NCBI GenBank assembly: GCA_039933845.1
Contig: JBDTNH010000001.1
Coordinates: forward strand, 5,426-69,425
DNA length: 64,000 bases
Direction: 5' to 3'
Source: Gemmatimonadota bacterium
GTDB taxonomy: Bacteria; Gemmatimonadota; Gemmatimonadetes; Gemmatimonadales; GWC2-71-9
Below the pieces are notes generated by a model. That model saw only the letters and a list, made by a program, of their open reading frames with translations, ran no database searches and was not told the origin of the DNA. This document shows, piece by piece, positions 1-64,000 of the stretch (positions within the stretch are counted from its first letter, which is position 1; the number at the start of each line of letters is the position of its first letter). The position numbers and the translations under genes were made by a program.

Positions 1-150
1 CAGTGTGCCGAAGAAGGTGCGATGCAGCGACCACTGCGCCAACGAGATCCGGAACGGCTCGGGGACGGTGGGGCGGGCGCTGAGCGCGCCGGGGAAGGTC
101 GACGCCGCGGTCGCCGCGGCGGCGGCTCCGATGAATGTCCGTCGGTGCAT
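1..150 (-). CDS. Partial CDS (N-terminus only, continues past window start): Tat-signal protein, sugar phosphate isomerase/epimerase-like
   Basis: Not in the ORF track because it runs off the window. The reverse complement of 1..150 reads MHRRTFIGAAAAATAASTFPGALSARPTVPEPFRISLAQWSLHRTFFGTL. It has a twin-arginine motif (RRTFI) plus an Ala-rich h-region. ISLAQWSLHR resembles N-termini of xylose-isomerase-like TIM-barrel proteins. GGGAGG lies 7 nt upstream of the ATG at 150-148. Confidence 0.5.
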   Translation of the reverse strand, partial: MHRRTFIGAAAAATAASTFPGALSARPTVPEPFRISLAQWSLHRTFFGTL

Positions 151-184
151 CACACAGCCTCCCTCGGAAGGTCATCGCCATGGC

Positions 185-691
185 TCACGGGGCACCACCT
201 GGGTCAGGGCGAGAGCGCCGCATCCGGGTAAAAGGATAGCCGCTACAGCCCGTCCGAGGATGCGCAGTGTCCGCACCGGTCGCCGCCCGTGCGGCCGCCT
301 CGCTCGGCGCATTCCAGGTGACGAGGCAGAACGCCCAGCTCCAGCCGTCCTCACCGGACAGCAGCACCCAGTCGATCCGATCGTACCGGCCTGCATCGGC
401 AACGTTCGCGGAATCATTGCGGGCGATCAGGAATCGTGATGTGGCATTCCACTCAGTCACACGGTATCGATTCGCCGTGCCGTGTCGCCAGAGGGAGTCA
501 TCGATCTGGTGGCGCGTACCATAGTCATCGACGAACCCACCGCGCAGGATGCTCGGCGCCGTGAGCTGAACGTCGCGGTGACAGGCAGCGGCGACCAGTG
601 CACCCAGCCCGATGATAACGATCGCGGGGGTGCAACGGAGTAGACTTGACGTCGAGGCGGCAATCCCCAACCGAGATCCGGGAGCGGGCAT
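185..691 (-). CDS. Hypothetical lipoprotein
   Basis: 3' part of ORF 185..1117. ATG 691 (alternative TTG 670) gives MPAPGSRLGIAASTSSLLRCTPAIVIIGLGALVAAAC, a signal peptide with a lipobox-like Cys. The upstream part of the ORF is antisense to the fucosidase gene and was discarded. No family recognised. The start is uncertain because ATG 691-689 and the fucosidase ATG 690-692 share one CATG. Confidence 0.45.
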   Translation of the reverse strand: MPAPGSRLGIAASTSSLLRCTPAIVIIGLGALVAAACHRDVQLTAPSILRGGFVDDYGTRHQIDDSLWRHGTANRYRVTEWNATSRFLIARNDSANVADAGRYDRIDWVLLSGEDGWSWAFCLVTWNAPSEAAARAATGADTAHPRTGCSGYPFTRMRRSRPDPGGAP

Positions 692-2084
692 GACCAAGAA
701 ATCTGGCGGCATCGGGCGCAGGGACAAGTGTGGACGACGTGAATTCCTGGCGACGGCCGCGGCGATGGCCGCCCTGCCCACGGTCGCCCACCTCCCGCGT
801 CGCCTGCGACCGGTCCCCACCCCCCAACAACTCGCCTGGCAGCGCGACGAGCTCGCGATGTTCATCCACTTCGGGGTCAACACCTTCAGCAATCGCGAGT
901 GGGGCGATGGCACCGAGGACCCCACGAGCTTTGCGCCGACATCCCTCGACGCGAGACAGTGGGCCCGCACGGCGCACGCGGCGGGGTTTCGCGCCATGAT
1001 CCTTACGGCCAAGCACCACGACGGCTTCTGTCTCTGGCCAACCGCGACCACGCAACATTCGGTCGCAAACTCGCCGTTCCGTGGTGGCGCAGGGGATGTG
1101 GTTGGCGAGTTCGTCACCGCCTGCCGGAGCGAGGGCCTGCGGGTCGGCCTCTATCTCTCGCCATGGGACCAGAACGCGACAAGTTACGGGGATTCTCCTC
1201 GCTACAACGATTTCTATCTCGCACAGCTGACGGAGTTGCTCACCCGCTATGGTCGGATTCACGAGGTCTGGTTCGACGGCGCCAATGGCGAGGGTCCCAA
1301 TGGCAAGCGGCAACGCTACGACTGGCCCAGCGTCTGGCGCACAGTCCGCCGGTTGCAACCCGAGGCGGTGATCTTCTCCGATGCCGGCCCCGACCTCCGC
1401 TGGATCGGCAATGAACGCGGGGCTGCCGGTGAGACCAATTGGTCGACGGTTGACCCTTCGGTGGTCACCGAGCCTGGGATGTCGGGTCAGGTGGTGATGC
1501 GGCAATTGCAGGAAGGCGACCCCACCGGCACCGTCTGGCGCCCAGGTGAGACCGACGTCTCGATCCGCCCAGGGTGGTTCTGGCATCCGGCTGAAGATGG
1601 GAAGGTTCGCTCGACGGACGACCTCGTCGACCTCTACTTCAGCTCCGTCGGGCGCAACAGCAAGTTGCTGCTCAACGTGCCCCCCACGGGGGCCGGACTG
1701 CTGCACGAGACCGATGTCACGCGGCTGCTCGCCATGCACGAGCGCCTCGGAACGATCTTCGGCACACCGTTGACCGGATCCAACATGTCGTGGCAGTCGA
1801 CCGGGGCGACGAGTGGATCTGCCCTGCTCGATGGGCTCCCGGCAGGGTCGCATATCGAGGTGATCGATCTGCAAGAGCAGATCACCATGGGTCAGCGGGT
1901 GGCGCGATACGTCGTCGAGGCGCGCGACAACGGCAAGTGGGAAGAGGTCGCGCGTGGCACGACGATTGGCTATCGTCGACTCCACCGGATCGAACCGCGC
2001 CGCGTTTCCGGACTCCGACTCCGACTCATCGAGACCGTCGACCAACCGCTACCCGTCGCGATCCGCACGTACCGAGCCGGTTAG
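690..2084 (+). CDS. Alpha-L-fucosidase (GH29), Tat/Sec-exported
   Basis: ORF 612..2084. ATG 690 is preceded by GGGAG. Signal RREFLATAAAMAALP. GH29-type motifs FIHFGVNTF, TAKHHDGFCLWPT, YLSPWD and EVWFDGA. Confidence 0.85.
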   Translation: MTKKSGGIGRRDKCGRREFLATAAAMAALPTVAHLPRRLRPVPTPQQLAWQRDELAMFIHFGVNTFSNREWGDGTEDPTSFAPTSLDARQWARTAHAAGFRAMILTAKHHDGFCLWPTATTQHSVANSPFRGGAGDVVGEFVTACRSEGLRVGLYLSPWDQNATSYGDSPRYNDFYLAQLTELLTRYGRIHEVWFDGANGEGPNGKRQRYDWPSVWRTVRRLQPEAVIFSDAGPDLRWIGNERGAAGETNWSTVDPSVVTEPGMSGQVVMRQLQEGDPTGTVWRPGETDVSIRPGWFWHPAEDGKVRSTDDLVDLYFSSVGRNSKLLLNVPPTGAGLLHETDVTRLLAMHERLGTIFGTPLTGSNMSWQSTGATSGSALLDGLPAGSHIEVIDLQEQITMGQRVARYVVEARDNGKWEEVARGTTIGYRRLHRIEPRRVSGLRLRLIETVDQPLPVAIRTYRAG

Positions 2085-2089
2085 CCGCA

Positions 2090-2299
2090 TCACTCCTCCG
2101 CATCGGTGCCGATCTGCAGCGTCTTGCACGCCTCTATCGCCGCGGCCTCCTCGTCATCCGGCACCCAGATGCTGGGGAACGGCCCGGTGGGGATCGCCAT
2201 CAGGTCACCCTGCACCACGGCGTCGATTCCGACGTTGCGGAGCTCGCTGCATACCAAGTCGGCCTCGACCTTGTTCTGTGCCACATAGACTTGCTTCAT
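2090..2299 (-). CDS. DUF2007-like small protein (putative signal-transducing protein fold)
   Basis: ORF 2090..2326, internal ATG at 2299. MKQVYVAQNKVEADLVCSELRNVGIDAVVQGD... matches the typical DUF2007 N-terminal pattern. Confidence 0.55.
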   Translation of the reverse strand: MKQVYVAQNKVEADLVCSELRNVGIDAVVQGDLMAIPTGPFPSIWVPDDEEAAAIEACKTLQIGTDAEE

Positions 2300-2353
2300 C
2301 TCGACCCCCGAATGTGTGCAGCTCAACCGCCATGACGTAAGGGATATCCCGAC

Positions 2354-3952
2354 CTAACGCACCACCCGGACACTCTGTCCCGAACCGGGGCCACGTGCTC
2401 CCTGCTCATCGAGCGCGACTCGGCCATTCACCACCACCGCGGTGATCCCGGTCGGATACTGGTAGGGCTCGGCGAACGTCGCGCGGTCGGTCACGGCCCC
2501 GGCGTCAAACACGACGACGTCGGCGGCCAGTCCGGTGGCGAGGCGCCCTCGATCCCGGATCCCGCAGCGTGCCGCCGGGAATCCCGACATCTTGTGCACG
2601 GCCTGCTCGAGTGTGATGGCGTGCCGTTCACGCACATAGCGACCGAGCACGCGCGGGAAACTGCCGATCCCACGAGGGTGGGGCGTGCCACGTCGCGTCG
2701 GACCATCGATGGCGAAGGCGCCACCGTCGCTGCAAATCATCCCCCGCGGATGGGCGAAGAGTCGGTCGAGATTGTCCTCGCTCATCGCGAATCCGACCAT
2801 CCCGATATTCGCACCATTCCGTCGGAAGAGATCCGCCGTGTAATCGTACGGTGCCATCCCCTTGGTCGCCGCGTGCGTCCCGAGCCGCTGTCCTTCGACA
2901 TCGCGATCCTCACGACCGCGCACGCTGGTCACCTGCACATTGTCCCAGCCACCGATCAGTTCGATCTTCGCGAGCACCGCCTCCTTGACGCGTGGCCCAT
3001 CGGCGGGGTCATCGATCCGACTGAGCATCGCGCTGAGGCCCCCGTCGCGACTCCAGATCGGGAAGAGGGATGTGAGGCCGGTGGAGTACGCCACATACGG
3101 GTATCGATCGAAAGCGACATCGAGGCCTTCCACATTGGCACGATCGATCGCCGCGAACGCCGCGTCGAGCTTCGACCAGTTGCGGGGACCCTGCATCTTG
3201 AGATGCGAAATCTGGAGCGCACACCCTGCGCCGCGCGCCACCGTCATCGCCTCGGCGATCGATTCGAGGACGCGGTCGTCCTCGTTGCGCATATGCGTGG
3301 CATAACAGAGCCCGGTCCCGGCGAGCGGACGACAGAGCGCCACCAACTCGGCGGTGTCCGCGAAGCCGCCCGGTGTGTATTCGAGGCCGGACGATGCGCC
3401 ACACGCCCCGGCCCGAAGTGCGACGGCCACGCGCTCGGTCATCGCCTCGAGTTGTGATGCCGTCGCCTGCTGCCGCATGGGGCCAACCTCGACACCGCGC
3501 ACCATCCCGAGCCCGACCATCGAGGCGAGGTTCGCACCTGGCCGCAACGAGTCGATGCGATCAAAGAAGGCAGCCAAGTCGCTCTCGGAATCGCCATCGG
3601 CCCCGACCACGATCGTGGTGAGACCCTGGCGAACCACCGACTCGAGTCGCGGGTCCTCGTCGACCGACCCGTCGCCGTGCGAATGGATGTCGATGAAGCC
3701 AGGCGCGACGACCTTGCCTCGTGCATCGATCTCGCGGTCACCACGATCCGTGATGCGATCGGCGATCTGCACGATCCGATCGCCGTCAATCGCAATATCG
3801 GCAAGGCGTCCCGGCGCGCCGGTGCCATCGACCAGCAGGCCGCCGCGGATGACGAGGTCGTATTGGCGACGAGCGAACACCGCGGGCGCGTGAACGAGCC
3901 CCGCGAGACCGAAGGCAGCGGAAGCCGTGAAGCTGCGACGTGTGAGGGTCAT
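2354..3952 (-). CDS. D-aminoacylase (N-acyl-D-amino-acid deacylase), amidohydrolase superfamily
   Basis: 532 aa. Signal MTLTRRSFTASAAFGLAGLV. Metal-binding motif GFIDIHSHGD. Family-typical length and C-terminal VVNGRV segment. Confidence 0.8.
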   Translation of the reverse strand: MTLTRRSFTASAAFGLAGLVHAPAVFARRQYDLVIRGGLLVDGTGAPGRLADIAIDGDRIVQIADRITDRGDREIDARGKVVAPGFIDIHSHGDGSVDEDPRLESVVRQGLTTIVVGADGDSESDLAAFFDRIDSLRPGANLASMVGLGMVRGVEVGPMRQQATASQLEAMTERVAVALRAGACGASSGLEYTPGGFADTAELVALCRPLAGTGLCYATHMRNEDDRVLESIAEAMTVARGAGCALQISHLKMQGPRNWSKLDAAFAAIDRANVEGLDVAFDRYPYVAYSTGLTSLFPIWSRDGGLSAMLSRIDDPADGPRVKEAVLAKIELIGGWDNVQVTSVRGREDRDVEGQRLGTHAATKGMAPYDYTADLFRRNGANIGMVGFAMSEDNLDRLFAHPRGMICSDGGAFAIDGPTRRGTPHPRGIGSFPRVLGRYVRERHAITLEQAVHKMSGFPAARCGIRDRGRLATGLAADVVVFDAGAVTDRATFAEPYQYPTGITAVVVNGRVALDEQGARGPGSGQSVRVVR

Positions 3953-3967
3953 GCGAGGTCCTCCAAC

Positions 3968-5605
3968 TCAGTTGGCCTGCGACGTGACGTAGTAGTTCTC
4001 GTCGACGATGAATGTCCCCTCGACGGGCAGGGCCAGCTCCTGCCAAGTGGTATTCGGGTGCAGGCGCTGCACTGTGCCCGGAGCGGTGACGACATCGACG
4101 GGCATGTCGAAGCCGGGAACCACATGCTGCCACCGATACCGGACACCGGTTGCGGTGCGTTCGTGTTCAAGTGACGGAATGTCGGTCGTCGTGAGATACT
4201 GTTCGAACACCTTCGAGAGATCGATCCCCGCGTGCGCCGAGATGTAGGCCTGGACCTCAGCACCGGTGGTGACGCGGTGACGAAAGGTCAGTTGGAGGCC
4301 GCGCAGGATCTCCCGCCACCGAGCGTCGTCCCCCACGATCTGGCGGATCGTGTGCAGCATGTTGCCGCCCTTGGGATACATGTCACCCGAGCCCTGTGCG
4401 TTCACGCCATAGGCCGGGATCACCGGACGATCGTTCCGGATCCCCTTGCGTGTTCCGATCACGTAGCGCGCACCGGCCGCTTTCCCGGACCGGCACTCCT
4501 CAAAGAGGTTCTCCGCGTAGTTCGCGAAGGACTCATGCACCCACATGTCGGCGAGATCAGGCGTCGTGATGCTGTTGCCCCACCACTCATGCGCACTCTC
4601 GTGCACGATGATGAAGTCCCACTCGAGCCCGAGCCCGGTGCCCGAGCCATCACGTCCGCCGTAGCCATTGGCGAAACCGTTCCCGTAGGTGACGGCCGAC
4701 TGGTGTTCCATGCCGGGATAGGTCACGTCGATGAGTTTGTAGCCGTCGGTGTACCACGGGTATGGCCCGAACCAATGCTCGAAGCAGGCCATCATCGGTC
4801 GGGCCTGCACCCACTGCCGGCGTGCCGCGGCCTCGTGATAGTCGAGCGGGAAGAAATCGAGGGTGAGCGGACCCGCCTCGCCATCATAGGTCTCGTGCCA
4901 GTGCACGTAGTGCCCAAGGTTGAGGGCAATCGCGTAGTTGTTGATCGGGTCGTTCACGAACCAGGTACGGGTCGTCCAGCCACCTGCGGTCGTGTCGGAC
5001 TCGAGCCGTCCCGGGCCGACGTAGGTGCCCACCTCGGCTGGCAGGTGGACCGTGACGCGCAGCGAATCGGGTTCGTCGGACTGGGTGTCCTTGTTGGGCC
5101 ACCAGATGCTGGCGCCGACACCCTGATCAGTGGTGACGACCCAAGCGCGCCCGAGCGAGTCGGTCGACCATGAAACTCCGCCGTCCCAGGGCGGACGCGG
5201 TGCGATGGTCGGATGCCCGGAATAGAAGACCGTGATCGCATCGGGCCCGGAACGATTGTTGGTCATACCCGAGACGAAATGCGCGGCACCATCGTCGCGC
5301 CATCGGAGGAGCCGCCCGGACTGGACGACGCTATCGATCTGGAGGGGGGCCTTGAGATCAATCTGCATCTCGCGGCCCGGCGCCGTGGCGCGGTAGACGA
5401 TCGTCGTGGAACCCGAGAGCGAGCTGTCGACCGGATTCACTCGCACGTCGAGATGGTAGTAGGTCACGTCCCACCAGGAGCGGCCCGGCGTGTTCCACGC
5501 CCCACGCAGGGTGTCGGCCCGGGAGAACTGGGCTTGGGAAACACCGAGTGGCAGCACAACCACTGCAACCAGGAGCGGAACCGACCAGCGTCGAATGGGA
5601 CTCAC
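3968..5605 (-). CDS. M1-family zinc metallopeptidase (aminopeptidase N-like), secreted
   Basis: Signal peptide MSPIRRWSVPLLVAVVVLPLGVSQA. Gluzincin signature HESAH-x18-E (VHESAHEWWGN...WVHESFANY). The GTG start overlaps the upstream stop (GTGA at 5602-5605). Confidence 0.85.
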   Translation of the reverse strand: MSPIRRWSVPLLVAVVVLPLGVSQAQFSRADTLRGAWNTPGRSWWDVTYYHLDVRVNPVDSSLSGSTTIVYRATAPGREMQIDLKAPLQIDSVVQSGRLLRWRDDGAAHFVSGMTNNRSGPDAITVFYSGHPTIAPRPPWDGGVSWSTDSLGRAWVVTTDQGVGASIWWPNKDTQSDEPDSLRVTVHLPAEVGTYVGPGRLESDTTAGGWTTRTWFVNDPINNYAIALNLGHYVHWHETYDGEAGPLTLDFFPLDYHEAAARRQWVQARPMMACFEHWFGPYPWYTDGYKLIDVTYPGMEHQSAVTYGNGFANGYGGRDGSGTGLGLEWDFIIVHESAHEWWGNSITTPDLADMWVHESFANYAENLFEECRSGKAAGARYVIGTRKGIRNDRPVIPAYGVNAQGSGDMYPKGGNMLHTIRQIVGDDARWREILRGLQLTFRHRVTTGAEVQAYISAHAGIDLSKVFEQYLTTTDIPSLEHERTATGVRYRWQHVVPGFDMPVDVVTAPGTVQRLHPNTTWQELALPVEGTFIVDENYYVTSQAN

Positions 5606-5895
5606 GAGAGCTCACCGGATGGAGGAAGTGTGCGATCCTTCCAGCGCCACCACTTGAGTAGCTCCGGATCAGGATCGGGGGTGCGGGCGAAATAGACCGC
5701 ACATCGAAAGACATAGAGCACGCACGGATCCTGTCGGTGCCCAGTCCTGGCCTCGAGGCGACGATACATCGTCTCGGGATCGGCCGAACAGAGCTCGGAC
5801 GGTTGGTGGTAGCCCAGCAAGCGAAGATCGCCTGCCAGCGAAGGTCCGATGCCCGGAATCACCTGAAGCGGGTCGGGAGAATGACGGCGTGGCAT
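5602..5895 (-). CDS. Helix-hairpin-helix protein, Cdd1/pathogenicity-locus-like
   Basis: 97 aa. LQVIPGIGPSLAGDLRLLGY (HhH) followed by DPCVLYVFRCAVYFA, a pattern I associate with PF11731-type proteins. Confidence 0.5.
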   Translation of the reverse strand: MPRRHSPDPLQVIPGIGPSLAGDLRLLGYHQPSELCSADPETMYRRLEARTGHRQDPCVLYVFRCAVYFARTPDPDPELLKWWRWKDRTLPPSGELS

Positions 5896-5937
5896 GCCTG
5901 AATCTACCGCGCTCGCGCTCGGACGACGCGGTCGGCC

Positions 5938-6414
5938 TTAGCGCCGCCCGAGCACAAAGAACACCCCATCCCAGGGTGCCAGAACCGTATCGGGATGGAT
6001 CACGATGAGCGAACCGCCGAACGCCGTCCAGGGTGCCCCATCGCACAGGACGTCAAGAACCGTGCTGGCCGGCTCCCGCAGTGGCAGCGTGCCGGGCGCC
6101 AGGCGAAACGACCAGCGGATCGAATCACTCTGGACCAGCGACTCGCTGTAGCTGGGTAGCGCGCACCGAGTGTCCGTTTCGACGGCGGCAGAGTCCGAGA
6201 TCGTCAGGGTCCGGCCATCCCAGGACGCGGCTTGCGCGTCGGTCATCGCGCTGATGCCGGGGATCAGGTGGCGTGCCACCACCCATGTCCCTTGCGCCCA
6301 CTCTGGAGGAGGCATGCGCATGCCGACGTCGGGAGTAGGCGGCTCCTCACGCGTATCAGCGCAGGCGCTGACAACCACGAGGACCGCGAGCGTGATCGAG
6401 CGGACCGGTCTCAC
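5938..6414 (-). CDS. Hypothetical lipoprotein
   Basis: MRPVRSITLAVLVVVSAC lipobox. The GTG start overlaps the stop of the upstream GNAT gene (GTGA 6411-6414). No family recognised. Confidence 0.5.
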   Translation of the reverse strand: MRPVRSITLAVLVVVSACADTREEPPTPDVGMRMPPPEWAQGTWVVARHLIPGISAMTDAQAASWDGRTLTISDSAAVETDTRCALPSYSESLVQSDSIRWSFRLAPGTLPLREPASTVLDVLCDGAPWTAFGGSLIVIHPDTVLAPWDGVFFVLGRR

Positions 6415-6908
6415 GGTTTGCCGTCGTGTGGCGGTGAATGTGCAAGCAGCCGTTTCATCCCGACATGCGACGCCACGAAGCCGAGTCGCTCGTAGAATCG
6501 GTGCGCGTCAATCCGACTGCGGTCGGTCGTCAGTTGGACAGTGGCGCATCCGCGAGCCTCCGCTCGTGCCACCGCCCATTCGACCAATTGCGCACCGAGC
6601 CCGAGTGACCGCGCCTGGCGCGCGATCCGGACGCCCTCGATGGTGGCCCGCCACGCGCCGCGCCGCGAAATGGAGGGAGTGAACGTGAGTTGGAGGGTCC
6701 CGATCACGGTGCCGACTGCCTGACAGGCCACCACAAGTTCGTTGTTGGCATCGGCAGAGATCGCCTCGAAGGCAGTGCGATACGCTGGAGAGACGGGGTC
6801 AGACACAACCTCGCGTGTCGCACCCAGGGGATCGTCGGCGAGCATCGCAACGATGGCCGCGAGGTCATCGAGGGTGGCTGGGCGGATCGTGATAGGGGCA
6901 ATGATCAT
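6411..6908 (-). CDS. GNAT family N-acetyltransferase
   Basis: 165 aa. GNAT motif A-like RRGAWRATIEGVRIARQARSLGLGAQLVEWAV and a C-terminal FYERLGF. Confidence 0.8.
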   Translation of the reverse strand: MIIAPITIRPATLDDLAAIVAMLADDPLGATREVVSDPVSPAYRTAFEAISADANNELVVACQAVGTVIGTLQLTFTPSISRRGAWRATIEGVRIARQARSLGLGAQLVEWAVARAEARGCATVQLTTDRSRIDAHRFYERLGFVASHVGMKRLLAHSPPHDGKP

Positions 6909-6982
6909 CAGAGAAGCATACCGCTGCGGGTGCCACCCCGGATTGGCTCCTGGGCGACACCCGCACGCAGTCGGCGCTCAGA

Positions 6983-7816
6983 TCAGCTGACCGTGATCTG
7001 CTTCGCCATCCCCTTCATCACGTGGGGTGTCCCGTCGGTCGGTGATGGCACAAAACAGACTATCGCGTAGGTGCCGGGTGTCAGGGTCACATGCCAGACA
7101 TTCGATCCTCCAACTGACAGTGCGCCGTTGCCACCCACGACCTCGCCGACCCGGTCATTCCCCGCCTTCACTTGGGCGAGGAACCCGTCGAGCGACATGC
7201 CCTCAGGCAATCGGATCATCACTGCCTCGTGGCCCTCGGTCCCGCCGTTCACGACTCGGATATTGTGGTCACCCGACGGTAGTGTATCGGGCATCTCGAA
7301 GCTAAAATCGACCAGTTTGATCTCGGCGTCGGCCTCGGGCATCACGGCGATCGTCCGCTCGCCGACAACCACGATCGGCTTCACCATGCCGAGCGCCATG
7401 TGGGGAGGGGCGTCAGGAGTGTCCTGTAGGAAGCAGGCCACGAGGTACAGCCCGGGGGTCAGATCGGAATAGGTGGAATTCTCCCCCCCGGCCATGATCG
7501 CGCCACCCCCGCCAACAGCCGTCATCCAGGCAGGCTGATAGTTCCCCTCCTTCACTGCGGCCATGTAGTCCACCATCGTCTTGCCGCTGTCGATCCGCAT
7601 CAGGATCGCGTGATGCGACTGCTTGCCGTCATCAATGATCCGGATCTTCGTGACCCCCGGGGCAACCGTATCGGGGGCCGCGAAGGTGTAGTCCGTCATA
7701 TGGATGGTGAGTTCCGCCGGCTCGGGCGGCGGCGCGGGGACATCCGGCTCGGCGGCCTTGGGAGCACAGGCGAGGACGGGCAGGATGGCGAGAAAGGTCA
7801 GGCGGCGAACGAACAC
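6983..7816 (-). CDS. Lipoprotein with two tandem cupredoxin-like domains (putative type-1 copper sites)
   Basis: Signal plus lipobox MFVRRLTFLAILPVLAC. Internal duplication: KIRIIDDGKQSHHAILMRI...GLYLVACFLQDTPDAPPHMALGMVKPIVV versus NIRVVNGGTEGHEAVMIRL...GTYAIVCFVPSPTDGTPHVMKGMAKQITV. Each copy has a His...Cys-x10-His-x4-Met pattern. Confidence 0.6.
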   Translation of the reverse strand: MFVRRLTFLAILPVLACAPKAAEPDVPAPPPEPAELTIHMTDYTFAAPDTVAPGVTKIRIIDDGKQSHHAILMRIDSGKTMVDYMAAVKEGNYQPAWMTAVGGGGAIMAGGENSTYSDLTPGLYLVACFLQDTPDAPPHMALGMVKPIVVVGERTIAVMPEADAEIKLVDFSFEMPDTLPSGDHNIRVVNGGTEGHEAVMIRLPEGMSLDGFLAQVKAGNDRVGEVVGGNGALSVGGSNVWHVTLTPGTYAIVCFVPSPTDGTPHVMKGMAKQITVS

Positions 7817-7899
7817 GGGACCTCCGAGGAATGGAGAGGGAGAAGATCATCCAAATCAACCGTTGACGATACGGGCTAGAGCCCGTCCCCGCCAGTGGG

Positions 7900-8481
7900 T
7901 CAGGTAGCTGCCTGGAGCCGAGCACGGACCGCCGGCCACTCGGACGCGAGGATGCTGTACATCACCGTGTCCCGGACCGAGCCATCACGCCGCACCTGGT
8001 GATGGCGAATCACCCCATCCCGCTGGGCGCCCAACCGTTCAATCGCCCGCTGGGATCGGAGGTTGAGCACATCGGTCCGAAGCCCGACCACCCCGCATTC
8101 CAATCCCTGGAAGGCATGATCCAGCAGGAGCAGCTTGCATGCGGTGTTCACATGAGTCCGCTGCGAGGTCGCGGCGTACCAGGTGTAGCCGATTTCCACC
8201 CGGTTGGCGGCGGGCACGATGTCGTGATACCGTGTGCTGCCCACGATCAGATCCGTAACGAGGTCGCGCACCGCCCATGGGAGCATGGTGCCTGCTGCAG
8301 CACCCGCGAGCGCGTCTTCGATGTAGCGCGTCACATCGTCCGGTCTGGGGACCGAGGTGTAGCCGAGTTCCGAGAGCGCGCCGTCGGCGCTGGCGCGCCC
8401 GAGACCTTCAGCGTGCGCCATCTCCAGCGGCTCAAGTCGGATACCACGACCTCCGAGGACAATCGGACGGAGTCGCTTCAC
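7900..8481 (-). CDS. GNAT family N-acetyltransferase (RimJ/RimL-like)
   Basis: ORF 7900..8583. GTG at 8481 overlaps the amidase stop (GTGA). IRLEPLEMAHAEGL and the C-terminal region DGVIRHHQVRRDGSVRDTVMYSIL are typical of the RimJ-like subgroup. Confidence 0.7.
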   Translation of the reverse strand: MKRLRPIVLGGRGIRLEPLEMAHAEGLGRASADGALSELGYTSVPRPDDVTRYIEDALAGAAAGTMLPWAVRDLVTDLIVGSTRYHDIVPAANRVEIGYTWYAATSQRTHVNTACKLLLLDHAFQGLECGVVGLRTDVLNLRSQRAIERLGAQRDGVIRHHQVRRDGSVRDTVMYSILASEWPAVRARLQAAT

Positions 8482-10109
8482 GGGCCGTTGGTCACCAGCG
8501 ATGGCAGAAATGTCGGTGGCCGCCGCATCTTGGTTGCCTGCTCGAACGCAAAGGCCATCGCGAGCAGCGGCCCCTCCTGCCACGCCGTACCGAAGAGCGA
8601 CATCCCCACCGGCAATCCCGAGACAAAGCCGGCAGGAATGGTGATGCTCGGATATCCCGCGCGCGCCGAGTGCCCAGATTCGCCGCCACTGTCGTGATCG
8701 CCGTTGACCACATCAGTGGTCCATGCCGGCCCGCCGGTCGGCGCCATGATCGCATCGAGTCGGTCGTGCAGGAGGGTGGCATCGATGCCATCGGCGCGGG
8801 CACCCTGCAGCATCTTGGTGCGAGCATCCAGATAATCGGCGTCGTCGATGCCGGGGCGCGCGTTCGAGGCGATCAGCGTCTCCTGCCCGAAGTACGGCAT
8901 CGCCATCGCGGCATTCGCTTCATTGAATGCGATCACATCGGCGAGCGAGCGCACCGGTGCCTTGGCTCCTCGCGCCGCGAGATAGCGGTTGACGCCATCC
9001 TTGAACTCGACCTGCAGCACCAGATGCTCCCAGGCACCGATGGTCCGGGGCGAAGTGATCTTGACCGGGTCGATGATCACCGCCCCCGCCGCGCGCATCG
9101 CCTTGATCGCCTCCTCCATGATGGCGTCGACCTTCTCGTGGAAACCGAACGCATCGCGCAGGATCCCGATCCGCTTCCCGCGAAGTCCGTCGGTGCGCAG
9201 GAAGGTGGTGTAGTCGTTCCGGGAATGTCCCGCGGAGCCAGCGGTTGCGCCGTCGCGCGGATCGGCACCGGTGAGAGCGCCGAGCAGCATGGCGACGTCG
9301 GAGACGGTGCGACCCATCGGGCCGGCGGTGTCCTGCGTGGACGAGATCGGGATGATCCCGGAGCGACTCCAGAGACCGACCGTCGGCTTGAGGCCGACGA
9401 CGCCGTTGGCGCTCGAGGGACAGACAATCGAACCATCGGTCTCGGTCCCGATCGCAACGGCACAGAAACTCGCCGACACTGCCGCGCCCGATCCCGACGA
9501 CGAACCGCACGGGTTGCGGTCGAGCACGTACGGGTTCCGTGTCTGGCCGCCGCGACTGCTCCAGCCGCTCGACGAACGGGTCGAACGGAAGTTGGCCCAC
9601 TCGCTCAGGTTGGTCTTGCCGAGCACGATCGCACCCGCCGCGCGCAGCCGTTCGACGATGAAGGCGTCGCGTGTCGCGCCGGGCCCCACCAGTGCCAGTG
9701 CGCCGGCCGTCGTCATCATCTTGTCGCCGGTGTCGATATTGTCCTTGATCAACACAGGGATCCCGTGCATGGGACCGCGCACCCGACCGGCTCGGCGTTC
9801 GGCATCCATCGTGTCGGCGATCTCGAGTGCGTCGGGGTTCCGTTCGATCACGGCATGCAGCCCACCACGCGGCGCGTCAAGCAGAGCAATCTGCCGCTGG
9901 TACCGTTCGACCAGATATCGGGACGTCCACCGCCCGGAGGCCATGCCCTCCGCGAGCTCCGCGACGGAGAGTTCGTCGAGTTCGCCACGACGGGACGCCA
10001 GGAATTCGGCGTGGGCCGGTACGTCAGCGTCAGTCCCCCCCCCATGATGTGGTAGCAGGGGGACGATGCCCCCCAGGGCGGCGGTGTGCAGGAAGTGTCG
10101 GCGTTCCAT
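8478..10109 (-). CDS. Amidase (amidase-signature family), exported
   Basis: ORF 8478..10439. ATG 10109 gives MERRHFLHTAALGGIVPLLP. Amidase-signature core GIPVLIKDNIDT...GGSSSGSGAAV. The start overlaps the MFS stop by 1 nt (TGATG). Confidence 0.85.
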   Translation of the reverse strand: MERRHFLHTAALGGIVPLLPHHGGGTDADVPAHAEFLASRRGELDELSVAELAEGMASGRWTSRYLVERYQRQIALLDAPRGGLHAVIERNPDALEIADTMDAERRAGRVRGPMHGIPVLIKDNIDTGDKMMTTAGALALVGPGATRDAFIVERLRAAGAIVLGKTNLSEWANFRSTRSSSGWSSRGGQTRNPYVLDRNPCGSSSGSGAAVSASFCAVAIGTETDGSIVCPSSANGVVGLKPTVGLWSRSGIIPISSTQDTAGPMGRTVSDVAMLLGALTGADPRDGATAGSAGHSRNDYTTFLRTDGLRGKRIGILRDAFGFHEKVDAIMEEAIKAMRAAGAVIIDPVKITSPRTIGAWEHLVLQVEFKDGVNRYLAARGAKAPVRSLADVIAFNEANAAMAMPYFGQETLIASNARPGIDDADYLDARTKMLQGARADGIDATLLHDRLDAIMAPTGGPAWTTDVVNGDHDSGGESGHSARAGYPSITIPAGFVSGLPVGMSLFGTAWQEGPLLAMAFAFEQATKMRRPPTFLPSLVTNGP

Positions 10110-11428
10110 CAGCTTGGCTCCGGAGTGGGTGAACCCGCGGCAGCGATGCCGTCGCGTTCGTCGACACGCGACAACAGGACCAGTCCAACGAGCAGGAAGA
10201 GCAGGACGGTGGCCACGCCGGCGCGCTGGGTGCCGAAGAGTTGCGAGGCGAAGCCGAGCATCAGCGGGCCCAGAAACGACGTGGCCTTCCCCGAGAAGGC
10301 GAAGAAGCCAAAGAACTCGGCTTGATGGCGCTCGGGCACGAAGCGTCCCATGAGCGACCGACTCGCCGACTGATTGGGGCCGACGAAGATGCCGATCATG
10401 ATCCCCGCAATCCAGAACCAGGTCCGATTCGGAGCCCACACCGCGAGGCCCGTCGCGATCGCCAGTGCCACCAATGTCGCCTGGATCGTGCGCTTGCCAC
10501 CAATGCGGTCGTCGACAACGCCGAACAACAACGCCCCCGCACCCGAGGCGATGTTGAGCACCACGCCGAACATGATCACCTCGGCGAGTGTCATCCCGAA
10601 CGTGCCGGCCGCGTAGATCCCGCCGAAGGCGAAGATCGTCACGAGGCCGTCGTTGTAGATCAGCCGCGCGAGAAGGAATCGCAACATCTCCTTGTAGCGG
10701 CGAATGTTGCCGATGGTCTGCCTGAGGTCGCGGTAGACGCCCGCGATCTCGAAGCGCCCGCCGGTGCGGGGTCGTTCACGAATGATGATGAAAATGGGCA
10801 GCGAGAAGAGCAGGAACCAGCCGGCAACCAACAGGTTGGTGGCTCGAATGTTCCAGCCGTTCGCGGTCGACATCCCGAACCATGGCACCTCGGGCCGGAC
10901 GAAGCCGACCAGCGCGACACCCATGCACGCCATCCCGCCGACGTAACCCAGTCCCCAACCGTAGCCAGAAATCCGTCCGATCCGCGCCGGCGAGGCGATC
11001 ATCGGCAGGAAGGCATTGTAGAACACCCCCCCCACCTCGAACGCCACATTCGCGATCACGAAGATCGCGAGTGCGAGCATCGCGTTCCGGCTCGAACCCG
11101 GCGGTACGAACGCCAGCGCCACCGTGCCCGTGATGCAGGTCGCGGTGGTGAACATCAGCCAGCGCTTCCGGGTCCCGGTCCGATCTGCGGCCGCACCGAG
11201 CACTGGCGAGAGGACGGCGATCAGCACGGCGGAGAGCGCCACCGCGCGCGACCACCACGCCGTGCCGGTCACCTCGTCGGGCGCCATCGCCTTGGTGAAG
11301 TAGGTCCCATAGATGAAGGTGACCACCAGGGTGGTGAATGCCGAATTGGCCCAGTCGTAGAACGCCCAGGACCAGATCGTCTTCGGATCATCGCGTGGGG
11401 TGGCGACGTGCGACATCGGCTGGTCCAT
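10109..11428 (-). CDS. MFS transporter, UMF1/Atg22-like family
   Basis: 439 aa polytopic protein. The N-terminal WSWAFYDWANSAFTTLVVTFIYGTYF is characteristic of the UMF1 family. Confidence 0.8.
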   Translation of the reverse strand: MDQPMSHVATPRDDPKTIWSWAFYDWANSAFTTLVVTFIYGTYFTKAMAPDEVTGTAWWSRAVALSAVLIAVLSPVLGAAADRTGTRKRWLMFTTATCITGTVALAFVPPGSSRNAMLALAIFVIANVAFEVGGVFYNAFLPMIASPARIGRISGYGWGLGYVGGMACMGVALVGFVRPEVPWFGMSTANGWNIRATNLLVAGWFLLFSLPIFIIIRERPRTGGRFEIAGVYRDLRQTIGNIRRYKEMLRFLLARLIYNDGLVTIFAFGGIYAAGTFGMTLAEVIMFGVVLNIASGAGALLFGVVDDRIGGKRTIQATLVALAIATGLAVWAPNRTWFWIAGIMIGIFVGPNQSASRSLMGRFVPERHQAEFFGFFAFSGKATSFLGPLMLGFASQLFGTQRAGVATVLLFLLVGLVLLSRVDERDGIAAAGSPTPEPS

Positions 11429-12759
11429 CAGGGCTCCTCGACGGCGGGATATCGCAGCAGGAAGTGCTCAAGGTGGGCGGCCAGTTCACGCTGTCGCAGC
11501 CCAAGCGATGCCACCAAGCTACGCCGGGAGCGGACCAGCAGGAATCGTCGGGCGTCCTGCCACGCGCCGCCCCAGCGTTCGCGGATGATCAACCCAACCA
11601 CTCCGATGACCGGAAGCCCGACCAGGACGATAAGCGCCAACGGCCAACCGGAGTATCGCCACACGAGTGCCGTCAGTGCCATCATCCAGATCAGATAGAT
11701 CGCGGAGCCGAGCAATGCCTTCCATGTCGACCGGATATCCTCGGCGAGATGGAGGCGCCTCGTCACGAATCCTGTGAGTTGATACGGCACCAGGAACGCG
11801 AGCCAGCTCGCGACCGCAACGGCCAGGGAGAGCGGCAGCAGCATCGGCAAGACGCTGAGTGCTCGGAGTGATCCGCGCTTCGACCCTGGACCGGAGGCAA
11901 GATCGGCCGGACGCAATCGGAGCCGGTCCAGCCGCCGAGCGTGGGTGGCCAGCTCCTCGACGATGGTCTGCACCTCGGGATCCGAGACGTCCCGTGCCTG
12001 TTCCAGCATGCGAGCGGCTTCCCCGATCCGGAGCACCCGCCCGCCGCCATCGGGCAGGACCCGCTGTTCGGCCTCCCAGATCCTGACCGCCATCTCGACG
12101 GCGGGCTGGTCCTGCCAGGAGAGGAGGTTGATGGTCTGGCGCCGGAGCGATGCCTCGATCCGACCGGTGAGCTCCCGGACTGCGTCGACGTCATCGGTGC
12201 GGCGTTCCGCGAGATCGGACCACGCGACTGGCTCGCCTCGCAGCACAAGCGCTCGGGACCGGAAGGTGTCCTTGGACCGGAAGACGAGCCCAACCGGGAC
12301 AATGGGGAACGCCCCGCCGATTTGTCGGGCGGCGCCGAGCGCGATGCGCGCGGCGCCGGTCTTGAGCGGGGCGAGGGATGCGCCGCTGTGCGAGACACCC
12401 TCCGGAAACAATCCGATCGCGTCACCCGCCAGGAGTGCCGCGTGGACCGATGCGAACATCGCGTCATTCTGGACGGCACCCATGGCCGCATCCTGACGCC
12501 GGTGGACCGGGATCGCGCCGCCGAGTCGGACGAACCATCCGGTCAGCGGGTCATCGAAGAGGGGGGCCTTGGCGAGAAATCGCACCGGACGCCGGGCGGC
12601 GGCGAGGACCAGCACGGGGTCGAGCAGCGAATTGGGGTGGTTGGCGACGAGGAGCACGCTACCTTCGGGTGGAATCAAGTTCCCCGAGTAGCGCACTCGG
12701 AAATACAGCGCGGCACCGAGCCGCGCGACCCACGTGATCGGACGCCTGGCAATCGTCAC
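11428..12759 (-). CDS. Lysophospholipid/1-acyl-glycerol-3-phosphate acyltransferase family protein with C-terminal TM segments
   Basis: ORF 11428..12873. Acyltransferase box LLVANHPNSLLDP and FPEGVSHSG. Start chosen at GTG 12759 to leave a divergent intergenic region before asnB. ATG 12873 would overlap the asnB start. Confidence 0.7.
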   Translation of the reverse strand: MTIARRPITWVARLGAALYFRVRYSGNLIPPEGSVLLVANHPNSLLDPVLVLAAARRPVRFLAKAPLFDDPLTGWFVRLGGAIPVHRRQDAAMGAVQNDAMFASVHAALLAGDAIGLFPEGVSHSGASLAPLKTGAARIALGAARQIGGAFPIVPVGLVFRSKDTFRSRALVLRGEPVAWSDLAERRTDDVDAVRELTGRIEASLRRQTINLLSWQDQPAVEMAVRIWEAEQRVLPDGGGRVLRIGEAARMLEQARDVSDPEVQTIVEELATHARRLDRLRLRPADLASGPGSKRGSLRALSVLPMLLPLSLAVAVASWLAFLVPYQLTGFVTRRLHLAEDIRSTWKALLGSAIYLIWMMALTALVWRYSGWPLALIVLVGLPVIGVVGLIIRERWGGAWQDARRFLLVRSRRSLVASLGLRQRELAAHLEHFLLRYPAVEEP

Positions 12760-12871
12760 GTGGGCCTGCGTGAAGTTATTGGGCTCGAACCCGAGTGCCG
12801 AGCGGTGCCGGTCGGGGATTTGGATGCCTCGGACAGCGGTGCCACGTGCGCACTCCTCCCATGGGGGAAGC

Positions 12872-14776
12872 ATGTGTGGACTCGCGGGTTTTCTGCGTCA
12901 CGACGGCGCCACAGCCGACGCATCCATCGTTGTGCGGATGCTGGATCGTCAGGCCCATCGAGGCCCGGACGACCGAGGCATCTGGTCGCATGGCCCCGTG
13001 GCGCTGGGTCTCGACCGGTTGAGCATACTCGACCTCACGGCGTCTGGCCACCAACCCTTCGTGATGCCAGACGGTACCAGCACCCTCTCCTACAACGGCG
13101 AAGTCTATAACTGGCAAGCACTCCGCATGGAGCTCGAGCGTGAGGGAGTGCAGTTCCGGTCGAACACGGACACCGAAGTGGTCCTGCATGCCCTCAGCAG
13201 GTGGGGGCCGGAGGCCGCCGTTCCCCGATTCAACGGGATGTTCGCGCTCGCCTGGTTCGATCTCACGACCGAGACACTCTGGCTTGCCCGCGACCGGACC
13301 GGCATCAAGCCGTTGTACTGGGCCGCGACATCCGACACGCTGGCGTTCGCCTCGGAAGCCAAGGCGCTGTTCGCTCACCCCTCGATAGCGTGTCGACCCG
13401 ACATGCACGCACTCGTCACCAATCTCTATCTGGACCGGCTCTCGGGTGACTGGACGGCGTTCGAGGGCGTGCGTCACCTCGAGCCGGGGACACTCATGCG
13501 CTGCGACGGCGCCGACCGACAGATTCACGCATGGTTCGACATCGAACGGGACATCGACGTCCCGCGCATTGTCGCTGGGGCTGACGAGTCGTTCGAGAAC
13601 CATGTCGCCCAGTTCCGGGGATTGTTCGAGCGCAGCGTCGCGATGCATCTCCAGAGCGACGCGCCGCTTGCGGTGATGTGCAGCGGTGGCGTGGACTCTT
13701 CGCTGACGACGGCCATCGCAAAACGGCACCGTGCCGATCTGGTCACTTATGTTGCCGAAGCAGAGGGGCTCAAGAATTCGGAGGCCGACAAGGCGCAGAT
13801 CGTGGCGGACCATGTCGGTGTCGAGCTTCGTCGCATCCCAATCCTCGACAGCGATTACCCCCGGCTGTTGGCCCTGGCCGCCTGGCACAGCGATGACCCG
13901 ATCTTCTTCCAACAGAATCCGCTGGCGCTCCGCGTCAGCGAGGCGGTGCGCGCCGACGGATTCAAGGTGCTCTTGACCGGTGAGGGAGCCGACGAGCTGT
14001 TCTCCGGGTATCCCTGGATCGAGGAGACGGGTCGGATGTGGCGACAGCGCGCCTGGCATGGGCGCCTGATTCCGGATCGCCGGCCGTTCCGCCTGTTGGG
14101 ACGTCTCCTCGGCCATTTGGCACCCTTTTCGGTGGCGAAGTTGGCCGAAGAGCCGTTCGAGCGAAGGGCGACCTGGCTTCAAGGCCCACCCTCAGCCGAA
14201 TTGTCGATCGACGGTGGCCAACGCCGCCGACGAGCCCGCGACCTCTTTGCCAAACTCGAGCCGATCCGAAACGTCGGTGATCGTGCGGCGACCGTCCGTG
14301 CGCTCGAGGACATGTACACCCATCTGCGAGAATTATTGGTGGCCAACGACAACCGGAGCATGGCTGCCTCCATCGAAGCACGGGTGCCGTTTCTGGAATC
14401 GGACCTGATTGATTTCGCTCTCCACCTCCCCTACCGATCAAAGATCCATCGTGGGGTCCGCAAGCGCGTAGTACGGAGCATGGCGCAGGACCACCTGCCG
14501 CGTGGCATCATCGACGCGCCGAAGGTGGGCTTCGCCGTGCCGGATGGGATGCGGGCAGGCTACACCGCGATCCTGCAAGGAGGGATTATCGCAGGGTTGT
14601 TCAAGTGGGGCCACCGGGAAGCGGACCGGATCCGCGACGTGATTGCGGGCCACCCACACACCGGCGAACGGCTGGTGACCATGGAGCTCTGGGCCCAACT
14701 GCACTTCAATGGCCAGTCGCCCGAACAAATGACGGAACGACTCCGCGCGGTCCGGACGACGTCCAGATCACGGTGA
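12872..14776 (+). CDS. asnB: Asparagine synthase (glutamine-hydrolysing), AsnB family
   Basis: ORF 12734..14776. ATG 12872 gives MCGLAGFL (Ntn Cys2). PP-loop region VMCSGGVDSS. Confidence 0.85.
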   Translation: MCGLAGFLRHDGATADASIVVRMLDRQAHRGPDDRGIWSHGPVALGLDRLSILDLTASGHQPFVMPDGTSTLSYNGEVYNWQALRMELEREGVQFRSNTDTEVVLHALSRWGPEAAVPRFNGMFALAWFDLTTETLWLARDRTGIKPLYWAATSDTLAFASEAKALFAHPSIACRPDMHALVTNLYLDRLSGDWTAFEGVRHLEPGTLMRCDGADRQIHAWFDIERDIDVPRIVAGADESFENHVAQFRGLFERSVAMHLQSDAPLAVMCSGGVDSSLTTAIAKRHRADLVTYVAEAEGLKNSEADKAQIVADHVGVELRRIPILDSDYPRLLALAAWHSDDPIFFQQNPLALRVSEAVRADGFKVLLTGEGADELFSGYPWIEETGRMWRQRAWHGRLIPDRRPFRLLGRLLGHLAPFSVAKLAEEPFERRATWLQGPPSAELSIDGGQRRRRARDLFAKLEPIRNVGDRAATVRALEDMYTHLRELLVANDNRSMAASIEARVPFLESDLIDFALHLPYRSKIHRGVRKRVVRSMAQDHLPRGIIDAPKVGFAVPDGMRAGYTAILQGGIIAGLFKWGHREADRIRDVIAGHPHTGERLVTMELWAQLHFNGQSPEQMTERLRAVRTTSRSR

Positions 14777-16165
14777 CTCAGGCGCCAGCGGCGCCGCGCG
14801 CGACCGCCGACCACGCCGGAGCGCCAGGACCCCGAGCGTGAGATTCAGCGCCAGCGACCCGAGTACCGTAAGGTAGAAACCGCGTGGATTCTCGACCCCC
14901 TCACCGGGCAGCATCGCCAGCAGTACCGAACCGGCCGTGACCACCAGCCCCAGCCCGCCGACGAGGATCGCCCCGGGCGACCCACCCGGCACCCTGCGAT
15001 GCACTGGGTGGACCGGCTCATGCCGGAGCTTGACGAGGGCTCCGAAGATGTACAGGAACGGCAAAAGGAAGATCACGATCTCGAGCGCCACCAGCATCCG
15101 GTAGACCTGTTCGACCGGACCGCCCGCGACCGAGAGCACCACCAGGATTGCCGCCGGGATGGCCATCGTCAGGATTGCGATGTGCGGGGTGTGCCAACGG
15201 GGATGGACCGCGCCGAACCGAGCCGGCAGGTAGCGATCGAGTCCGACGACAAACGGCAACCGTGCGGCCGCCGCGAGCCAGACGCTGAGCGTGCCCACCG
15301 ACATGATCGCCAGCAACAGCGAGACCAATGACGTTCCCACCGCCGCGGCCCGTGGTCCCCCGACCGCCTCCGCGCCAAGCCGCACCACGTCGGAGAAGCC
15401 GTGTAGCCCACTGAGCGCTGAACCCGGCAGGATCACCAACATCGCGACCGAGGTGACCACATACAGGACCGTGATGAGCCCCCCGGCCGCAAGCACCGCC
15501 CGCGGCACCGTGCGGCGGGCATCGCGCACCTCGTCGCCGAGCAACGACCCGGATTCGAAACCGGCGAACATGTAGGCGAGTGTCGAGAGGAAGAGGAGGC
15601 CCTCGAGTCCACCAAGCCGCGGTCGCATCGACACGACCGTGAACGTCGTCGCCGATCCGGTCCGGATCGCGACCACAGTGGCGAGAACCGCCAGACCCGC
15701 CACGGTGACCAGCGACGCGATAACCGATACCGTGGTGACCCGAGCTGCTCGTCGGAGTCCCAGCAGGTTGACCGCCGTGATCAGCCCCAGGAGCACCAGC
15801 GACGTGGCCCCCTGAAAGCGCGGATCGCCGGCCAGTCCAGCCGTAGCGGGGAGGATCCCCGCGACCTGCGCGCTCGCGAACATCAGGACGCTGGGTAGAT
15901 AGACAACCGTCGAGGTCCAGTAGGCCCAGCCCGCCAGGAAGGCATGGGTGTCACCGAAGGCACGACGAACCCAGAGATAGAGACCCCCTTCGCCGGGCTC
16001 CCTCGAGGCGAGGTCGATCACCGTGAGCGCCAGCGGGAGGAAAAAGCAGACGAGGCTGATCGCCCACCAGCCGACGATTGATGGGCCGACGGCGGCGGCG
16101 ACCGGCACAAGGCGGATCACGAAGATCGCCGCCACGTAGAACCAGACCAGGTCCCGGAACCGCAA
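14768..16165 (-). CDS. APC-family amino acid permease
   Basis: ORF 14768..16330, about 12 TM helices. The upstream part overlaps gpx, so the start is placed at TTG 16165 (LRFRDLVWFYVAAIF...). Start uncertain. The 3' end overlaps asnB convergently by 9 bp. Confidence 0.7.
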   Translation of the reverse strand: MRFRDLVWFYVAAIFVIRLVPVAAAVGPSIVGWWAISLVCFFLPLALTVIDLASREPGEGGLYLWVRRAFGDTHAFLAGWAYWTSTVVYLPSVLMFASAQVAGILPATAGLAGDPRFQGATSLVLLGLITAVNLLGLRRAARVTTVSVIASLVTVAGLAVLATVVAIRTGSATTFTVVSMRPRLGGLEGLLFLSTLAYMFAGFESGSLLGDEVRDARRTVPRAVLAAGGLITVLYVVTSVAMLVILPGSALSGLHGFSDVVRLGAEAVGGPRAAAVGTSLVSLLLAIMSVGTLSVWLAAAARLPFVVGLDRYLPARFGAVHPRWHTPHIAILTMAIPAAILVVLSVAGGPVEQVYRMLVALEIVIFLLPFLYIFGALVKLRHEPVHPVHRRVPGGSPGAILVGGLGLVVTAGSVLLAMLPGEGVENPRGFYLTVLGSLALNLTLGVLALRRGRRSRAAPLAPESP

Positions 16166-16188
16166 GACCGCTGGGAGGCCACTACGGC

Positions 16189-16728
16189 TCAGCGCAGGTG
16201 CTCCGCTCGTGGCGCTTCGAGCGCCGCCCGGAACGCCCGACTGGCAACCAGCGCCTCGGGAGTCGTCCGGGACGCGAAGCGTTCGCGCACCATACCGTCG
16301 CGGCCGACCAGGAACTTGGTGAAGTTCCACTTGATCGACCGACTCCCCAGAATGCCTCGCTCTTCGTCTTCGAGCCAGGTAAACAGCGGGTGGGCCTCCG
16401 GGCCGTTGACCTTCACCTTGGAGAACATCGGGAAGCTGACGTCGTAGCTGGTCTGGCAGAAGGTGGCGATCGTCGCCTCGTCGCCCGATTCCTGAGACCC
16501 GAATTGGTCACACGGGAAGCCCAGCACCGCCAGCCCATCGTCCCGGTAGAGGCGATAGATCGCCTCCAATCCCCGATACTGGGGCGTGAAGCCGCAGGTG
16601 CTGGCAACATTCACCACGATGACGACCTGACCGCGGAAGTCGGCCAGCCGGAGGGGCTCCCCCGAAATGGTGGTGGCCTCGAAGTCGTACAGGGTCTGGG
16701 GCTGTGCGGGCGCGTCTGGAGTAGGCAT
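16189..16728 (-). CDS. gpx: Glutathione peroxidase (Cys-type)
   Basis: ORF 16189..16797, ATG 16728. Motifs VVNVASTCGFTPQY, LGFPCDQFGSQE and WNFTKFLV. The catalytic residue is encoded by TGC, not TGA. Confidence 0.85.
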   Translation of the reverse strand: MPTPDAPAQPQTLYDFEATTISGEPLRLADFRGQVVIVVNVASTCGFTPQYRGLEAIYRLYRDDGLAVLGFPCDQFGSQESGDEATIATFCQTSYDVSFPMFSKVKVNGPEAHPLFTWLEDEERGILGSRSIKWNFTKFLVGRDGMVRERFASRTTPEALVASRAFRAALEAPRAEHLR

Positions 16729-16748
16729 GGAGGGAATCTCCCTTGGGG

Positions 16749-16776
16749 CCCCCCGACCCGCCACCCCCCACCACCC
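16749..16776 (-). other. G-quadruplex-capable G-tract in the gpx leader
   Basis: The minus strand reads GGGTGGTGGGGGGTGGCGGGTCGGGGGG, with at least four G3+ tracts and 1-3 nt loops. It lies 21-48 nt upstream of the gpx ATG. Confidence 0.4.
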
Positions 16777-16810
16777 TTGCCACTTGCCACTTGCCACTTG
16801 CCACTTGCCG
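16776..16810. repeat. Heptanucleotide tandem repeat, CTTGCCA x5 (last unit CTTGCCG)
   Basis: Direct read: cttgcca at 16776, 16783, 16790 and 16797, and cttgccg at 16804. Upstream of gpx (sense TGGCAAG). Confidence 0.9.
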
Positions 16811-16873
16811 GACCCGGTGGTACCTTGATTGCACGGTTAGTGTGCCAGAAGACGATCGAGTGTGCTTGACGTC

Positions 16874-16904
16874 AGGGGCCCAGATATGACTTGGGTCCCT
16901 TTTT
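16874..16904 (+). terminator. Orphan intrinsic-terminator-like hairpin plus T6, about 140 nt upstream of the csp ATG
   Basis: GGGGCCCA (16874-81) pairs with TGGGTCCC (16891-98): 8 bp including one G-U, 9-nt loop, followed by TTTTTT (16899-16904). There is no plus-strand gene upstream for about 2 kb. Confidence 0.4.
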
Positions 16905-17041
16905 TCTTGGTGCGACGATCGTGAGCAGCAATGGGCGAGTGCCCCGGCTGTGGCAGGACCCAACTCCGCGGGGCCAATCGCGGAGAACAGTCGGAACTGG
17001 CGGCCTTGCCGCTCAACGACACAGCATCAAAGGATAGACCA

Positions 17042-17248
17042 ATGCGTACAACCGGCACCGTGAAGTGGTTCAACGACGCCAAGGGCTTCGGCTTCATCAC
17101 CCCCGAGAATGGCGAAAAGGATTGTTTCGTCCATCACTCGGCGATCCAGGGCAGCGGCTTCAAGTCGTTGGCCGAGGGCGAGCGGGTGGAGTTCGATATC
17201 GTCCAGGGCGCCAAGGGCCCGGCCGCTGAGAGCGTCGTCAAGCTCTAA
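17042..17248 (+). CDS. cspA: Cold-shock protein, CspA family
   Basis: ORF 16931..17248, ATG 17042. [35 protein letters not shown] contains the RNP1 (KGFGFI) and RNP2 (VFVHH-like CFVHH) motifs. Confidence 0.9.
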
Positions 17249-17282
17249 GCAGTTCGCCCCTTCGGGGGCACACGGAGCACAG

Positions 17283-17318
17283 CAGCCCGTCCGGCATCAC
17301 GCCGGGCGGGCTGTTTCG
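17283..17318 (+). terminator. Rho-independent terminator of csp
   Basis: CAGCCCGTCCGGC (17283-95), loop ATCAC, GCCGGGCGGGCTG (17301-13). This is a 13-bp stem with one G-U, followed by a short TTTCG. A small GCCCC-TTCG-GGGGC hairpin precedes it at 17256-69. Confidence 0.6.
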
Positions 17319-17329
17319 CGCTCGGGCCA

Positions 17330-17425
17330 GCGGCTGAGAGCCGCTTCTCGGCACTGAGGGCGGGTAAACCCGCCTTGTCCCGAGGAATATCCCCATTTGA
17401 GGCTTGAGCCTCTTTCAGTGCCGAG
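17330..17425. ncRNA. Structured intergenic element (hairpin plus three-way junction); strand and function unknown
   Basis: Hairpin GCGGCT-GAG-AGCCGC (17330-44). A perfect 11-bp outer stem, CTCGGCACTGA (17347-57) with TCAGTGCCGAG (17415-25), encloses hairpins GGCGGG-TAAA-CCCGCC (17359-74) and GAGGC-TTGA-GCCTC (17399-412). Confidence 0.3.
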
Positions 17426-17464
17426 CCCAGGCTTCAGCCTGTGGACGGCTCGTGGGCTCCCGCT

Positions 17465-18013
17465 TTACAGCGAATCGAACGTGATCCTAGTACCCGCGCC
17501 CGTGGCATCCCCACCGCCATCCGCCGGCTGACCATCCTTGTCGAACGAATCGTAGTGCACGGTGGAGGTGTAGCTGTTCCCATCGGCCGAGAGCGTGATG
17601 TGCTCCGTGAGCACGCCGTGACCGGCCGGCAGCCAGCCACCGGCGGCTCCCTCGCCATCGGCGGGTCCTGGCGCCCGCGTCTGATAGAAGACGTATCGGG
17701 TCTCGAACTGGCGCGGCCCCGTCTTCCGCCACACCCCATACGCCGGCGGGGAGGAGTTCGCGGCCTCGTCGTAGTTCGACGACTCCGTCATCGTCCCACC
17801 GACGTTGTAGGCGTACAGGAATTCGAGGTCGGTGACGCCTGACAACACGCCCTTGTCGAACTGGATCTTCGAGCGCCAGGCCCCCGTCAGCTCACTGCCC
17901 GGTACGACGACTGCCGCACCACCTTGAGCCTGCGGCAACCGCTGGAGCTCACAGCCGGAAAGCGTCACCATCACCAGGAACGTCACCAGCCCGGTGCGGA
18001 ATTGGTCCGTCAT
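17465..18013 (-). CDS. Hypothetical lipoprotein
   Basis: ORF 17465..18040, ATG 18013. MTDQFRTGLVTFLVMVTLSGC lipobox. No family recognised. Confidence 0.5.
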   Translation of the reverse strand: MTDQFRTGLVTFLVMVTLSGCELQRLPQAQGGAAVVVPGSELTGAWRSKIQFDKGVLSGVTDLEFLYAYNVGGTMTESSNYDEAANSSPPAYGVWRKTGPRQFETRYVFYQTRAPGPADGEGAAGGWLPAGHGVLTEHITLSADGNSYTSTVHYDSFDKDGQPADGGGDATGAGTRITFDSL

Positions 18014-18036
18014 GCGATGTCCTTGATACCGGCCGC

Positions 18037-19173
18037 TCACCGGTGTGGCAGGTTGGGAATGATCCGCTCGGCGTTACCCTGGTAGAGCTTCTTGAGCACC
18101 ACATCCGGAAGGTCCAGACCGTAGAGCTTCCAGAACGCGTGGTAGTCGCGGTAGTAGTCGAAGTATTCGTCGGCCGTCTCGAAGACGCGCCAGTAGTAGG
18201 GATATTCCGATGGTTGGAACGAGTCCTTCCCGAACAGGATGCGATCCTGGTACATCACGAAGAAGTCGTGCGCGGTGCGCGGCTGACGCCCGAGGTCGTA
18301 GAGAATCGCGCCGACCTCCGCGTTCACGTTGGGATACTTGTCGAACAACCGACCAAGCTTGGCCAGATCGTCGGCGTACCAACCCATATGCGCCAGGATC
18401 CAGGTGGTCCGCGGGTGTTTCGCGATCATCCGCTCCCGCTCGGCCATCAGTGTATCGAAGGTTGGAAACCGCGAACGATCGTTGAACCGCCGGCTCGGGA
18501 ACAGCGCCATCTCCAGCCAACGCTCGTTGGTGAAGTCGAGCGGCTCGAAGAACGCCGCGGGATCGGCCGTGTGAATGAACACCGGGACCCCGAGATCGGC
18601 CGCCGTCTCCCAGACGATGTCGAGCTCCGGGTCGTCGAGATGCAGACGCGCACCATCGGCACCACGCGCCGAGAGACCGAACCCCTTGTTGAGCTCGCCG
18701 ATGCCGACCGCTCCTGCTGCGACATCGCGCTTGAGTTGCTCGGCGAGCTTCACGCCGTCGCCCTGCTTCACGACGCCGAGGTCGAGCGTCGTGAAGAAGA
18801 CGAAGCGATCACTCAGGCCGGCTGCCTTCACTGCGGCGATCTGCCCGGTGAGACGCTCACCGGATGTTCCGTTCGCCTGGACCATGACGCCGATGTTGAG
18901 CGAGTCCATCGCGGCCAACACCGTCCGGATCGTGGCGGCATTGTCGAGCCGCGGCGGATGACCATGCACATCGACCGCCGGATACTTGGCGCGCGGCACG
19001 GGGTGCTGGGGCACCACAAGGCGACTGCGCGGATGGTACTCCACGATGGTCGGTGGTGGGATCGTGGGTTGTCGATCCTGGGCGGTGAGCTTCGGCGAGC
19101 AGAAGATCACCGCAAGCGTGGTCGCGGTGATGCTGGTACGGATGGCGAAGGAGCGAACTGGGGGTAAAATCAT
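18037..19173 (-). CDS. Amidohydrolase-family metal-dependent hydrolase (amidohydrolase_2-like), exported
   Basis: ORF 18037..19176 (GTG 19176 or ATG 19173). Signal-like N-terminus. AVDVHGHP metal motif, ...FIHTADP..., ILAHMG. The start overlaps the vapC stop. Confidence 0.7.
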   Translation of the reverse strand: MILPPVRSFAIRTSITATTLAVIFCSPKLTAQDRQPTIPPPTIVEYHPRSRLVVPQHPVPRAKYPAVDVHGHPPRLDNAATIRTVLAAMDSLNIGVMVQANGTSGERLTGQIAAVKAAGLSDRFVFFTTLDLGVVKQGDGVKLAEQLKRDVAAGAVGIGELNKGFGLSARGADGARLHLDDPELDIVWETAADLGVPVFIHTADPAAFFEPLDFTNERWLEMALFPSRRFNDRSRFPTFDTLMAERERMIAKHPRTTWILAHMGWYADDLAKLGRLFDKYPNVNAEVGAILYDLGRQPRTAHDFFVMYQDRILFGKDSFQPSEYPYYWRVFETADEYFDYYRDYHAFWKLYGLDLPDVVLKKLYQGNAERIIPNLPHR

Positions 19174-19583
19174 CACGGCGCTTCCCGTCGGGGTGGAGAT
19201 AGTGGCGTCCGGAATCCCAGGTGAGCTGCGACCTCGCGTTGGCGGGCATCGAGGGTCAGGAAATCAAAATCGGACGGGTGGTTCGCAACATACAGGGCAG
19301 TCGCCAGATGCCAGCAATCGGCTCCGCCGACGTACCCGGCCCCCAAGACGCGAATGATCTCGGGCTGAAGCCCCCGGCTCGGGATTATCCACTGCACTGC
19401 ACTCAGCCACTCCTCATTGACCAATACGTGATCTCGACGGGCTGCGGCCCGGACCTCTGCCTCCAACAGCGGAGCCGACAGCACGTCGGTGTACGTCCGC
19501 AACCGGCTGACCCAGTCGGCCGCCCTCGCCTCATTGAATGCGATCGCGACAATGACGGAACTGTCGACGTACGCGCTGCTCAA
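19173..19583 (-). CDS. vapC: Type II toxin VapC (PIN-domain ribonuclease)
   Basis: 136 aa. The N-terminal AYVDSSVIVAI carries the PIN acidic residue. Size and position directly after the antitoxin fit. The TTG start overlaps the antitoxin stop (TTGA 19580-83). Confidence 0.75.
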   Translation of the reverse strand: MSSAYVDSSVIVAIAFNEARAADWVSRLRTYTDVLSAPLLEAEVRAAARRDHVLVNEEWLSAVQWIIPSRGLQPEIIRVLGAGYVGGADCWHLATALYVANHPSDFDFLTLDARQREVAAHLGFRTPLSPPRREAP

Positions 19584-19867
19584 TCGCGGTCGTCCAGGAA
19601 CCGTTGCAGGGCACCAGGTACAGCTTTCCCGACAGGGAATGCCTTGGGGTCAGATGGGGAGCGACGGGCCGGAGTGATCTGGCCCGATGCGGTCATTTCC
19701 TTGAGCCGACGTTCAAGGCTGTTCCCCTCGACGGCCACCTCGATCGGCCGCAGTTCCGCGACCGGCTCACCATGGACGGTGATGACGAAGCTGCGACCCT
19801 CCCGGACCTGGCGGACGAGGGCGGAGAGCTTGGCCTTGGCATCGTAGATCGAGTATTCGTCAGGCAT
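19580..19867 (-). CDS. vapB: Type II antitoxin, Phd/YefM family
   Basis: 95 aa. YSIYDAKAKLSALVRQVREGRSFVITVHGEPVAELRP is the classic Phd/YefM N-terminal fold signature. Confidence 0.8.
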   Translation of the reverse strand: MPDEYSIYDAKAKLSALVRQVREGRSFVITVHGEPVAELRPIEVAVEGNSLERRLKEMTASGQITPARRSPSDPKAFPVGKAVPGALQRFLDDRD

Positions 19868-19872
19868 CGCTT

Positions 19873-19901
19873 ATGATAATTGGACTAGTCAGACTAGTCA
19901 A
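19873..19901 (-). promoter_or_regulatory. Sigma70-type promoter of vapBC with tandem palindromic operator; probably leaderless
   Basis: The minus strand reads TTGACT (19901-19896), a 17-nt spacer, TATCAT (19878-19873), AAGCG, then ATG (19867). The spacer contains two tandem copies of the 8-bp palindrome GACTAGTC (plus strand 19883-19890 and 19892-19899). This is a local AT-rich island in GC-rich DNA. Confidence 0.55.
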
Positions 19902-19941
19902 TTTCATTCCGGGAGTTGACACTCAATGCGGTAGGCCTGAT

Positions 19942-20424
19942 CTATGGCACAGATCGCCTCAGCAGATCATTCCTTGGAACCGCGCAGATGGGGCAGTTGG
20001 CCATGGTCGGCTCGACTCCCAACGTCACGGTCACGGGCCCAAGTGCCACAATCCTCTTCTCCACCGTGTCGTTCACTGCAATGGCAAGCGTGAGTCGCCG
20101 CCCGATCACCTGACCGCTGAACTGCGCTGGCAGGGATGGACCCACGAGGACGGGATAGGCGCGCAGCACATAGCTGCCATCGACGGTGAACCGGCCATCG
20201 GCGTCGAGCGTGACGCCCGGTGGCATGTCACCAAAGGTGCATCCGACATGCACGTGCACCACGGAGTCGGTCACCATGACGGCGGCCTCGTGCGCGCCCC
20301 AAGTGCCGAGGGCGAGCTCACCTGGCCCGGAGCCCGACGGCGACGAGGTGCAGCCCGCGCCGGCCAGCATGCTGAGCAGCCGGGTGACCGGAATCAGGTG
20401 TGAACTGCGAAGGGTCGTACGCAT
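19942..20424 (-). CDS. Hypothetical lipoprotein
   Basis: ORF 19942..20478, ATG 20424. MRTTLRSSHLIPVTRLLSMLAGAGC lipobox. No family recognised. Confidence 0.5.
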   Translation of the reverse strand: MRTTLRSSHLIPVTRLLSMLAGAGCTSSPSGSGPGELALGTWGAHEAAVMVTDSVVHVHVGCTFGDMPPGVTLDADGRFTVDGSYVLRAYPVLVGPSLPAQFSGQVIGRRLTLAIAVNDTVEKRIVALGPVTVTLGVEPTMANCPICAVPRNDLLRRSVP

Positions 20425-20474
20425 CTTTCGGCTCCAGGTCTTGTCACCGGGAGACCTTCCTCGGACTGCCGGGG

Positions 20475-22664
20475 TCACTCCGGCCGGTAGACCCGCTCGG
20501 TGTGGCCGACGAGTTGTCCGGGATAGAAGTACACCGGCCTGAGCTCGCCACTGGCATAGCGTGCGGCCTGATCATTGAAATGCGGCGAGTTGACGTCGCC
20601 GCTCTCGCCACCCGCGGTCACGGCACGTGCCCGGACACTATCACGTCCGAACTCGACCACGGCCACGAAACTGTTGCCGCTCGTGCCGTACCACCGCTTC
20701 GTGTTGGGATATTGCTGCGCACCATACGACGCCAGCGAGCCCCACGTGGCCGATGCGAACGGCACCGGGATGCTCGCCTTGCTGTCATCGAAGTGGGAGA
20801 CGATCTGGTCGTCGAGCCGCTGGAAGCGATTGATCTCACCCCACGGCGTCGCCCACTTCCCGAAGTCGGTGGTCAACTTGTCACTCGCTGCCGTCAGTGC
20901 CGCGAGCAGATCGGCGGGTGCCGCGCGTTCGGCGATGAATTGTTCGAAGCCAAGCCCTACCCGCCGAGCCGCACCCATCTGGCGCCGCTGCAATTCGGTT
21001 CCCCAATAAATCGCCACTGACGTGGCGACCGATGTCGCCGACCACCGGTAGTCCCAGTCACGCAACATGCCCACCTGACCCGCGAGCTTGGCACGCATCG
21101 GATCAGCGGCGGGGAGTCCGTCGTAGGCCCGAATCAGCGCCGGCATCATGATCCCGAACGCGGGCATATAACTGTCGAACGCGGTGTTGCGGAGCGATGT
21201 CATCGTGACACTACGCAAGTCGGGTAGCAGGCCGAGCAGATGGAGGCCCCGCATGCTCTCGGCGTCTCCTCGTTCGACATAGCTCGGAAACGCCGAGCGG
21301 GCGGGGCTGTCTGCACCGGCCGTCGACCAGGGCCAGTTGTTGACGTTGTACGCCCAGCCCGACGCCGGATTGATCGCGTTGGGCGTCTCATCGAGCGCAA
21401 GCACGCCGTGCCACTCGGTGGCCGACATGCTGCCATCGACCGGACGACTCCAGTCAAAGGTGGTGTCACGACGCGGAATGAAGTTCGAGTGCAGGTAGGC
21501 GATGTTCCCCTCGGCGTCGGCGAACAGGGTGTTGTTCGACGAGTTGGTGTGCAACTCCATCACCTTCAGGTACTCGGTGAGGTTCCTCGCCTTGGTCCGG
21601 TCGTACGACTGCATCAACGCATGCATCGGATCGTTCATGAGTGCGGTGGTCACCCACTTGCCATCCGCAGACCGCACCACCGGACCATGCGGGGTGAAGT
21701 ACGCCGTGAACCGTCGTGTGGCCATCTGATCGGCCGACCGATAGGGGACGACAATCTCGCGACTCACCATCGGGTGCCAGGTACCGTCGTGCAGGTACAT
21801 CAAGCGGCCATCACGGCGCTCGACAGTCTCGAGATACTCGTCGATGTTGTCGACGCCGCTCGAGGTGTGCATCCAGCCCGCCGTCGGGTTGAATCCCTGA
21901 TAGATGAAGAACTGTCCCCAGGTCACGGCCCCGTAGGCGTTGAGTCCCTCGTCGCTGGTCATCTGCAGTTCAGAGCGGAAGTAGAAGGAGGTGTGCGGAT
22001 TGATCCAGAGGAGCGCCCGACCGTTGGCGCTGCGGGACGGTGCAATCGCGATGCCGTTGGAGCCGCCGGGCTCACGGGGGAGCGCCGATTCACTTTCGGC
22101 CTCGTCATCTCCACCCGGAGCGCCCTGCCCCGCACCACCGTAGAACGCACGCAGCCCACCGAGGCTCACGCGCTCGATATCGCCGCCGATACTGCCCTCA
22201 CTGAACGCCAGCGCCATCCACGGCTCGAACTTGTGGATGACCTTGGGGTGCACCTCGGGATGCTTCTGCAGGTAGTAGTTGAGGCCGTCGGCCCAGCTAT
22301 CCATCAGCGCCACCAGCGGCTTCGGGCTCTGGCGGTAGAGCACGCGCAGCGTGTCGGGATCGATGAAGAGCTTCATCCGCAGGTCGCTCCAGATCGCCGA
22401 CTCCCCCTCGGCCTCCGCCAAGCGCCCGAGTGCATTCAGGTAGTTCGTCTCGACCCGATTGAAGTCGTCCTCCGCCTGCGCATAGATCATCCCAAACACC
22501 GCGTCGGCGTCGCTCCGTCCGTGTACGTGGGCAATCCCCCAATCATCGCGCGTGATCGTCACGCGAGACGCAGTCGCCTCCCAGCGAGTGATGCCGGCGG
22601 GGGATTGGGCGGACAAGCAGGGTGCGATCATGAACACCAACGCAACAATTCGATCAGACTTCAT
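20475..22664 (-). CDS. Penicillin acylase-family Ntn hydrolase (penicillin/AHL acylase-like), secreted
   Basis: ORF 20475..22724, ATG 22664. Signal MKSDRIVALVFMIAPCLSAQ. Likely processing site ...PGGSNGIAIAPSRSANG (Ser nucleophile). About 730 aa with the family-typical layout. Confidence 0.8.
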   Translation of the reverse strand: MKSDRIVALVFMIAPCLSAQSPAGITRWEATASRVTITRDDWGIAHVHGRSDADAVFGMIYAQAEDDFNRVETNYLNALGRLAEAEGESAIWSDLRMKLFIDPDTLRVLYRQSPKPLVALMDSWADGLNYYLQKHPEVHPKVIHKFEPWMALAFSEGSIGGDIERVSLGGLRAFYGGAGQGAPGGDDEAESESALPREPGGSNGIAIAPSRSANGRALLWINPHTSFYFRSELQMTSDEGLNAYGAVTWGQFFIYQGFNPTAGWMHTSSGVDNIDEYLETVERRDGRLMYLHDGTWHPMVSREIVVPYRSADQMATRRFTAYFTPHGPVVRSADGKWVTTALMNDPMHALMQSYDRTKARNLTEYLKVMELHTNSSNNTLFADAEGNIAYLHSNFIPRRDTTFDWSRPVDGSMSATEWHGVLALDETPNAINPASGWAYNVNNWPWSTAGADSPARSAFPSYVERGDAESMRGLHLLGLLPDLRSVTMTSLRNTAFDSYMPAFGIMMPALIRAYDGLPAADPMRAKLAGQVGMLRDWDYRWSATSVATSVAIYWGTELQRRQMGAARRVGLGFEQFIAERAAPADLLAALTAASDKLTTDFGKWATPWGEINRFQRLDDQIVSHFDDSKASIPVPFASATWGSLASYGAQQYPNTKRWYGTSGNSFVAVVEFGRDSVRARAVTAGGESGDVNSPHFNDQAARYASGELRPVYFYPGQLVGHTERVYRPE

Positions 22665-22862
22665 CGAGACTCTCCGCGATTGTCGAGTGAAACGTTGAGG
22701 GCAACAATTCTCACGATCCGTCAACCCGCTTCATCGGTTGACGCGTCCGGACCGCCGAATTCGTGACCGCACTCACCTGCGATGGGGCGGCGGATTCATG
22801 GACGACAAGTGCAGAGCCGTCCCGGGTCACGTCGTCGTTGGGGTGCAGGTTGCTTGAGTAGC

Positions 22863-24788
22863 CTAGTTCAGGTGTGCCCGCTGGGCGAGCTCCAGAAATC
22901 GGGGATCGTCGCGGTACGGGGCGAACATCGAAAGGTACTTCAGAAAGAACAAGCCCCAGTTGTGACCCTCAACGGCACGATCGAGCCAGCGGTACATGTC
23001 CTCGGGTCGGGCCAGACTGCCATAGACCATCGCGATGGCCAACGGATCGACATATCCGTGGTTTGCGCCGACGCGTTCGAGGCTGTCGGCAACGCCGACC
23101 GCCGCAGCGCGCCGCCCGCACATCGCCCAGGTGGCGGCGACGACACCGCGCGTATATTGGTCCGTGATCTTGGGGCTCTGCAGCGAACGATGGCGATCCA
23201 GCCAATCTGCCGCGGCGAGGGCCTCGCCGCACTGCCCCCTGGCCAGTTCGAGATCGACTCGCTCGGCCCGCGCAAGTTCCTGCAATGAATCGCGCTCCAG
23301 GACTTCGCTCAGTGCACGATCGGCGGCGTCGAAACGTCCGTCAAGTCGATAGACTGTCGCCATGCGGACGCCGACAATCGCCGCCACCGGCGCCAGCTGC
23401 TTGGCACGGCCGATCGATCCGATGGCGGAATCGATCTCCCCGCGGGCCAGATGGACCCAAACCCTGAACAACCACGGCTCGAACCGTGTGGAATCGATCG
23501 CCGAGGCACGATTGAACTCCTGCTCGGCACCATCCCAATCCTGATCATTGAACAGTCGGGCCATTCCCCGCGCGATGTACGCGGTGGTGGCCCGAGGGTC
23601 GAGGGAGATGGCCTTGTCGGCCGCGTTCGCGGCGGCCTGGAATTCCGACCGCGGGTTCTGGGTACCGAACAGGGCACACGTCGCACGCGCCATCGCCAGT
23701 CCCGCAAACGCCTCCGTGTAGAGGGAATCACGAAACGCGGCATCGGAATACTCCTCAACGGCACGTGCACAATCTTGCCGACGCAACACCAGGTCGGCGG
23801 CATCGGCAACCAGTCGCGTGGCCGCGGAGTCCGGCACATGGGATCTGATCGGTTGGGCCGCCTGGTTCGGTCGTGTTGTCAGCATGACCGCCGCGGCGAT
23901 GCCCGAGAGGCCGATCGCGATCGCAGCTGCAGGCCACCAACGGGGCCGCGCTGGTGCCAACGCGCTCTCCATCAGCGCGACTCGGAATGCCGCCGCCGTC
24001 TCGAATCGCCGCTCCGGCGCCTTTTCGATGGCCGTCATCACGGCACGATCGATGTACGCCGGAATCTCTCGTCGCCGTCGCGACGGTGGCGCCGGCTTCT
24101 CAGTGATCACCTTGGCGACGATCGCCTGGGCCGTGGGTCCGGTAAACGGGGTTGTACCGGTCAGCGCCTCGTACAGCGTGACGCCGAGGGCGTAGATATC
24201 GGTGCGGGCATCGAGCACACGCTCACCGAGTGCCTGTTCCGGGCTCATGTATTGCGGGGTACCAATCGAGATGCCCGTTCCCGTGAGCCGACTGCCGGCG
24301 GTCACTTGGTCGATGGCGATTCCGAAATCGGCGACCAGCGCCTGACCATCCTGGAGGAGAATGTTTTCGGGCTTGATGTCCCGGTGGACGACGCCGTGGC
24401 GATGTGCGTGGTCGAGTGCCGAGGCGACATCGCTGGCGATGCGGACGGCGTCCGCGATCGGCAACCGCTGCTCGCGTGTGATGCGCTCGCGAAGCGACTC
24501 GCCTTCGACCACCGGCATCACGAAATAGAGCAGTCCGTCGGCCTCCCCGGAATCGAAGAGCTGGAGGATATGGGGATGGTGCAGACCGGCCGTGGTCTTG
24601 ATCTCAGCCAGGAACCGTTCGGCACCGATCGCTGCCGCGAGTTCGGGACGCAGCACCTTGATCGCGACATCGCGATCGTGCTTGATGTCATGCGCGAGGT
24701 ACACCGTCGCCATGCCACCCTGGCCAAGCTCGCGCTCGATGGTGTACCTGTCCGCCAGCGCTGTGCGGAGCCGATCGAGCGCACTCAC
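22863..24788 (-). CDS. Hanks-type Ser/Thr protein kinase with TM segment and C-terminal TPR-like region
   Basis: GQGGMATVYLAHD, VAIKVL, HRDIKPENILL, VADFGIA, GTPQYMSPE. TM segment WWPAAAIAIGLSGIAAAVML. The GTG start overlaps the upstream kinase stop (GTGA 24785-88). Confidence 0.85.
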   Translation of the reverse strand: MSALDRLRTALADRYTIERELGQGGMATVYLAHDIKHDRDVAIKVLRPELAAAIGAERFLAEIKTTAGLHHPHILQLFDSGEADGLLYFVMPVVEGESLRERITREQRLPIADAVRIASDVASALDHAHRHGVVHRDIKPENILLQDGQALVADFGIAIDQVTAGSRLTGTGISIGTPQYMSPEQALGERVLDARTDIYALGVTLYEALTGTTPFTGPTAQAIVAKVITEKPAPPSRRRREIPAYIDRAVMTAIEKAPERRFETAAAFRVALMESALAPARPRWWPAAAIAIGLSGIAAAVMLTTRPNQAAQPIRSHVPDSAATRLVADAADLVLRRQDCARAVEEYSDAAFRDSLYTEAFAGLAMARATCALFGTQNPRSEFQAAANAADKAISLDPRATTAYIARGMARLFNDQDWDGAEQEFNRASAIDSTRFEPWLFRVWVHLARGEIDSAIGSIGRAKQLAPVAAIVGVRMATVYRLDGRFDAADRALSEVLERDSLQELARAERVDLELARGQCGEALAAADWLDRHRSLQSPKITDQYTRGVVAATWAMCGRRAAAVGVADSLERVGANHGYVDPLAIAMVYGSLARPEDMYRWLDRAVEGHNWGLFFLKYLSMFAPYRDDPRFLELAQRAHLN

Positions 24789-27043
24789 CTCTCCTCCCCC
24801 GCATCAGCAAGCCCGACGCGCTCAACCATCGGCCAATACCGCGGGTCGTCCCGGATCGGATCGAGTCGCGGATGCGTGCGAAGGAACATCAATCCTGAAG
24901 CCTTCTCGGCAATCGCCGTCTCGAGCCAATCGAACGCAGCGTCGATGTCACCGAGTGCCGCGTGCAACGCACCGATACCCCACGCCGAAACGACACGACT
25001 GCCCCGTGCCGCCGTCAGCTCCGCCAGAATCCGCCGTGCCTCGGCTTCGTTGCCAGATGCGGCCTCGAGGTGGGCAAGACCGAATGAGGGTCCCGCGATC
25101 CCGCCCGCGAGGCGGCGCCCGTCTTCGTAGGCGGCCCGTGCCTCGTCGAAGCGCCCCAGAGCCTCGAGACTTCGTGCCATGTCAGTGTGCGCGCCGTCGA
25201 AGCGCGGATCCAACTCAATCGCCATCTTGTAGTGGAACACCGACTTCTGAAATTCGCGTGCATAGTAGAGCGCGTCGCCGATGCCGGTGCGAATGAGCGA
25301 GGAGAGCGGGTCGAGTTCGATCGCGCGATTTGCCGCGGCAACCGACTCGTCGATGCGCCCGACTGCCGAGAGTGCCCGCGACATCATGGCGTGAGCCCAC
25401 GCATGCCCGGGGTTGAGCTCGACCCCCTTCTGCAACAACTCCATGCCACCGACGACGTCGCCACTGACCGAGGCGATGAAACCAAGCGAGGACCAGGCAT
25501 CGGCTAGCTCGGGGTCCAGCTCGCGGGCGCGTTGCGCCGCCGTGGTCGCCTCCGCTCCAGCCTCGGCTGGCGAGGCCATACCGCGCACGGCCCGGATGAT
25601 CTGGCAGTCGGCCAGCGCCGACCACGCCAACGCGTACGTCGGGTCCAGCTCGAGTGCACGCCGAGCGTGACGCAGCGCCATGTCCAGCGCGTCCTTGGTG
25701 CCGGCGAACATCGAGTGCCTCGCCTTCAACACTTCGAGGTGTGCCTCAGCATTGACGACCTGTCGCCGTGCCAGCTGCCCAGCTTCGGCCGGCGTCAGCT
25801 GCACCGCGATCTCGCGCGCCACCATCGCTGCCAATTCACTCTGGAGCGTCAACACATCAACCAGATCGCGATCATAGCGATCCGCCCAGAGGGTCTCGTC
25901 CCTGCGAGCAGCAATCAGCTGCACGCTCACCCTGACCCGATCACCGACCAGGTGGGCCGATCCCTCGAGCACCGCGTCGACGTTCAGCTCGCGCGCGATC
26001 TCGGGAAGGGACTTGGTCGAGCCCTTGTATTGCATCGCGGAGGTTCGCGAGATGACCCGCAATGCCTTGATGCGAGACAGGTCGGAGATGATCGCCTCGG
26101 TCATGCCATCGACGAAGTACTCCTGCGTCGGATCACCCGACGTGTTCCGGAGTGGCAGCACGGCAATCGAACCGATCCGATCCATGGCGGGCGCGGGCAC
26201 AGCAGGGGTGAGCGACGAGGAGGTGCTGCCACCGCGCAAGGCAGTGGCAACGGCTGCCGCACTGGTGGGCCGAGCCGAGGGTTCCTTGCTGAGGCATGCC
26301 ATCACCAGTCGGTCGAGGTCGTCTGGCGTGTCCGGCCGGAGCGACTGCACGGTGGGCGGCGCGCTTCCGAAAATCTCGAACATCAGCGCTTCGGCTCGTT
26401 CCTTCACGAACGGACGGCGACTGGTACACATCTCGAAGAGCAGCACCCCGAGTGCGTAGACATCGGTCAGCGGCGAGTCTGCGTCGCCGGTCAACTGTTC
26501 CGGTGCCATGTAGGGCAACGAGCCGAGGATCATCCCGGTGCGGGTGAGCTTGTTGGCGCCCGCATCGTTCAGGAGCATCGCGATCCCGAAGTCGAGGATC
26601 TTCGGCTGGCCGGTCGGCGTCAACATGATGTTGCCAGGCTTCAGGTCGCGGTGAACAATGTTGTGGGTGTGTGCATCGTGCAATGCGTCGGCGATGGCAG
26701 CGCCGACGATGCGGACCTCAGCAAGCGGTATCGGTCCCATGGCCATGCGTGCCTCGAGGTCGCCACCCGTGACCAGCTCCATCACCAGGTACGGCGTCCC
26801 CTCGTGCGCATCAAAGTCGAACACCGTGGCGATGCCGGGATGGGAGAGCCGCGAAAGGGCCAGCGCTTCGCGGCGGAATCGCGCCTGCGTGTCGGCGTCG
26901 GCGATGGTGCCTGGGGCGAGCAACTTGATCGCGACCTCACGGTCGAGATTCGCATCGTGCGCACGCCACACCTCACCCATCCCGCCGACACCGAGTTGCG
27001 TACGGAGGTGGTAGCGACCGAGGGTCGTGCCGGCGCGGGTCAT
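24785..27043 (-). CDS. Hanks-type Ser/Thr protein kinase + TolB-N-like module + TPR repeats
   Basis: GVGGMGEVWRAHD, VAIKLL, HRDLKPGNIML, ILDFGIA, GSLPYMAPE. Then IAVLPLRNTSGDPTQEYFVDGMTEAIISDLSRI, and TPR-like repeats to the C-terminus. Confidence 0.85.
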   Translation of the reverse strand: MTRAGTTLGRYHLRTQLGVGGMGEVWRAHDANLDREVAIKLLAPGTIADADTQARFRREALALSRLSHPGIATVFDFDAHEGTPYLVMELVTGGDLEARMAMGPIPLAEVRIVGAAIADALHDAHTHNIVHRDLKPGNIMLTPTGQPKILDFGIAMLLNDAGANKLTRTGMILGSLPYMAPEQLTGDADSPLTDVYALGVLLFEMCTSRRPFVKERAEALMFEIFGSAPPTVQSLRPDTPDDLDRLVMACLSKEPSARPTSAAAVATALRGGSTSSSLTPAVPAPAMDRIGSIAVLPLRNTSGDPTQEYFVDGMTEAIISDLSRIKALRVISRTSAMQYKGSTKSLPEIARELNVDAVLEGSAHLVGDRVRVSVQLIAARRDETLWADRYDRDLVDVLTLQSELAAMVAREIAVQLTPAEAGQLARRQVVNAEAHLEVLKARHSMFAGTKDALDMALRHARRALELDPTYALAWSALADCQIIRAVRGMASPAEAGAEATTAAQRARELDPELADAWSSLGFIASVSGDVVGGMELLQKGVELNPGHAWAHAMMSRALSAVGRIDESVAAANRAIELDPLSSLIRTGIGDALYYAREFQKSVFHYKMAIELDPRFDGAHTDMARSLEALGRFDEARAAYEDGRRLAGGIAGPSFGLAHLEAASGNEAEARRILAELTAARGSRVVSAWGIGALHAALGDIDAAFDWLETAIAEKASGLMFLRTHPRLDPIRDDPRYWPMVERVGLADAGEER

Positions 27044-27091
27044 TGGGGGGTGCTCATAGGTCGCTGCCGAGGAATCCCAGGTCGACGGTGG

Positions 27092-27946
27092 TCAAGGAAT
27101 CGGGGCACGGCCGGCAATCATCGTGATGTTGTCGCTACCACCGCGTTCGAGCGTCACGTCGAGTAGCGAGCGGCAGAGTTGCTCGGATGATGTCATCGTC
27201 TTGATCTGCTCCGCGATTTCTGCATCGCTCACATGCTTGGTGAGTCCATCGGTGGTCAGGAAGACGACACAACCACGCGGGATCTCGATGCGACTGACGA
27301 CCGGCACGGCTTCGTCGCTGCCGATGGCGCTCGACAGGATGTTGCTCAATGGCGACCTGCTGGCGCGATCGGCGGTCAGGATGCCCTGATCGACCAGCCC
27401 CTGCGCAATCGTTTGGTCGCGGGTAATCTGCGTCAGTGTGCCCTCCCTGTAGACATAGCAACGGCTGTCGCCCACCTGGGTCACGTACATCCACGGGAAT
27501 ACCGCGACGGCGAGCGTCAGGGTGGTGGCCATCTTGGCGTCGGGCTGGAGCAATTGCTGCTTTTTCACCGCCGCGTGTGCCTCCATCGCCGCCCCGGTCA
27601 ATGCCTTGTGAAATTCGGTGCCCGTCGCCTCACCGGCGTCGTGATACGATTGCATCGACGTGGTGACGTACTGCGTGATGGTGGCGAGTGCCACCTCGCT
27701 CGCCTTGCCACCGCCCGATCCGCTGCCGACCCCGTCGGCCACCAGCATGTAGGTCGCGATTCGTTCGCCCCGGAGTGGCAGCGAATCAGGTTCAGGAAGC
27801 GAGGTGCCATGCACCACCACCTGCTGGTGCACGGTGCAGAGCATGAAATGATCCTGGTTCTCCTTGCGCACCCGGCCGATGTGGGTAAGGCCAAACAGGT
27901 CCAGCTCGACATCGTGCGGCCGTGCCCACTGCAATTCAGTTGGCAT
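27092..27946 (-). CDS. PP2C-family Ser/Thr protein phosphatase
   Basis: 284 aa. GLTHIGRVRKENQDHF, VADGVGSG, ...LTTDGLTKHVSD..., GGSDNITMI (PPM motifs). Confidence 0.85.
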   Translation of the reverse strand: MPTELQWARPHDVELDLFGLTHIGRVRKENQDHFMLCTVHQQVVVHGTSLPEPDSLPLRGERIATYMLVADGVGSGSGGGKASEVALATITQYVTTSMQSYHDAGEATGTEFHKALTGAAMEAHAAVKKQQLLQPDAKMATTLTLAVAVFPWMYVTQVGDSRCYVYREGTLTQITRDQTIAQGLVDQGILTADRASRSPLSNILSSAIGSDEAVPVVSRIEIPRGCVVFLTTDGLTKHVSDAEIAEQIKTMTSSEQLCRSLLDVTLERGGSDNITMIAGRAPIP

Positions 27947-28160
27947 CCATCTTCGCTTTCAGCTCCTGAAGCCGGTTCTCCACCACGATCAGGGATTGGC
28001 CTGCCGCCTCGGGCCGGTCGGGGTGCAGTGCCTTGATAGCCACCGTGCGGTGGTGTGTGATGTCCTTGGCGAGCAACACCGTCGCCATGCCACCGTGCCC
28101 AAGCTCGCGCTCGATGGTGTAGCGGTCGGCGAGTGCAGCCTTGAGCGATTCGATACTCAC
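27936..28160 (-). CDS. 74-aa kinase N-lobe fragment (Gly-loop + VAIK, ends after the alpha-C-equivalent region): microprotein or pseudogene remnant
   Basis: MSIESLKAALADRYTIERELGHGGMATVLLAKDITHHRTVAIKALHPD... aligns with the first ~45 residues of the neighbouring kinases and then terminates. Good GC3 codon usage. The GTG start overlaps the upstream kinase stop (GTGA 28157-60), and the 3' end overlaps the PP2C start by 11 nt. Confidence 0.45.
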   Translation of the reverse strand: MSIESLKAALADRYTIERELGHGGMATVLLAKDITHHRTVAIKALHPDRPEAAGQSLIVVENRLQELKAKMDAN

Positions 28161-31144
28161 GGCTTGAGTCCCGGCTGTGGCACCACATCACCATTCTTCG
28201 TGCCGGCCACGACCCGACGCGCCTCGGCGATCATTGGCTGCTGGCTCGGAGCCGGCTGATCAACAGCGTCAAGGAACCCGGTGAGTTGTCGCACCGCTCC
28301 GGCGTGATCGCCGGCCTCCTCAAGCGCCATGCCGCGTTCGAACATGACTGTCGGCCCAAGAGCAAACTTGGGCCCGAACGTTCTCGGCGCATTCAATGCC
28401 CCATCGATCCACATCAAGTAGCGCTCGACCTCCGCCGGTTTGCCCTTAGCCCGGAGTGCCCGGGCAATCACCAGCCGATTGACCATTTCGGCCGCGAACC
28501 CGAAATCGCCATCGCGCATCGCGGCGTCGCTGATCGCACGCACCGAGTCGGCGGCACTTGGCACACCCTGTTTCACCTGCCAGAGCGCATTGAGCGATCG
28601 CGCGACATGCAGCGCCCTGGGACTCGACTCGCGTCCCAATGCTGAGATCACCTCACGTAGCTTCGGCTCGTCGTTGCTGACAATCGCCATCAAGCCGTCG
28701 AACCAGCGCAGTTCGATCCGGTCGCGCGGCAGCTCCTCGGCGCCGGGCATCGCCTGCGCGCGCTGCACCGCATCGGCGGCCGTCGCCGGAGCGACCGTAC
28801 CGAGCCAGGCACCGATCGTCGCAATCCGCGCGGTACTGAATCGGTTCTCTACCGTGGTGTTTGCCGACTCGTTCCGCTGCAACGCCGCCAGGCCGCCGGT
28901 CCAATCCCCGCGCGCCGTCTTGAGCAGCCCCTCGCCGAGGTACGATTCGGTCAACGCCTCACCGGAGTAGATCCCTTCTGCGCGCGCCCGTTCGACCACT
29001 GCCATGCGCTCCGGGAGCCGAAGCTTCGAGAATCCCATCAGCCCCGACCACGCCAGCGTCGGATTGCCGATCGGAAGGTCGCCAAAAGCGCGCGCCAAAG
29101 CGATTCCGTCTTCTGCAGGGAGCTTCACAGTGCTGTCGAGCATCGATTGGTTGAGATCGGCCTGCCACGTCATCACTCGGCTGAACACTCCCCCAGCGAG
29201 CGCGGCACCACTCCGGAAGGATTTCACCGCCTGTTCCTGCGCTCCGAGTGCCTCTTCGACCACCGCCTTGTGGAACCAGACGTCGGAGTTGTCGGGCGTC
29301 AGCTTGGCGAGTCGGTCGAGGATCGGCACCGTCTCGGCGAGGCTGATACCGTACACGGGACCGCTGTGGATGATGTCGTCGACCCCCGACATCAGGATCG
29401 GGGGATAGTCGGGGTAGCGTTGGATCAACGCACGCCATGCTGCGGCTTGAGCTGGGAGCGGCGTCGTCATGCCGGTTGCTTCGAGCCAGAGCCGCTCGCG
29501 CTCGGGCAACTTGTGGGCGAGCAGCAGCAGCCGCGCGTGCGCCGTTTCATCGACAGCTTGCAGGTTCCAGCTACGCGCAAAATCGTAACGCAGATATGCC
29601 TGGACAAAGTTGCTGTCGAGTTCGAAGGCACGACGGTACTTCTGGAGCGCAGCCTCGACTTCGAGCTTGTAAAAGTGGCGCTCGCCGTCGAGGAAGGTGC
29701 GCAGCGCCTCGAACGATTGGGTGGTGAGCCCGGTCAGTACCGGCGAGGGCGCCTCGCCGCGCCGCCATACCTGCCTGAGCACTTGCCAGGTGAGTGAATC
29801 GGTGAGTGCTGCGATGTCGCCGACCGGCGCCAGTGCACTCGCCTTGGCGATCGCGGTATCAGAACCGATCGGATAGAGCGCCACCGATGCCCGTACCTGG
29901 CCCGATTCGCCGATCAACGTTCCGGTAAGCACACTGCCGGCGCCGAGCCGCGTGGCGATTTCCCGTGCCTGGGCGAGTGGCAATGGCGAGGGAGCGTCTC
30001 TCGTATTGAGCAATAGCGTCGCTGCATCGACTGTGCTGAGTACGCCGACGCCATCGAGCGTGGTGCTGAGCGTCACGACCAGATCCTGACCGAGCCGGCT
30101 GAGTGAGGTATCGGAGACGGCTGAGAGCGGCATCACCGCGATGCGTTCGGCGCCCTCCGCCACAGTGGGCGCTGAGGAACTGCCCCGACCGATTCCCCAC
30201 CAGATAGCGCCGGCAACACCCAGGACGGCAGCGGTCGCGAGCAATGCCATGGTCCGTCCACTCATGCGGGATGTGGGCAACGCCTGCGCACTGTCAGCGA
30301 GCCGCGCGGCGAGCGATGCAGCATCCGGGCGCTGATCGGGGCTCTTCGCGAGACACGCCGCGATGAGATCGGTGAGCACACGCGGGACATCGCCACGGAC
30401 CGTGGTCACCGATGGTGCCGGCGTGGTGACGTGTGCAGCAATCACCTGCTGAGCGCTGGCGCCCGTGAAGGGCGGGTGACCCGCCAGCATCTCGAAGAGC
30501 ACGCAACCCACCGCATAGACGTCCGACCGACCATCGAGCTCCGACGCGGCGGTGGCCTGTTCCGGACTCATGTAGGCCGGGGTACCGATCGACGTCCCCG
30601 ACTGGGTCAGGGCCTGCGATCCCGTGGCGTCCATCGCGCGGGCAATGCCGAAGTCGGCCACGACCGCATGGCCGCCATCGAGCAGGATGTTCTCCGGCTT
30701 GATGTCGCGGTGGATCACACCCTTCGCATGCGCATGGGCCAGGGCGTCGGCGACCTCGCGGGCGATCTGCCGGGCTTCGTCGATCGGCAACTGGCGATCC
30801 CGGCCAAGTCGCTCACGAAGGGACTCGCCCTCAACCAAGGGCATGACATAGTAGAGGAAGGAGTGCGGCCCCTCGCGGCCTTCGGCCTGCTCGACGAACA
30901 CCTCGCCCGAGTCGTGCAGCGGCAGGATGTGTGGGTGCCGAAGATTGGCTGTCGTCCGAATCTCGACCAGGAATCGCTCGGCCCCGACCGCTGCGGCCAA
31001 CTCCGGGCGGAGCACCTTGATCGCCACATCACGGTCGTGCTTGAGGTCGTGCGCCAAGTAGACGGTCGCCATGCCACCTTCACCAATCTCGCGCTCGAGG
31101 GTGTAGCGGTCGGCGAGTGCGCTTCGGAGACGGTCGATGGTCAA
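28157..31144 (-). CDS. Hanks-type Ser/Thr protein kinase with TM segment and ~650-aa extracytoplasmic/helical-repeat region
   Basis: ORF 28157..31234. TTG 31144 with AGGAG 5 nt upstream gives (M)TIDRLRSALADRYTLEREIGEGGMATVYLAHD, matching the paralog N-termini. VAIKVL, HRDIKPENILL, VADFGIA, GTPAYMSPE. TM segment MALLATAAVLGVAGAIWW. Confidence 0.8.
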   Translation of the reverse strand: MTIDRLRSALADRYTLEREIGEGGMATVYLAHDLKHDRDVAIKVLRPELAAAVGAERFLVEIRTTANLRHPHILPLHDSGEVFVEQAEGREGPHSFLYYVMPLVEGESLRERLGRDRQLPIDEARQIAREVADALAHAHAKGVIHRDIKPENILLDGGHAVVADFGIARAMDATGSQALTQSGTSIGTPAYMSPEQATAASELDGRSDVYAVGCVLFEMLAGHPPFTGASAQQVIAAHVTTPAPSVTTVRGDVPRVLTDLIAACLAKSPDQRPDAASLAARLADSAQALPTSRMSGRTMALLATAAVLGVAGAIWWGIGRGSSSAPTVAEGAERIAVMPLSAVSDTSLSRLGQDLVVTLSTTLDGVGVLSTVDAATLLLNTRDAPSPLPLAQAREIATRLGAGSVLTGTLIGESGQVRASVALYPIGSDTAIAKASALAPVGDIAALTDSLTWQVLRQVWRRGEAPSPVLTGLTTQSFEALRTFLDGERHFYKLEVEAALQKYRRAFELDSNFVQAYLRYDFARSWNLQAVDETAHARLLLLAHKLPERERLWLEATGMTTPLPAQAAAWRALIQRYPDYPPILMSGVDDIIHSGPVYGISLAETVPILDRLAKLTPDNSDVWFHKAVVEEALGAQEQAVKSFRSGAALAGGVFSRVMTWQADLNQSMLDSTVKLPAEDGIALARAFGDLPIGNPTLAWSGLMGFSKLRLPERMAVVERARAEGIYSGEALTESYLGEGLLKTARGDWTGGLAALQRNESANTTVENRFSTARIATIGAWLGTVAPATAADAVQRAQAMPGAEELPRDRIELRWFDGLMAIVSNDEPKLREVISALGRESSPRALHVARSLNALWQVKQGVPSAADSVRAISDAAMRDGDFGFAAEMVNRLVIARALRAKGKPAEVERYLMWIDGALNAPRTFGPKFALGPTVMFERGMALEEAGDHAGAVRQLTGFLDAVDQPAPSQQPMIAEARRVVAGTKNGDVVPQPGLKP

Positions 31145-31291
31145 GAAGACTCCTGCTGGAGACCGCAGAGTGGGAGGGAGTAACCCCTTATGATACGAGT
31201 ATCCGCCGAGGGCGACCAGTCCGGACTCCAACAACCTGCTGCCATCTTCGGAGAGCTGGCCGTCCCTCTGGTGAATTCATGGAGGTCATGC

Positions 31292-33298
31292 ATGCCGCGC
31301 CACCTCGTCCTGCTGCTCACCATCGCTACCGCAATCACCGGCCTGTCGGCACAGTCGGTCCCGGCCCCTTGGCTCGACCCCGCCGCCACGGCGTCGATCG
31401 GCCGCCCGATTCCGGGGCCGGTATTCGAGTCGCCGGAGTTCACCCGGGCGGTCACGGCGGGGACGCGGACCCGCACCGGCGTTCCGGGGCCGCGCAACTG
31501 GGTCCAGCACGCCCGCTACGACATCGCGGCCACCCTTGATCCCGTGTCCGGGCGAGTGTCAGGCACCGAGTCGGTGACCTATCTCAATCGGTCACCAGAC
31601 ACGCTCGACGTCCTCTTCGTCTATCTGCGCCAGAATGTCTATGCGTCGGGCTCGCCGCGCCGCGAGACGTTGCCGATCACCGGTGGAGTGACGCTCACTC
31701 GGGTCACGGTTGGCGGGCAGATACGCTCCGCCCCGGATACCACCGCGGGTCGGCGTGGCCGCAACACTCCGGACAGCTATCAGGTGCAGGGAACGGTCAT
31801 GTTGTTGCCGCTCGCTACCCCGCTGCTGCCGGGCGACAGCGTACCGCTGGCATTCGCGTGGTCGTACGCCCCTGCGCCGACGCCGTCGGATGGCCGTCAA
31901 GGACGCGACGGCAACGTCTTCTTCATGGGCTACTGGTATCCGCAAATCGCGGTCTACGACGACGTCAACGACTGGGTGATCGATCCGTATATCAGTGGCG
32001 CCGAGTTCTACATGGACCCGGCCGACTACGATGTGCGACTCACGGTGCCGTACGGTTGGACGGTGGGCGCCACCGGAAGTCTTCAAAACCCGGGTGATAT
32101 GTTCACCGCGGCGGCGCGCGACTCACTCGCTGCGGCACGGATCAGCGGACGCGTGGTTCGGATGTTCGAGCCCGGGCGCGATCCGAACGCGGTGTTCCGG
32201 AAGACCGGTCCAACCAGCACCTGGCATTTCGTCGCGAAGGACGTGCGGGACTTTGCCTGGGGTGCCAGCAACCAACAGGCGTGGGACGCGACCCGCGCGC
32301 TGGTGGAGCGCTCAGGGAGTGCGCCCGACACCGTCGACATCCACTCGTTCTTCCGGCTCAGCAGCCGAGCCGCCGCGTGGAATCTGGGTGGCGCGCGGTT
32401 CACCCGAGACGCGATCGCGACCCTCTCGACCACGCTCTGGCCCTACCCGTGGCCGACGATGAGTTCGATGGAGGGGGTGCTCACCGGCGGTGGGATGGAA
32501 TATCCGATGATGACCCTCATGCAGCCGTGGAGCGACACCCTTTCACTGGCCGGCGACCTGATGCACGAGACGGGGCACATGTGGTTCCCGATGCAAGTCG
32601 GCTCCAACGAGACTCGGCATGTCTGGATGGACGAGGGACTCACCCAATACGATGTGGCGCAGGCGATGAAGCTGATCTACGGCGCCCCGCGCAGCGGTGG
32701 CCGTCCGAACGACTCCGAGGAGGGCCAGCGTGAGCAGTATCTGATGCTCGCCCGGGATGGCCTGGACAACTCGTTGATGATCGACGGCAATGAGTACCCG
32801 CAATACCTCTACGCGCTCAACTACAACAAGACCGCGCAGGTGCTGGTGGCGCTCCGGAGCATCATCGGCGCAGACCGGTTCCACGAGGCGCTGGTGGCCT
32901 ACGGCCACGCCTGGGCCGGCAGGCATCCCGAGCCATTCGATTTCTTCAATGCGATGAGTCAGGCGGCGGGACAGGATCTTTCATGGTTCTGGTCGAGCTG
33001 GTTCTACCACGGCTGGCCGCTCAACCAGGCGATCGAGAGCGTCACGGCGGTTGGCGACACGACCACGATCACCGTGGTCGATCGCGGCATGGCGCCGATG
33101 CCGGTGAGGCTCCGGGTGACACACGCTGATGGCTCCGTGGAGAACGTCGAGTTGTCGGTACAGGTGTGGCTCAACGGGTCGCGGCGAGCGGTGACCACAG
33201 TGGTAGCACCGTCGAAGGTCACCCGGGTGGAGATCGATGCGGCCGGTGACTTTCCCGACATGGACCGGAGTGACCAGGTGTGGTCGCGAGAGCACTAG
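31292..33298 (+). CDS. M1-like zinc metallopeptidase, secreted
   Basis: ORF 31190..33298. ATG 31292 has GGAGG 6 nt upstream. Signal MPRHLVLLLTIATAITGLSAQS. HETGH-x18-E (MHETGHMWFP...WMDEGLTQY). Confidence 0.8.
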   Translation: MPRHLVLLLTIATAITGLSAQSVPAPWLDPAATASIGRPIPGPVFESPEFTRAVTAGTRTRTGVPGPRNWVQHARYDIAATLDPVSGRVSGTESVTYLNRSPDTLDVLFVYLRQNVYASGSPRRETLPITGGVTLTRVTVGGQIRSAPDTTAGRRGRNTPDSYQVQGTVMLLPLATPLLPGDSVPLAFAWSYAPAPTPSDGRQGRDGNVFFMGYWYPQIAVYDDVNDWVIDPYISGAEFYMDPADYDVRLTVPYGWTVGATGSLQNPGDMFTAAARDSLAAARISGRVVRMFEPGRDPNAVFRKTGPTSTWHFVAKDVRDFAWGASNQQAWDATRALVERSGSAPDTVDIHSFFRLSSRAAAWNLGGARFTRDAIATLSTTLWPYPWPTMSSMEGVLTGGGMEYPMMTLMQPWSDTLSLAGDLMHETGHMWFPMQVGSNETRHVWMDEGLTQYDVAQAMKLIYGAPRSGGRPNDSEEGQREQYLMLARDGLDNSLMIDGNEYPQYLYALNYNKTAQVLVALRSIIGADRFHEALVAYGHAWAGRHPEPFDFFNAMSQAAGQDLSWFWSSWFYHGWPLNQAIESVTAVGDTTTITVVDRGMAPMPVRLRVTHADGSVENVELSVQVWLNGSRRAVTTVVAPSKVTRVEIDAAGDFPDMDRSDQVWSREH

Positions 33299-33326
33299 GC
33301 GATTCACATTCCGCTGCAGTCGGCTT

Positions 33327-33821
33327 TCACACCGCTGGAGCCCCGAGACGCTTCCGCATCACAAGCATGTGTGCCGGTCGCTTCAACTTGTAGGCATCGT
33401 AGAATGGGCGTTGTCCGACGAGGGCGAACCCCAGCCGCCGGTAGAACTCTGGCAACTCCTCCCGAAGATTCACCACCTCGATCTCGATCAGCTCGATGTG
33501 AGCGTCACCGCATCGCCGTTCGACTGCCTCGAGCAATGCACGTGCATGTCCTCGTCCTTGTGCCGCGGGATCTACTGAAAGCAAGCCGAACCAGACATGA
33601 TCGACCCGCAACTCAACGTACACGACGGCAACGAGCGTCGCACCCTGAGGATCATCAACCACCAGAATCGTCGCCTCGGGGCGAGCTAGCCGAGCCACGA
33701 TATCCTCGGCGTTGGTCCGATCCCCCTCGAGGAAGAAGTCCTCGACCCGATAGGCGAGGTTTACGACCCGCACGATCTCCGCGACATCAGCCTCCGACGC
33801 TCGCCTTGGCTTGTCGGTCAC
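33327..33821 (-). CDS. GNAT family N-acetyltransferase
   Basis: 164 aa, GTG start. VDPAAQGRGHARALLEAVE (motif A) and FYRRLGF. Confidence 0.75.
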   Translation of the reverse strand: MTDKPRRASEADVAEIVRVVNLAYRVEDFFLEGDRTNAEDIVARLARPEATILVVDDPQGATLVAVVYVELRVDHVWFGLLSVDPAAQGRGHARALLEAVERRCGDAHIELIEIEVVNLREELPEFYRRLGFALVGQRPFYDAYKLKRPAHMLVMRKRLGAPAV

Positions 33822-33830
33822 GCCACGGGC

Positions 33831-33917
33831 CTCGCTTCTCGCTTCTCACTTCTCGCTTCTCGCCTCTCGCTTCTCGCTTCTCGTTTCTCGGTTCTCACTT
33901 CTCACTTCTCACTTCTT
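33831..33917. repeat. Heptanucleotide tandem array, 12.4 units of CTCRCTT (sense on minus strand: AAGYGAG)
   Basis: Direct read from 33831: ctcgctt x2, ctcactt, ctcgctt, ctcgcct, ctcgctt x2, ctcgttt, ctcggtt, ctcactt x3, ctt. It overlaps the last 6 codons and stop of ORF 33895..35100. Confidence 0.95.
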
Positions 33918-35100
33918 GCGGCAACGCCGCCAGCACCCGACCAATCACTCCATCCAGCTCCCGATTGCCGCTGATCCAGCGCACCACGATCACCAGGTCG
34001 TGTTCCTGATCAACATACACCGCGTTGGTCCCGTTGCCCAGGAACATCACCGCGCTGGCCGGCGCAGAGGGCAGCATCTTCCGGTCGGAATTCAGGAACC
34101 AGTTCATGTAGCCGTAGCCGGGGTTGTCAGGCCCAGGGGCGCACGCCAGCGCGATCCATGATTCCGGGATGATCTGGCGGGCCTGCCAGTGGCCGTCGTG
34201 CAGATAGAGATAGCCCAGGCGCGCCATGTCCCACGCGTTGATGAACATCCCCCCGCCCCAATGCCCTCCCCCGGAGACCGACTGCATCCGGAGCCCGTCG
34301 AGCTCGACCCAGGAGTTGTCGTATCCTTCCCAACGCCAGGTGCTCGACGCACCGATCGGATCCATCACCTCGCGGCGGAGCACCACCGGCAGTGGCTCGC
34401 GCAGCACCTCGAGCGCGGCCAGCGCCAGCACATTGACGCGGACATCGTTGTACTTGAAGTGTGTGCCGGGCGTGTAGAGGGTCCGGGACTCCCATCCCTC
34501 CCGCGGTCCACTTGGTCGGTCGGCCCAGTCGGGTTTGTCCCAGAGCGTTCCCTGCCAATCGCTGGTCTGCCGGAGCAGGTCGTCCCACGTGATGCCTCGG
34601 TTGTGCGAGGCCTCGAACAGGTCGACTCCTCTTGGCATGTATCCGCGCACGGTGTCGCGCACATCACCAATTCGGCCATCGCGAACCGCGACGCCGAGCA
34701 CACTCGAGAGGAAGGTCTTGGTGACGCTGTGCGTCATGTCAACCCGGTCGACCGGTCCCCATTCGGCGATCACCCCGCCACGATAGATCACCAAGCCACT
34801 TGGATCGCCACGCTCCTGCATCGGTCCAACAATCTCCGCATGTGGCTCATGGGCACCGAACGAGCCCAGCTGGGCCTCGGCCTGATCGCGTGGCGCCCGC
34901 GTCTCGTTGGCAATCGCGAAGGCCACGGCCGAATCGATCCCGGTTTGATCGACACCGAGCACGACCGCCGACTGATGGAGCCAGCCACCCCGGGGCGGGT
35001 AGTACACCGACTGGGCGACGAGCGGCACCGTGACCACCAGCAGCAGCGACGCCCGCAACGCGACGATCGCGTATCGGCGTACCAATCCCTTAGCCCGCAT
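33895..35100 (-). CDS. Serine hydrolase, beta-lactamase/transpeptidase-like (class C-like)
   Basis: 401 aa. Signal-like N-terminus. SxxK motif in MTHSVTKTF. The C-terminal QEVRSEK and the stop are encoded by the heptamer array. Confidence 0.8.
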   Translation of the reverse strand: MRAKGLVRRYAIVALRASLLLVVTVPLVAQSVYYPPRGGWLHQSAVVLGVDQTGIDSAVAFAIANETRAPRDQAEAQLGSFGAHEPHAEIVGPMQERGDPSGLVIYRGGVIAEWGPVDRVDMTHSVTKTFLSSVLGVAVRDGRIGDVRDTVRGYMPRGVDLFEASHNRGITWDDLLRQTSDWQGTLWDKPDWADRPSGPREGWESRTLYTPGTHFKYNDVRVNVLALAALEVLREPLPVVLRREVMDPIGASSTWRWEGYDNSWVELDGLRMQSVSGGGHWGGGMFINAWDMARLGYLYLHDGHWQARQIIPESWIALACAPGPDNPGYGYMNWFLNSDRKMLPSAPASAVMFLGNGTNAVYVDQEHDLVIVVRWISGNRELDGVIGRVLAALPQEVRSEK

Positions 35101-36712
35101 GGGTCATCCAATCCTCGACCACCCGACCGTCGTTCGGGCCGAATGCGACACCGTGCATTGCCATCAAGGTGGGTGCCATGTCGACACAGTTCACCACCCG
35201 TGACGAGTGCCCCGGTTCAATGCCCGGACCGGTCGTGATGATCATCCCCTCCAGTCGGTGGGCACCGGTGCGCCCGCCACCGTTCGGGTGCTCGACGCTA
35301 CCGATCCGGTCGGAGTAGCCGCGCCACACGCTGCCTTCGCCGTTGCCGACAATCGTGTTTCCTCGTCCGACATCGTATTCCCACTCGACCAGGAGGTCAG
35401 GCAATTCGTGGAGCAGCCTTCCCTGATGGATGTCGGCCGTACGAACCACTCGCCGGACCAGCGGCCTACCGGTTTCCGGGTTGACGGTGGCGAGGAGTTC
35501 CCGTTGGAGCAGCTCGGTCAGTTCGCGTTCGCCCTCACCCGGCTCGACAATCCCCTCCGGTTCGCGTCCCTTCAGGTTGAATCGGATGCCCGAGTAGGTC
35601 GACCCCGCACCGAATCCCATCTGGAAGGCCTTGGTACGCGACGGATCAATGTCGATCGGTTCACCGGTGTGGAGCACCTGCTTGTTGAACCATTGCCGCA
35701 CCGCGTACAGCCGAAGCCGAATACCCTCGGGGACCAGGGTACGCGCCAGACCCTTGAGGCCGCGTCCCTTCCCCACCGGCACGATCGGCGCGTCGACCGG
35801 TCGGACGTCGGCCAGGCTGCGCCCCGTCGCCGTCGCGCACACGCCCAGTCGTTCGAGCATCGCCGGCAGGAGGAGGCTCGATCCGCACGTGTGCTCCATG
35901 CTGTGCAGCGTCATGAGGATGACGGTGGTGTCCGGACCGACCTGCTCCATCAGCGCGCCGATCTCGCGGTCCGTGGCGATGTACACGTCGCGAAGCAGGT
36001 CGCCGTCGCGGGCCACCGTCGCGGCATCGTGTGCCGGATGCGTCGGATCGTGATAGTGCCAGAAGATGTGCCCCGAGCAGTGGATCTCGTTGAAACACTG
36101 CAGCGCGAAGTCCCACTCATGGGTCGCGAGCAAATCACGGGTCATCTGCCCCCGGAGTTCCACGCCGCGCACCATCTTGTCCCGCAGCTCTCGGTGGCCA
36201 GCAGCGTCGAGGCGATCGGTATCGCACGTCGTGGGCGGTGGGTGAATCCCATACCGTGCTCGAAGCGATGCCGCGAGTGATGCCGGGGTCGTCCTGTAAC
36301 CGAACGCCCCATCGTGCACGCCCCATTCAACGACGTGCACGCCATTCAGTCGTGGCGCCAGTGGTGCGAAGGGAATGTCGAGCACGATGACGCGCTTGCC
36401 GGCATCGGAGAGGCGTTCCCAGAACGGCGTGATCCCGGCGAAGTCGCGTGGGTTGAGTCGCAGTTGACGGTAGGTGCCTGGAATGACCCGGTCGGACCAA
36501 CAGATGCCGTGACCAGCCGGGTTGAGCCCAGTGTAGAACGAGGGCCACGTCGATCCGACCTCCATGCCTTCCACGCCCATGGCCGGCGACACGAGCCCAT
36601 TGGCCATCGCGTTGGCTATGTTCGGGAGCGTGCCATCAGCAGTCCACCGCTCAAGGAGTGCCGGTGTGGCGGCATCGAGGGCGAGGACCAGGATCTTTCG
36701 CGTGGTGGGCAT
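35090..36712 (-). CDS. Alkaline-phosphatase-superfamily protein (type I phosphodiesterase/nucleotide pyrophosphatase-like)
   Basis: ORF 35090..36817, ATG 36712. MPTTRKILVLALDAATPALLERW..GTLPNIANAM and the later HSMEHTCG and GAHRLEGM segments fit the AlkP-core metal-site layout. Assignment by pattern only. Confidence 0.6.
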   Translation of the reverse strand: MPTTRKILVLALDAATPALLERWTADGTLPNIANAMANGLVSPAMGVEGMEVGSTWPSFYTGLNPAGHGICWSDRVIPGTYRQLRLNPRDFAGITPFWERLSDAGKRVIVLDIPFAPLAPRLNGVHVVEWGVHDGAFGYRTTPASLAASLRARYGIHPPPTTCDTDRLDAAGHRELRDKMVRGVELRGQMTRDLLATHEWDFALQCFNEIHCSGHIFWHYHDPTHPAHDAATVARDGDLLRDVYIATDREIGALMEQVGPDTTVILMTLHSMEHTCGSSLLLPAMLERLGVCATATGRSLADVRPVDAPIVPVGKGRGLKGLARTLVPEGIRLRLYAVRQWFNKQVLHTGEPIDIDPSRTKAFQMGFGAGSTYSGIRFNLKGREPEGIVEPGEGERELTELLQRELLATVNPETGRPLVRRVVRTADIHQGRLLHELPDLLVEWEYDVGRGNTIVGNGEGSVWRGYSDRIGSVEHPNGGGRTGAHRLEGMIITTGPGIEPGHSSRVVNCVDMAPTLMAMHGVAFGPNDGRVVEDWMTHAG

Positions 36713-36736
36713 GAGACATCTCCAGAAAGGGCGTGC

Positions 36737-38140
36737 ATGGGAACGACTTCCCATCGGACAATCGAGTGCGACGTGTGCATCGTCGGAGCCGGGCCAGCCG
36801 GGCTCGCGCTGGCGCAAGCCCTTGATCGCGCCGGCACCACGACGGTAGTGCTCGAACGTGGGAATGCTCCTGCATGCGGCACGCCCCCGCCGATGGAAGT
36901 CACCAGTGAGCCGGAGCTAGGTGACCTGTCCACAACCCGGGCGTCCGCCCTGGGTGGTACGGCGACCATCTGGAACACGATACGCGCTGGGGAGGCCGGC
37001 GCCAAGTACGTCGCCCTCGACCCCATCGACTTCGCATCGCGCACCATTACGGCCCACGGTGGCTGGCCCATCGACTGGGCGACGCTTGAACCATGGTATT
37101 GCGAGGCGTATCGCTGGCTAGGCCTCCGCGAGAATCAGGTCCCAGACGGACCAACTTTTCCGTTTTTCCCAGATGGTCTCACAAGCAACCACTACCATTG
37201 GGGATCCGCCCGTCTGTTCACTGATCGGGTACCTGCGATGCTCCAGGCATCGAAACGTTCCACCCTGCTCTCATCCACACGCGTAACCGAGCTTGTCGCA
37301 ACTCCTGATGGCGCCGGGGTCCAGTCCGTGGAGTGGCGCAACACCGATGGTGGAACAGGGTCGGTGACCGCGAAACACGTCATCCTGGCGGCCGGTGCCA
37401 TCGAGAACGCGCGGATGCTGATGGTCTTCACCTCACGCCAAGGGCGTATCCCACCCGACTGGCTTGGGCGGGGATTCATGGAACACCCCATCGATCGGTC
37501 GCTCACTCTCTACACTCGTCATCCTGCAGCATCCCCAGTACCGGGATACTACGACTTCCGGGGCACAACCATCGGCCGGATAGGGCTCTCCGCAGGACTG
37601 ATGCAGACACACGAGCTCCGGAATGCATCGCTGCGGCTGTTCGTCGTCCGTCGTTCGCGACCACTGCAGGCGCTCCGCCACCTCTCGCACGTGGTCGGGC
37701 GCACGCCGCGCACGACGTACCGTGTGCTGCTCGACCTCGAGCAGGCACCACATCCCGACAACCGACTCATCCTGACCGACCGTCGTGATGGATTCGACAT
37801 GCCCGAAGTCAGACTACTCTGGGAATGGCGGCCCGAGGACGAGGCGTTCCGACAGAAACTCCGGCCCGTCCTCCAGGAGGAATTCCGACGGAGCAACGCC
37901 GGCGAGCTCACCCTCGGACCGATCACACCGGTCGACGGCAACGTCCACCATCATGCCGGCACCACCCGCATGCACCGGGAGCCCGAAGGCGGAGTGGTCG
38001 ACGCCGACCTGCGGGTGCACACGATGCGCAATCTTCACATCGTCGGAGCGTCGGTCTTCCCCTCATGCGGTGTCGGCAATCCGACCCTCACCATCCTGGC
38101 CCTGTCGCTCCGATTGGCGGCACGGCTCAACCATCCCTGA
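36737..38140 (+). CDS. GMC-family FAD-dependent oxidoreductase
   Basis: ORF 36314..38140, ATG 36737. Rossmann motif CDVCIVGAGPAGLALA. C-terminal GMC motif NVHHHAGTTRM...VDADLRVH...NLHIVGASVFPS. Confidence 0.8.
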   Translation: MGTTSHRTIECDVCIVGAGPAGLALAQALDRAGTTTVVLERGNAPACGTPPPMEVTSEPELGDLSTTRASALGGTATIWNTIRAGEAGAKYVALDPIDFASRTITAHGGWPIDWATLEPWYCEAYRWLGLRENQVPDGPTFPFFPDGLTSNHYHWGSARLFTDRVPAMLQASKRSTLLSSTRVTELVATPDGAGVQSVEWRNTDGGTGSVTAKHVILAAGAIENARMLMVFTSRQGRIPPDWLGRGFMEHPIDRSLTLYTRHPAASPVPGYYDFRGTTIGRIGLSAGLMQTHELRNASLRLFVVRRSRPLQALRHLSHVVGRTPRTTYRVLLDLEQAPHPDNRLILTDRRDGFDMPEVRLLWEWRPEDEAFRQKLRPVLQEEFRRSNAGELTLGPITPVDGNVHHHAGTTRMHREPEGGVVDADLRVHTMRNLHIVGASVFPSCGVGNPTLTILALSLRLAARLNHP

Positions 38141-38978
38141 GTGGCGGTCCGAGCAAGCGGGCCGCCCCGTGCAGAAACCGTCGTGAGGCGCCTCGTCGCC
38201 GATCGGCTCGGTCAGCGAGCGCCTGGGCAAATCTCCGACGCGCGGAACCAGCACCGAACTGCGCCTCGATCGTCTCATGCATCAGTCGGACCGTGAGGTA
38301 CCACCGACGCAGGGTGAACCAATCCCGGGAATTGATCGAACCGGGATTCCCGACGGCGTAATCAATGGCTATCTCCGGAGCGAACACCAGTGGTCCCGCC
38401 TGAGCAATCAGTCGAACGATCAAGACCCAATCCTCAATCAGCATCCGCTCGGGGGGCCACCCACCGGCCGCCTCGAGTGGCGCTCGGCGAAACAACATCG
38501 CACTCGGAATGGTGTGACTCCGGACGATTGCCTCCCGAAGCGTGAGCAGCGACGGTTTGGTGGCTAAGGTGTCGCGCGGACCATCAGGCCAACACCTCGT
38601 GATCGCGGAATAGACCGCTGGAGCCTGAGCACATGCGACAAGTCGCGCCGACATGGCCTCCAGGAAATTGGGGGGCCAGCCGTCATCGGCATCCAGGAAT
38701 GCGATGAGTGGAGTGGGCATCGCGGCCATCCCCACACGACGAGCTTCTCCCACACCCGCATTGCGGGGCAACCGAATCAGTTCCACTCCGTCCGGCAGTG
38801 CCGCCAACGATCGTGACTCCCCATCAGGGCTGCCGTCGTCCACCACCACAATCCGGTCCGGCCGCCTGGTCTGCGCCAGCACGCTGGCCAATGTCGCCGG
38901 AAAAGTCCGGTCAGCCCTGTAAAAGGGGATCACTACCCCGATCTCGGGGGGCAGGTGGGAGTGACGTTCTGGGGACAT
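38127..38978 (-). CDS. Glycosyltransferase family 2
   Basis: VVIPFYRADRTFPATLASVLAQT...IVVVDDGSPD...AFLDADD (GT2 DxD). Confidence 0.8.
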   Translation of the reverse strand: MSPERHSHLPPEIGVVIPFYRADRTFPATLASVLAQTRRPDRIVVVDDGSPDGESRSLAALPDGVELIRLPRNAGVGEARRVGMAAMPTPLIAFLDADDGWPPNFLEAMSARLVACAQAPAVYSAITRCWPDGPRDTLATKPSLLTLREAIVRSHTIPSAMLFRRAPLEAAGGWPPERMLIEDWVLIVRLIAQAGPLVFAPEIAIDYAVGNPGSINSRDWFTLRRWYLTVRLMHETIEAQFGAGSARRRFAQALADRADRRRGASRRFLHGAARLLGPPLRDG

Positions 38979-39088
38979 GATGACCGGAAGATGGCAAGAA
39001 GTCGGCCGACCGGTTGAGATTGACGCAGTACCTGCTTCGGGATATGTTCGGTGTCACCGCCCAAACATGCCCGAAAGCCGGCCACCAG

Positions 39089-39283
39089 ATGATCGCCACG
39101 CTCCCCATCCTCGCTGCCACCCGCCAGCTTGCTACTGCCATCGCGGCATCTGGCGTCTGCCTCCACGACGACGAAGTCCCTCTGCCGCCGCCCTCACCCT
39201 CCTGCCCTGACTGCGGCACGATCCTCTTCCGCGCCTCGGCGTGCATCACCTGTCCCGGGTGTGGGTGGGGCAAGTGCAACTGA
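39089..39283 (+). CDS. Small zinc-ribbon protein (hypothetical)
   Basis: ORF 39014..39283 (TTG). The ATG at 39089 gives 64 aa ending CPDCGTILFRASACITCPGCGWGKCN (CxxC...CxxC). GC3-rich codons. The TGA is followed immediately by the heptamer array. Confidence 0.4.
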   Translation: MIATLPILAATRQLATAIAASGVCLHDDEVPLPPPSPSCPDCGTILFRASACITCPGCGWGKCN

Positions 39284-40308
39284 AAGCGAGAAGCGAGAGG
39301 CGAGAAGCGAGGTCCTCGTCAGACTGGCTCACCCTCCACCGCACCACTCGCGGCACCGAGTTCATCGGCATCGTCCCGACCCGGGTCCTCAACCCTCCCG
39401 GTGCCACCGGCATGCGGTTCTGGTCGCTCAATCCGTATGTCGGCTGCGAGTTTGGCTGCTCGTACTGCTATGCGCGTGAGACCCACCAATGGACCGTCGA
39501 ACGTGCCGCCAACCAACGCGATGCGCCCGCTGCCGCACGCGAGGCCGCGACACTCCCGATCGCCACAGGTTTCGAGCGACGGATCCTGGTCAAGGAGTCG
39601 GCACCCGAGATCCTCGCTCGCACCCTCGACCCCGTCAGGCTCGGCGACACACCGGTCGTGATCGGTTCGGCAACCGATCCGTATCAACCAGCCGAGCGGA
39701 GATTCGAGGTCACCAGGCGAATGCTTGAAGTGTTCCTGAAGTACGAGGGGCTGCACATCGGGATCATCACCAAGTCGGCACTGATTGCGCGCGACACTGC
39801 GCTGCTCGCGATGCTCGCGCGTCGTCATGATGTCTCGGTGCACTTCTCGATCGGTTCACTCGATGGCGCGTTGCTGAGACAACTCGAACCGCGCAGTGCG
39901 GCTCCAGCGGCCAGGCTCCGGGTCTTGCGCAAGCTGACCGATGCCGGTGTGCGCTGTGACGTATTGATCATGCCGATCCTGCCGGGGTTGACCGATGGCG
40001 AGCCTGAACTGCGCGAGGTGGTCAATGGCGCCAAGTCCGCGGGAGCGACCTCCGTGGCCGGCGGTGCGGTCCGGATGGGGCCTGCCACGCGCAACACGCT
40101 GCTGCCCTGGCTGGACCAACACCGGCCCGCACTCGCGGCGCGGTATCGATCACACTTCCGTGAACGTCAGTATGTCTCGAAGCGGTACGGCAAGGCGCTC
40201 CACGCGCGGCTGGAAAGATTGCAACGGGAGGGAGGGTTTGTCGGTCGAGCACGCGTGACTGGTACCGGCGAGGCGAAACGAATGCAAGGCGATTTGTTTG
40301 CTGGATGA
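39241..40308 (+). CDS. Radical SAM protein, SplB/COG1533-like (PA0069-type)
   Basis: SLNPYVGCEFGCSYCYAR (CxxxCxxC cluster), with the preceding VPTRVLNP region typical of this family. The start is uncertain. GTG 39241/39259/39265/39274 all lie 5' of the heptamer array, and the next ATG is 39412. Confidence 0.7.
   Translation: MHHLSRVWVGQVQLKARSERREARSSSDWLTLHRTTRGTEFIGIVPTRVLNPPGATGMRFWSLNPYVGCEFGCSYCYARETHQWTVERAANQRDAPAAAREAATLPIATGFERRILVKESAPEILARTLDPVRLGDTPVVIGSATDPYQPAERRFEVTRRMLEVFLKYEGLHIGIITKSALIARDTALLAMLARRHDVSVHFSIGSLDGALLRQLEPRSAAPAARLRVLRKLTDAGVRCDVLIMPILPGLTDGEPELREVVNGAKSAGATSVAGGAVRMGPATRNTLLPWLDQHRPALAARYRSHFRERQYVSKRYGKALHARLERLQREGGFVGRARVTGTGEAKRMQGDLFAG
39284..39311. repeat. 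Heptanucleotide tandem array, 4 units AAGCGAG/AGGCGAG (same family as 33831, opposite orientation)
   Basis: Direct read: aagcgag, aagcgag, aggcgag, aagcgag. Confidence 0.9.
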
Positions 40309-40311
40309 GGC

Positions 40312-40351
40312 CACTTCTCACTTCTCACTTCTCACTTCTCACTTCTCACTT
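40312..40351. repeat. Heptanucleotide tandem array, 5.7 units CTCACTT
   Basis: Direct read: cactt + ctcactt x5. It fills the 41-bp gap between the convergent stops TGA 40306-08 (+) and TAA 40350-52 (-). Confidence 0.95.
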
Positions 40352-43091
40352 AATCGACCGGCCGGTTGATGCCACCCACCACCAGCGCCTCGAAGCGCGG
40401 GTTCCCCTTGAGCGGCTTGAAGAGCGGGTCGGCGCGCAGATAGCCGCGCGTCACGTAGTACTGCCGGTTCACCAGCTGTTCCAACCCATCGAGTGCCTTG
40501 TTGGTCTCGCCGATCGCCATCTGAGCCCGGATCCATTGCTGCAGGACATAGTTGGCGTTGTTGGCGCTGGACCCGACTGTGTCAGCAAGTGCCCGATCGG
40601 CCTCACGCGCCGCGTCGGCCTTCCGCCCGACGTAGCCGAGCATCACGGCATTGAGCATCCTGAGCTGTGGGTCGGTCGGGTTGGCATCGATCTGCTGTTG
40701 AGCGGTCACAAGCGAAGAATCCGCGAACGCGCGAGCCCGGGCCATGTCGCCCTCTTGCATCGCGGTCATCGCGATCGCCTGGCCCCACCATGCCCGATCG
40801 TTGTCAAACGCCGCTGGCGTCATCCGATAGAGCAATTCGCGCTCCTTGGGGCCGAGCACGAAGCCCATTTCCTGATAGCCTGCGAAGTAGGTCACGAAAT
40901 CGGTGACCGGCACCCGCTTGAGCAGCTCCTGAACCACGCGTCGCGCGCCGGTCGTGTCGCCATTGACCAGGTGCGCGTTGACGATCCACTGCATCTGATC
41001 GTAGGCCGTCGGCTCGAGCGCCATCAGCTCCTCGCTGGTGGCCTGTGCCTCGGTATGCTGCCCAAGGTAGATCTGGGCCCGGATCAGGTTCGTGAGCACG
41101 CCCGTCGCGCGCGGGTTGAGTTCGCGCGCCTTCGAAAGCTTCTCGAACATCGGTCGGTAGTTGCCTTGGAGCAAATCGGCCTGTGCGGACGACGTCAGCG
41201 CCCAGATACTCTTCGGGTCGAGCTCGAGTGCCCGCTCGGTTTCCCGCCGTGCCGCGGCCTGATCGCGAGTGACGTCAGTGTAGAAGGAGGCGGCGATCAT
41301 GTGTGCCCCGGAGCTGTCGGGTGCCAACTGCATCACCTTCTCCATCGCCTCCTTGGCACGCCGACCGATCACGGGATCACGGGTCCCATTCGCATAGGCA
41401 ATCGTGAGATTGAACGCCAGCGAACCCCACGCCCAGACGAAGTTCGAGTCGAGCGCCACCGCCTGCTCATACAGCGCTGCTCGCGCTTTCGCGGCGCCAG
41501 GCGTACCGCCCTTGATGGCCTGTGCCCGCAGGAAGATGTCGTACGCCTCGTCGTTCTGGGTCGGCCGAGCGGCCAGGTCCTTGGTCTGATCGGCTCGGAG
41601 CGCCAGTCCGAGCGCACCCGCCACCCGCGTCGCGATGCGGCCCTGGATCTCGAATGCGTCGGTCATGTCGGCATCGAAACTGTCACGCCACGTGACCTTG
41701 CCCGTCTCGCCGTTGACCAGCTCCGTGGTCACCCGGACTTGTCGGACACCGTTTGCGCCGGTCGCCCAGCGCACCTTCCCCATCAGCACCTGATCGACGC
41801 GCAGCTCACCGGCGATCTCGGTGGCCGTCTTGGTCGTCTCGCGGTACTGATCGGAGCTCGCCGAGGCGATGACGGTGAGCGAGTCGAGGCGGGCGAGCTT
41901 GTCGCGCAGCTCGTCGACGATGCCGTCGGCGAAGTAGGCGTCCTCGGCCGCGCCCTGGTTCTCGAATGGCAGCACCGCGACGCTCCGGATCGGCGAGCTG
42001 GCGTTGCCGCCAACACCGAACGCCTTCCAGCCCAGCGCGCCGACCAGCAGCACCCCGGCGGCCATCGCCACGTATTGCCATTTCTTGAAACCTTGGGCAG
42101 GCATCGCCGCCGTCGCACCCGAGCCGGTCCGTGCCATATCCTCGGCGGTGGTGAGTGCGGTGGCCATTTCGCCGGCGGTGGTATAGCGGTCGGCCGGCGC
42201 CTTGGCGAGTGCCCGCATCACGGCGCTGTCGACCACCGGTGGCAGCGATTCGCGCGTCAACGTGAGCGCACGCGGCTTCTCGGTGATGCTCCGCGTGATG
42301 ATCGCCTGCGCAGTGGGCCCCGTGAACGGCGGTTCGCCGGCCAGCATCTCATAGAGTACGCAACCGAGCGCGTAGATGTCGCTCCGGCCGTCGAGGTTCG
42401 GATCGCCACTCGCCTGCTCAGGGCTCATGTATTGCGGCGTGCCGATGGCGAGGCCGGTCTGGGTCAGCGCCTTCGCATCGCCACTACTCGTCGCGCGCGC
42501 GATCCCGAAGTCGGCCACGAGCGCGTGACCCGCACTCATCAAAATATTGGCCGGCTTGATGTCGCGGTGCACGATCCCCCGTGCATGCGCATACGCCAGT
42601 GCCTCCGCGACCTCACGAGCAATCCGGAGTGCCTCACCGACCGGCAGCTGCTTCTCGCGCTTGAGACGGGCCGGCAGTGAGTCGCCTTCGACCACCGGCA
42701 TCACGTAGTAGAGCACGCCCTGGGCGCTGCCGGAGTCGTAGACCGGCAGGATATTCGGATGGCTCAGCTTCGCCGCGATCTCGACCTCGCGCAGGAACCG
42801 CTCTGACCCGAGCGTCTCCGCGAGCTCGGGCCGCATCACCTTGACCGCCACCTTGCGGCGATGCTTCAGGTCTTCGGCCAAGTAAACCGTCGCCATGCCG
42901 CCTTCGCCCAGCACACCCTCGATCTTGTAGCGATCGGCGAGTGCAGCGCGGATCCGCGACACCTCGATCGCACCGGTCGGCATGGTGCGCTCAGGCACTC
43001 CGGGTTCGGTCGGGGTGGGGTTGCCGCAGTTGGGGCAGAAGTGCACTCCGGCATGCAGCTCGGTCTGGCAGGATGGGCAGGTCATGGTCAT
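40350..43091 (-). CDS. Ser/Thr protein kinase with N-terminal zinc ribbon, TM, TolB-N-like module and TPR repeats
   Basis: MTMTCPSCQTELHAGVHFCPNCG. GEGGMATVYLAED, VAVKVM, HRDIKPANILM, VADFGIA, GTPQYMSPE. TM segment YVAMAAGVLLVGALGW. VAVLPFENQGAAEDAYFADGIVDELR. ATG 43091 overlaps the upstream stop by 1 nt. Confidence 0.85.
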   Translation of the reverse strand: MTMTCPSCQTELHAGVHFCPNCGNPTPTEPGVPERTMPTGAIEVSRIRAALADRYKIEGVLGEGGMATVYLAEDLKHRRKVAVKVMRPELAETLGSERFLREVEIAAKLSHPNILPVYDSGSAQGVLYYVMPVVEGDSLPARLKREKQLPVGEALRIAREVAEALAYAHARGIVHRDIKPANILMSAGHALVADFGIARATSSGDAKALTQTGLAIGTPQYMSPEQASGDPNLDGRSDIYALGCVLYEMLAGEPPFTGPTAQAIITRSITEKPRALTLTRESLPPVVDSAVMRALAKAPADRYTTAGEMATALTTAEDMARTGSGATAAMPAQGFKKWQYVAMAAGVLLVGALGWKAFGVGGNASSPIRSVAVLPFENQGAAEDAYFADGIVDELRDKLARLDSLTVIASASSDQYRETTKTATEIAGELRVDQVLMGKVRWATGANGVRQVRVTTELVNGETGKVTWRDSFDADMTDAFEIQGRIATRVAGALGLALRADQTKDLAARPTQNDEAYDIFLRAQAIKGGTPGAAKARAALYEQAVALDSNFVWAWGSLAFNLTIAYANGTRDPVIGRRAKEAMEKVMQLAPDSSGAHMIAASFYTDVTRDQAAARRETERALELDPKSIWALTSSAQADLLQGNYRPMFEKLSKARELNPRATGVLTNLIRAQIYLGQHTEAQATSEELMALEPTAYDQMQWIVNAHLVNGDTTGARRVVQELLKRVPVTDFVTYFAGYQEMGFVLGPKERELLYRMTPAAFDNDRAWWGQAIAMTAMQEGDMARARAFADSSLVTAQQQIDANPTDPQLRMLNAVMLGYVGRKADAAREADRALADTVGSSANNANYVLQQWIRAQMAIGETNKALDGLEQLVNRQYYVTRGYLRADPLFKPLKGNPRFEALVVGGINRPVD

Positions 43092-45838
43092 CAATCTACC
43101 GGCCTCAGGATCTTGCCGGCGAGCATTCGCGTGAATGCCGGATCATTGCGGAGCGGGTCGAACAACGGATCGACCTTGATGTAGCCCGCACCGATGAAGT
43201 ACTGGAACCCCAGCAACTCCTCGGTCGCGGCAACCGCCTCTGACGTGTGCCCTCCGGCGAGCAATACCCTGAGCCGCTGCATCCGGGCGTAGGGAGCGTC
43301 ATTGTTACTGGCACGGGGAGCATCGGCCACCGCCTGATCGGCCTGGCGCATCGCCTCGTCGCTCTTCCCCGCGAATGCCAGCATCACCGCGTAGAGCGCC
43401 CGTAGTTGCGGATCCTTCGGATTCGCGTCGCTCTGCTGCTTCGAGGTGGCGAGCGAGGAGTCTGCGTACGCCCGAGCCCGCACCATATCGCCCTGTTGAT
43501 GCGCAGCGATCGCGAGGGACTGGCCCCACCACGCGCGGTCGTTGTCGAATGCGGCGGGCGAGAGGCGGAACAGCAGGTCGCGATCCTTCTGGTCCAGCAC
43601 GAATGCCATCTCCTGGTACCCGGCGAAGTAGGCGACGAGCTCGGTCGGAGGGATCCGTGTCAACGCCTCGCGGGTGACGCCACGTGCGCCTTCGAGATCT
43701 CCGGCTCCCAGGAACGCCGTTACGACGGCCGAGATGGCGGTCGGACTGGTGGGTGCCAGTGCCATCAGCTCCCGTCCTGTCTTGATCGCCTCATCCGATC
43801 GACCGAGATAGGTCAGCGAGTTGACGAGGTTGCGAAGCACATTGACCGAGAGCGGATCGAGCGCGCGTGCGCGCGACAGCTTCTCGAACGCCGACGCATA
43901 GTTCTCGGCGCCGTAGTCGTCGTTGGCAGAGGAGGCGAGGATATCGGCATTGTTCGGATCGAGTGCCAAGGCCCGGTCCGTCTCGCGCCGAGAGGCCTCG
44001 GCATCCCTAAGTACAAAGCTGTAGTAGAGCGCGGCCGCGTTGTGGGGAAAGCTCTCACCGGCGGCGAGAGCCAAGGCCCGATCGACCGCCTCCTTGGCAC
44101 GGCGGCCGACATCCGGGTCACGAGTACCGTTCGTGTAGACCAGGGTCAGACTGGCACCGAGGCGCGCCCAGGCCCTCGCAAAGGTCGAGTCGAGCGCGAC
44201 CGCCTGCGCGTAGTACCCCGCCGCCTCGCGCATCGTGCCGGCCGACGCGTTGTTGATCGCGTTCCCCTTCAGATAGAGGTCATACGCGACGGCGTTCTTC
44301 GTCGGCCGGGCCTCCAGCTCCGCGGCATCATCCCGCCGGAGCACCGTTCCGAGTGCGGCCGCCACCCGCGTGGCGAGCTGCGCCTGGATTTCGAAGACAT
44401 CGGTCACGTCGGCATCGAAGGTGTCCTGCCACGTGGTGGCCCCGGTCTCTCCGTTCACCAGCTCGGCGGTCACCTGCACCCGACGTCCCCCCCCCGTGGC
44501 AGCCGCCCAACGGACCTTGCCCATCAACACCTGGTCGACATGCAACTCCTTGGCGATTTCGGGTCCAGTCTTGGTCGTCTCGCGGTATTGGTTGGCACTT
44601 GCCGAGGCGATCACGGTGAGGTTGCCGACCTTGGCGAGCTTGCCACGCACCTCGTCGACGATGCCGTCGGCGAAGTAGGCGTCATCGGCGCTGCCCTGGT
44701 TCTCGAACGGCAGCACCGCGACACTCCGGGCCACCGTCGTGGCTGGCCCGCCGCCACCGAACGCCTTCCAACCGAGTGCACCGAACGCCAGCACGACCAG
44801 TGCGGCGGCAACCAGCTGCCACGGACGGAACCCCCGGATGGGCACAACGGCGGTAGCGCCCGACCCGGTGCGGGTCTGGTCTTCGGCCGCGACGATCGCC
44901 GTCACCATGGCACCCGCGTTGGCATAGCGATCGGCCGGTGCCTTGGCGAGTGCCCGCATCACGGTGCTGTTGACCGCCGGTGCCAGCGATTGCCTGGTGC
45001 TCGTGAGCGCCCGCGGCATCTCGGTGATGCTCCGGGTGATGATCGCCTGCGCCGTGGGCCCTGTGAACGGCGGCTCGCCGGCGAGCATCTCGTACAGCAC
45101 ACAGCCCAGGGCGTAGATGTCGGTCCGGCCATCGACATTCGGATCGCCGCTCGCCTGCTCGGGGCTCATGTACTGCGGCGTGCCGATCGCGAGGCCCGTC
45201 TGGGTGAGCGCCCGTGTGTCGCCCTCGGTGGCGCGCGCGATCCCGAAGTCGGCAACCAGGGCATGGCCATCGCTCAGCAGAATATTGGCGGGCTTGATGT
45301 CGCGGTGCACGAATCCTTGTCGATGCGCGTAGGCCAGCGCCTCGGCCACCTCGCGCGCAAGGCGCAGGGCATCTTCGACCGGGAGCTGCTTCTCACGGGC
45401 AAGCTTGGCCGGAAGCGACTCACCCTCGACCACCGGCATGACATAGTAGAGGATGCCGTCTGCGGCGCCCGAGTCGTAGACCGGCAGGATATGCGGATGA
45501 CTCAGCTTCGCCGCGATATCGACCTCGCGCAGGAACCGCTCCGACCCAAGCGTCTCGGCGAGTTCCGGCCGCATCACCTTGACGGCCACCTTGCGGCGAT
45601 GCTTCAGGTCCAGAGCCAGATAAACCGTCGCCATCCCGCCTTCGCCCAACACCCGCTCGATCTGGTAGCGATCGGCCAAGGCACTCCGGATCCGTGACAC
45701 CTCGATGGCCCCGGTCGGCATGGTGCGCGCAGGCACCCCGGGCTCTGTCGGAGTCGGCGTCCCGCAATTGAGGCAAAAATGTGCCTCAACCGGCAGCGGT
45801 GTGCTGCACGTTGGACAGGTGCGGGGGTCTGGCGTCAC
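43091..45838 (-). CDS. Ser/Thr protein kinase, tandem paralog of 40350..43091 (zinc ribbon + kinase + TM + TolB-N-like + TPR)
   Basis: ORF 43091..46345, but its first ~140 codons overlap a better small ORF. Start placed at GTG 45838 ((M)TPDPRTCPTCSTPLPVEAHFCLNCG), with alternatives TTG 45889 and GTG 45901. Kinase motifs HRDIKPANILL, VADFGIA, GTPQYMSPE. Confidence 0.8.
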   Translation of the reverse strand: MTPDPRTCPTCSTPLPVEAHFCLNCGTPTPTEPGVPARTMPTGAIEVSRIRSALADRYQIERVLGEGGMATVYLALDLKHRRKVAVKVMRPELAETLGSERFLREVDIAAKLSHPHILPVYDSGAADGILYYVMPVVEGESLPAKLAREKQLPVEDALRLAREVAEALAYAHRQGFVHRDIKPANILLSDGHALVADFGIARATEGDTRALTQTGLAIGTPQYMSPEQASGDPNVDGRTDIYALGCVLYEMLAGEPPFTGPTAQAIITRSITEMPRALTSTRQSLAPAVNSTVMRALAKAPADRYANAGAMVTAIVAAEDQTRTGSGATAVVPIRGFRPWQLVAAALVVLAFGALGWKAFGGGGPATTVARSVAVLPFENQGSADDAYFADGIVDEVRGKLAKVGNLTVIASASANQYRETTKTGPEIAKELHVDQVLMGKVRWAAATGGGRRVQVTAELVNGETGATTWQDTFDADVTDVFEIQAQLATRVAAALGTVLRRDDAAELEARPTKNAVAYDLYLKGNAINNASAGTMREAAGYYAQAVALDSTFARAWARLGASLTLVYTNGTRDPDVGRRAKEAVDRALALAAGESFPHNAAALYYSFVLRDAEASRRETDRALALDPNNADILASSANDDYGAENYASAFEKLSRARALDPLSVNVLRNLVNSLTYLGRSDEAIKTGRELMALAPTSPTAISAVVTAFLGAGDLEGARGVTREALTRIPPTELVAYFAGYQEMAFVLDQKDRDLLFRLSPAAFDNDRAWWGQSLAIAAHQQGDMVRARAYADSSLATSKQQSDANPKDPQLRALYAVMLAFAGKSDEAMRQADQAVADAPRASNNDAPYARMQRLRVLLAGGHTSEAVAATEELLGFQYFIGAGYIKVDPLFDPLRNDPAFTRMLAGKILRPVD

Positions 45839-45921
45839 TGGCGTCCCGGTCGGAGGAATCTGGCGTGGGAAGCCCTGAAGAAACGCCAAAATCGCGGCCA
45901 CCGCAAGGCGGAGGCGAACCC

Positions 45922-46110
45922 CTAGCGCTTCGCTCCCCGAATAGCCACCGCCAGCCCAAGGGCCGCGCCTATGGCGACCCCGATGACCAATCCGCGAGTG
46001 ATGTTGAGACTCACAAGCCCAGCTGCGAAGCCGAGTCCCGCCCCGATCGCGGCACCCATGGCCATGGCGGAGTAAGGCTTGAAGTGTCGCTGACGTGGCT
46101 TGGAAGACAT
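45922..46110 (-). CDS. Small membrane protein (62 aa), glycine-zipper-like
   Basis: Internal ATG of ORF 45922..46314. MSSKPRQRHFKPYSAMAMGAAIGAGLGFAAGLVSLNITRGLVIGVAIGAALGLAVAIRGAKR has two GxxxG-rich TM helices. AGGGG lies 6 nt upstream. Confidence 0.45.
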   Translation of the reverse strand: MSSKPRQRHFKPYSAMAMGAAIGAGLGFAAGLVSLNITRGLVIGVAIGAALGLAVAIRGAKR

Positions 46111-46220
46111 GGGAACCCCTGGAAAGGTGGCCGCAGACGGTGCCTGTGGGAGTCGATCGTGTTGGCCGGACCCCGTACGATACCCCGGGAAGTGCGGCTG
46201 GGCGAGGTGGAGCTTTCTGA

Positions 46221-47657
46221 TCACCGTTCTCCGTCTGGCCGGTCCGCGGCGTGCGCGATGCCTCGCAGCATCCCGGCGAACACGAGCTGATGGAGCGGAT
46301 AGAGGGCATACCAATAGAGCCGACCGAACAGGCCGACCGGATCAAATGTCGCCGTCTGCCGGATCGTCGACCCGGCGTCGTCGCCGGTGACCTCGAATTC
46401 CAACCATGCGCGTCCCGGCACCTTCATCTCGGCCACGAGGCGGAGTCGCCGGGATTCCACCGCTTCCACCCGCCACCAATCGACGGTATCACCGACGGTG
46501 AGGTCCGTCGCCGACCGCCGCCCGCGACGGACGCCGACACCGCCGATCAGCAGGTCCAGAAATCCGCGCACTCGCCAGAGCCAGTTCCACGCGTACCATC
46601 CCGTTTCACCCCCGATCCGTAGTATCGGAACGAACGCGGCCGCGGGCGGCACGTCGACCGTGAGGGTCCGCGAATCGACCAATCGCGTCCCGAATGCTAC
46701 CCCGCCCCATGAGTGCATTTCTCCTGATGATGACAATGCATCAGACCACCTCGTGGCCGCGAACGCCTGATCCTCGTGCACAATGGCCGCTGCGATGGCA
46801 GCCTCGACTCCCATAGGCCGAATCGCGAATGCAACCCCCGCCGACGGGTCACGAACCACGGTGCTGTGCACGATACTCTCGATCAATTTCCGCCCGATCC
46901 TGGCATACAGCGGGGTGATGAGGCCGAGCCACAGGCTCGAGACGTAGGGAGAAAGCCAAGGGACAGCGACCACGCGCAAGCGCAGGCCACGCTGGTCAGC
47001 GTAGGCGCGCATGATCCCCTCGTAGGAGACCTGATCAGCGCCACCAATCTCATGGATCCGATATCCGGAGGCAGGCACGTCGAGCGCTGCCATCAGATAC
47101 GCAAGCACGTCGTCGATGGCGATGGGCTGGGCCGGCACCCGCACCCACTTCGGCGCGATCATGATCGGCAACCGCTCGACGAGCGAGCGGATCAGCTCGA
47201 ACGACAGGCTACCGGAACCGATGATGATCGAGGCCCGGAACTCGAGCGTTGGAATTCCTGATGCGCGCAGGATCTCGCCCACCACCTGTCGGCTCCGCAA
47301 GTGGGGGGAGAGTTCATCCTCGTCCGATCCGAGGCCGCCGAGATAGATGAGTCGCTGCACACCAGCCGCCTTGGTGGCCGCGGCAAATGTCTCCGCCGCT
47401 TGTCGGTCAGTGCGCTCGAACGCATCCGACGACCCCATCGAGTGGACCAGGTAGTAGGCGACGTCAACACCCTCGAGCGCAGCATCGAGACTCTCGCGGT
47501 CGAGAACATCGCCGCCGACCACCTCGGTCAGTGGCCCAACCCTGGCTATGAGGGTTTCTGGCCGTCGTGTGAGACAGCGCACTCGATGTCCCGCAGCTTC
47601 GAGCCGCCCGAGCAGGCGGCCACCGACGTAGCCAGTGGCACCGGTGAGGAGAATCAC
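46221..47657 (-). CDS. NAD(P)-binding SDR/NmrA-like protein with C-terminal DUF2867-like domain
   Basis: (M)ILLTGATGYVGGRL Rossmann motif. C-terminal WRVEAVE..RLRLVAEMKVPGRAWLEFEV. GTG 47657 overlaps the methyltransferase stop (GTGA). Confidence 0.75.
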   Translation of the reverse strand: MILLTGATGYVGGRLLGRLEAAGHRVRCLTRRPETLIARVGPLTEVVGGDVLDRESLDAALEGVDVAYYLVHSMGSSDAFERTDRQAAETFAAATKAAGVQRLIYLGGLGSDEDELSPHLRSRQVVGEILRASGIPTLEFRASIIIGSGSLSFELIRSLVERLPIMIAPKWVRVPAQPIAIDDVLAYLMAALDVPASGYRIHEIGGADQVSYEGIMRAYADQRGLRLRVVAVPWLSPYVSSLWLGLITPLYARIGRKLIESIVHSTVVRDPSAGVAFAIRPMGVEAAIAAAIVHEDQAFAATRWSDALSSSGEMHSWGGVAFGTRLVDSRTLTVDVPPAAAFVPILRIGGETGWYAWNWLWRVRGFLDLLIGGVGVRRGRRSATDLTVGDTVDWWRVEAVESRRLRLVAEMKVPGRAWLEFEVTGDDAGSTIRQTATFDPVGLFGRLYWYALYPLHQLVFAGMLRGIAHAADRPDGER

Positions 47658-48277
47658 GCCGAATTCCCCTTCCGCACGACCCACGTGGTCATGCACCGCT
47701 GGTCCTGCACGATCGTGGTCTTGAGCGGATCAAGCAGATCGCCACCCAACTCTCGGGTCAGGCGCATCAGCATCGCCTCGTCCACGAGAAACCGTTCCGA
47801 CCCATCTGGCAATTGATAGCGTCGGCCCGCGACCTGTTTGACACGAGACTCCATCCCGATCGATGAGGCCAATCGGCAGAAGAACAGTCCACCCGGAGCG
47901 AGCACGCGCCAGCTCCCGTGCAGCATGCGCATGAAGTGCTGCTCGTCCGTGGCGAAGTGCAGCACAGCGCTGCTCACCACCACGTCGGCGTGCCCGGCCG
48001 GGAAGGACATCTGCTCGACCGATTCGACGCGGAAGTGGTCGAGCGGCAGATGTGGTGCGAGGCGACTGGCCAAGTCCCACACAGCCGCGATCGCTCGCGG
48101 ATCACTGTCCACTCCCGAGACATCGAATCCGCTCGCCAGTAAATAGTGCAGGTTGCGCCCGCGCCCGCATCCCGCGTCGAGCACGCGCATCCCCGACGTG
48201 ATCCGGCCACGCAGGATCTGATCGAAGAGGTAGATGTCGATCGGCCCACACAGGGCGGGCAGATCAGCCGTGGACAT
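47654..48277 (-). CDS. Class I SAM-dependent methyltransferase
   Basis: Motif I: RVLDAGCGRGRN. Post-I: DVSGVD. 207 aa. Confidence 0.75.
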   Translation of the reverse strand: MSTADLPALCGPIDIYLFDQILRGRITSGMRVLDAGCGRGRNLHYLLASGFDVSGVDSDPRAIAAVWDLASRLAPHLPLDHFRVESVEQMSFPAGHADVVVSSAVLHFATDEQHFMRMLHGSWRVLAPGGLFFCRLASSIGMESRVKQVAGRRYQLPDGSERFLVDEAMLMRLTRELGGDLLDPLKTTIVQDQRCMTTWVVRKGNSA

Positions 48278-48316
48278 CAGGGCGCATTCGGGCTTCCGGG
48301 AGAGAGGTCCCGAAGT

Positions 48317-49243
48317 CTAGCGCCTCGGAAGATTTTCGAGGAAGCGAGCGATCTCGGCATTCGCCGAGATGTCACGACTGGTCGGGCCGAACAGTTCCGG
48401 CGCGGGAAACACGCTACCAGGCCACGCATGGCCGCCACCCACGATGCTGTCGACTTCCGTGCGCGTGGCATCCTTGCAGAAGAAGTATTGACCCCGGTAC
48501 ACGGTCGTCCCATCATCCTCGTGATCGGGCAAGGCGGAGCGGAGGCGGGTGCCGCTGCACCTATTCGTTCCCGCCCAATAGCCCACCGTGTTGTCGGTGG
48601 AGAGGACCGTGCTGCTCCCAGCCACAGGGAAGAATCCATCGACGGTCCCCAGGATATAAAGCGCACTGATCGGTCGACTCGGTGTGCACTCCGCGGCCAT
48701 GAGTCGAGGCATGCTGGCCGCAACCGAGACGAAGCCGGCGATCCGATCCGTCAGCTTGCATCCCAACTGTTGCGAAAACACCCCGCCATTCGACAGCCCA
48801 ACGGCAATGATCCGGTGTCGGTCAATCACGTTGGAGCGACCGACGCGGTCGATCACCTCCCGGACATACCCGACCTCATCCAATCCCAGAAAACCAAGGT
48901 CATCAAACACATCCCACGAACCCATCGCGGCCTGGAGATAGACGACGATGAACCCTTCACGGTCAGCGGCGGCATCGAGGCCGGTCAGCGCACGCAGGCC
49001 CGCCGCATCCTGGCCCGTACCGTGAAAGGCCAGCACCAACGGCGCCGCCGGTCCGAGCTCCCGGCGCTCCGGGACATGGACCGAGAAGATCCGGACGAAG
49101 TTCGCCTGCATGAAGCTCTCATCGCGGTCTTCGGCCTGGTAGCTGGACATGACCGGTGAGGGGCCGCATCCGGACGCCGCCAAGGTCGCCAGCGCGAGGA
49201 CCTTGGTCAGAAAGGGTGTGACATTCCGCGGTGCTCGGATCAT
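48317..49243 (-). CDS. Esterase, PHB-depolymerase/LpqC-like (alpha/beta hydrolase) lipoprotein
   Basis: Lipobox LATLAASGC. PLVLAFHGTGQDAAG. Nucleophile elbow GLSNGG. Confidence 0.7.
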   Translation of the reverse strand: MIRAPRNVTPFLTKVLALATLAASGCGPSPVMSSYQAEDRDESFMQANFVRIFSVHVPERRELGPAAPLVLAFHGTGQDAAGLRALTGLDAAADREGFIVVYLQAAMGSWDVFDDLGFLGLDEVGYVREVIDRVGRSNVIDRHRIIAVGLSNGGVFSQQLGCKLTDRIAGFVSVAASMPRLMAAECTPSRPISALYILGTVDGFFPVAGSSTVLSTDNTVGYWAGTNRCSGTRLRSALPDHEDDGTTVYRGQYFFCKDATRTEVDSIVGGGHAWPGSVFPAPELFGPTSRDISANAEIARFLENLPRR

Positions 49244-49375
49244 CGTGTGGGCGCCCGTGTTGGAGGTCGGAGGGTGAGCCTTCGCCAGGAAGACCCTGCC
49301 CGACCCGCGCCCGTCGTCAGAACTGTGTCAGGCGGGCGGGGGAGAGTCGACGCAATGGGCAACGACGGCTCGCCT

Positions 49376-51286
49376 TCAGTCGTTGATCGCTGCGTGGACC
49401 CGCTCGAGCCGTTTCGCGATTTGAGCCTCCAGACGCCGTCGGTGTCCCGGTGTCATCATCTCCGTCTGGATCAGTCTCCGCTTGGCGCGCGCCATAAACG
49501 AATAGCCGCGCGCATCAGAGACCAACCAACGCTCGCGCTCAAGGGTGTCGAGGCACCGGTCAGTCACCGCCGGATCGCTGATTTCCGCCAAGAGTCCGAG
49601 AGCGGTGCCCGCAAACGGCTCCTCCAGCAGTGCCGCAATGTGCGCCACCTTCTGTGTCTCGTCGTCGAGGCGGCGAAAAGAAAGACGTACCGCCGCGACG
49701 AGCGGTTCCGGCAGCGTCACTGGGAGCGTCGCGTCGAAGGTCTGGTCCAGCGCCGGCCATTCCTCGATGGTCTCCAAAGACATCCCGCGCTGCACCGCCA
49801 GCAGGACTTCGGTTGCAATGCCACACAGCCCACCGGATTCGGCATGCAATCGCCGAGTGAGGCGCTCACGTGAGGCGTCCGTCCAGGTCGGTACCGCCCA
49901 ATCGACCAACCCCGCGAGCACGGCGACGGAGACCGGTTCCAGAGAACACACCACGCCAGGAAACTCACGGCCGGCAGCGCGAATCATCTCGTCAATCGCG
50001 GCTGATGCATCCCCGAGCGTGGCCGTCACGAGCAGGACAATGTCGTGTCCGGCGACGTTGCGCAGCAGGGCCAGCAGCCATCGGAGTTCGTCGGGATGAA
50101 GCCGATCGACATCATCGATGGCCAGGAGCAACGGGCGTTCACCCGAGAGCGCGACCACCAGTTGTGCGAATGCCTCACGGAGCGCGAGCGGTTCTGCAGC
50201 CGGCATCTCGGCGAATCGTTCCTGCCAGAGCGTGCTGTGCGCCACCAAGCTGGCGATGGCTCGAGGGGGTGCAGTCGCCACGCCCGGCGCTGAGGCAAGG
50301 CCTGCGTTGGCCAGGCCAAGAGTGGCCGCATCCAGATGATCACCGTCCGCGGGAACGGCACGGAGCATCGCCACGGTGATGCTGGCGAGCTCGGCACGTG
50401 CGACACACTCTTCAAGCAGTCGAGAACGGCCGCTGCCGGGTGACCCAGTGATAACCGCCAAGCGGGCGCCATCCAAGCCATCTGGTCTCAGGAGCGCTCG
50501 AAGTTCGTCGTGATAGCCAACCAGGGGGGGGCGCGCGGTCGGCTGACCCGTGGCGCGCGACGCTGCCGAGCGTCGATCACGGCCGATTTGTGAGAGCAGC
50601 TCAGTAGTCTCAAGGTCGGGTGGCAGGCCGAGATCGTGCCGCAGGTGCGTTGCGAAAGCGGTTCCGGCCGCGAAGGCCGCGGCACGGTCGCCGGCGAGCC
50701 AGAGCGAGCGTATCAGTGCTCGCACGGCGACGTTACTATGCGGATCCACCGCCACGGCCCGTCGAGCGAGGGACGAGGCGGCATCGGCATCCCCGCGGTC
50801 CTCCCGTTCCCGTGCGGCGCGCACCACCACGTCGACCATCCTGCCACGCCAGCGCGTCCGTTCGGCATCGAGCCAGCCGTCGAAATCGGGAGCGTCATCA
50901 AGGACGAGGCCCTCGCAGTAGGCCCCCGCCACCAGTATGGCGGCCGCTTCCGGGTCGTGCCGTTCCAGGCGAGCAAAGAGATCGGTATCGAGTTCGGGCG
51001 GTTCGGTCCACGACACCATGCTGCCGGTCGATTCGAGCGATTCAGCCCCAAACCCGCGGCGGATGACTCGCAGCGCTTCGTTGAGCGAGTGACGCGCGGC
51101 GGATTCACTCCGGTCTGCCCAGAGCAGGGACAGCAGACGCTCCCGTGGCGCGCGGCGTCCGGGAGCGTTCCAGAGGATCAGGCAGAGCGCCAGGTTCTTT
51201 CGCCACAACAGGTCCGCCGGTGCCGGCGCGCCGTCGATGCGGATCTCCGGAGGCCCGAGCAACCGGGCGGTGACTACCGCCGACAT
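49376..51286 (-). CDS. SARP-type regulator: winged-helix + BTAD + AAA(STAND-like) ATPase
   Basis: LLGPPEIRIDGAPAP...LLSLLWADRSESAARHSLNEALRVIRR (OmpR/SARP wHTH). BTAD region ...DPHSNVAVRALIRSLWLAGDRAAA. Walker A ITGSPGSGRSRLL and Walker B LLLAIDDVD. Confidence 0.8.
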   Translation of the reverse strand: MSAVVTARLLGPPEIRIDGAPAPADLLWRKNLALCLILWNAPGRRAPRERLLSLLWADRSESAARHSLNEALRVIRRGFGAESLESTGSMVSWTEPPELDTDLFARLERHDPEAAAILVAGAYCEGLVLDDAPDFDGWLDAERTRWRGRMVDVVVRAAREREDRGDADAASSLARRAVAVDPHSNVAVRALIRSLWLAGDRAAAFAAGTAFATHLRHDLGLPPDLETTELLSQIGRDRRSAASRATGQPTARPPLVGYHDELRALLRPDGLDGARLAVITGSPGSGRSRLLEECVARAELASITVAMLRAVPADGDHLDAATLGLANAGLASAPGVATAPPRAIASLVAHSTLWQERFAEMPAAEPLALREAFAQLVVALSGERPLLLAIDDVDRLHPDELRWLLALLRNVAGHDIVLLVTATLGDASAAIDEMIRAAGREFPGVVCSLEPVSVAVLAGLVDWAVPTWTDASRERLTRRLHAESGGLCGIATEVLLAVQRGMSLETIEEWPALDQTFDATLPVTLPEPLVAAVRLSFRRLDDETQKVAHIAALLEEPFAGTALGLLAEISDPAVTDRCLDTLERERWLVSDARGYSFMARAKRRLIQTEMMTPGHRRRLEAQIAKRLERVHAAIND

Positions 51287-54066
51287 GCCTGGCGCCCCGT
51301 GCGCACACGGTCTCGCAACGCCGACATCGGCGGTTCACTCTCGTGCCACAACTCCTCGACACGATCGAGGAGACGACAACCATACGCGCCACGATCGATG
51401 GCCGGGAGATTCTCGGCCCTGAGCAGCCTGGCAACACCCGAGAGAGCGGCGTCGATCTCACCCTGCTCCGGTTCGCCCCGCGGCTTGCTGGCGAGATCGT
51501 TGTTCTCATGCCAGAGCCATTCGCGTTCGGCACCAGCGGCGTCGCCGTCGCGCTGGCGCCACCTGCCGCGATAGAGATACATGAGCCCCCGCACCAGAGG
51601 ACTTCGCAACCGGGTCTCGCTACTCGGTGGAATCGAGTGGATCCGGTTCGATAGTGCGAGCGCACTGTCGGTCAGGCCACGACTTCCCAGTTGGATCGCG
51701 AGTGCGTACGCGTGCAGGTCGGCAACCCACCGTTCCGATGCATGCGCTTGAAGCAAGGTCAGGAGGCTGTCGGCTGTCCGATCATGCCGCGTCGCGATCG
51801 CGTCCAGCGTCAACGCCCACACCGCACGTGGCCAAAGTGAATCCGTCGGCGCGACTTCGCGGAGCATCAGCCGACCGCGCTCGCGGATACGTTCGTCGAG
51901 CGCGATGGATGCGCCTGGAATCACCGGGAGGAGCACACGCCATTCCGCCGGCTGCATGCGATACCCGGCATCGTGCGGGTCGACGGCCGCACCGCGATCG
52001 AGCGCCTGGAGGCCAGCGAGCGGACGCCCGAGCAGCAGCAAGGCGGTAGCCTGTGCGGCGAGCGCGCTGGCACGTTGCTCGTCGCTGGTCGCCTTCCGCT
52101 CCAGGAATCTGGCGATCGCGTCTTGGTCGAATGGGTCGTCGACACCGAGGCCCATCCGCACGGCGCGGTGAAGGGTGATGACCTTTGCGGAATCAGCGAA
52201 CCGCAACATCAGTTCACGCGCTGGGGCGGCCACCCAGCGTCGGAATCGACCGTTGACGGCCAGCCACAGTATCCCGGTCCACGGATCACCCTTCGCCGAG
52301 GGACGCCGCGATAGCTGCTCCCGCGCCAGGGATTCCTCTCCGAGCCGGGCAGCGCCCCAGATCGTCTGCGTGTAGGTGGTGGCCTGGTCGAGGTCGGGGA
52401 TGTCCAGGGCAGAGCGGCGGAACGCATCAACCCCCTCAGTCAGCGGATGTCCCACCAGCGGACCGCGGCCGAACAGCTCGTTCGCGGCCATCTGCCGAAC
52501 CGTGGCGTCATCGGGAAAGTCATCGACCAATTCCTCATACAGTTGCAGGCGCTTCTCGAGATCCGGTTCGAGCTGGGCCTGCAGCAGGCGTGGAAACGGC
52601 TGGGGCATCGGTGTCTTTCGAGCCGCGAGCTTGACCAGACCCTCCGTGTATGGCAGGCCCTGCCATTGGCGTGCGATCATTCGCTGCCAGGAGGCCTGTA
52701 CCAGACCGCTGTCGATCCGTTCTGCCGTGGCGAACTTTTCCTCCGCCTCATGCCAGTGCCCGCTCTGGAAGAGTTCCTTTCCCCTGGTGTAGGCGTCGAG
52801 CGCGAACCTGTTGGGATACGTGCCGGCCAGCTGTCGGAATTCCGACAGCTGGATCGGGAGCAGCCGGCTCACGAGCGAGTCAGCTGCCGCACGTCCCCAG
52901 GACACGAGGTCGGCAGGATCGCCGGGAACGTGGAAATCCTGCAGCAGCACACCAGCACTGTCATACACTTGAAGCTCGAGTTCACCGACGGTTGCACTTT
53001 TTCGGTGCACCGTTCCAGTCGTCACCATTGCCGAAACCTTGCGTGCCGAGTCGAAGCTGATCACCCTCGCGTGCCGGAACGGGAGCGACCTGACAGGCAG
53101 CCACTCGATCGGCGTCGATGTGAGACGGGCCAGTTGCGTGCCCACGGAATCGTCGCCGGCGAAGGGCAAGATGGCCAGCGATGCTGGGCTGGCAGCGACG
53201 GCCGTGGCGCGGCTGGCTCCAATGATCGCGGCGCCACCGAGCCCAATCAGCCCGATCGCCGCCAGTGCCAGGATCGGTGTTGACATCAGCTTCGGTCGAC
53301 GGAGCGCGCGGCGAAAGGAAGTCGCATCGGGCCAGCGCTCGGCGGGTTGATAGGCGACCGCGCGACGGATCGGACCGCGGATGATCCGAGGAACTGTGCG
53401 CCAGGCACCCTTGACCGAGTGCGGAGTCCACCGACGACCGGTCGCCGCTTCGAACAAGGTGATTCCCACGGAATAGATGTCACTCTGCGGGGTCGCTTCT
53501 TCCCCGATCCGCTGCTCCGGCGCCATGTACCGTGCCGTGCCGACCACCTCATTGGTGCTGGTCAGCGTGTCGTCACCGCCCGTGTCGAGAAGCGCCACGC
53601 CAAAGTCCGCGAGCACGGCGCGGCCGTCCTCGAGAAAGATGTTCGACGGCTTGACGTCGCGATGGATCACTCCTTGGGCGTGCGCGTGTGCCAGCGCTGA
53701 GAGCACATCGAGCCCGAGCCGCCGGACCTCGCGCCACGGCATGGATCCCTTGAGGAGCCGAGTGGCGAGGGTATCGCCGCGGATGAGTGGCATCACGAAC
53801 CACAGCAAGTCACCCCGATGCTGGGCGTCGAGAATGGGGACGATGTTCGGGTGGGCGAGCTTGGCAAGCAGGCGAGCCTCGCGCAGGAAGCGCTCGACCG
53901 CGACAGCGTTGGCGTGTTCGGGCGGCAACACCTTGATCGCGACCGCGCGTCCCAGGATAGGGTCGTGTCCGAGGAAGACACGCCCCATCCCGCCAGCGGC
54001 AAGCTCCCGTTCGACCAGATACCGGGGAGCCAACGCCGCGGCCAGCCCGTCCAGGAGATCTGGCAT
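51274..54066 (-). CDS. Hanks-type Ser/Thr protein kinase with TM and ~640-aa C-terminal helical-repeat region
   Basis: AAGGMGRVFLGHD, VAIKVL, HRDVKPSNIFL, LADFGVA, GTARYMAPE. TM segment ILALAAIGLIGLGGAAII. The 3' end overlaps the SARP-ATPase start by 13 nt. Confidence 0.8.
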   Translation of the reverse strand: MPDLLDGLAAALAPRYLVERELAAGGMGRVFLGHDPILGRAVAIKVLPPEHANAVAVERFLREARLLAKLAHPNIVPILDAQHRGDLLWFVMPLIRGDTLATRLLKGSMPWREVRRLGLDVLSALAHAHAQGVIHRDVKPSNIFLEDGRAVLADFGVALLDTGGDDTLTSTNEVVGTARYMAPEQRIGEEATPQSDIYSVGITLFEAATGRRWTPHSVKGAWRTVPRIIRGPIRRAVAYQPAERWPDATSFRRALRRPKLMSTPILALAAIGLIGLGGAAIIGASRATAVAASPASLAILPFAGDDSVGTQLARLTSTPIEWLPVRSLPFRHARVISFDSARKVSAMVTTGTVHRKSATVGELELQVYDSAGVLLQDFHVPGDPADLVSWGRAAADSLVSRLLPIQLSEFRQLAGTYPNRFALDAYTRGKELFQSGHWHEAEEKFATAERIDSGLVQASWQRMIARQWQGLPYTEGLVKLAARKTPMPQPFPRLLQAQLEPDLEKRLQLYEELVDDFPDDATVRQMAANELFGRGPLVGHPLTEGVDAFRRSALDIPDLDQATTYTQTIWGAARLGEESLAREQLSRRPSAKGDPWTGILWLAVNGRFRRWVAAPARELMLRFADSAKVITLHRAVRMGLGVDDPFDQDAIARFLERKATSDEQRASALAAQATALLLLGRPLAGLQALDRGAAVDPHDAGYRMQPAEWRVLLPVIPGASIALDERIRERGRLMLREVAPTDSLWPRAVWALTLDAIATRHDRTADSLLTLLQAHASERWVADLHAYALAIQLGSRGLTDSALALSNRIHSIPPSSETRLRSPLVRGLMYLYRGRWRQRDGDAAGAEREWLWHENNDLASKPRGEPEQGEIDAALSGVARLLRAENLPAIDRGAYGCRLLDRVEELWHESEPPMSALRDRVRTGRQACRR

Positions 54067-54209
54067 CGACGACCTCGGCTGAGGACCCTGCCACGCTACT
54101 GATGGGCCAAGTATACGGCCGAATCGGAGACCCTGCTTGACGGCGTCTTGACTGCCGCGTCCTACCCTTCAGACGCGTAACCAGCCCCTCACCGACAGGA
54201 GCATGAGCT

Positions 54210-55784
54210 ATGTCCCGACTCCCTGGTGCCCGCGCACGTGTACTGCTGCTCTCCACCGGCTTGCTCTTCGTTCTGGAGACCACGGGGTGTACCTCGTGGC
54301 AGGCCAGTCCGATGCCCCAGCCCGAAAAATCAGTCGGGGCCGGGAGAGAATATGAAGTGAAGACTGCAGATGGGGGTGTCTGGCATCTCGTGCACGTGAT
54401 GATCCGCAATGATTCCCTGATCGGCGAGCGCGTCGATCTGGGCGGTCGTCAAATCGGCATACCGACCATGTCCATTACCACCGTGAAGACGCGCCAGTTC
54501 AACGCCGGTGGAACCATCCTGATGGGCGTTCTGGCACTGGGAATAGTGGGCATGGTTGCCCTTGCGAGTGAGGACAGCTTTGGGTACTCGGGTGGTGGTC
54601 TCCTCGGTGACTCCAATGGGAATGTCAGCTGCCCGCTCATTTACAGTTGGGACGGCAGAGGATATCGACTCGATTCCGGTACCTTCGGTGGCGCAATCAC
54701 CCCGGCGCTTGCCCGCACCGATCTCGACAACCTCCTCCATGTCCGTCCGGTGCATGACACGCTGCGTTTCCTGATGACCGATGAAGCCGACGAGACCGAA
54801 CACGTCGATGCGTTCCACGTCCTCGCGGTCGACCACCCGGTCGGGACCGAGGCCGTTCCGGATGCCCTGGCGAACGGGACGTTTCACCTCGTTGGTCAGC
54901 CCGTCGCCCCGATCACCGCACGCGATCAGTTGGGACGGGATGCACTCCAACAGGTTCGCGCGGCCGATCAGTATGCCTGGGAGTCCCGCCTCGACGGTCG
55001 CGACCCCGAGAACCCGGCGCACCTGCGCGATGGCCTCGAAATGACCTTCCGTCGACCCGCCGGAATGGATCAGGCCGAGCTGGTGGTCGAGGGGCAAAAC
55101 ACCGCCTGGGCGGCCTACCTGATGGGCGAACTGGTGCGCGCCTCCGGGCGAGCCACCCGCGCATGGTATGACACCAGCACCTCGGCCGCCGCCTCGCGCC
55201 CGATGGCGAAGGCGCAACATGAGGAGGGGTTCCTGCAGGCGTCGATTTGGGATGGCGCGGCCTGGCGGCCGGCCGGCGAGATGTGGGAGGCCGGCCCCGA
55301 GGTCGCCAAGCGCCAGACGCTTCGGCTTGACCTACGTGGAACCCCGGTCGGGATCGTGCGGGTCCGACTCGAATCGGCACCCGCAATGTGGAACATCGAT
55401 CAGGTCGTCCTCGCGGCCGTGACGGGTGCACCTGCAATCGCGCGGATACTGTCCCCGGTCACCGCTAGCATCCCAACGGTTCGTGATGCGCTCGCTCCCT
55501 TGCTGGCGAAGGATGGTCGATACCTCGATCTCGAGCGGGGCGATACCGTGCGGATTGCATTCACCGACGCGGCCCCACCGCCGGCCCGGGGGATGGTGCG
55601 CTCCTACCTCGCACAGACGAGCGGCTGGTATCGGGTCCATAGCCAGGATGATGCGGCTCCCGACTTGGCGACCCTTGGGGAGATGGCGTCACACCGCCAT
55701 GGAGCTGCCCGGGTGGCGGTCCGCCGACTCAATGAGCGCCTCGCGGCGATGACACGGGAGGCTGGTCGTGCCAACCTCCGCTGA
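54210..55784 (+). CDS. Hypothetical lipoprotein with one additional TM segment
   Basis: AGGAG 8 nt upstream. Lipobox LLLSTGLLFVLETTGC. TM segment GGTILMGVLALGIVGMVALA. No family recognised. Confidence 0.55.
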   Translation: MSRLPGARARVLLLSTGLLFVLETTGCTSWQASPMPQPEKSVGAGREYEVKTADGGVWHLVHVMIRNDSLIGERVDLGGRQIGIPTMSITTVKTRQFNAGGTILMGVLALGIVGMVALASEDSFGYSGGGLLGDSNGNVSCPLIYSWDGRGYRLDSGTFGGAITPALARTDLDNLLHVRPVHDTLRFLMTDEADETEHVDAFHVLAVDHPVGTEAVPDALANGTFHLVGQPVAPITARDQLGRDALQQVRAADQYAWESRLDGRDPENPAHLRDGLEMTFRRPAGMDQAELVVEGQNTAWAAYLMGELVRASGRATRAWYDTSTSAAASRPMAKAQHEEGFLQASIWDGAAWRPAGEMWEAGPEVAKRQTLRLDLRGTPVGIVRVRLESAPAMWNIDQVVLAAVTGAPAIARILSPVTASIPTVRDALAPLLAKDGRYLDLERGDTVRIAFTDAAPPPARGMVRSYLAQTSGWYRVHSQDDAAPDLATLGEMASHRHGAARVAVRRLNERLAAMTREAGRANLR

Positions 55785-56961
55785 GGTATGGATCACGGGG
55801 CTCGGGGCGCACACCGCTGCGGGCGTGGGGGCCGCGGCGCTCCGCGCGGCGCTCACGCAGCGGACACCACCCGCTTCAGCCGACTCCATCCTCGGTGGTC
55901 AGTGGGTCGCCAGGGCGCCCGACCCGATGGTGGACCGCGCCACCGGTCGACTCGATCGAAGTGGTCAGTTCTTTGTCGTCGCGGCCCGGGAGGCCTGGCA
56001 ACACGCCGACCTCGCCCGCGCGACGCTCGACCCGGATCGGATCGCAGTCATCGAGGGTTCCTCGCTAGGTCCGATGAGTGACCTGCTCGCGATCGAACGC
56101 GAGCGGGTCCGGGACGGCTTCCCGGCGAAAGTATCGCCGCGCCACTTGGTGCGCATGATGTTCGGCGCCGGGGGAGCGCAGTTCGCGCAGGAGATCGGGG
56201 CGCACGGCGCGGTCTTCGCCTTGTCGGCGGGGAGCACCTCCGGTGCGATGGCCATCGCCGAAGGGTGGGCAAAGATCTGTTCGGGTCTGGCAGAGGTGGT
56301 GATCGCTGGAGGGGCAGATGCGCCTCTCGATCCGGAGATCATCGCGGCCTTCCGGACCGCAGGCATTCTCGCGCCCCCCTCAGGAGACGCACCCTGTCGA
56401 CCGTTCGACGTGTCGCGGTGCGGCACGATGCTCGGCGAAGGGGCGGGAGTGGTGGTGCTCGAGGCGGCGGCTCATGCGCGTCGGCGTGGCGCCGTACCGC
56501 TCGCCATACTCGAGGGCACCGGCGTCAGTGGCGAAGATGGCTCGATGACGGCTCCCGATGCATTAGGGGGGGGGATACGTCGCGCCACCCGGTCGGCTCT
56601 GGTCGACACGGACCCTCGCCGAATCGGCTGGATCAAGGCACATGGCACCGGGACACGTCTCAACGATGCTGCGGAATGTTGCGGACTCGACGGTGATTTG
56701 GTCGATGTCCCGGCGAGCTCACTCAAGCCACTCCTCGGCCATTGTCTGGGAGCGAGCGGTGCAGTGGAACTGATCGCGGCCGTGCTGGCCATGGGCGATG
56801 GTGTGATTCCGATGACTTTGACCACGACCCAGGTCGATCCGGCCTTGGGATCGCGTCGCATTGTGCTGGAGCCGGAGGCGTTGCTCCGGCCGGCGGCCCT
56901 GCTGTTGTCGCAGAGCCTCGGTGGTCGATCTGCGGCATTGGTCATCGGGCGCGCTGCATGA
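55768..56961 (+). CDS. Beta-ketoacyl-ACP synthase (KAS I/II, FabF-like) homolog with active-site Cys replaced by Ser
   Basis: GTG start with GGGAGG 7 nt upstream. VWITGLGAHTAAG. The active-site region reads ALSAGSTSGAMAI, with Ser codon AGC at 56233-35 where KAS enzymes have Cys. Both catalytic His motifs are retained (KAHGTGTRLND, LLGHCLGASG). Confidence 0.75.
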   Translation: MPTSAEVWITGLGAHTAAGVGAAALRAALTQRTPPASADSILGGQWVARAPDPMVDRATGRLDRSGQFFVVAAREAWQHADLARATLDPDRIAVIEGSSLGPMSDLLAIERERVRDGFPAKVSPRHLVRMMFGAGGAQFAQEIGAHGAVFALSAGSTSGAMAIAEGWAKICSGLAEVVIAGGADAPLDPEIIAAFRTAGILAPPSGDAPCRPFDVSRCGTMLGEGAGVVVLEAAAHARRRGAVPLAILEGTGVSGEDGSMTAPDALGGGIRRATRSALVDTDPRRIGWIKAHGTGTRLNDAAECCGLDGDLVDVPASSLKPLLGHCLGASGAVELIAAVLAMGDGVIPMTLTTTQVDPALGSRRIVLEPEALLRPAALLLSQSLGGRSAALVIGRAA

Positions 56962-57033
56962 GGAGGATTCAACCCAGCCAGCAGTCGGATTGTCGCCCAT
57001 ACTCCTCCCCCCCCCAATGCGGCCCGGCGCGCG

Positions 57034-58611
57034 CTAGGGAGCGGCCTCCTCTGTTCCGGCCACCGCCGTCGGCTCGGGAAAGACGTACCGTCGCGCGATC
57101 ACGTCGTCGATCCAGATCTGCAGCCCAGCGGGCACCACATACTTGTAGAAGCCGATGCTCCCCGACGTCAACTCGGTGAGCGATGCGGCTTCCCGCACGG
57201 CGGCCCCGTTGACGAAGACGCGGTACGTCGTTCCCGCCATCGCGGTGCCGATCCGCATCCAGCTGTTCGGGACCGGGTTCCCGCCGGGCGACGCAATATC
57301 GGTGTACACGCCGTTGTGGTACCTCGCGATGTTCCAGCCCACCGAGGGGCCGAGACAGAGGCAGAGCAGAGAGTAGTATCTATTGGAGGCGCCGCTCGCC
57401 TGGCGAAGGCCCTGCGCCACGTTCCAGAGCGTCGAACTTCCGTTGATATTCCACCAAGCGTCGACATAGACGTCGGCAACGTCCAGAGCCTTCGCGATGA
57501 TGTTGGACCCTGCCGCACCCTGGGCCGGATAGCTGACCGAGGCCGAACCGCCGTGAGCTCGGGTATGGTTGATGTTCCAGAGGGAGCCGCCACTGACCAG
57601 CCATTTGTCGAGAGTGCCTGACTCGAAGTCCTCGACAAAGAGAAAGACGTTGCCGGCATTCGCGGGGGCAGCCGCGGCGACTGGATTGCCATAATAGACG
57701 TAATACGTCATGTCCGAAGTGTTGGCATTGATCGCCGCCTGAGTCTTGAACCAGATCGTCGTCGCCCCTGAGTTCCAGACTGAGCCTTTATCGAGCACCC
57801 GGTCGAGCTCGACCCATTGCGTCCCGGTCCAGTGGGCGACGCGCAAGTCATTGCCGGAAGCAAGCGCTCGCCCCGCCCCCACCATCGCCGCATGATTCAC
57901 CGGCACCGCCACCGAATAGTCGGCCGGGACGCTCGCTGTCCCAGCGGAGACCGTCACGCGTTGCCGCCACATCCACGCCGTGTTGAAGCTCGGCAGGGCA
58001 ACCGTGATGCTCGCGGTTCCGGTGACTCCCTCGCTCGTCGCCGAGATGGTGACCGTGCCCCCGACCGTGCCGGCGGTGACGAGGCCATTCACTCCCACGG
58101 AGGCGATGGCCGTGGCCGAGGATGCCCAGGTGATCGAGCGTCCGGTGAGCAGCGTGCCAGCAGTGCTCCTGGCGGTCGCGGTCAAGGCCACGGTACCGTT
58201 CACCGCGAGGAGGGACGTTGGCGGCGTCACCATTATGGTGGCGATCGCTGGCGGTGTGACCGTGACCACGACACTGGCGGACTTGCCTTCGCTAGTGGCC
58301 GTCATGCTCACCGGTCCGCCGGGGCTCAGCGCGGTTACGAGTCCATCGGATCCCACCATGGCAACGGCCTGATCGGAGGATGACCAGATGAAGGTCTTGC
58401 CCGAGAGCGTCGCGCCGGCTGAGCTGGTTGCCAGCGCAACCAGTTGGCGGGTCGCCCCCACGGGGAGCGAAACCGGTCCCGCGGGCGTGACCGTCACCTT
58501 GTCTACCGGTACCGGGCCGGAAGGACCGGCCGTCGACTTGCCGCAACTGGCCGAGAGGGCGAGCAGGATGAGCATCGTCGGGATGGTGCCGTGGTGCCGG
58601 GTGCGGGACAT
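57034..58611 (-). CDS. Lipoprotein with three Big_2 (bacterial Ig-like) domains, a DUF2341-like region and a LamG/concanavalin-like C-terminal domain
   Basis: Lipobox LILLALSASC. Three repeats of the type VTVTP..VSLPVGATRQLVA...SSSDQAVAMVGSDGLVTA. C-terminal FVEDFESGTLDKW...RVFVNG segment. Confidence 0.6.
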   Translation of the reverse strand: MSRTRHHGTIPTMLILLALSASCGKSTAGPSGPVPVDKVTVTPAGPVSLPVGATRQLVALATSSAGATLSGKTFIWSSSDQAVAMVGSDGLVTALSPGGPVSMTATSEGKSASVVVTVTPPAIATIMVTPPTSLLAVNGTVALTATARSTAGTLLTGRSITWASSATAIASVGVNGLVTAGTVGGTVTISATSEGVTGTASITVALPSFNTAWMWRQRVTVSAGTASVPADYSVAVPVNHAAMVGAGRALASGNDLRVAHWTGTQWVELDRVLDKGSVWNSGATTIWFKTQAAINANTSDMTYYVYYGNPVAAAAPANAGNVFLFVEDFESGTLDKWLVSGGSLWNINHTRAHGGSASVSYPAQGAAGSNIIAKALDVADVYVDAWWNINGSSTLWNVAQGLRQASGASNRYYSLLCLCLGPSVGWNIARYHNGVYTDIASPGGNPVPNSWMRIGTAMAGTTYRVFVNGAAVREAASLTELTSGSIGFYKYVVPAGLQIWIDDVIARRYVFPEPTAVAGTEEAAP

Positions 58612-58850
58612 GGTAGCTCGCTTGAAGGGTCTACTGAAGTCACGCGGAATTTCCTGGGTCCAGGGCTCAGCCGGCAGGCAGGTCCCGGGCGCTGCGATGC
58701 GCGGATCCGCCCGAATCGGGACAGCCAGTCTTACCGAAGTCGGCGATCGAGCGCATATTGAGAAGATCCTTCGGTACCTCGCACCGATCGGGGCATCGCT
58801 CGTCCCACAACCGGTTTGCCTGCCAGTCGGAAATCTTGGTGGGAGCTTCG

Positions 58851-59426
58851 ATGGCCGAGCCCGGACCCACGCCTGACATCACCACTCTTCTGGAGTTGGC
58901 CACTGGCGGCGACCCGGCGGCCGCCGACCGCCTGTATCACCACGTCTATGGTGAGATGCGCGCACTCGCCCGCAGTCATCTCAGGCGCGAGAACGACTCG
59001 GTCACGATGGAACCCACGGCGCTGATCCACGAAGCCTGGCTCCGACTCATCGACCAACGCACCCCCCTGATCAATCGAGGCCATTTCTTCGGTATCGCGG
59101 CACAGGCGATGCGCCGGGTCCTTGTCGACCAAGCTCGAGCGCGTCGCGCCGGCAAACGACCCCGGCGGGCCATCACGCTCGACGACGCCATGCAGAGCGA
59201 GGAGACGCGGCTTGACCTCCTGCTCGCCGTCGATGAGGCAGTCGATCGACTGGCCCAGATCGCACCCCGCCAGGCACGGGTGGTCGAGTTGCGGTGGTTT
59301 GCCGACCTGGAAGTCAACGAGGTGGCCGACATTCTCCAGATCTCCCCCGCCACGGTGAAGCGAGAATGGACTGCGGCTCGCGCCTGGCTGCACCGGGCCT
59401 TGGCCGAGTCGGCGAGTGAGCCGTGA
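58851..59426 (+). CDS. ECF-type sigma-70 family factor (Sigma70_ECF/PF07638-like)
   Basis: ORF 58758..59426. ATG 58851 has GGGAG 6 nt upstream. ITTLLELATGGDPAAADRLYHHVYGEMRALARSHLRRE..TMEPTALIHEAWLRL (region 2). C-terminal VVELRWFADLEVNEVADILQISPATVKREW (region 4 HTH). Confidence 0.8.
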   Translation: MAEPGPTPDITTLLELATGGDPAAADRLYHHVYGEMRALARSHLRRENDSVTMEPTALIHEAWLRLIDQRTPLINRGHFFGIAAQAMRRVLVDQARARRAGKRPRRAITLDDAMQSEETRLDLLLAVDEAVDRLAQIAPRQARVVELRWFADLEVNEVADILQISPATVKREWTAARAWLHRALAESASEP

Positions 59427-59453
59427 CCAGTCTGCGACACGCGTGAACAGTCA

Positions 59454-61988
59454 ATGACCGATCACGACTTCCCCGCCACCATTTGGCAACGCCTGAGTGA
59501 CCTGCTCGAGGAATCGCAGGGAGTAGCGGTCAAGGACCGTGTGGCCTGGCTCGACCAGCTTCCGGCCGCTGACGCAGGGTTGCGGCAGGAACTTGAGCGG
59601 CTGCTCGAGACGCTGCCGGAGGTCGATCCACTTTTCGATGCGCCCGCCCATGCACTCCTCCCCGCCGATCTTGCGGTGTCCAGTCTCGCCGCGGGCCACC
59701 GATTCGGCGCATGGTCGCTGGTGCGCGAGATTGCCAGGGGGGGGATGGGCACCGTGTGGGAAGCGGTCCGAGTCGATGGCGAGTTCGAGCAGCGCGCCGC
59801 GCTCAAGGTGGTGCGTGCTGCGCTGGACTCCGCCGCCGCGCGCCAGCGCTTTCGGCGCGAGCGCCAACTGCTCGCTCGCCTTCAGCACCGCAACATTGCG
59901 ACGCTCCTGGACGGTGGCGTGACGGCAGAGGGTACCCCGTGGTTCGTGATGGAGTTGGTGGCCGGCGAGCCGATCACCACCTGGTCGGATGCGCGCCATC
60001 TCACCGTGCGCGCAAGGCTCGAACTCTTCCGACAGGTCTGTGGTGCAGTACAACACGCGCACCGCGCCCTCGTGGTGCATCGGGATCTCAAGCCCGGGAA
60101 CATCCTCGTGACCCCCGATGGTACGGTCAAGTTGCTCGACTTCGGCATCGCCAAGGTGCTCGACGATACCGAGTCGGCCGACGAAGCGGCCACCCGTCCC
60201 GGATCGACGCCCGGCACTCCCGTGTATCTCGCCCCCGAGTTATTGCGCGGAGAGCCGGTGTCGACCGCCGCCGACGTCTATGCCCTCGGCGTGGTGGGTT
60301 TCGAGCTGCTCTCGGGTCGTGTCCCGTTTCCAGCCACGGGGCGGCCGTCGGACGAATGGCGCCGCACGGTGCTTGGACATGAGGCGCCATCGTTGACATC
60401 GGTCCTGGTCGACGCGGTGACGGCGACCCGCGGCGAACGATCACTCGCCGCGCTCCAGCGCACCGTGTCTGGCGATGTGGAGCGGATCGTGGCCATGGCG
60501 TTGCGTCAGGAACCGGATCGTCGATATTCCTCGGCCGAACAGTTCAGCGATGATCTTCGCCGCTGGCTGGCCAACCTGCCGGTGTCAGCACAACCGGATT
60601 CGCTTCGCTATCGCACCATCAAGTATGTGCGTCGCAACCGACTGACATCAGCCGCGCTGCTGATGGCAACCGTCGCCCTGTTGTCAGGGCTCATCGCGAC
60701 CACCTGGCAAGCGCGTGTCGCCGATCGGGAACGCGATCGTGCCAGGCTCGAGGCGGCAAAGGCGACGCGCGTCGGTCAGTTCATGGAGGAGACCTTCCGC
60801 GCCGCAGATCCACGCACCGAGGGGAAGGATGTCACGGTGGCCCAAGCGTTGGCCACGGCGCGTGAGCACGCGATCGTCGAGCTCGCAGCTGAACCTGCGA
60901 TTCTTGCCGGTGTCCTGTCGAGCATCGGCCGCACCTATCTCGGCCTTGGTCGATACGACGAGGCCGACAGCGCCTTGCGGCCGGCGCTGGCGCTCGAGCG
61001 CTCGCGGCATGATGGCTCGAGAACCGGTCTGCTCGACGCCCTGCACAACCTGGCCACCCTCGACGCCGAGCGCGGCCGGATCGCTTCCGCAGAATCACTG
61101 TTCACCGAGGCACTCACGCTGGCGCGCCAGGCGCCGGCCGATTCCCTCAGACTCGGCACCGACCTGGATGGCTACGGGTCGCTGTTGCTCGACAAGGGGG
61201 ACTTTACCTCTGCAGAACGGACGCTCCGGGAGGCGGTCGCCGTCCGCCATCGAGTGGATGTTGACCAGCCCGAGGAAATCGCTGGCACACTCAACAATCT
61301 GGGGGTCGCCCTGGGACAGCAACATCGTTGGTCGGAGGCCATCCCTCTTCACCGCGAGGCGCTCGGCCTGATGCGTCGCGCGCGCGGACCGGAGCATCCC
61401 GACGTGGCCACCGCCCTGAACACACTGGCGAACGCCTACACCATCACTGGCGACTACCGCGCCGCCGACACCCTATTCCAGCAAGCCATGGCACAACGGA
61501 TCCGTCTGCTCGGCCGTCATCATCCGGAGGTGGCGTGGACCCACTACAGCTATGCCGATATGCTCCGGCTGTCCGGTGATTTTCCGCGCGCCTTGGTCGA
61601 AGCGCGCGCCGTGCTGGCGGAACGCGGTCGGACGCTCCCCGAGACCCATCCGATGATTTCCAGCGCCCTGCACGTCTACGGCCGGAGTCTGTTGGCCACC
61701 GGCCGGAGCCGTGAAGCGGAGGCGGCGCTAAGGGAGAGTCTCCGATTGCGCAGGCTGGCGTACTCGCCCGGGCATTGGCTGATCGCGAGCGCAGTCGGGG
61801 CCGTCGGCGAATGTCTGCTGGCGGAGCGGAAGTACTCGGCTGCGGAGGGGATGCTGCTCGAAGCCTACCAGACGCTGCAGGACTCAAAGGGCCGCGCGGA
61901 CCAGCGGACCCGCGAGGTCGGCGCGGCGCTGGATCGCCTCCACCACGAAACCGGACGCTCCGAGCTGACCGCGACACACCGCAAGTGA
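59454..61988 (+). CDS. Hanks-type Ser/Thr protein kinase with TM and TPR repeats (ECF-sigma-associated type)
   Basis: N-terminal WQRLSDLLEE...WLDQL....LRQELERLLE extension. RGGMGTVWEAV, AALKVV, HRDLKPGNILV, LLDFGIA, GTPVYLAPE. TM segment AALLMATVALLSGLIAT. TPR_12-like repeats (TLNNLGVAL, ALNTLANAY). Confidence 0.85.
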   Translation: MTDHDFPATIWQRLSDLLEESQGVAVKDRVAWLDQLPAADAGLRQELERLLETLPEVDPLFDAPAHALLPADLAVSSLAAGHRFGAWSLVREIARGGMGTVWEAVRVDGEFEQRAALKVVRAALDSAAARQRFRRERQLLARLQHRNIATLLDGGVTAEGTPWFVMELVAGEPITTWSDARHLTVRARLELFRQVCGAVQHAHRALVVHRDLKPGNILVTPDGTVKLLDFGIAKVLDDTESADEAATRPGSTPGTPVYLAPELLRGEPVSTAADVYALGVVGFELLSGRVPFPATGRPSDEWRRTVLGHEAPSLTSVLVDAVTATRGERSLAALQRTVSGDVERIVAMALRQEPDRRYSSAEQFSDDLRRWLANLPVSAQPDSLRYRTIKYVRRNRLTSAALLMATVALLSGLIATTWQARVADRERDRARLEAAKATRVGQFMEETFRAADPRTEGKDVTVAQALATAREHAIVELAAEPAILAGVLSSIGRTYLGLGRYDEADSALRPALALERSRHDGSRTGLLDALHNLATLDAERGRIASAESLFTEALTLARQAPADSLRLGTDLDGYGSLLLDKGDFTSAERTLREAVAVRHRVDVDQPEEIAGTLNNLGVALGQQHRWSEAIPLHREALGLMRRARGPEHPDVATALNTLANAYTITGDYRAADTLFQQAMAQRIRLLGRHHPEVAWTHYSYADMLRLSGDFPRALVEARAVLAERGRTLPETHPMISSALHVYGRSLLATGRSREAEAALRESLRLRRLAYSPGHWLIASAVGAVGECLLAERKYSAAEGMLLEAYQTLQDSKGRADQRTREVGAALDRLHHETGRSELTATHRK

Positions 61989-62020
61989 GCGGCCAGTGAG
62001 CGAAGCTGGCTGACCCCCGC

Positions 62021-62524
62021 CTACAGCTCCTTGCCGTAGAAGTGGTTGCAGCGACTGTGACCGGTGTTACCCATCGGGCCCGGCAGAGGCACGTATTGCA
62101 TCCGCTCGTACAACCTCGCCGCTTCACGCATCGTGTCGAGCGTCTCTAGGTAGATCGTTCGAAACCCACGGTCGCGCGCGGCGGCCTCGAGTGCGGTCAT
62201 CAGCTCGCGGCCCAATCCGAGTCCGCGCGCCTCGGGCAGGAAGTACATCTTCTTGAGTTCGCAGGTGTCCGGGTCGCCGCCCTCGAGCGGCGCGATCCCA
62301 CCACAGCCGATCGGCTGCCCCGTACCGTCATCGACAACAAGGAGCAGCGACCGCGGCGCCGTGTACGTCTCGTGCATCTGGTCCACCTCGGCGTCCTCGA
62401 TCGAGAAGCCTGGACCCACTGCACCGTACGACGTCATCACGGTGCGGATGACCGCCGCGAGGGCGATGTCGTCGGCGGGGTGACTGGGACGAAGATGCGG
62501 CATGCGAGGTTGGATGTCTGGCAC
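62021..62524 (-). CDS. GNAT family N-acetyltransferase
   Basis: KKMYFLPEARGLGLGRELMTALE (motif A), LYERMQY. Start is GTG 62524 or ATG 62503. Confidence 0.8.
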   Translation of the reverse strand: MPDIQPRMPHLRPSHPADDIALAAVIRTVMTSYGAVGPGFSIEDAEVDQMHETYTAPRSLLLVVDDGTGQPIGCGGIAPLEGGDPDTCELKKMYFLPEARGLGLGRELMTALEAAARDRGFRTIYLETLDTMREAARLYERMQYVPLPGPMGNTGHSRCNHFYGKEL

Positions 62525-62527
62525 GAA

Positions 62528-62932
62528 CTACGCGTCCTTGTTCTTGTCGTCCCATGCCATCGGTTCCCAGAGCTCGACCTTGTTGCCCTCCGGATCCATG
62601 ATCCAGGCGAACTTGCCGTTCTCGTGTGACTCCGGTCCGCTCACGACCTCCACTCCGGCGTCGCGTAGCTGCGCGAGTAGCTCGCTGAGATTATCGACCC
62701 GATAGTTGATCATGAACGACGACTCGCTCGGGCTGAACCACTTGCTCTCCTTGGCGGCGAGACTCCAGACCGTGAGCCCGCCATCATCGGCCGTGTCATC
62801 CGGCCACTTCAAGATTGCCCCGCCGAAAGCCTCGAGAGGTAACCCGAGGTGCTCTTGGTACCACGCCGCCAGCGCCTTGCTATCGTCCTTGCTCTTGAAG
62901 AAGACGCCGCCAATGCCGGTAACCTTTGCCAT
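62528..62932 (-). CDS. VOC-family (glyoxalase/bleomycin-resistance fold) protein
   Basis: 134 aa. MAKVTGIGGVFFKSKD... and ...GKFAWIMDPEGNKVELWEP are typical VOC beta-alpha-beta-beta-beta module ends. Confidence 0.8.
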   Translation of the reverse strand: MAKVTGIGGVFFKSKDDSKALAAWYQEHLGLPLEAFGGAILKWPDDTADDGGLTVWSLAAKESKWFSPSESSFMINYRVDNLSELLAQLRDAGVEVVSGPESHENGKFAWIMDPEGNKVELWEPMAWDDKNKDA

Positions 62933-62989
62933 GGAGATCTCCTGATGGTAGTGTCGCGTGATGCCTCTGTATTCTGGTGCAACGGGCGG

Positions 62990-63571
62990 CTAGGCGCCAT
63001 CCGCCAGCGCAATTCTCTCCGCCGCGAGATCCCGATCGATACGCGGTGCCACGTCCTCATCCGTGAGGGCCAGAGCATCCATCGCTCGTTGCACGACAGA
63101 CTCCCCACCCGGGACCAGCTTGCCGAACTCGATTTCGGCGCGTCGGCAGAAACGCTCTTCCCGCGCACGATCGGCAAATGCCATCTCGGACCCGAGCGCG
63201 TGAAGCCGAGCATGCATTCCCTCGTGCAGGATGGTGGACGCGACCTGTGCCAATGCGATCTCGGGGTTCACGCAAAAGGTGAGTTCCACGAGGCACGTTC
63301 GTGATGCCGGGAAGTACGCCCCGCGGCAGGCATACCGTGTCACGAGGATGCCGGCGAAATCTCGCCGGAGATGGCGGCCGTAGTGCGGCGTGTATCGATC
63401 GATCAGGTCCATCGCGAGCCCAAGCCGACTGAGAACCGCGGAAGTCTCGATCTCCGGCCGCGTATTCTCAACGGTCACCCGGAAACCGCGAACATCGTAC
63501 CGACGCGGAAAGAGGTGACGTCCCAGGGTGTGAAGCGTGTCTCGGAGTGTTCCCAAAGGTTCCTCACACAT
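62990..63571 (-). CDS. Hypothetical protein with HExxH motif (possible zinc metalloprotease-like)
   Basis: ORF 62990..63880, ATG 63571 (MCEEPLGTLRDTL...). It contains ILHEGMHARLH. The upstream part of the ORF is Arg/Pro-rich, looks non-coding, and overlaps a plus-strand membrane ORF. Confidence 0.4.
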   Translation of the reverse strand: MCEEPLGTLRDTLHTLGRHLFPRRYDVRGFRVTVENTRPEIETSAVLSRLGLAMDLIDRYTPHYGRHLRRDFAGILVTRYACRGAYFPASRTCLVELTFCVNPEIALAQVASTILHEGMHARLHALGSEMAFADRAREERFCRRAEIEFGKLVPGGESVVQRAMDALALTDEDVAPRIDRDLAAERIALADGA

Positions 63572-63710
63572 GTGACGCGGTGGGCGTGATGGGCACTGCC
63601 GCCTTGACGCACGAGCCCGACGACCGCCACTATCCAAGCTACGCCGACGAGCCTGTCGGGCAAGCGCACGACCATGATTCCCTCGACCCGGATGGAACGT
63701 GAGCAACCAA

Positions 63711-64000
63711 ATGATCGTGGTGACGATCTGGCTGACAGTGGCCATCCATGCCGCGGTCGGCCTCATCACGTGGCGCCGTCCCGGGGGACCACCCCTCGTG
63801 CCGCTCGTCAATCTCGCGATAGGGGCCGCGATTCTCGTGTACTGGGTCCAGGAATGGTACGGATACCTGACGCGAGGCATCCACTGGTACTGGATCGATC
63901 AACTGGTGCCACTCTATGCGATCGTGATCGTGATCCTCGCGTTCCTGGCGCTCTCCGGTCGCTACCCCGGCACCATACTCAACCGCGTGATCTTCGGCGT
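63711..64000 (+). CDS. Partial CDS (continues past window end): integral membrane protein, unknown family
   Basis: Not in the ORF track (no stop in window). From ATG 63711: MIVVTIWLTVAIHAAVGLITWRRPGGPPLVPLVNLAIGAAILVYWVQEWYGYLTRGIHWYWIDQLVPLYAIVIVILAFLALSG... It shows strong GC3 bias and three hydrophobic helices. Confidence 0.45.
   Translation, partial: MIVVTIWLTVAIHAAVGLITWRRPGGPPLVPLVNLAIGAAILVYWVQEWYGYLTRGIHWYWIDQLVPLYAIVIVILAFLALSGRYPGTILNRVIFG

Follow-up and report, generated by a model that had tools for sequence, protein, structure and literature searches.

Hanks-type Ser/Thr kinases and PP2C phosphatases are encoded together in operons such as those of PknB/PstP and PrkC/PrpC. The 64,000-nt stretch of Gemmatimonadota DNA analyzed here (the window) carries an array that resembles these operons, with a PP2C gene co-oriented among eukaryote-like kinases and tight or overlapping gene boundaries. 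On the minus strand, the upstream kinase is followed by a 74-codon ORF (the stub), PP2C, the kinases k2 and k3, and a penicillin amidase (Table 1). The question raised by this locus is what a 74-codon ORF that begins as a kinase is doing between a kinase and a phosphatase gene. The initial annotation proposed a remnant of a deleted fourth kinase, a retained microprotein, or a translational coupling device for PP2C. Our analysis favors the first of these options, with a probability of approximately 0.85: the stub would have no function and would derive from a fourth Hanks-type Ser/Thr kinase, of the Pkinase plus PD40-propeller type and approximately 890 aa long, the head and tail of which were joined in frame. 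It is probably not a new small regulatory protein. The other explanations were graded independently; two of them (a coupling leader and a two-gene chimera) refine the remnant model, while two (a functional microprotein and an assembly artefact) are alternatives to it.

Table 1. Features of the kinase/PP2C array, with positions in the window
Feature	Positions	Strand	Description
Upstream Ser/Thr kinase	28157..31234	minus	longest ORF, 1025 aa; C-terminal part with weak TPR matches below threshold
74-codon ORF (stub)	27936..28160	minus	probable kinase head-plus-tail remnant; NCBI annotation: hypothetical protein ABI542_00175, Gemmatimonadota MAG
Head, codons 1-61	27978..28160	minus	leader, Gly-rich loop GHGGMATV, VAIK lysine, degenerate 'PDRPEAAGQSLIVVE' (family: 'PELAAVIGAERFVVE')
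Putative deletion junction	27977..27985	minus	TGGTGGAGA, 9-nt direct repeat present at the alpha-C start and in the C-terminal tail of full-length relatives
Tail, codons 62-71 (NRLQELKAKM)	27948..27977	minus	homologous to the extreme C-terminus (NWFEELKAKM) of Pkinase+PD40 kinases
Last three codons and stop (G ATG CCA ACT GA)	27936..27947	minus	PP2C 5' sequence in another frame; homology with the PP2C gene of locus L001 begins here
PP2C phosphatase gene	27092..27946	minus	ATG abuts the kinase tail; Shine-Dalgarno region of relatives missing
Kinase k2	24785..27043	minus	752 aa, TPR; downstream kinase
Kinase k3	22863..24788	minus	641 aa; GTG start in a GTGA overlap with k2, as in the stub

The stub translates as VSIESLKAALADRYTIERELGHGGMATVLLAKDITHHRTVAIKALHPDRPEAAGQSLIVVENRLQELKAKMDAN. 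Its coordinates, its strand and its GTG start, which lies within a GTGA overlap with the stop of the 1025-aa kinase ORF, were as first described, and no alternative start codon occurs between the upstream in-frame stop and this GTG. The stub ends with a TGA located 11 nt into the PP2C gene. Its GC content by codon position (0.68/0.40/0.80) resembles that of its neighbors (0.69/0.50/0.77), in agreement with the coding-like codon usage reported before. The window contains 348 ORFs of at least 74 aa; thus, an open frame of this size is unremarkable. As the initial annotation had stated, the C-lobe is missing in every frame, and no propeller sequence was found 3' of the stub either, all frames having been checked. 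The catalytic loop (HRD), the DFG motif and the activation segment are absent from the stub, which ends at residue 74, and from the sequence beyond it in any frame. Without a catalytic loop, the stub cannot be a kinase; unlike the kinases of the known Hanks-type kinase/PP2C operons, it comprises only beta1-beta3 and one alpha-C residue. No Pfam match was obtained for the antisense or alternative-frame ORFs of the region (27864-28259 and 27233-28036 on the plus strand, 27598-28194 on the minus strand), and no Rfam match on either strand of 27000-29000.

The head reaches the start of the alpha-C helix. The Pfam Pkinase profile matched residues 14-62 through its positions 1-49 only (of 263; E = 3.3e-4), with 20.6 bits, below the whole-domain gathering score of PF00069 (Hanks-type; 31.7 bits). 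The N-terminal leader, the Gly-rich loop and the VAIK lysine noted initially are all present, with GHGGMATV and VAIK representing subdomains I-II. The head is 49-51% identical to the heads of the two neighboring kinases.

The initial annotation extended the kinase similarity through a segment alignable to the alpha-C region. This alignment stands at the alpha-C start, where 'IVVE' pairs with 'RFVVE', but not for the residues NRLQELKAKM, whose assignment to alpha-C was rejected on the basis of their homology to the C-terminus of PD40-propeller kinases. Among the 42 genomic loci fetched by their PP2C genes, several Gemmatimonadales kinases of approximately 890 aa end in LVENWFEELKAKMGGK or close variants (L009 14697-17381, L024 15437-18187 and L008 3594-6284; the tail is also carried in L013, the counterpart listed with L008, and in L003, L011, L036 and L015), and the domain make-up of these relatives is Pkinase plus a PD40 (TolB-like) beta-propeller. 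In pairwise BLASTP comparisons, each full-length PD40 kinase gave two segments: the head of the stub aligned with the N-terminus, and the second-best segment, residues 51-71 of the stub, aligned with the last 20 residues of the subject in every case (e.g., 1273-1293 of 1295, E = 0.004; 1027-1045 of 1047, E = 0.005). Additionally, using a profile built from the tails of seven relatives, none of them from the window, we searched all 1358 six-frame stop-to-stop segments of the window, and only the stub was matched (20 bits, E = 3.2e-5), the runner-up having E = 10. The stub follows the tail motif (L/V)VEN(W/F)xxELKAK with a W-to-R substitution, and, like the relatives, it has 3 residues between the end of the match and the stop. 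What the stub shares with the Gemmatimonadales Pkinase+PD40 kinases is a homologous head and the last 13 residues or so; what it lacks is the equivalent of residues ~64-881, namely the bulk of the kinase domain, the linker and the entire propeller. Pfam detected no PD40 match within the stub, and the missing propeller showed no significant homology elsewhere in the window (best E = 0.25).

The full-length relatives suggest how head and tail may have come together. In L009 and L024, the head site reads TTC GTG GTG GAG ATC and the tail site CTG GTG GAG AAC TGG, with the repeat of Table 1 common to both, while L008 carries TGGTCGAGA at both its head and tail sites; at its junction, the stub reads ATC GTG GTG GAG AAC CGG. 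The presence of an in-phase 9-nt repeat at both join points explains an in-frame deletion of ~820 codons. Simulated deletions between the in-phase repeats removed 818-827 codons and left products of 72-76 aa, and the products of the L009, L024 and L008 types aligned with the stub from the first to the last residue, with no internal gaps and 39-43 identities. Based on these data, we infer that a single parent kinase once stood between the 1025-aa kinase and the downstream genes, and that it would have lost ~820 codons (roughly 2.4-2.5 kb) in frame, so that the start of alpha-C (...RFVVE) became linked to the final dozen codons (VE NWFEELKAKM...). Slippage or end-joining at the two direct repeats, which share a reading frame, is the likely cause.

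Microhomology has been linked to deletions in bacterial pseudogenes, with a resulting bias toward frame-preserving deletions (PMC6054270). The stub resembles the remnants produced in this way in that the middle of the gene appears to have been lost between short identical sequences, repeats in codon phase account for a deletion in multiples of three, conserved residues seem to have drifted later, and the event is lineage-specific. It differs from them in the very large size of the deletion (~820 codons), in the complete start-to-stop ORF left behind, which has been annotated as a hypothetical protein, and in the fusion of its 3' end to the start codon of the next gene.

This fusion would constitute a second junction, at which the PP2C ATG was set directly after the tail ('...AAG ATG G'), so that the old frame ends at a TGA 8-10 nt into PP2C. 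In the closest relative, L001 (PP2C 93% identical in amino acids), homology with the window begins one base before the PP2C ATG, and all of the sequence upstream is unrelated; thus, the last three codons and the stop of the stub are out-of-frame PP2C sequence. The same TGA is present in L001 at the same place. Relatives, L001 included, have GGAGG-like sites 6-12 nt upstream of PP2C, whereas the window has only GCGAAGATGG, which indicates that the junction between tail and ATG is derived in this lineage.

Both ends of the stub had been described as overlap-coupled, a condition that a decaying remnant would not be expected to maintain. This argument fails at the start because that boundary, the GTG in its GTGA overlap, would be the original start of the parent gene, and tandem kinases routinely overlap by 4 nt in this region. 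It also fails at the stop, since the tail is joined straight to the PP2C ATG and the frame then meets a TGA that L001 has as well. Four-nt overlaps with the same start architecture as the stub are found in the window at k2/k3 (GTGA, 24785-24788) and between a 1084-aa and a 914-aa kinase (43091-43094).

PP2C clearly occupies different places in the window and in L001, and the homology of the two genes begins precisely at the ATG. This relocation is also compatible with a somewhat different origin of the remnant, in which head and tail came from two separate kinases, the tail donor being a PD40 kinase, and were joined by the rearrangement that moved PP2C in; the possibility that head and tail derive from two kinases counts against the single-gene version. 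In L015, a PD40-propeller ORF ending in VMVENWFADLRARVKR is located 63 nt upstream of PP2C and is preceded by a frameshifted kinase head, and recombination does occur at conserved heads, the chimeric k3 of L001 (see below) being one example. Nevertheless, the occurrence of the 9-nt repeat inside single full-length genes offers a simpler, one-step origin, and the k2 orthologue of L024 is immediately preceded by a full-length PD40 kinase, matching the position of the remnant. Head similarity does not discriminate between the subfamilies. We regard this two-gene origin as doubtful, and its product would be a remnant either way.

The distribution of the stub was determined in 71 PP2C loci (42 genomic and 29 metagenomic, the window included). 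The stub is present in none of the 70 other loci, the closest relative among them, and none of the 29 metagenomic loci, all without the stub, is closer than 84%. In a search of 5.8 billion proteins, the sole full-coverage match was the stub itself (100% identity, 74 aa); the other matches were kinase heads covering 38-95% of the query, and the head-plus-tail architecture was not found elsewhere among these proteins. Exact-sequence searches of a contig index with the stub and with PP2C gave no match. L001 has no kinase sequence upstream of its PP2C gene, which sits on the other side of an M1-peptidase gene. No orthologous locus was found with an intact parent gene at the exact position of the stub; thus, the deletion was reconstructed from paralogues and distant relatives, a point that we count against the remnant model.

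Truncated heads of other kinds were encountered in the same searches. Directly upstream of the PP2C gene of L041 (which starts at 10001), a 51-codon kinase-head stub (9823-9975) ends in VAVRVLRQQPPTFP with its own stop; it has VAVR in place of VAIK and no tail motif, and an 862-aa Pkinase+PD40 kinase precedes it. Shared descent of this stub and that of the window was rejected, given that the junctions differ and the L041 stub has no tail, and the two apparently arose in independent events. The protein matches P0002-P0072 include dozens of stand-alone ORFs of 42-130 aa in which the same kinase head is followed by unrelated sequence, some of them on long contigs (P0022, 5.5 Mb; P0060, 134 kb). 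In Gemmatimonadota, kinase heads that have been truncated or frameshifted seem to be frequent debris, although many of them stem from short contigs or from long-read frameshifts.

The head of the stub bears some marks of decay. Scored with a profile of 57 full-length heads, the stub reached 80.8 bits against 123.4 +/- 9.7 bits for these heads, i.e., ~4.4 sd under the family mean. The Tyr that follows the Gly-rich loop in 98% of heads is Leu in the stub, and this Y-to-L change is accompanied by others at columns conserved in 91-100% of heads: V to A after the VAIK lysine, L to R in PEL, and ERF to QSL. The dN/dS comparison that had been proposed was made pairwise (NG86) against paralogous heads, in the absence of orthologues, and gives a moderate signal only: relative to its nearest head, the stub has a dN of 0.155 (dS 0.54), above the median nearest dN of functional heads (0.057), but 5-7 of 60 functional heads are equally divergent, which places the excess in the top ~10%. 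When neutral drift was simulated with substitutions only, at 0.1-0.2 per site, a stub-like ORF remained open and kept its start codon 25-50% of the time. Considering this survival and the 348 ORFs of this size or larger, the intact frame is not evidence of selection.

Using AlphaFold2 with 25 aligned heads, we modeled the stub alone (mean pLDDT 71.7). The model contains a helix at residues 3-10 and strands at 14-23, 26-33 and 38-45, which form a three-stranded sheet (residues 14-45, pLDDT 78-86); residues 46-59 are of low confidence and are followed, in the tail, by a short strand and a helix at 64-73, the junction and tail having pLDDT values of 52-62. As modeled, the stub is a piece of the N-lobe rather than a complete ATP-binding lobe.

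These data bear on the second of the initial options, in which the 74-aa peptide would act as an N-lobe decoy, dimerization partner or substrate mimic for the flanking kinases or PP2C. The stub is still open and keeps its start codon, the Gly-rich loop and the VAIK lysine, features that we count against the remnant model and in favor of a functional microprotein; the predicted sheet and terminal helix, and the existence of a second head stub upstream of a PP2C gene in L041, point in the same direction. However, the stub is unique to this genome, with no head-plus-tail homologue in either the proteins or the loci searched, its closest relative does without it, and family-invariant residues have been lost from it. 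Most of alpha-C, beta4-5 and the whole C-lobe are missing, and confidence is low at the junction and in the tail. The L041 stub is a different object (another junction, no tail, VAVR instead of VAIK), and truncated head ORFs are common debris in the phylum. The literature consulted, which dealt with Gemmatimonadetes kinase paralogues, microhomology deletions and translational coupling and did not target the topic directly, contained no bacterial stand-alone kinase N-lobe peptide. We consider the microprotein option highly improbable.

It could also be argued that the metagenome assembler merged reads of different kinase genes, given that the source of the window is a MAG and that these genomes contain many copies of the kinase head. 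Against this, the repeat at the junction is only 9 nt long, far under the k-mer sizes of assemblers, and the contig is 83 kb long. Moreover, when the head of the stub is compared with all other heads of the window and of the 71 loci, no fewer than 14% of non-synonymous and at least 34% of synonymous sites differ, and so it is no mosaic of known copies. An assembly artefact is thus extremely improbable.

We return to the remnant model and to what the remnant might still do. No promoter-like site or terminator was found by scanning between the genes, which suggests that the stub is co-transcribed with its neighbors. It is probably still transcribed and translated within the kinase-phosphatase operon, from the parental start, and ribosomes finishing it may help to start PP2C, while the peptide itself would have no role. 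Termination-reinitiation coupling is known to need overlapping or very closely spaced genes (PMC10666635). As in the coupled pairs described there, the stop of the stub lies a few nt past the start of the downstream gene, and the stub additionally overlaps the preceding gene by 4 nt. In contrast to them, the overlap with PP2C measures 11 nt, where 4 or 1 nt is usual, relatives do not share the pair, and the upstream partner would be a remnant rather than the subunit of a complex.

On this basis, a passive role of the stub in coupling PP2C translation is possible, and termination-reinitiation may contribute to PP2C expression. A stronger version, close to the third of the initial options, would have the remnant now kept by selection because PP2C lost its own ribosome-binding site upon joining the kinase tail. 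PP2C would then rely on reinitiation by ribosomes that have read the stub and terminated 8-10 nt beyond the ATG. The 11-nt overlap of the stub's stop with the PP2C start, the missing GGAGG-like site and the lack of a promoter-like site between the genes favor this version, as does the Shine-Dalgarno duplex energy of PP2C (-6.9 kcal/mol vs a median of -9.3 kcal/mol in relatives), a weakness that leaves room for selection on translation of the stub and is counted against a plain remnant. Nevertheless, the Shine-Dalgarno score of PP2C is as weak or weaker in 13 of 46 relatives, none of which has a stub, and the arrangement is conserved nowhere, either in the 71 loci or in the protein search. Additionally, the Shine-Dalgarno score of the stub's own start is weak (-4.0), the PP2C start is not masked by an unusual RNA structure (z = -0.87), and neutral persistence accounts for the open frame. 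Both the retention of the stub as a leader and the dependence of PP2C on reinitiating ribosomes are, in our estimation, rather unlikely. Very unlikely is the bolder proposal that the remnant is becoming a new small protein acting on the flanking kinases or PP2C, or at least an obligatory translational leader. If it were true, a peptide would be made from the parental start, with, e.g., its beta1-beta3 sheet pairing with a kinase N-lobe, or, at minimum, a relocated PP2C gene devoid of its own ribosome-binding site would have recruited the stub as its obligatory leader.

In contrast to the known Hanks-type kinase/PP2C operons, the array of the window is highly rearranged between relatives. Orthologues of k2 (82-84% amino acid identity) are present in L005, L009 and L024; in the last of these, the kinase upstream of k2 is the PD40 kinase with the tail motif, and ~35 nt upstream of k2 are common to L024 and the window. 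This order fits an ancestral succession of PD40 kinase and k2 into which PP2C would have been inserted later.

Comparison of PP2C in the window (27092-27947) and in L001 (10000-10848) places the gene at different sites: within the kinase array in the former, and with a glycine-rich 192-aa ORF on one side and the M1 peptidase on the other in the latter. The homology stops a few codons before the stop. No PP2C scar was found in the window at the L001-type position (33284-33326). The k3 gene of L001 is chimeric (L001 12900-13900 compared with window 31275-30275 and 24921-23921): its upstream region and leader match the 1025-aa kinase of the window (62-87%), and from the ALADRY head onward it matches k3 (87-97%). 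The switch falls at the conserved head, and the block from the kinase body through the stub and PP2C to k2 is absent between the two parts, a layout as expected from recombination between conserved heads. Elsewhere in L001 (3535-4053 vs window 43091-46345), the orthologue of the 1084-aa kinase lacks ~2.37 kb (window 45643-43277) of its central part, leaving a frameshifted head stub (IEVSRIRAALADRYQIERLLG...) ahead of the next kinase. L024 contains a single 1295-aa ORF with two kinase heads, at residues 24 and 403 (14300-18187), apparently the outcome of an in-frame fusion of a complete Pkinase+PD40 kinase to the kinase domain of another gene.

A further association of kinase heads, with a ~650-nt element, was observed at L009 2354-3050, L009 13978-14690, L003 14032-14700 and L064 ~10030. 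At these sites, three different heads are cut at one point, between GGCATGGCCAC and GAGCTC, giving products that end in GGMATSSSLKRRLG, and the same element follows. The element contains REP-like hairpins (GTCGCTAAAGCGAC), its opposite strand encodes an IS200-like Y1 transposase (Pfam Y1_Tnp, E = 9e-16), and the whole looks like a REP/RAYT unit associated with fixed-site truncation of kinase genes. In weighing the remnant model, we counted the other deletions and recombinations at kinase heads in the same arrays in its favor.

A gene remnant is a known kind of object, and the stub serves mainly as a caution for small-ORF discovery. Its importance for biology is small, but it documents a case in which a large in-frame deletion between 9-nt repeats would produce a neat ORF, fit to be annotated as a 'hypothetical protein', in which the composition is still coding-like and the boundaries are still coupled. 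Intact boundaries and codon usage cannot tell a micro-gene from a head-to-tail remnant. A cheap test is to compare the C-terminus of a short ORF with the C-termini of the family matched by its N-terminus. For the Gemmatimonadales, the kinase/PP2C arrays are fluid, with the conserved ~150-nt kinase heads acting as recombination points.

Follow-up and report, generated by a model that had tools for sequence, protein, structure and literature searches.

At the junction of two genes in a stretch of DNA of 64 000 nucleotides (the window), a heptanucleotide array supplies the stop codon of one gene and ends shortly before the start codon of the next, which raises the question of whether the array is a functional element or a repeat that happens to lie there. 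The host is a soil Gemmatimonadales bacterium with a genome of 65% GC. The closest homologues belong to named Gemmatimonadales. Tandem Repeats Finder (TRF) placed the array (array 1) on the minus strand at positions 33831–33916, with a period of 7, 12.3 copies, 89% matches, a score of 123 and the consensus CTCGCTT; the period-7 array of about 12 units in the initial annotation is thus real, with an extent slightly shorter than the 33831–33917 and 12.4 units given there. In the sense orientation the head-to-tail units follow the pattern AAGYGAG, a GAGA core with three variable bases. Their order on the minus strand is AAGTGAG (three times), AACCGAG, AAACGAG and AAGCGAG (twice), followed by AGGCGAG, AAGCGAG, AAGTGAG and AAGCGAG (twice), that is, five C-type, four T-type and three variant units, in exact agreement with the composition first reported. 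Direct reading also bore out the claim that T-type units bring a TGA into any frame within three units and that C-type units are open in all frames.

The serine hydrolase gene (PF00144, Pfam E=1.6e-14) occupies positions 33895–35100 of the minus strand, and its TGA (33897–33895) lies within the third T-type unit, as expected from the proposal that its last codons and stop derive from the three AAGTGAG units. The predicted C-terminus reads ...AALPQEVRSEK*, with the last seven codons (QEVRSEK) array-derived or array-adjacent. Since the C-termini of hydrolase homologues (n=11) mostly end at ...ALP plus 0–2 residues, the array-derived tail is an addition. The comparison shows array 1 to be anchored where the hydrolase gene ends, and there it has overrun the ancestral stop so that translation ends at the TGA of a T-type unit after a tail of seven residues, and the remainder of the array to be intercistronic spacer. 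The nine remaining units fill the 73-nt spacer (33894–33822), and the last base of the array, 33831, closes a GCGAGG that stands 9 nt upstream of the GTG start (33821) of a GNAT acetyltransferase gene (33327–33821, minus strand, identified by Pfam); the description of this spacer and its SD-like end was correct except for a distance to the GTG of 10 nt. The last unit plus one base gives a GAGG (33831–33834, minus strand) that may act as an SD-like motif. Neither the motif nor its spacing is conserved at the orthologous junction of the related contig L204, where the gap between array and start is 38 nt. A GNAT start further upstream is not possible because the tenth unit, of T-type, gives an in-frame TGA. 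The GNAT orthologues of L204 and L210 likewise lie downstream of the hydrolase gene.

TRF confirmed all the other arrays reported for the window, at 39284–39311, at 40312–40351 and, with the unit CTTGCCA, at about 16776–16809. Array 2 (39284–39311, plus strand) consists of four AAGCGAG units directly 3' of the TGA (39281–39283) of a small conserved Zn-ribbon ORF (39092–39283, plus strand; ...CPDCG...CPGCGWGKCN*), the start of which is uncertain (ATG 39092 or TTG 39014). This ORF gave a weak Pfam zinc-ribbon match, below the curated cut-off, and its orthologues of 84–89 amino acids are called as genes in L122, L203, L204 and L210. Array 2 had been described as lying immediately after a stop; rather than an element of a 3' UTR, it is most likely coding, in the 5' end of a gene for an SPL-type radical-SAM protein of the 'DNA repair photolyase' family (39274–40308, plus strand, Pfam PF04055). 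The probable start of this gene is GTG 39274, 7 nt before the Zn-ribbon stop; the 98% identical radical-SAM protein P0121 is called from the equivalent GTG. A strain with a radical-SAM protein of 98% identity is represented in SRR19962012. The array is probably translated as residues KARSERREAR of an N-terminal extension. The reading frame at this site is kept in 6/6 lineages, with an ATGA/GTGA start-stop overlap in five of the six.

Array 3 (40312–40351, minus strand), a perfect run of 5.7 AAGTGAG units, takes up the 41 nt that separate the stop of the radical-SAM gene (TGA 40306–40308) from the convergent stop of a Ser/Thr protein kinase gene with Pkinase and TPR domains (40350–43094, minus strand, Pfam E=1.4e-50), the last bases of the kinase TAA (40352–40350) belonging to the array. 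In this position the purine-rich strand is sense for the kinase, and the pyrimidine-rich strand for the radical-SAM gene. Recurrence of the heptamer after a stop with its purine-rich strand in sense held for 39284–39311 with respect to the Zn-ribbon stop and, for 40312–40351, between convergent stops, with respect to the kinase only. Arrays 2 and 3 are 1 kb apart on opposite strands, so that orientation follows transcription rather than the direction of replication. The orthologue of array 3 in L122 has 6.4 units of CGAGAAG (AAGCGAG) and ends 2 nt from the kinase stop. A search of the window with GAGANNNGAGANNNGAGA at one mismatch or fewer returned 16 matches, every one within the three arrays, against a shuffle expectation of 0.33, and none of the shuffles reached 16. 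Array 4 (16774–16809, minus strand; CTTGCCA on the plus strand) is built of 4.9 copies of a different heptamer, TGGCAAG in sense, and lies 48 nt upstream of the ATG (16728) of a glutathione peroxidase gene, in a divergent region common to a cold-shock protein gene; the flanking genes gave Pfam GSHPx and CSD matches.

As seven is not divisible by three, slippage could switch products or isoforms. A contingency (phase-variation) locus would toggle the hydrolase C-terminus through array 1 and the radical-SAM N-terminal frame through array 2. In Haemophilus influenzae, expression of the HMW adhesins is under the control of heptanucleotide SSRs (PMC12721329, PMC8262952). Consistent with this are the position of a 7-nt unit at a gene terminus and that of array 2 between the probable start and the conserved radical-SAM core, where a one-unit change would cause a frameshift. 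In simulations, loss of one or two units among the first three T-type units of array 1 gave a hydrolase tail of 21 or 28 amino acids instead of 7, but the protein was unchanged in all other single-unit deletions tested and on gain of one or two T-type units, and nearly all single-unit changes of array 1 were silent for both proteins. Since the 3' end of array 1 is fixed, the spacing between GAGG and GTG is invariant; of the slippage effects that had been foreseen, the change to the hydrolase tail stands, for loss of leading T-type units only, and the change to the SD/GTG spacing cannot occur. Moreover, the hydrolase tail extends past the point where conservation in the family ends, the radical-SAM frame was ON in 6/6 lineages examined and OFF in none, and the associated genes encode housekeeping-type enzymes in a free-living soil bacterium. 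Phase variation is therefore very unlikely, and a similarly negative conclusion is drawn for the heptamers of Xanthomonas and Nostoc by Rehm et al. (2015, PMC4692102).

The sense RNA of array 1 is rich in purines and has essentially no structure (centroid −3.9 kcal/mol, z = +1.37), and a hairpin was rejected on this folding. Scanning the surroundings of array 1 for terminators and promoters gave no site resembling either at the array itself, and Rfam 15 covariance models at the gathering threshold gave zero matches in the entire window. An intrinsic terminator or a REP-like palindrome was rejected for want of a stable stem-loop and of a terminator-like site. Without a G-tract AAGYGAG cannot form a G-quadruplex, for which four G3+ tracts would be required and no unit contains GGG. 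Three further candidates were discarded: H-DNA, since AAGYGAG is no mirror repeat; Hfq (ARN)n binding, as a period of 7 breaks the triplet phasing; and TRAP-like GAG spacing, as the spacer is 4 nt here and not 2–3 nt. The inverted array pairs found where array 2 has orthologues do form a fold (−37 to −65 kcal/mol), and in the window the second arm has been lost (z = 0.19).

The composition of the opposite strand suggested a strand-specific Rho insulator, in which a C-rich, G-poor, rut-like (CUCRCUU)n would let Rho stop antisense transcripts or, at array 3, the 3' UTR of the radical-SAM transcript, and the purine-sense orientation would avoid polarity inside operons. The plus-strand unit of array 3, CACTTCT, has three C and no G and sits exactly between convergent genes; the C-poor strand is sense in the co-directional spacers of the lineage, and array 1 has no intrinsic terminator. 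The case is one of composition, however, and roughly half of the co-directional spacers in other phyla have the pyrimidine strand in sense. Arrays of 28–40 nt are also short for a rut site, and the pyrimidine-rich second arms of the inverted pairs stand in sense orientation within a probable coding region. We therefore consider a Rho insulator very improbable.

The orthologous hydrolase ends, with identities given as hydrolase protein identity to the window, revealed how array 1 evolves. The window has 12.3 units of GAGAAGY, and 4.1 units of GAGAAAC are present in the Gemmatimonadales MAG contig L001 (hydrolase 97%, with a nucleotide identity to the window of also approximately 97%). Five units are found in L210 and L123 (73–75%), as GAGA(G/C/A)GT, and five in L204 (73%), as GAGACG(G/T); L122 (84%) and L203 (74%) have no array. 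The arrays of three relatives are in register to within 1 nt and keep the GAGA core, with different variable bases and copy numbers, and the first GAGA lies 8–9 nt after a conserved TTGCC in 4/4 array-bearing lineages. A check for unit-number variation between relatives had been proposed, and the 4.1 units of L001 against 12.3 at the same place in the window mark the array as hypervariable. The only contig pairs with an identical hydrolase protein (L206/L207 and L208/L209) were 100% identical in DNA throughout and hence uninformative on polymorphism. The distances from hydrolase stop to GNAT start (76, 39 and 80 nt) differ modulo 3 (1, 0 and 2), so the spacer is unconstrained, while those from the Zn-ribbon stop to a radical-SAM W codon (44, 89, 86, 92, 80 and 119 nt) are all 2 modulo 3; array size is therefore limited only where a frame must be kept. 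As judged from these sequence comparisons, copy number and the three variable positions turn over fast between relatives, and position, register and the GAGA core persist. That an array has been kept at one junction, in register and with the GAGA core invariant, at 73% hydrolase identity exceeds expectation for neutral DNA in a deletion-biased bacterium and hints at selective maintenance.

Comparison with L001 also brought up a DNA-level element at the border of a variable gene slot, which would be either a non-B DNA structure or a hotspot for recombination or cassette exchange. Between these two sequences of 97% nucleotide identity the GNAT gene is swapped for an unrelated 157-aa ORF downstream of the array, and the left breakpoint of homology falls inside the array; in L206, inverted GGTGAAA/TTTCACC arrays bracket single genes. 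A breakpoint between a conserved and a swapped gene must, however, fall in the spacer, which the array fills anyway. The annotated stretches have no adjacent integrase or transposase gene, the unit has no G-tracts and is no mirror repeat, and array 1 has no inverted partner, all of which make a DNA-level role very unlikely.

In co-directional spacers the array was nearer to the upstream stop than to the downstream start in 7/7 cases examined, which represent only about four independent loci. Of 15 arrays of the lineage whose first base is no more than 25 nt past a stop, 14 have the purine-rich strand in sense, a tally covering about seven independent loci, six of them purine-sense. Across other phyla GAGAAnn arrays were sense in 20 cases and antisense in 25; this count is rough, since the composition-based gene finder behind it recovered approximately 70% of the called L122 genes, and a start-trimming variant added false positives. 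The rule that the purine strand is sense after a stop consequently holds in this lineage and fails as a universal one. Persistence in register, stop-side placement and lineage orientation are three features of which slippage alone explains none.

These features could reflect a functional intercistronic RNA element, a purine-rich, structure-free GAGA-periodic tract that tunes downstream translation or upstream mRNA stability, whether as a ribosome standby or SD-like platform or as a multi-site pad for a single-strand-binding protein with a footprint of about 7 nt (cold-shock domain, S1 or KH). We know of no protein that binds the AAGYGAG unit. The element would fit an array that persists in register with its GAGA core at 73% hydrolase identity, has its purine strand in sense in the lineage, tracking transcription and not replication, is less structured as RNA than shuffles (z = +1.37), in a genome of 65% GC, and terminates in GAGG 9 nt before a GTG. 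Binding of S1, Csp or CsrA has been proposed for TAACTGA repeats upstream of starts (MacGregor, 2015, PMC4679880), and deletion of heptamer repeats in Nostoc is reported to alter reporter output (preprint 10.1101/2022.06.06.494920). Against it, the distance from array end to GNAT start varies from 9 nt in the window to 7 nt in L210 and 38 nt in L204, where the GTG has no preceding SD-like motif; two lineages have no array; L001 has retained the array with a swapped downstream gene; copy number spans 4 to 12; and GAGAAnn orientation is unbiased across phyla (20 vs 25). We keep this element as a tentative alternative. It appears unlikely that GAGA-periodic arrays are a selected lineage-wide cis-element, with a period that mirrors the footprint of a single-strand-binding protein (for example, of the cold-shock-domain type) or of the 16S 3' tail rather than slippage, and that, anchored at stops, they organise termination, re-initiation and mRNA fate at junctions. 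If true, this would account for the in-register persistence, the GAGA core over deep divergence and the orientation that follows transcription, and would make Gemmatimonadales a tractable route to why bacteria accumulate heptamers.

Period 7 stood out in all the DNA scanned. Exact runs of at least three units, searched at periods 5–15, occurred in the window at period 7 only (three runs). Related Gemmatimonadales contigs with called genes (125 kb) contained 16 period-7 arrays and none of periods 5, 6 or 8–12, and the suggestion of an element family recurring beyond the window was upheld by these contigs. In soil contigs (770 kb) there were 16 period-7 runs against 3, 2, 3 and 1 for periods 5, 6, 8 and 9; these contigs had been fetched by protein and are therefore a background unbiased for repeats. 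A metagenome scan with the hydrolase protein recovered no close strains, the best match having 75% identity, and a cross-phylum scan found heptamer arrays in many Acidobacteriota, Planctomycetota and Verrucomicrobiota.

On balance, array 1 is probably a slippage-driven heptanucleotide long simple-sequence repeat in the hydrolase-GNAT spacer, its stop codon and SD-like motif being incidental. Replication slippage would create the array and keep its units alike, in a short co-directional and presumably co-transcribed spacer. The preference for seven has been ascribed to a polymerase footprint favouring 7-nt slippage (Mrazek, 2007, as cited in PMC4679880). Array 1 would have no dedicated function, and its stop codon, C-terminal tail and final GAGG would be by-products tolerated by selection. 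Selection may act mainly as a filter that admits arrays only outside coding sequence or at its very ends, demands an in-frame stop of any array that runs into an ORF, preserves the frame of any that is translated, as in array 2, and in this lineage favours the purine-rich, C-poor strand as transcript. Heptamer arrays elsewhere are likewise described between the same gene pairs, near ORF ends and variable in length and sequence between close species, with no function found (PMC4692102, PMC4679880).

The hydrolase-GNAT locus adds Gemmatimonadales to the groups that bear heptamers. Heptanucleotide arrays are known from cyanobacteria (STRR), Xanthomonas, Burkholderia, Beggiatoaceae and Bacteroidetes. 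The hydrolase end offers an unusually clean comparative series of homologous, in-register arrays in which the GAGA core is fixed and the variable positions and copy number evolve fast, together with an internal control, in that true-spacer arrays drift freely modulo 3 and those in the probable coding extension keep frame. For annotation, it matters that arrays create or extend ORF ends, as in the hydrolase tail and in radical-SAM N- and C-terminal tails of relatives, and give spurious long pyrimidine-strand ORFs and inconsistent start-codon calls.

Among known systems, phase-variable SSRs such as the 7-bp repeats upstream of H. influenzae hmw1A and hmw2A share a slippage-prone 7-nt unit that can alter expression or frame. 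They are found in host-adapted pathogens, in the promoters or 5' UTRs of genes for surface antigens, and show demonstrated ON/OFF or graded switching, whereas array 1 is 3'-terminal or intercistronic and most of its length changes were silent in simulation. Cyanobacterial STRR are, like the present arrays, tandem heptanucleotides in many copies per genome, and the initial annotation, in naming them as the nearest analogue, pointed to the right class, that of heptanucleotide long SSRs. STRR units are other sequences, defined for heterocystous cyanobacteria; three heptanucleotides have been reported from Calothrix PCC 7601. Membership was rejected on the AAGYGAG unit and on closest homologues in Gemmatimonadales. 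The TAACTGA repeats of marine Beggiatoaceae, Cyanobacteria and Bacteroidetes are also intergenic heptamers, patchy across phyla, with a translational role that is proposed only (MacGregor, 2015, PMC4679880); TAACTGA and the present T-type units both contain TGA and hence give stops in all frames. GAAGTGA shares 5/7 positions with TAACTGA, and acidobacterial GAACTGA arrays share 6/7. TAACTGA sets mostly have 2–6 copies within a few nt upstream of start codons (PMC4679880), whereas the present arrays are anchored at the upstream stop; this anchoring and the difference at 2/7 positions exclude membership of that family. The GGGAATC repeats of Xanthomonas and GGGGA(C/T)T repeats of Nostoc resemble the present arrays in that the same genes flank them across related species with wide variation in length and sequence, they tend to be near ORFs with the G-rich strand downstream on the coding strand, inverted pairs occur and the associated genes have no functional theme (Rehm et al., 2015, PMC4692102). 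Their units differ in carrying G3–4 tracts that form G-quadruplexes, with four units preferred (PMC4692102), and AAGYGAG has no G-tract.

Heptanucleotide long SSRs are documented and unexplained in many bacteria (PMC4679880 and PMC4692102, both citing Mrazek 2007), and the literature searched contained no earlier description of them in Gemmatimonadales. The LSSR 5–11 class of Mrazek, Guo and Shah (2007; summarised in PMC4679880 and PMC4692102) has 7-nt tandem units far beyond chance with period 7 predominant, a non-coding bias, free-living hosts with large genomes, several unit sequences per genome and lengths that vary between relatives. The present arrays likewise exceed chance in length and have period 7 predominant in the window and related contigs; they lie in a spacer plus last codons, a convergent spacer, a 5' region and a probable N-terminal extension (arrays 1, 3, 4 and 2, respectively); and unit number and sequence vary at orthologous sites, namely the hydrolase end and array 3 against L122. 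Unlike the class so described, they lie against or across stop codons, and at the ends of genes they can be translated. Array 1 is a good example of this known but unexplained heptanucleotide class, and not a new kind of element.

The heptanucleotide array at 33831–33916 (array 1) was recovered on the minus strand, which is the coding strand, by Tandem Repeats Finder (period 7, 12.3 copies, 89% matches, score 123). Its units, read on that strand, are AAGTGAG (three times), AACCGAG, AAACGAG, AAGCGAG (twice), AGGCGAG, AAGCGAG, AAGTGAG and AAGCGAG (twice), in accordance with the tally of five C-type (AAGCGAG), four T-type (AAGTGAG) and three variant units in the initial annotation. The array separates two minus-strand genes, encoding a PF00144 serine hydrolase upstream (33895–35100) and a GNAT acetyltransferase downstream (33327–33821). 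As had been proposed, it builds the stop codon of the hydrolase, the protein ending in AALPQEVRSEK with its TGA (33897–33895) within the third T-type unit, and the other nine units occupy the 73-nt gap between the genes. The terminal GCGAGG before the GTG at 33821 was likewise present, at a distance of 9 nt rather than the 10 nt first given. Unit 10, of the T-type, puts a TGA in frame upstream of GNAT, which excludes a start farther upstream. Array 1 is far above chance expectation: a GAGA pattern of period 7 matched 16 times in the window (65% GC) against 0.33 expected, with all 16 matches within three arrays, and period 7 alone gave exact runs of three or more units when periods 5–15 were scanned. 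On the complementary pyrimidine strand, array 1 is free of stop codons in all frames and therefore helps to make long spurious plus-strand ORFs antisense to the real genes (33371–34009 and 33811–34161; 212 and 116 aa), an annotation hazard.

The nearest homologues of the hydrolase were from Gemmatimonadales MAGs. A conserved end, VLAALP, was found in 11 homologues, most with 0–2 extra residues, and in L001, a contig of GCA_038222515.1 with 97% nucleotide identity to the window across 7.6 kb, the hydrolase stops exactly at ALP. Based on these homologous ends, the QEVRSEK tail and stop codon of the window are array-derived additions, array 1 having overrun the end of the hydrolase gene. Unit number at this junction varied between relatives, as the initial annotation had anticipated. 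In the window, 12.3 units of GAGAAGY supply the TGA from the third unit and are followed by GNAT; in L001 (97% hydrolase identity to the window, as for all identities here) the gene has its own TGA, with 4.1 units of GAGAAAC 3 nt on and then an unrelated 157-aa ORF. Contigs L210 and L123 (73–75%) carry five units of (A/G)(C/G)GTGAG and L204 (73%) five of ACG(T/G)GAG, the TGA coming from the first unit and GNAT starting 7 and 38 nt past the array, respectively; L122 (84%) and L203 (74%) are without an array. The first GAGA lies 8–9 nt past a conserved TTGCC in all four array-bearing lineages, and GAGA every 7 nt forms invariant alignment columns, the remaining three unit positions differing by lineage. 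This shared register and the GAGA columns at an orthologous junction show that the array is old and anchored at the 3' end of the gene; within each lineage, units stay alike, and copy number and the three variable positions turn over fast. Distances from hydrolase stop to GNAT start of 76, 39 and 80 nt (1, 0 and 2 modulo 3) indicate a spacer without reading-frame constraint. The downstream gene is exchanged between the window (33316–33877) and L001 (2506–3019), GNAT versus the 157-aa ORF, which has a signal-peptide-like N-terminus and no Pfam match; the homology breakpoints lie inside array 1 on the left and just beyond the stop codon of a convergent M1 peptidase gene on the right.

We lean, at slightly better than even confidence, towards array 1 being a slippage-driven heptanucleotide microsatellite that is merely filtered by selection. 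Spacers and the termini of genes would tolerate arrays; one entering an ORF would have to provide a stop codon, and a translated one would have to preserve the reading frame. The main alternative, a selected purine-rich intercistronic RNA platform, is favoured by the persistence of the array in register with a conserved GAGA core, by the anchoring of arrays at stop codons and by the link between orientation and transcription, and we regard it as rather unlikely. Slippage had been expected to alter both the hydrolase C-terminus and the Shine-Dalgarno context and spacing of GNAT. In simulations, T-type units were added or removed at the 5' end of array 1 and units 4–12 were deleted one at a time. 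The hydrolase was altered only when one or two of the three T-type units leading the array were lost, which lengthened its 7-aa tail to 21 or 28 aa; the first expectation holds for that case alone, both proteins being unchanged under every other simulated change. The second does not hold: the array has a fixed 3' end, and the GAGG–GTG spacing cannot change. Minor alternatives to the microsatellite reading are phase variation, a hotspot of DNA recombination and an insulator that loads Rho. Array 1 showed neither a terminator-like nor a promoter-like site, and no Rfam family matched across the window; the sense RNA of the array has essentially no structure (centroid −3.9 kcal/mol, z = +1.37). 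A G-quadruplex was excluded because the units lack G-tracts.

The three other annotated arrays were also confirmed by Tandem Repeats Finder. Array 3 (40312–40351, minus strand), a perfect 5.7 copies of AAGTGAG, occupies the 41-nt gap between the TGA of a radical-SAM gene (40306–40308) and the TAA of a Ser/Thr kinase gene (40352–40350). Its orthologue in L122 (6.4 copies of CGAGAAG) ends 2 nt from the stop codon of the kinase gene, with ~130 nt between it and that of the radical-SAM gene; in the related contig L205 the radical-SAM gene itself instead has a purine-rich array within its 3' end, and its product ends in RREARSERQEVRSE. Array 4 (16776–16809; TGGCAAG in sense) is in the divergent region common to a glutathione peroxidase gene and a cold-shock protein gene, 48 nt upstream of the ATG of the former. 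It is directly adjoined, in the 5' region of the peroxidase gene, by a C-rich run (16745–16776), which is G-rich on the sense strand of that gene (GGGTGGTGGGGGGTGGCGGGTCGGGGGG) and in which Tandem Repeats Finder reported a weak period-7 repeat (CCCCCCA).

Array 2 (39284–39311) lies between the TGA of a small, conserved Zn-ribbon ORF and the conserved radical-SAM core, which starts W-L-x-L-H-R; no canonical start codon was found between array 2 and the core W in the window. The distances from Zn-ribbon stop to W codon in six lineages (44, 89, 86, 92, 80 and 119 nt) all leave a remainder of 2 on division by 3 (chance ~0.004), and in five of the six the stop is overlapped by an ATG or GTG (ATGA or GTGA), an arrangement classic for translationally coupled genes. 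In the window the candidate start is the GTG at 39274, 7 nt ahead of the Zn-ribbon stop. Given these frame-preserving distances, overlaps and candidate start, array 2 most likely encodes part of an N-terminal extension that is hypervariable (here KARSERREAR), and it is unlikely to be a 3' UTR element. Relatives carry an inverted pair of heptamer arrays at this junction, the arms varying by genome with complementarity kept, and these fold at −37 to −65 kcal/mol (z down to −6.3); in the window the second arm is only a remnant and the stretch does not fold (z = 0.19). The radical-SAM frame is kept through the whole junction in all six lineages (window 39274–39330; L122 9849–9946; L203 10038–10132; L204 4990–5090; L205 4626–4714; L210 1960–2150, minus strand). 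A repeat-built hairpin thus appears to be translated as the extension, which would explain why gene callers disagree on the radical-SAM start. ARAGORN reported a 94-nt tRNA-Phe (GAA) within the radical-SAM coding sequence (39971–40064, plus strand), probably a false positive.

The suggestion of a wider family was borne out by related Gemmatimonadales contigs for which genes had been called: their 125 kb contain 16 period-7 arrays (~1 per 8 kb) and no arrays of periods 5, 6 or 8–12. The units of these arrays are mostly GAGAnnn, with GGTGAAA, CATCCAA, GATCGGC and others. When 185,579 species genomes were scanned for 3.4 copies of GAGAANN, at least 119 stretches matched; the matches listed included Acidobacteriota, Gemmatimonadota, Bacteroidota, Cyanobacteria, Planctomycetota, Verrucomicrobiota and other groups, and at many of these loci there are inverted pairs or several heptamer arrays unrelated to one another. 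Soil contigs totalling 770 kb, unbiased for repeats because they were fetched by protein similarity, had 16 exact runs for period 7 and 3, 2, 3 and 1 for periods 5, 6, 8 and 9. A universal orientation rule was ruled out, the GAGAA strand in co-directional spacers across phyla being sense in 20 cases and antisense in 25 (by our own rough gene finder). Within this lineage, arrays starting just past a stop codon have the purine strand in sense nearly always. Arrays 2 and 3, 1 kb apart on opposite strands, each agree with their own gene, so orientation tracks transcription, not replication.

In L206, from another Gemmatimonadales MAG, each GGTGAAA array has an inverted TTTCACC partner 0.8–1.0 kb off (1461–1487/2305–2327 and 3100–3138/4130–4152), and each pair encloses a single gene, one for a Zn-ribbon protein and the other for an AhpC-type peroxiredoxin. 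The two TTTCACC arrays are identical, and the first 19 bases are shared by the two GGTGAAA arrays; the pairs could be cassette-like or enable long-range RNA pairing. Among the matches listed, GAACTGA arrays of up to ~11 units were numerous in Acidobacteriaceae and Sulfotelmatobacter MAGs (L008, L030, L041, L042, L057, L063, L071 and others), with several array ends within ~6 nt of a gene end predicted by the rough gene finder. This unit differs by one base from the TAACTGA of Beggiatoaceae, Cyanobacteria and Bacteroidetes, for which MacGregor suggested binding of S1, Csp or CsrA (PMC4679880).

The literature searched yielded nothing on heptamer arrays in Gemmatimonadetes. According to two later papers (PMC4679880, PMC4692102), Mrazek et al. 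(2007) found heptanucleotides to be the most abundant class of long simple sequence repeats in many bacterial genomes and proposed that 7 nt corresponds to the DNA segment held by the polymerase; the comparative series at the hydrolase junction could help to address this preference. A Nostoc preprint (10.1101/2022.06.06.494920) describes altered reporter output on deletion of heptamer repeats, the mechanism not being given. The behaviour seen here matches that of the Xanthomonas and Nostoc arrays of Rehm et al. (PMC4692102): they are placed close to the ends of ORFs, their G-rich strand lying downstream on the coding strand, no function was identified for them, they occur between the same gene pairs in related species, they vary extensively in length and sequence, and they include inverted pairs. 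Array 1 belongs to this known, unexplained kind of bacterial heptamer repeats.

Follow-up and report, generated by a model that had tools for sequence, protein, structure and literature searches.

In heterocystous cyanobacteria, STRR sequences represent dispersed tandem heptamers which often adjoin gene ends and are able to form extended helices. REP/REPIN elements, occurring many times per genome, consist of two inverted copies around a short spacer and thus form a long hairpin; each REPIN family features one conserved sequence of approximately 35 nt, is extragenic, and depends on a RAYT transposase. Rickettsia palindromic elements (RPEs) are hairpin-forming repeats residing in frame inside protein-coding genes (PMC10969869). 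In E. coli K1, the gene neuO carries an AAGACTC heptanucleotide VNTR, described as the poly-psi motif, located 2 nt after the start codon; its alleles comprise 2 to 93 copies, and the gene is ON only at copy numbers in multiples of three (PMC3046976).

The array studied here consists of four heptamers (AAGCGAG AAGCGAG AGGCGAG AAGCGAG) at positions 39284–39311 of the forward strand of the 64,000-nt stretch of Gemmatimonadota DNA that was analysed as a whole (hereafter, the window). As in neuO, a 7-nt repeat lies a few nucleotides after the start of a gene, here encoding a radical SAM enzyme, and forms a translated, variable N-terminal extension that is dispensable for the fold; changes in unit number that are not a multiple of three frameshift the enzyme, in this case as deduced by simulation. 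However, neuO comprises 2 to 93 perfect copies with documented ON and OFF alleles, whereas the window array has four copies, one of them imperfect, and belongs to a genome-wide class of repeats, which frequently occur together with an inverted copy. The non-triplet repeat inside the open reading frame (ORF) and downstream of the start codon, being typical of neuO, was thus found, whereas neither length polymorphism nor coexisting ON and OFF length alleles were detected among the relatives, represented by consensus assemblies (the near-identical locus L002, 35 array-bearing leaders, and eight further relatives).

The other described repeats are matched only in part. As is the case for RPEs, the arrays reside in frame at tolerant positions, here the N-terminal leader of the enzyme and a loop after its CxxxCxxC motif. 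However, RPEs are approximately 150 bp long and possess a family consensus and a conserved peptide, whereas the sequences described here are periodic 7–8-nt arrays lacking a single consensus, since their units vary between genomes and partly between sites: a unit was common to 34% of the pairs of arrays located on the same contig more than 300 nt apart, compared to 9.6% of the pairs between loci. Tandem heptamers scattered over many genome sites resemble STRR sequences, the resemblance being functional only; the arrays of this study originate from Gemmatimonadota, mix the periods 7 and 8, and prominently feature inverted pairing and in-frame residence in ORFs. Their units AAGYGAG and CTTGCCA are presumably not among the STRR units, and the arrays were accordingly not assigned to this group. 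With REP/REPIN elements, they share inverted copies that flank a short spacer and form a long hairpin, as well as the presence of many copies per genome; one conserved sequence per family, a purely extragenic location, and RAYT dependence, as typical of REPINs, were not seen.

The zinc-ribbon and radical SAM genes and their overlap

The small zinc-ribbon (ZR) gene at positions 39089–39283 (forward strand) encodes 64 amino acids with the C-terminus CPDCG...CITCPGCGWGKCN, and its last codons contain the start of the radical SAM (rSAM) gene. It most likely starts with ATG 39089, and not with TTG 39014 of the mechanically derived ORF. In 103 non-redundant loci of Gemmatimonadales, the rSAM gene is directly preceded by a ZR gene. 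Upstream of the ZR start codon, a sigma-70-like promoter match (TTGACG-17-TATGTT, representing a consensus match only) is located at 39020–39048 on the forward strand. The consensus scan of the region 38850–40450 revealed no second site of this kind, in particular none between the two genes, and no terminator-like site was detected in this region. An Rfam scan of positions 38800–40500 yielded a single chance match below threshold (isrG, 13.9 bits versus a cut-off of 100), indicating that the locus harbours no known RNA element.

The rSAM gene (39274–40308, forward strand) encodes 344 amino acids counted from GTG 39274 and is SPL/COG1533-like, whereas the NCBI annotation of the protein encoded in the window (MEO8478024.1) lists 355 amino acids starting from GTG 39241. 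The cluster motif CEFGCSYC (CxxxCxxC; 39445–39468, forward strand) and a PF04055 match of 53 bits, compared to a cut-off of 29.5, place the protein in the radical SAM superfamily. It is related to the PA0069 and Rv2578c families, yet is no member of either by NCBI's criterion, its scores for NF033668 (214 bits versus 360) and NF038135 (205 bits versus 430) being below the cut-offs. Homologs are Gemmatimonadota proteins named ‘DNA repair photolyase’ or ‘SPL family radical SAM’; the initial description of the enzyme, made from the sequence alone, as a housekeeping-type protein was therefore abandoned in favour of an SPL/COG1533-type, ‘DNA repair photolyase’-like rSAM protein. A PDB sequence search gave no match, and a look-up of its 90%-identity cluster returned only the window protein and one further sequence (P0001).

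The canonical start codons in the rSAM frame are GTG 39241, 39259, 39265, and 39274, followed by ATG 39412, corresponding to offsets of −43, −25, −19, −10, and +128 relative to the last base of the ZR stop (39283). Between the end of the array (39311) and the conserved N-terminal segment DWLTLHRTTRGTEFIGIVPTRVLNPPGATG (39322–39411, forward strand), comprising two confidently modelled beta-strands, no ATG, GTG, or TTG occurs. It therefore proved correct that all canonical starts upstream of the core (GTG 39241 to 39274) precede the array, as the sequence-only reading had stated. Judged from sequence comparison, GTG 39274–39276 (forward strand, position −10) is most likely the initiation codon, rather than the annotated GTG 39241 or Met58 of the 355-residue ORF. 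Position −10 is occupied by ATG, GTG, or TTG in 53 of 59 in-frame orthologs, and the gene start of P0001 was called at the equivalent of GTG 39274. As points against this assignment, only a weak SD-like G-run (GGGTGGGG) lies 3 nt upstream of the GTG, and position −4 holds CTG. The peptide is predicted to begin with (M)QLKARSERREAR. GTG 39274 sits 7 nt before the ZR TGA, and the array begins 7 nt after this GTG.

At position −4, the window features CTG (39280–39282, forward strand), overlapping the ZR stop codon as NTGA and representing a possible near-cognate reinitiation site; in many orthologs, ATG or GTG is found at this position. The arrangement resembles overlapping coupled gene pairs of the ATGA/GTGA type, as the rSAM start lies in, or overlaps, the last ZR codons in essentially all orthologs. 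It differs from them in that the NTGA codon of the window is CTG and that the usable GTG lies 7 nt before the stop codon. Because the rSAM start is buried in the last ZR codons, the two genes are probably coupled translationally.

The codon ATG 39412–39414 (forward strand), encoding Met58, was picked as the start by some gene callers. Met58 is invariant in 35 homologs and is therefore regarded as an internal residue. Initiation at this codon would delete the N-terminal segment, a consequence anticipated from the sequence and borne out by the AlphaFold model, which loses two strands in this case.

Reading frame of the leader

The comparison set comprised about 110 Gemmatimonadales loci featuring both genes (103 non-redundant), which were divided by the C-terminus of the ZR protein into the clade of the window (GWG.C) and a sister clade (GWARC). 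In each locus, the nucleotides separating the last base of the ZR stop codon from the conserved NPY codon were counted. This distance was 2 mod 3 in 59 of 66 non-redundant GWG.C loci, distributed over 22 lengths between 107 and 485 nt, and 1 mod 3 in 26 of 30 GWARC loci with 12 distinct lengths. All 59 in-frame GWG.C loci carry ATG, GTG, or TTG at −10 and/or −4, thus starting within the overlap of the two genes, and 58 of them are free of stop codons up to the core; in 25 of the 26 in-frame GWARC loci, GTG was found at −8, inside tGTGgcTGA. Loci deviating from the frame of their clade either possess an ATG or GTG of their own after the ZR stop codon or have adopted the start of the other clade (−8). 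We infer that purifying selection is the reason for the retention of the leader frame. A fusion of the ZR and rSAM proteins via programmed frameshifting was also considered and rejected, since the clades use opposite frame offsets, each with a conserved start codon.

Inside the leader of 78 out of the 103 loci, a QLxLLP protein motif was identified, the codons of which vary synonymously, indicating that the leader is translated. The motif is absent from the leaders of the window's closest relatives (referred to below as the window clade), so that conservation of this leader at the protein level is not directly demonstrable. Eight further window-clade relatives, obtained by protein look-up, are all open and in frame from a start overlapping the ZR gene, although in four of them the genes had been called at the equivalent of Met58. 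The possibility that such Met58-called genes represent OFF alleles was dismissed, as their DNA shows an uninterrupted, in-frame reading from the GTG that overlaps the ZR gene.

The AlphaFold2 model of the 355-residue ORF achieved a mean pLDDT of 82.7, with residues 1–26 below 50. The confident fold starts at the strand comprising residues 30–34 (WLTLH), just after the residues encoded by the array (15–24), and the approximately 30 residues preceding Met58 are conserved and were modelled with a pLDDT of about 90. Frame conservation, overlapping starts, and the structural model strongly support that the array 39284–39311 is coding; it lies between the true start and the core and is read in the rSAM frame as KARSERREAR, in agreement with the translation proposed originally.

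Period-7/8 arrays in the window and in Gemmatimonadales

The presence of four AAGCGAG-type units immediately after the TGA at 39281–39283 was verified in the sequence and by TRF (period 7, 4.0 copies, 90% matches, score 49), as well as by counting matches and comparing them with shuffled sequences. The third unit is imperfect, and the longest perfect run comprises two units. The array is followed by gtcCTCGTCa (39312–39321, forward strand), representing a short remnant of a reverse, C-rich arm. Matches to the two-unit 14-mer, with at most two mismatches, were found 18 times in the window, compared to 0.62 expected, and none of 100 shuffled sequences reached this number. These matches fall at three loci, namely, the array itself, positions 33831–33916, and positions 40312–40351.

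The two latter arrays belong to the same unit family and are both located on the reverse strand. The array at 40312–40351 (AAGTGAG, 5.7 copies), detected by TRF and the 14-mer scan, fills the 41-nt gap between two convergent genes, i.e., between the rSAM stop codon TGA (40306–40308) and the TAA stop codon (40350–40352) of a kinase gene, and begins within this TAA codon. The array at 33831–33916 (AAGYGAG, 12.3 copies) is flanked by a beta-lactamase-family gene and a GNAT gene, and a TGA inside it (33895–33897) ends the upstream ORF. Furthermore, TRF identified a heptamer array with a different unit (CTTGCCA, 4.9 copies) at 16776–16809.

A metagenome scan for close relatives retrieved one locus with 70% identity (L083), whereas the others showed about 50%. 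Leader distances in the window clade were 113, 146, 188, 188, 191 (four times), 194, 194, and 221 nt, all of them 2 mod 3. The shortest leader, that of L083 (VRMTTPWMEL, 113 nt), is free of arrays; all other leaders of the clade are longer, and most of these contain recognisable forward and reverse arrays. In L001, L164, L165, L168, and L169, a forward heptamer array is followed by a spacer and a complementary reverse array, with forward units such as GAGAAGC, CGAGAGA, GCGAAGG, and AGCGAAC, and reverse units such as CTCTCGT, CTCACGT, CTTCGCC, and GATCGCC. The paired arrays of L163 have a less regular period, and the leaders of L166, L167, and L170 are of similar length with degenerate repeats.

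Relative to the L001 type, the leader of the window is 45 nt shorter, since it lacks the spacer and the larger part of the reverse array; the difference is hence in frame. Compared to the array-free leader of L083, it is 33 nt longer, which adds 11 residues. In this comparison, the window array corresponds to the 5′ (G/purine-rich) arm of the paired inverted array of its relatives, the 3′ arm having been lost. The only near-identical sequence available (L002, 98% identity) carries the same four units. In close pairs of loci with 93–98% core identity, the array-bearing segments differ by 3, 15, 27, and 57 nt only.

Among the 103 leaders, 39 feature a period-7 or period-8 array detectable by TRF, the unit differing between lineages, and the arrays are translated in 31 of 35 non-redundant array-bearing leaders. 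The median copy number of leader arrays is 3.9, and none exceeds 5.1, whereas intergenic arrays reach 10 to 12. Further period-7/8 arrays, often paired, were found in frame in the variable loop after the CxxxCxxC motif of full-length rSAM ORFs (14 loci); in 12 loci, among them the window, such an array directly follows the rSAM stop codon. In the loop of L055, about 55 extra residues are encoded by (GGCGATTG)n and (CCAATCGC)n. The leader, the loop, and the region behind the stop codon are thus recurrent array sites, with units that are not the same. In every case in which the two arms could be identified (10 of 10), the G-rich arm was located 5′. Two loci whose cores are 98% identical differ in concert in all their units (GGACGGAA versus GGACGCAA).

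The flanking regions of the loci harbour 161 arrays, many of them at unrelated sites. Applied to 902 kb, TRF reported 75 rows of period 7 and 134 rows of period 8, which dominated the output, compared to 0 in a second-order Markov control. Stop-free spans of 150 nt were observed at 69% of the arrays and at 82% of random positions, a comparison that is uninformative in such high-GC DNA; conclusions on arrays inside genes accordingly refer to the rSAM gene only.

In the roughly 110 orthologous loci compared, paired inverted 7–8-nt arrays have repeatedly served, in frame, as building material for the variable linkers of a single protein. These loci represent a tractable natural system for studying the origin, homogenisation, and in-gene tolerance of hairpin-forming repeats. 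Of the outcomes of this study, the repeat class and the conserved ZR–rSAM overlap are regarded as the most interesting.

Origin and possible function of the array

The array is probably a translated, in-frame short tandem repeat typical of the lineage and residing in a part of an SPL-like rSAM gene that can be dispensed with, the N-terminal leader. Translation of this gene would proceed from a start buried in the last ZR codons, represented in the window by GTG 39274, CTG 39280 occupying the ancestral position of the overlap. With the start fixed upstream, insertions before the core (beginning at DWLTL) must not contain stop codons, and their total length in nt has to be divisible by three. 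The window would have kept the forward arm only, i.e., four units and the CTCGTC remnant, and the resulting product may feature a leader that is 11 residues longer, disordered, rich in Arg, Glu, and Ser, and without conserved sequence. Gain or loss of one or two units is predicted to abolish the enzyme, and such variants are presumably purged rather than used as a switch. The comparison with relatives suggests that the window array persists as a tolerated leftover of a kind of repeat that is widespread among these soil bacteria.

A more far-reaching interpretation, which we hold only tentatively, is that Gemmatimonadales carry apparently undescribed, self-complementary arrays of 7–8 nt (‘periodic hairpins’) generated by an active copying mechanism. 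This mechanism could be template switching or templated 3′-end addition rather than plain slippage; the window array would then be a decayed arm, and the proneness of the rSAM gene to frameshifts a by-product. The interpretation draws on the partly genome-specific units, the concerted change in units, the 5′ position of the G-rich arm, and the occurrence of arrays in in-frame linkers and at gene ends. A search of the accessible literature on tandem 7–8-mers in Gemmatimonadota found no description of such arrays, which is not a proof of novelty.

The sequence-only reading had proposed a contingency (phase-variable) locus. In such a locus, slippage within the heptamers would occur at high frequency, and the gene would be ON at 1, 4, and 7 units and otherwise OFF. 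The premise of the proposal, namely, that gain or loss of one unit frameshifts the enzyme, was upheld by simulation: arrays of 2, 3, 5, and 6 units resulted in out-of-frame products of 63–133 amino acids, whereas those of 1, 4, and 7 units encoded the full enzyme, a change by three units thus restoring the frame. With the 7-bp repeat genuinely within the reading frame, a single slippage event would suffice to inactivate the enzyme. The neuO-like architecture, with a non-triplet repeat 7 nt after the likely start and no alternative start between array and core, also fits a contingency locus, as does the fast evolution of the arrays, which differ even between 98% identical cores. If switching did occur, a contingency locus of the neuO kind would act on a DNA-repair-type rSAM enzyme in a phylum of free-living soil bacteria, which would be unusual.

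Several observations nevertheless render such a switch unlikely. The array comprises four units only, the third being imperfect, and is unchanged in L002. The comparison of orthologs, suggested as a check on the proposal, did reveal in-frame N-terminal leaders, many of them with arrays; however, it yielded no OFF allele, and the array of L002 has the same length. Among the 35 non-redundant array-bearing leaders, all were either ON or provided with a downstream ATG of their own, and the eight further window-clade relatives were all in frame, both results referring to consensus assemblies. Since consensus assemblies hide a minority OFF subpopulation, these counts are compatible with switching at a low level. 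Where close relatives differ in length, they do so by multiples of 3 nt, which do not correspond to single units. Furthermore, repeats of this type also occur in the internal loop, after the stop codon, in intergenic gaps, and at unrelated loci, which points to a general genomic repeat and not to a dedicated switch. Neither the SPL-like gene class nor the lifestyle of a soil MAG is typical of contingency genes. Considering the short arrays, the identical array in L002, the lack of OFF alleles in the assemblies, and the general nature of the repeat, phase variation of the rSAM gene appears possible but is unsupported by the compared sequences.

It is quite improbable that the paired arrays act as a functional RNA or DNA hairpin, modulating ZR–rSAM coupling, mRNA stability, or ribosome pausing, with the window array as a decayed half. 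Of 94 leaders folded, 27% formed far better structures than their dinucleotide shuffles, with z-values down to −6.7 and stems of 20–30 bp; the arms co-vary in unit sequence between lineages, and the constant 5′ position of the G-rich arm would also agree with such a function. However, template switching or gene conversion would also yield co-variation of the arms without any function, many orthologs possess one arm or none (L083, L096, L100, and L117), and no Rfam family was matched. The leader of L001 folds weakly (z = −1.5), and that of the window shows no significant RNA structure (z = −0.38), for which reason a hairpin function at the window locus itself was rejected.

That the array is untranslated, being part of a 5′ UTR or an intergenic region, with ATG 39412 or a non-canonical codon close to DWLTL as the start of the enzyme, is very improbable: gene callers did place the starts of P0009, P0013, P0016, P0019, and P0027 at the equivalent of Met58 and that of P0002 at a nearby GTG, and L020, L030, L031, and L055 have an ATG of their own downstream of the forward array, but this explanation would not account for a frame that is conserved among leaders of more than 30 distinct lengths, the Met58-called loci are in fact open from the ZR-overlapping GTG, the invariant Met58 is internal and preceded by 30 conserved, confidently modelled residues, no canonical start lies between 39311 and 39412, and, as weaker, consensus-based evidence, no promoter-like site was detected between the two genes. 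For gene calling and MAG annotation in Gemmatimonadota, the results at this locus serve as a practical caution.

A minor observation concerns the distinction between a stop-free C-type unit inside genes and a TGA-containing T-type unit at gene 3′ ends, which had been proposed for the window and holds in part. The array 40312–40351 consists purely of AAGTGAG and conforms to this division, whereas the array 33831–33916 mixes T-type, C-type, and other variants, and the 3′ array of L001, the 87% identical ortholog, is of the C-type (CTTCTCG).

Start codon of the radical SAM gene and the zinc-ribbon gene

Start calls for this radical SAM family were found to be inconsistent across MAGs. In the public annotation of the SPL/COG1533-like radical SAM gene in the window (MEO8478024.1, 355 aa), translation begins at GTG 39241, and other gene callers placed the start of orthologs at Met58, an internal methionine of the 355-aa ORF corresponding to ATG 39412. 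Comparative data favour GTG 39274 as the probable true start, with a predicted product of 344 aa.

Directly 5' of the radical SAM gene lies a small zinc-ribbon protein gene (39089-39283 in the window), which is kept immediately upstream in Gemmatimonadales only, and was not found upstream of the radical SAM gene in the Acidobacteriota or Binataceae loci. Conservation of the encoded protein is confined to approximately 28 C-terminal residues. This part featured a weak likeness to the zinc ribbon found at the C-terminus of B12-dependent (class II) ribonucleotide reductases; the match to NF006417 had E = 2e-5 and fell far short of the cut-off. The zinc-ribbon protein may be a partner of the radical SAM enzyme.

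Arrays within the radical SAM coding sequence and the order of paired arms

Among the orthologous loci, arrays with a period of 7-8 nt were detected in frame within a loop of the radical SAM enzyme, between the segments CYAR.TH.W..ER and FE..ILVK, several of them representing inverted pairs. These arrays, located 73 to 180 nt downstream of the conserved NPY codons, were identified in L055 (3213-3384), L019, L020, L023, L084, L088, L092, L098, L103, L105, L110, L115, and L123, and the ORFs carrying them are still full length. In L055, (GGCGATTG)n and (CCAATCGC)n lengthen the encoded loop by approximately 55 residues.

Regarding paired arrays, the 5' arm on the sense strand was G-rich and the 3' arm C-rich in all ten cases in which both arms were detected (e.g., L098, L157, L136, L150, and L055); because of symmetry, this order is valid for either strand. 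In many leaders, i.e., the translated segments preceding the radical SAM core, the spacer between the arms encodes a conserved QLPLLP motif.

Comparison of L115 and L123, the cores of which are 98% identical, revealed that the array units in both loop and leader all differ alike (GGACGGAA vs. GGACGCAA), with a length difference of 27 nt between the arrays. Both unit types recur elsewhere, on a related contig (L134, 1493-1569 and 2192-2220), a pattern suggestive of concerted evolution or of copying from one site to another.

Further arrays in the window and a MITE-like element

Within 40309-40352, the 41-nt gap between the convergent radical SAM and Ser/Thr-kinase genes is taken up entirely by a minus-strand AAGTGAG array (5.7 units, 40312-40351), which begins within the TAA stop codon of the kinase gene. 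An inverted partner of this array is lacking, and a scan of 38850-40450 revealed no terminator-like site.

Another minus-strand array (AAGYGAG, 12.3 units, 33831-33916) makes up the spacer that separates a beta-lactamase-family gene from a gene for a GNAT acetyltransferase, both encoded on the same strand. The ORF upstream of it is without its own stop codon and is terminated by the TGA of a T-type unit (33895-97), and the GNAT start codon (GTG, 33821) is located 9 nt past the array end. In L164 and L165, the spacing of these two genes amounts to 77 nt or an 8-nt overlap.

A different unit constitutes the (CTTGCCA)x4.9 array (16776-16809, within 16750-16809), which is preceded by a C-rich, CCCCCCA-like tract and lies approximately 45 nt 5' of the likely ATG of a minus-strand glutathione-peroxidase-like gene, in its promoter or 5' UTR region.

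A MITE-like element with the terminal inverted repeats GTCATCC(C/T)GA...TC(G/A)GGATGAC adjoins arrays in L001 (6938-7040), where it is placed after the radical SAM stop codon and before the 3' array, and in L055 (about 2745-2860), where it breaks the leader ORF within the 485-nt spacer between the zinc-ribbon and radical SAM genes.
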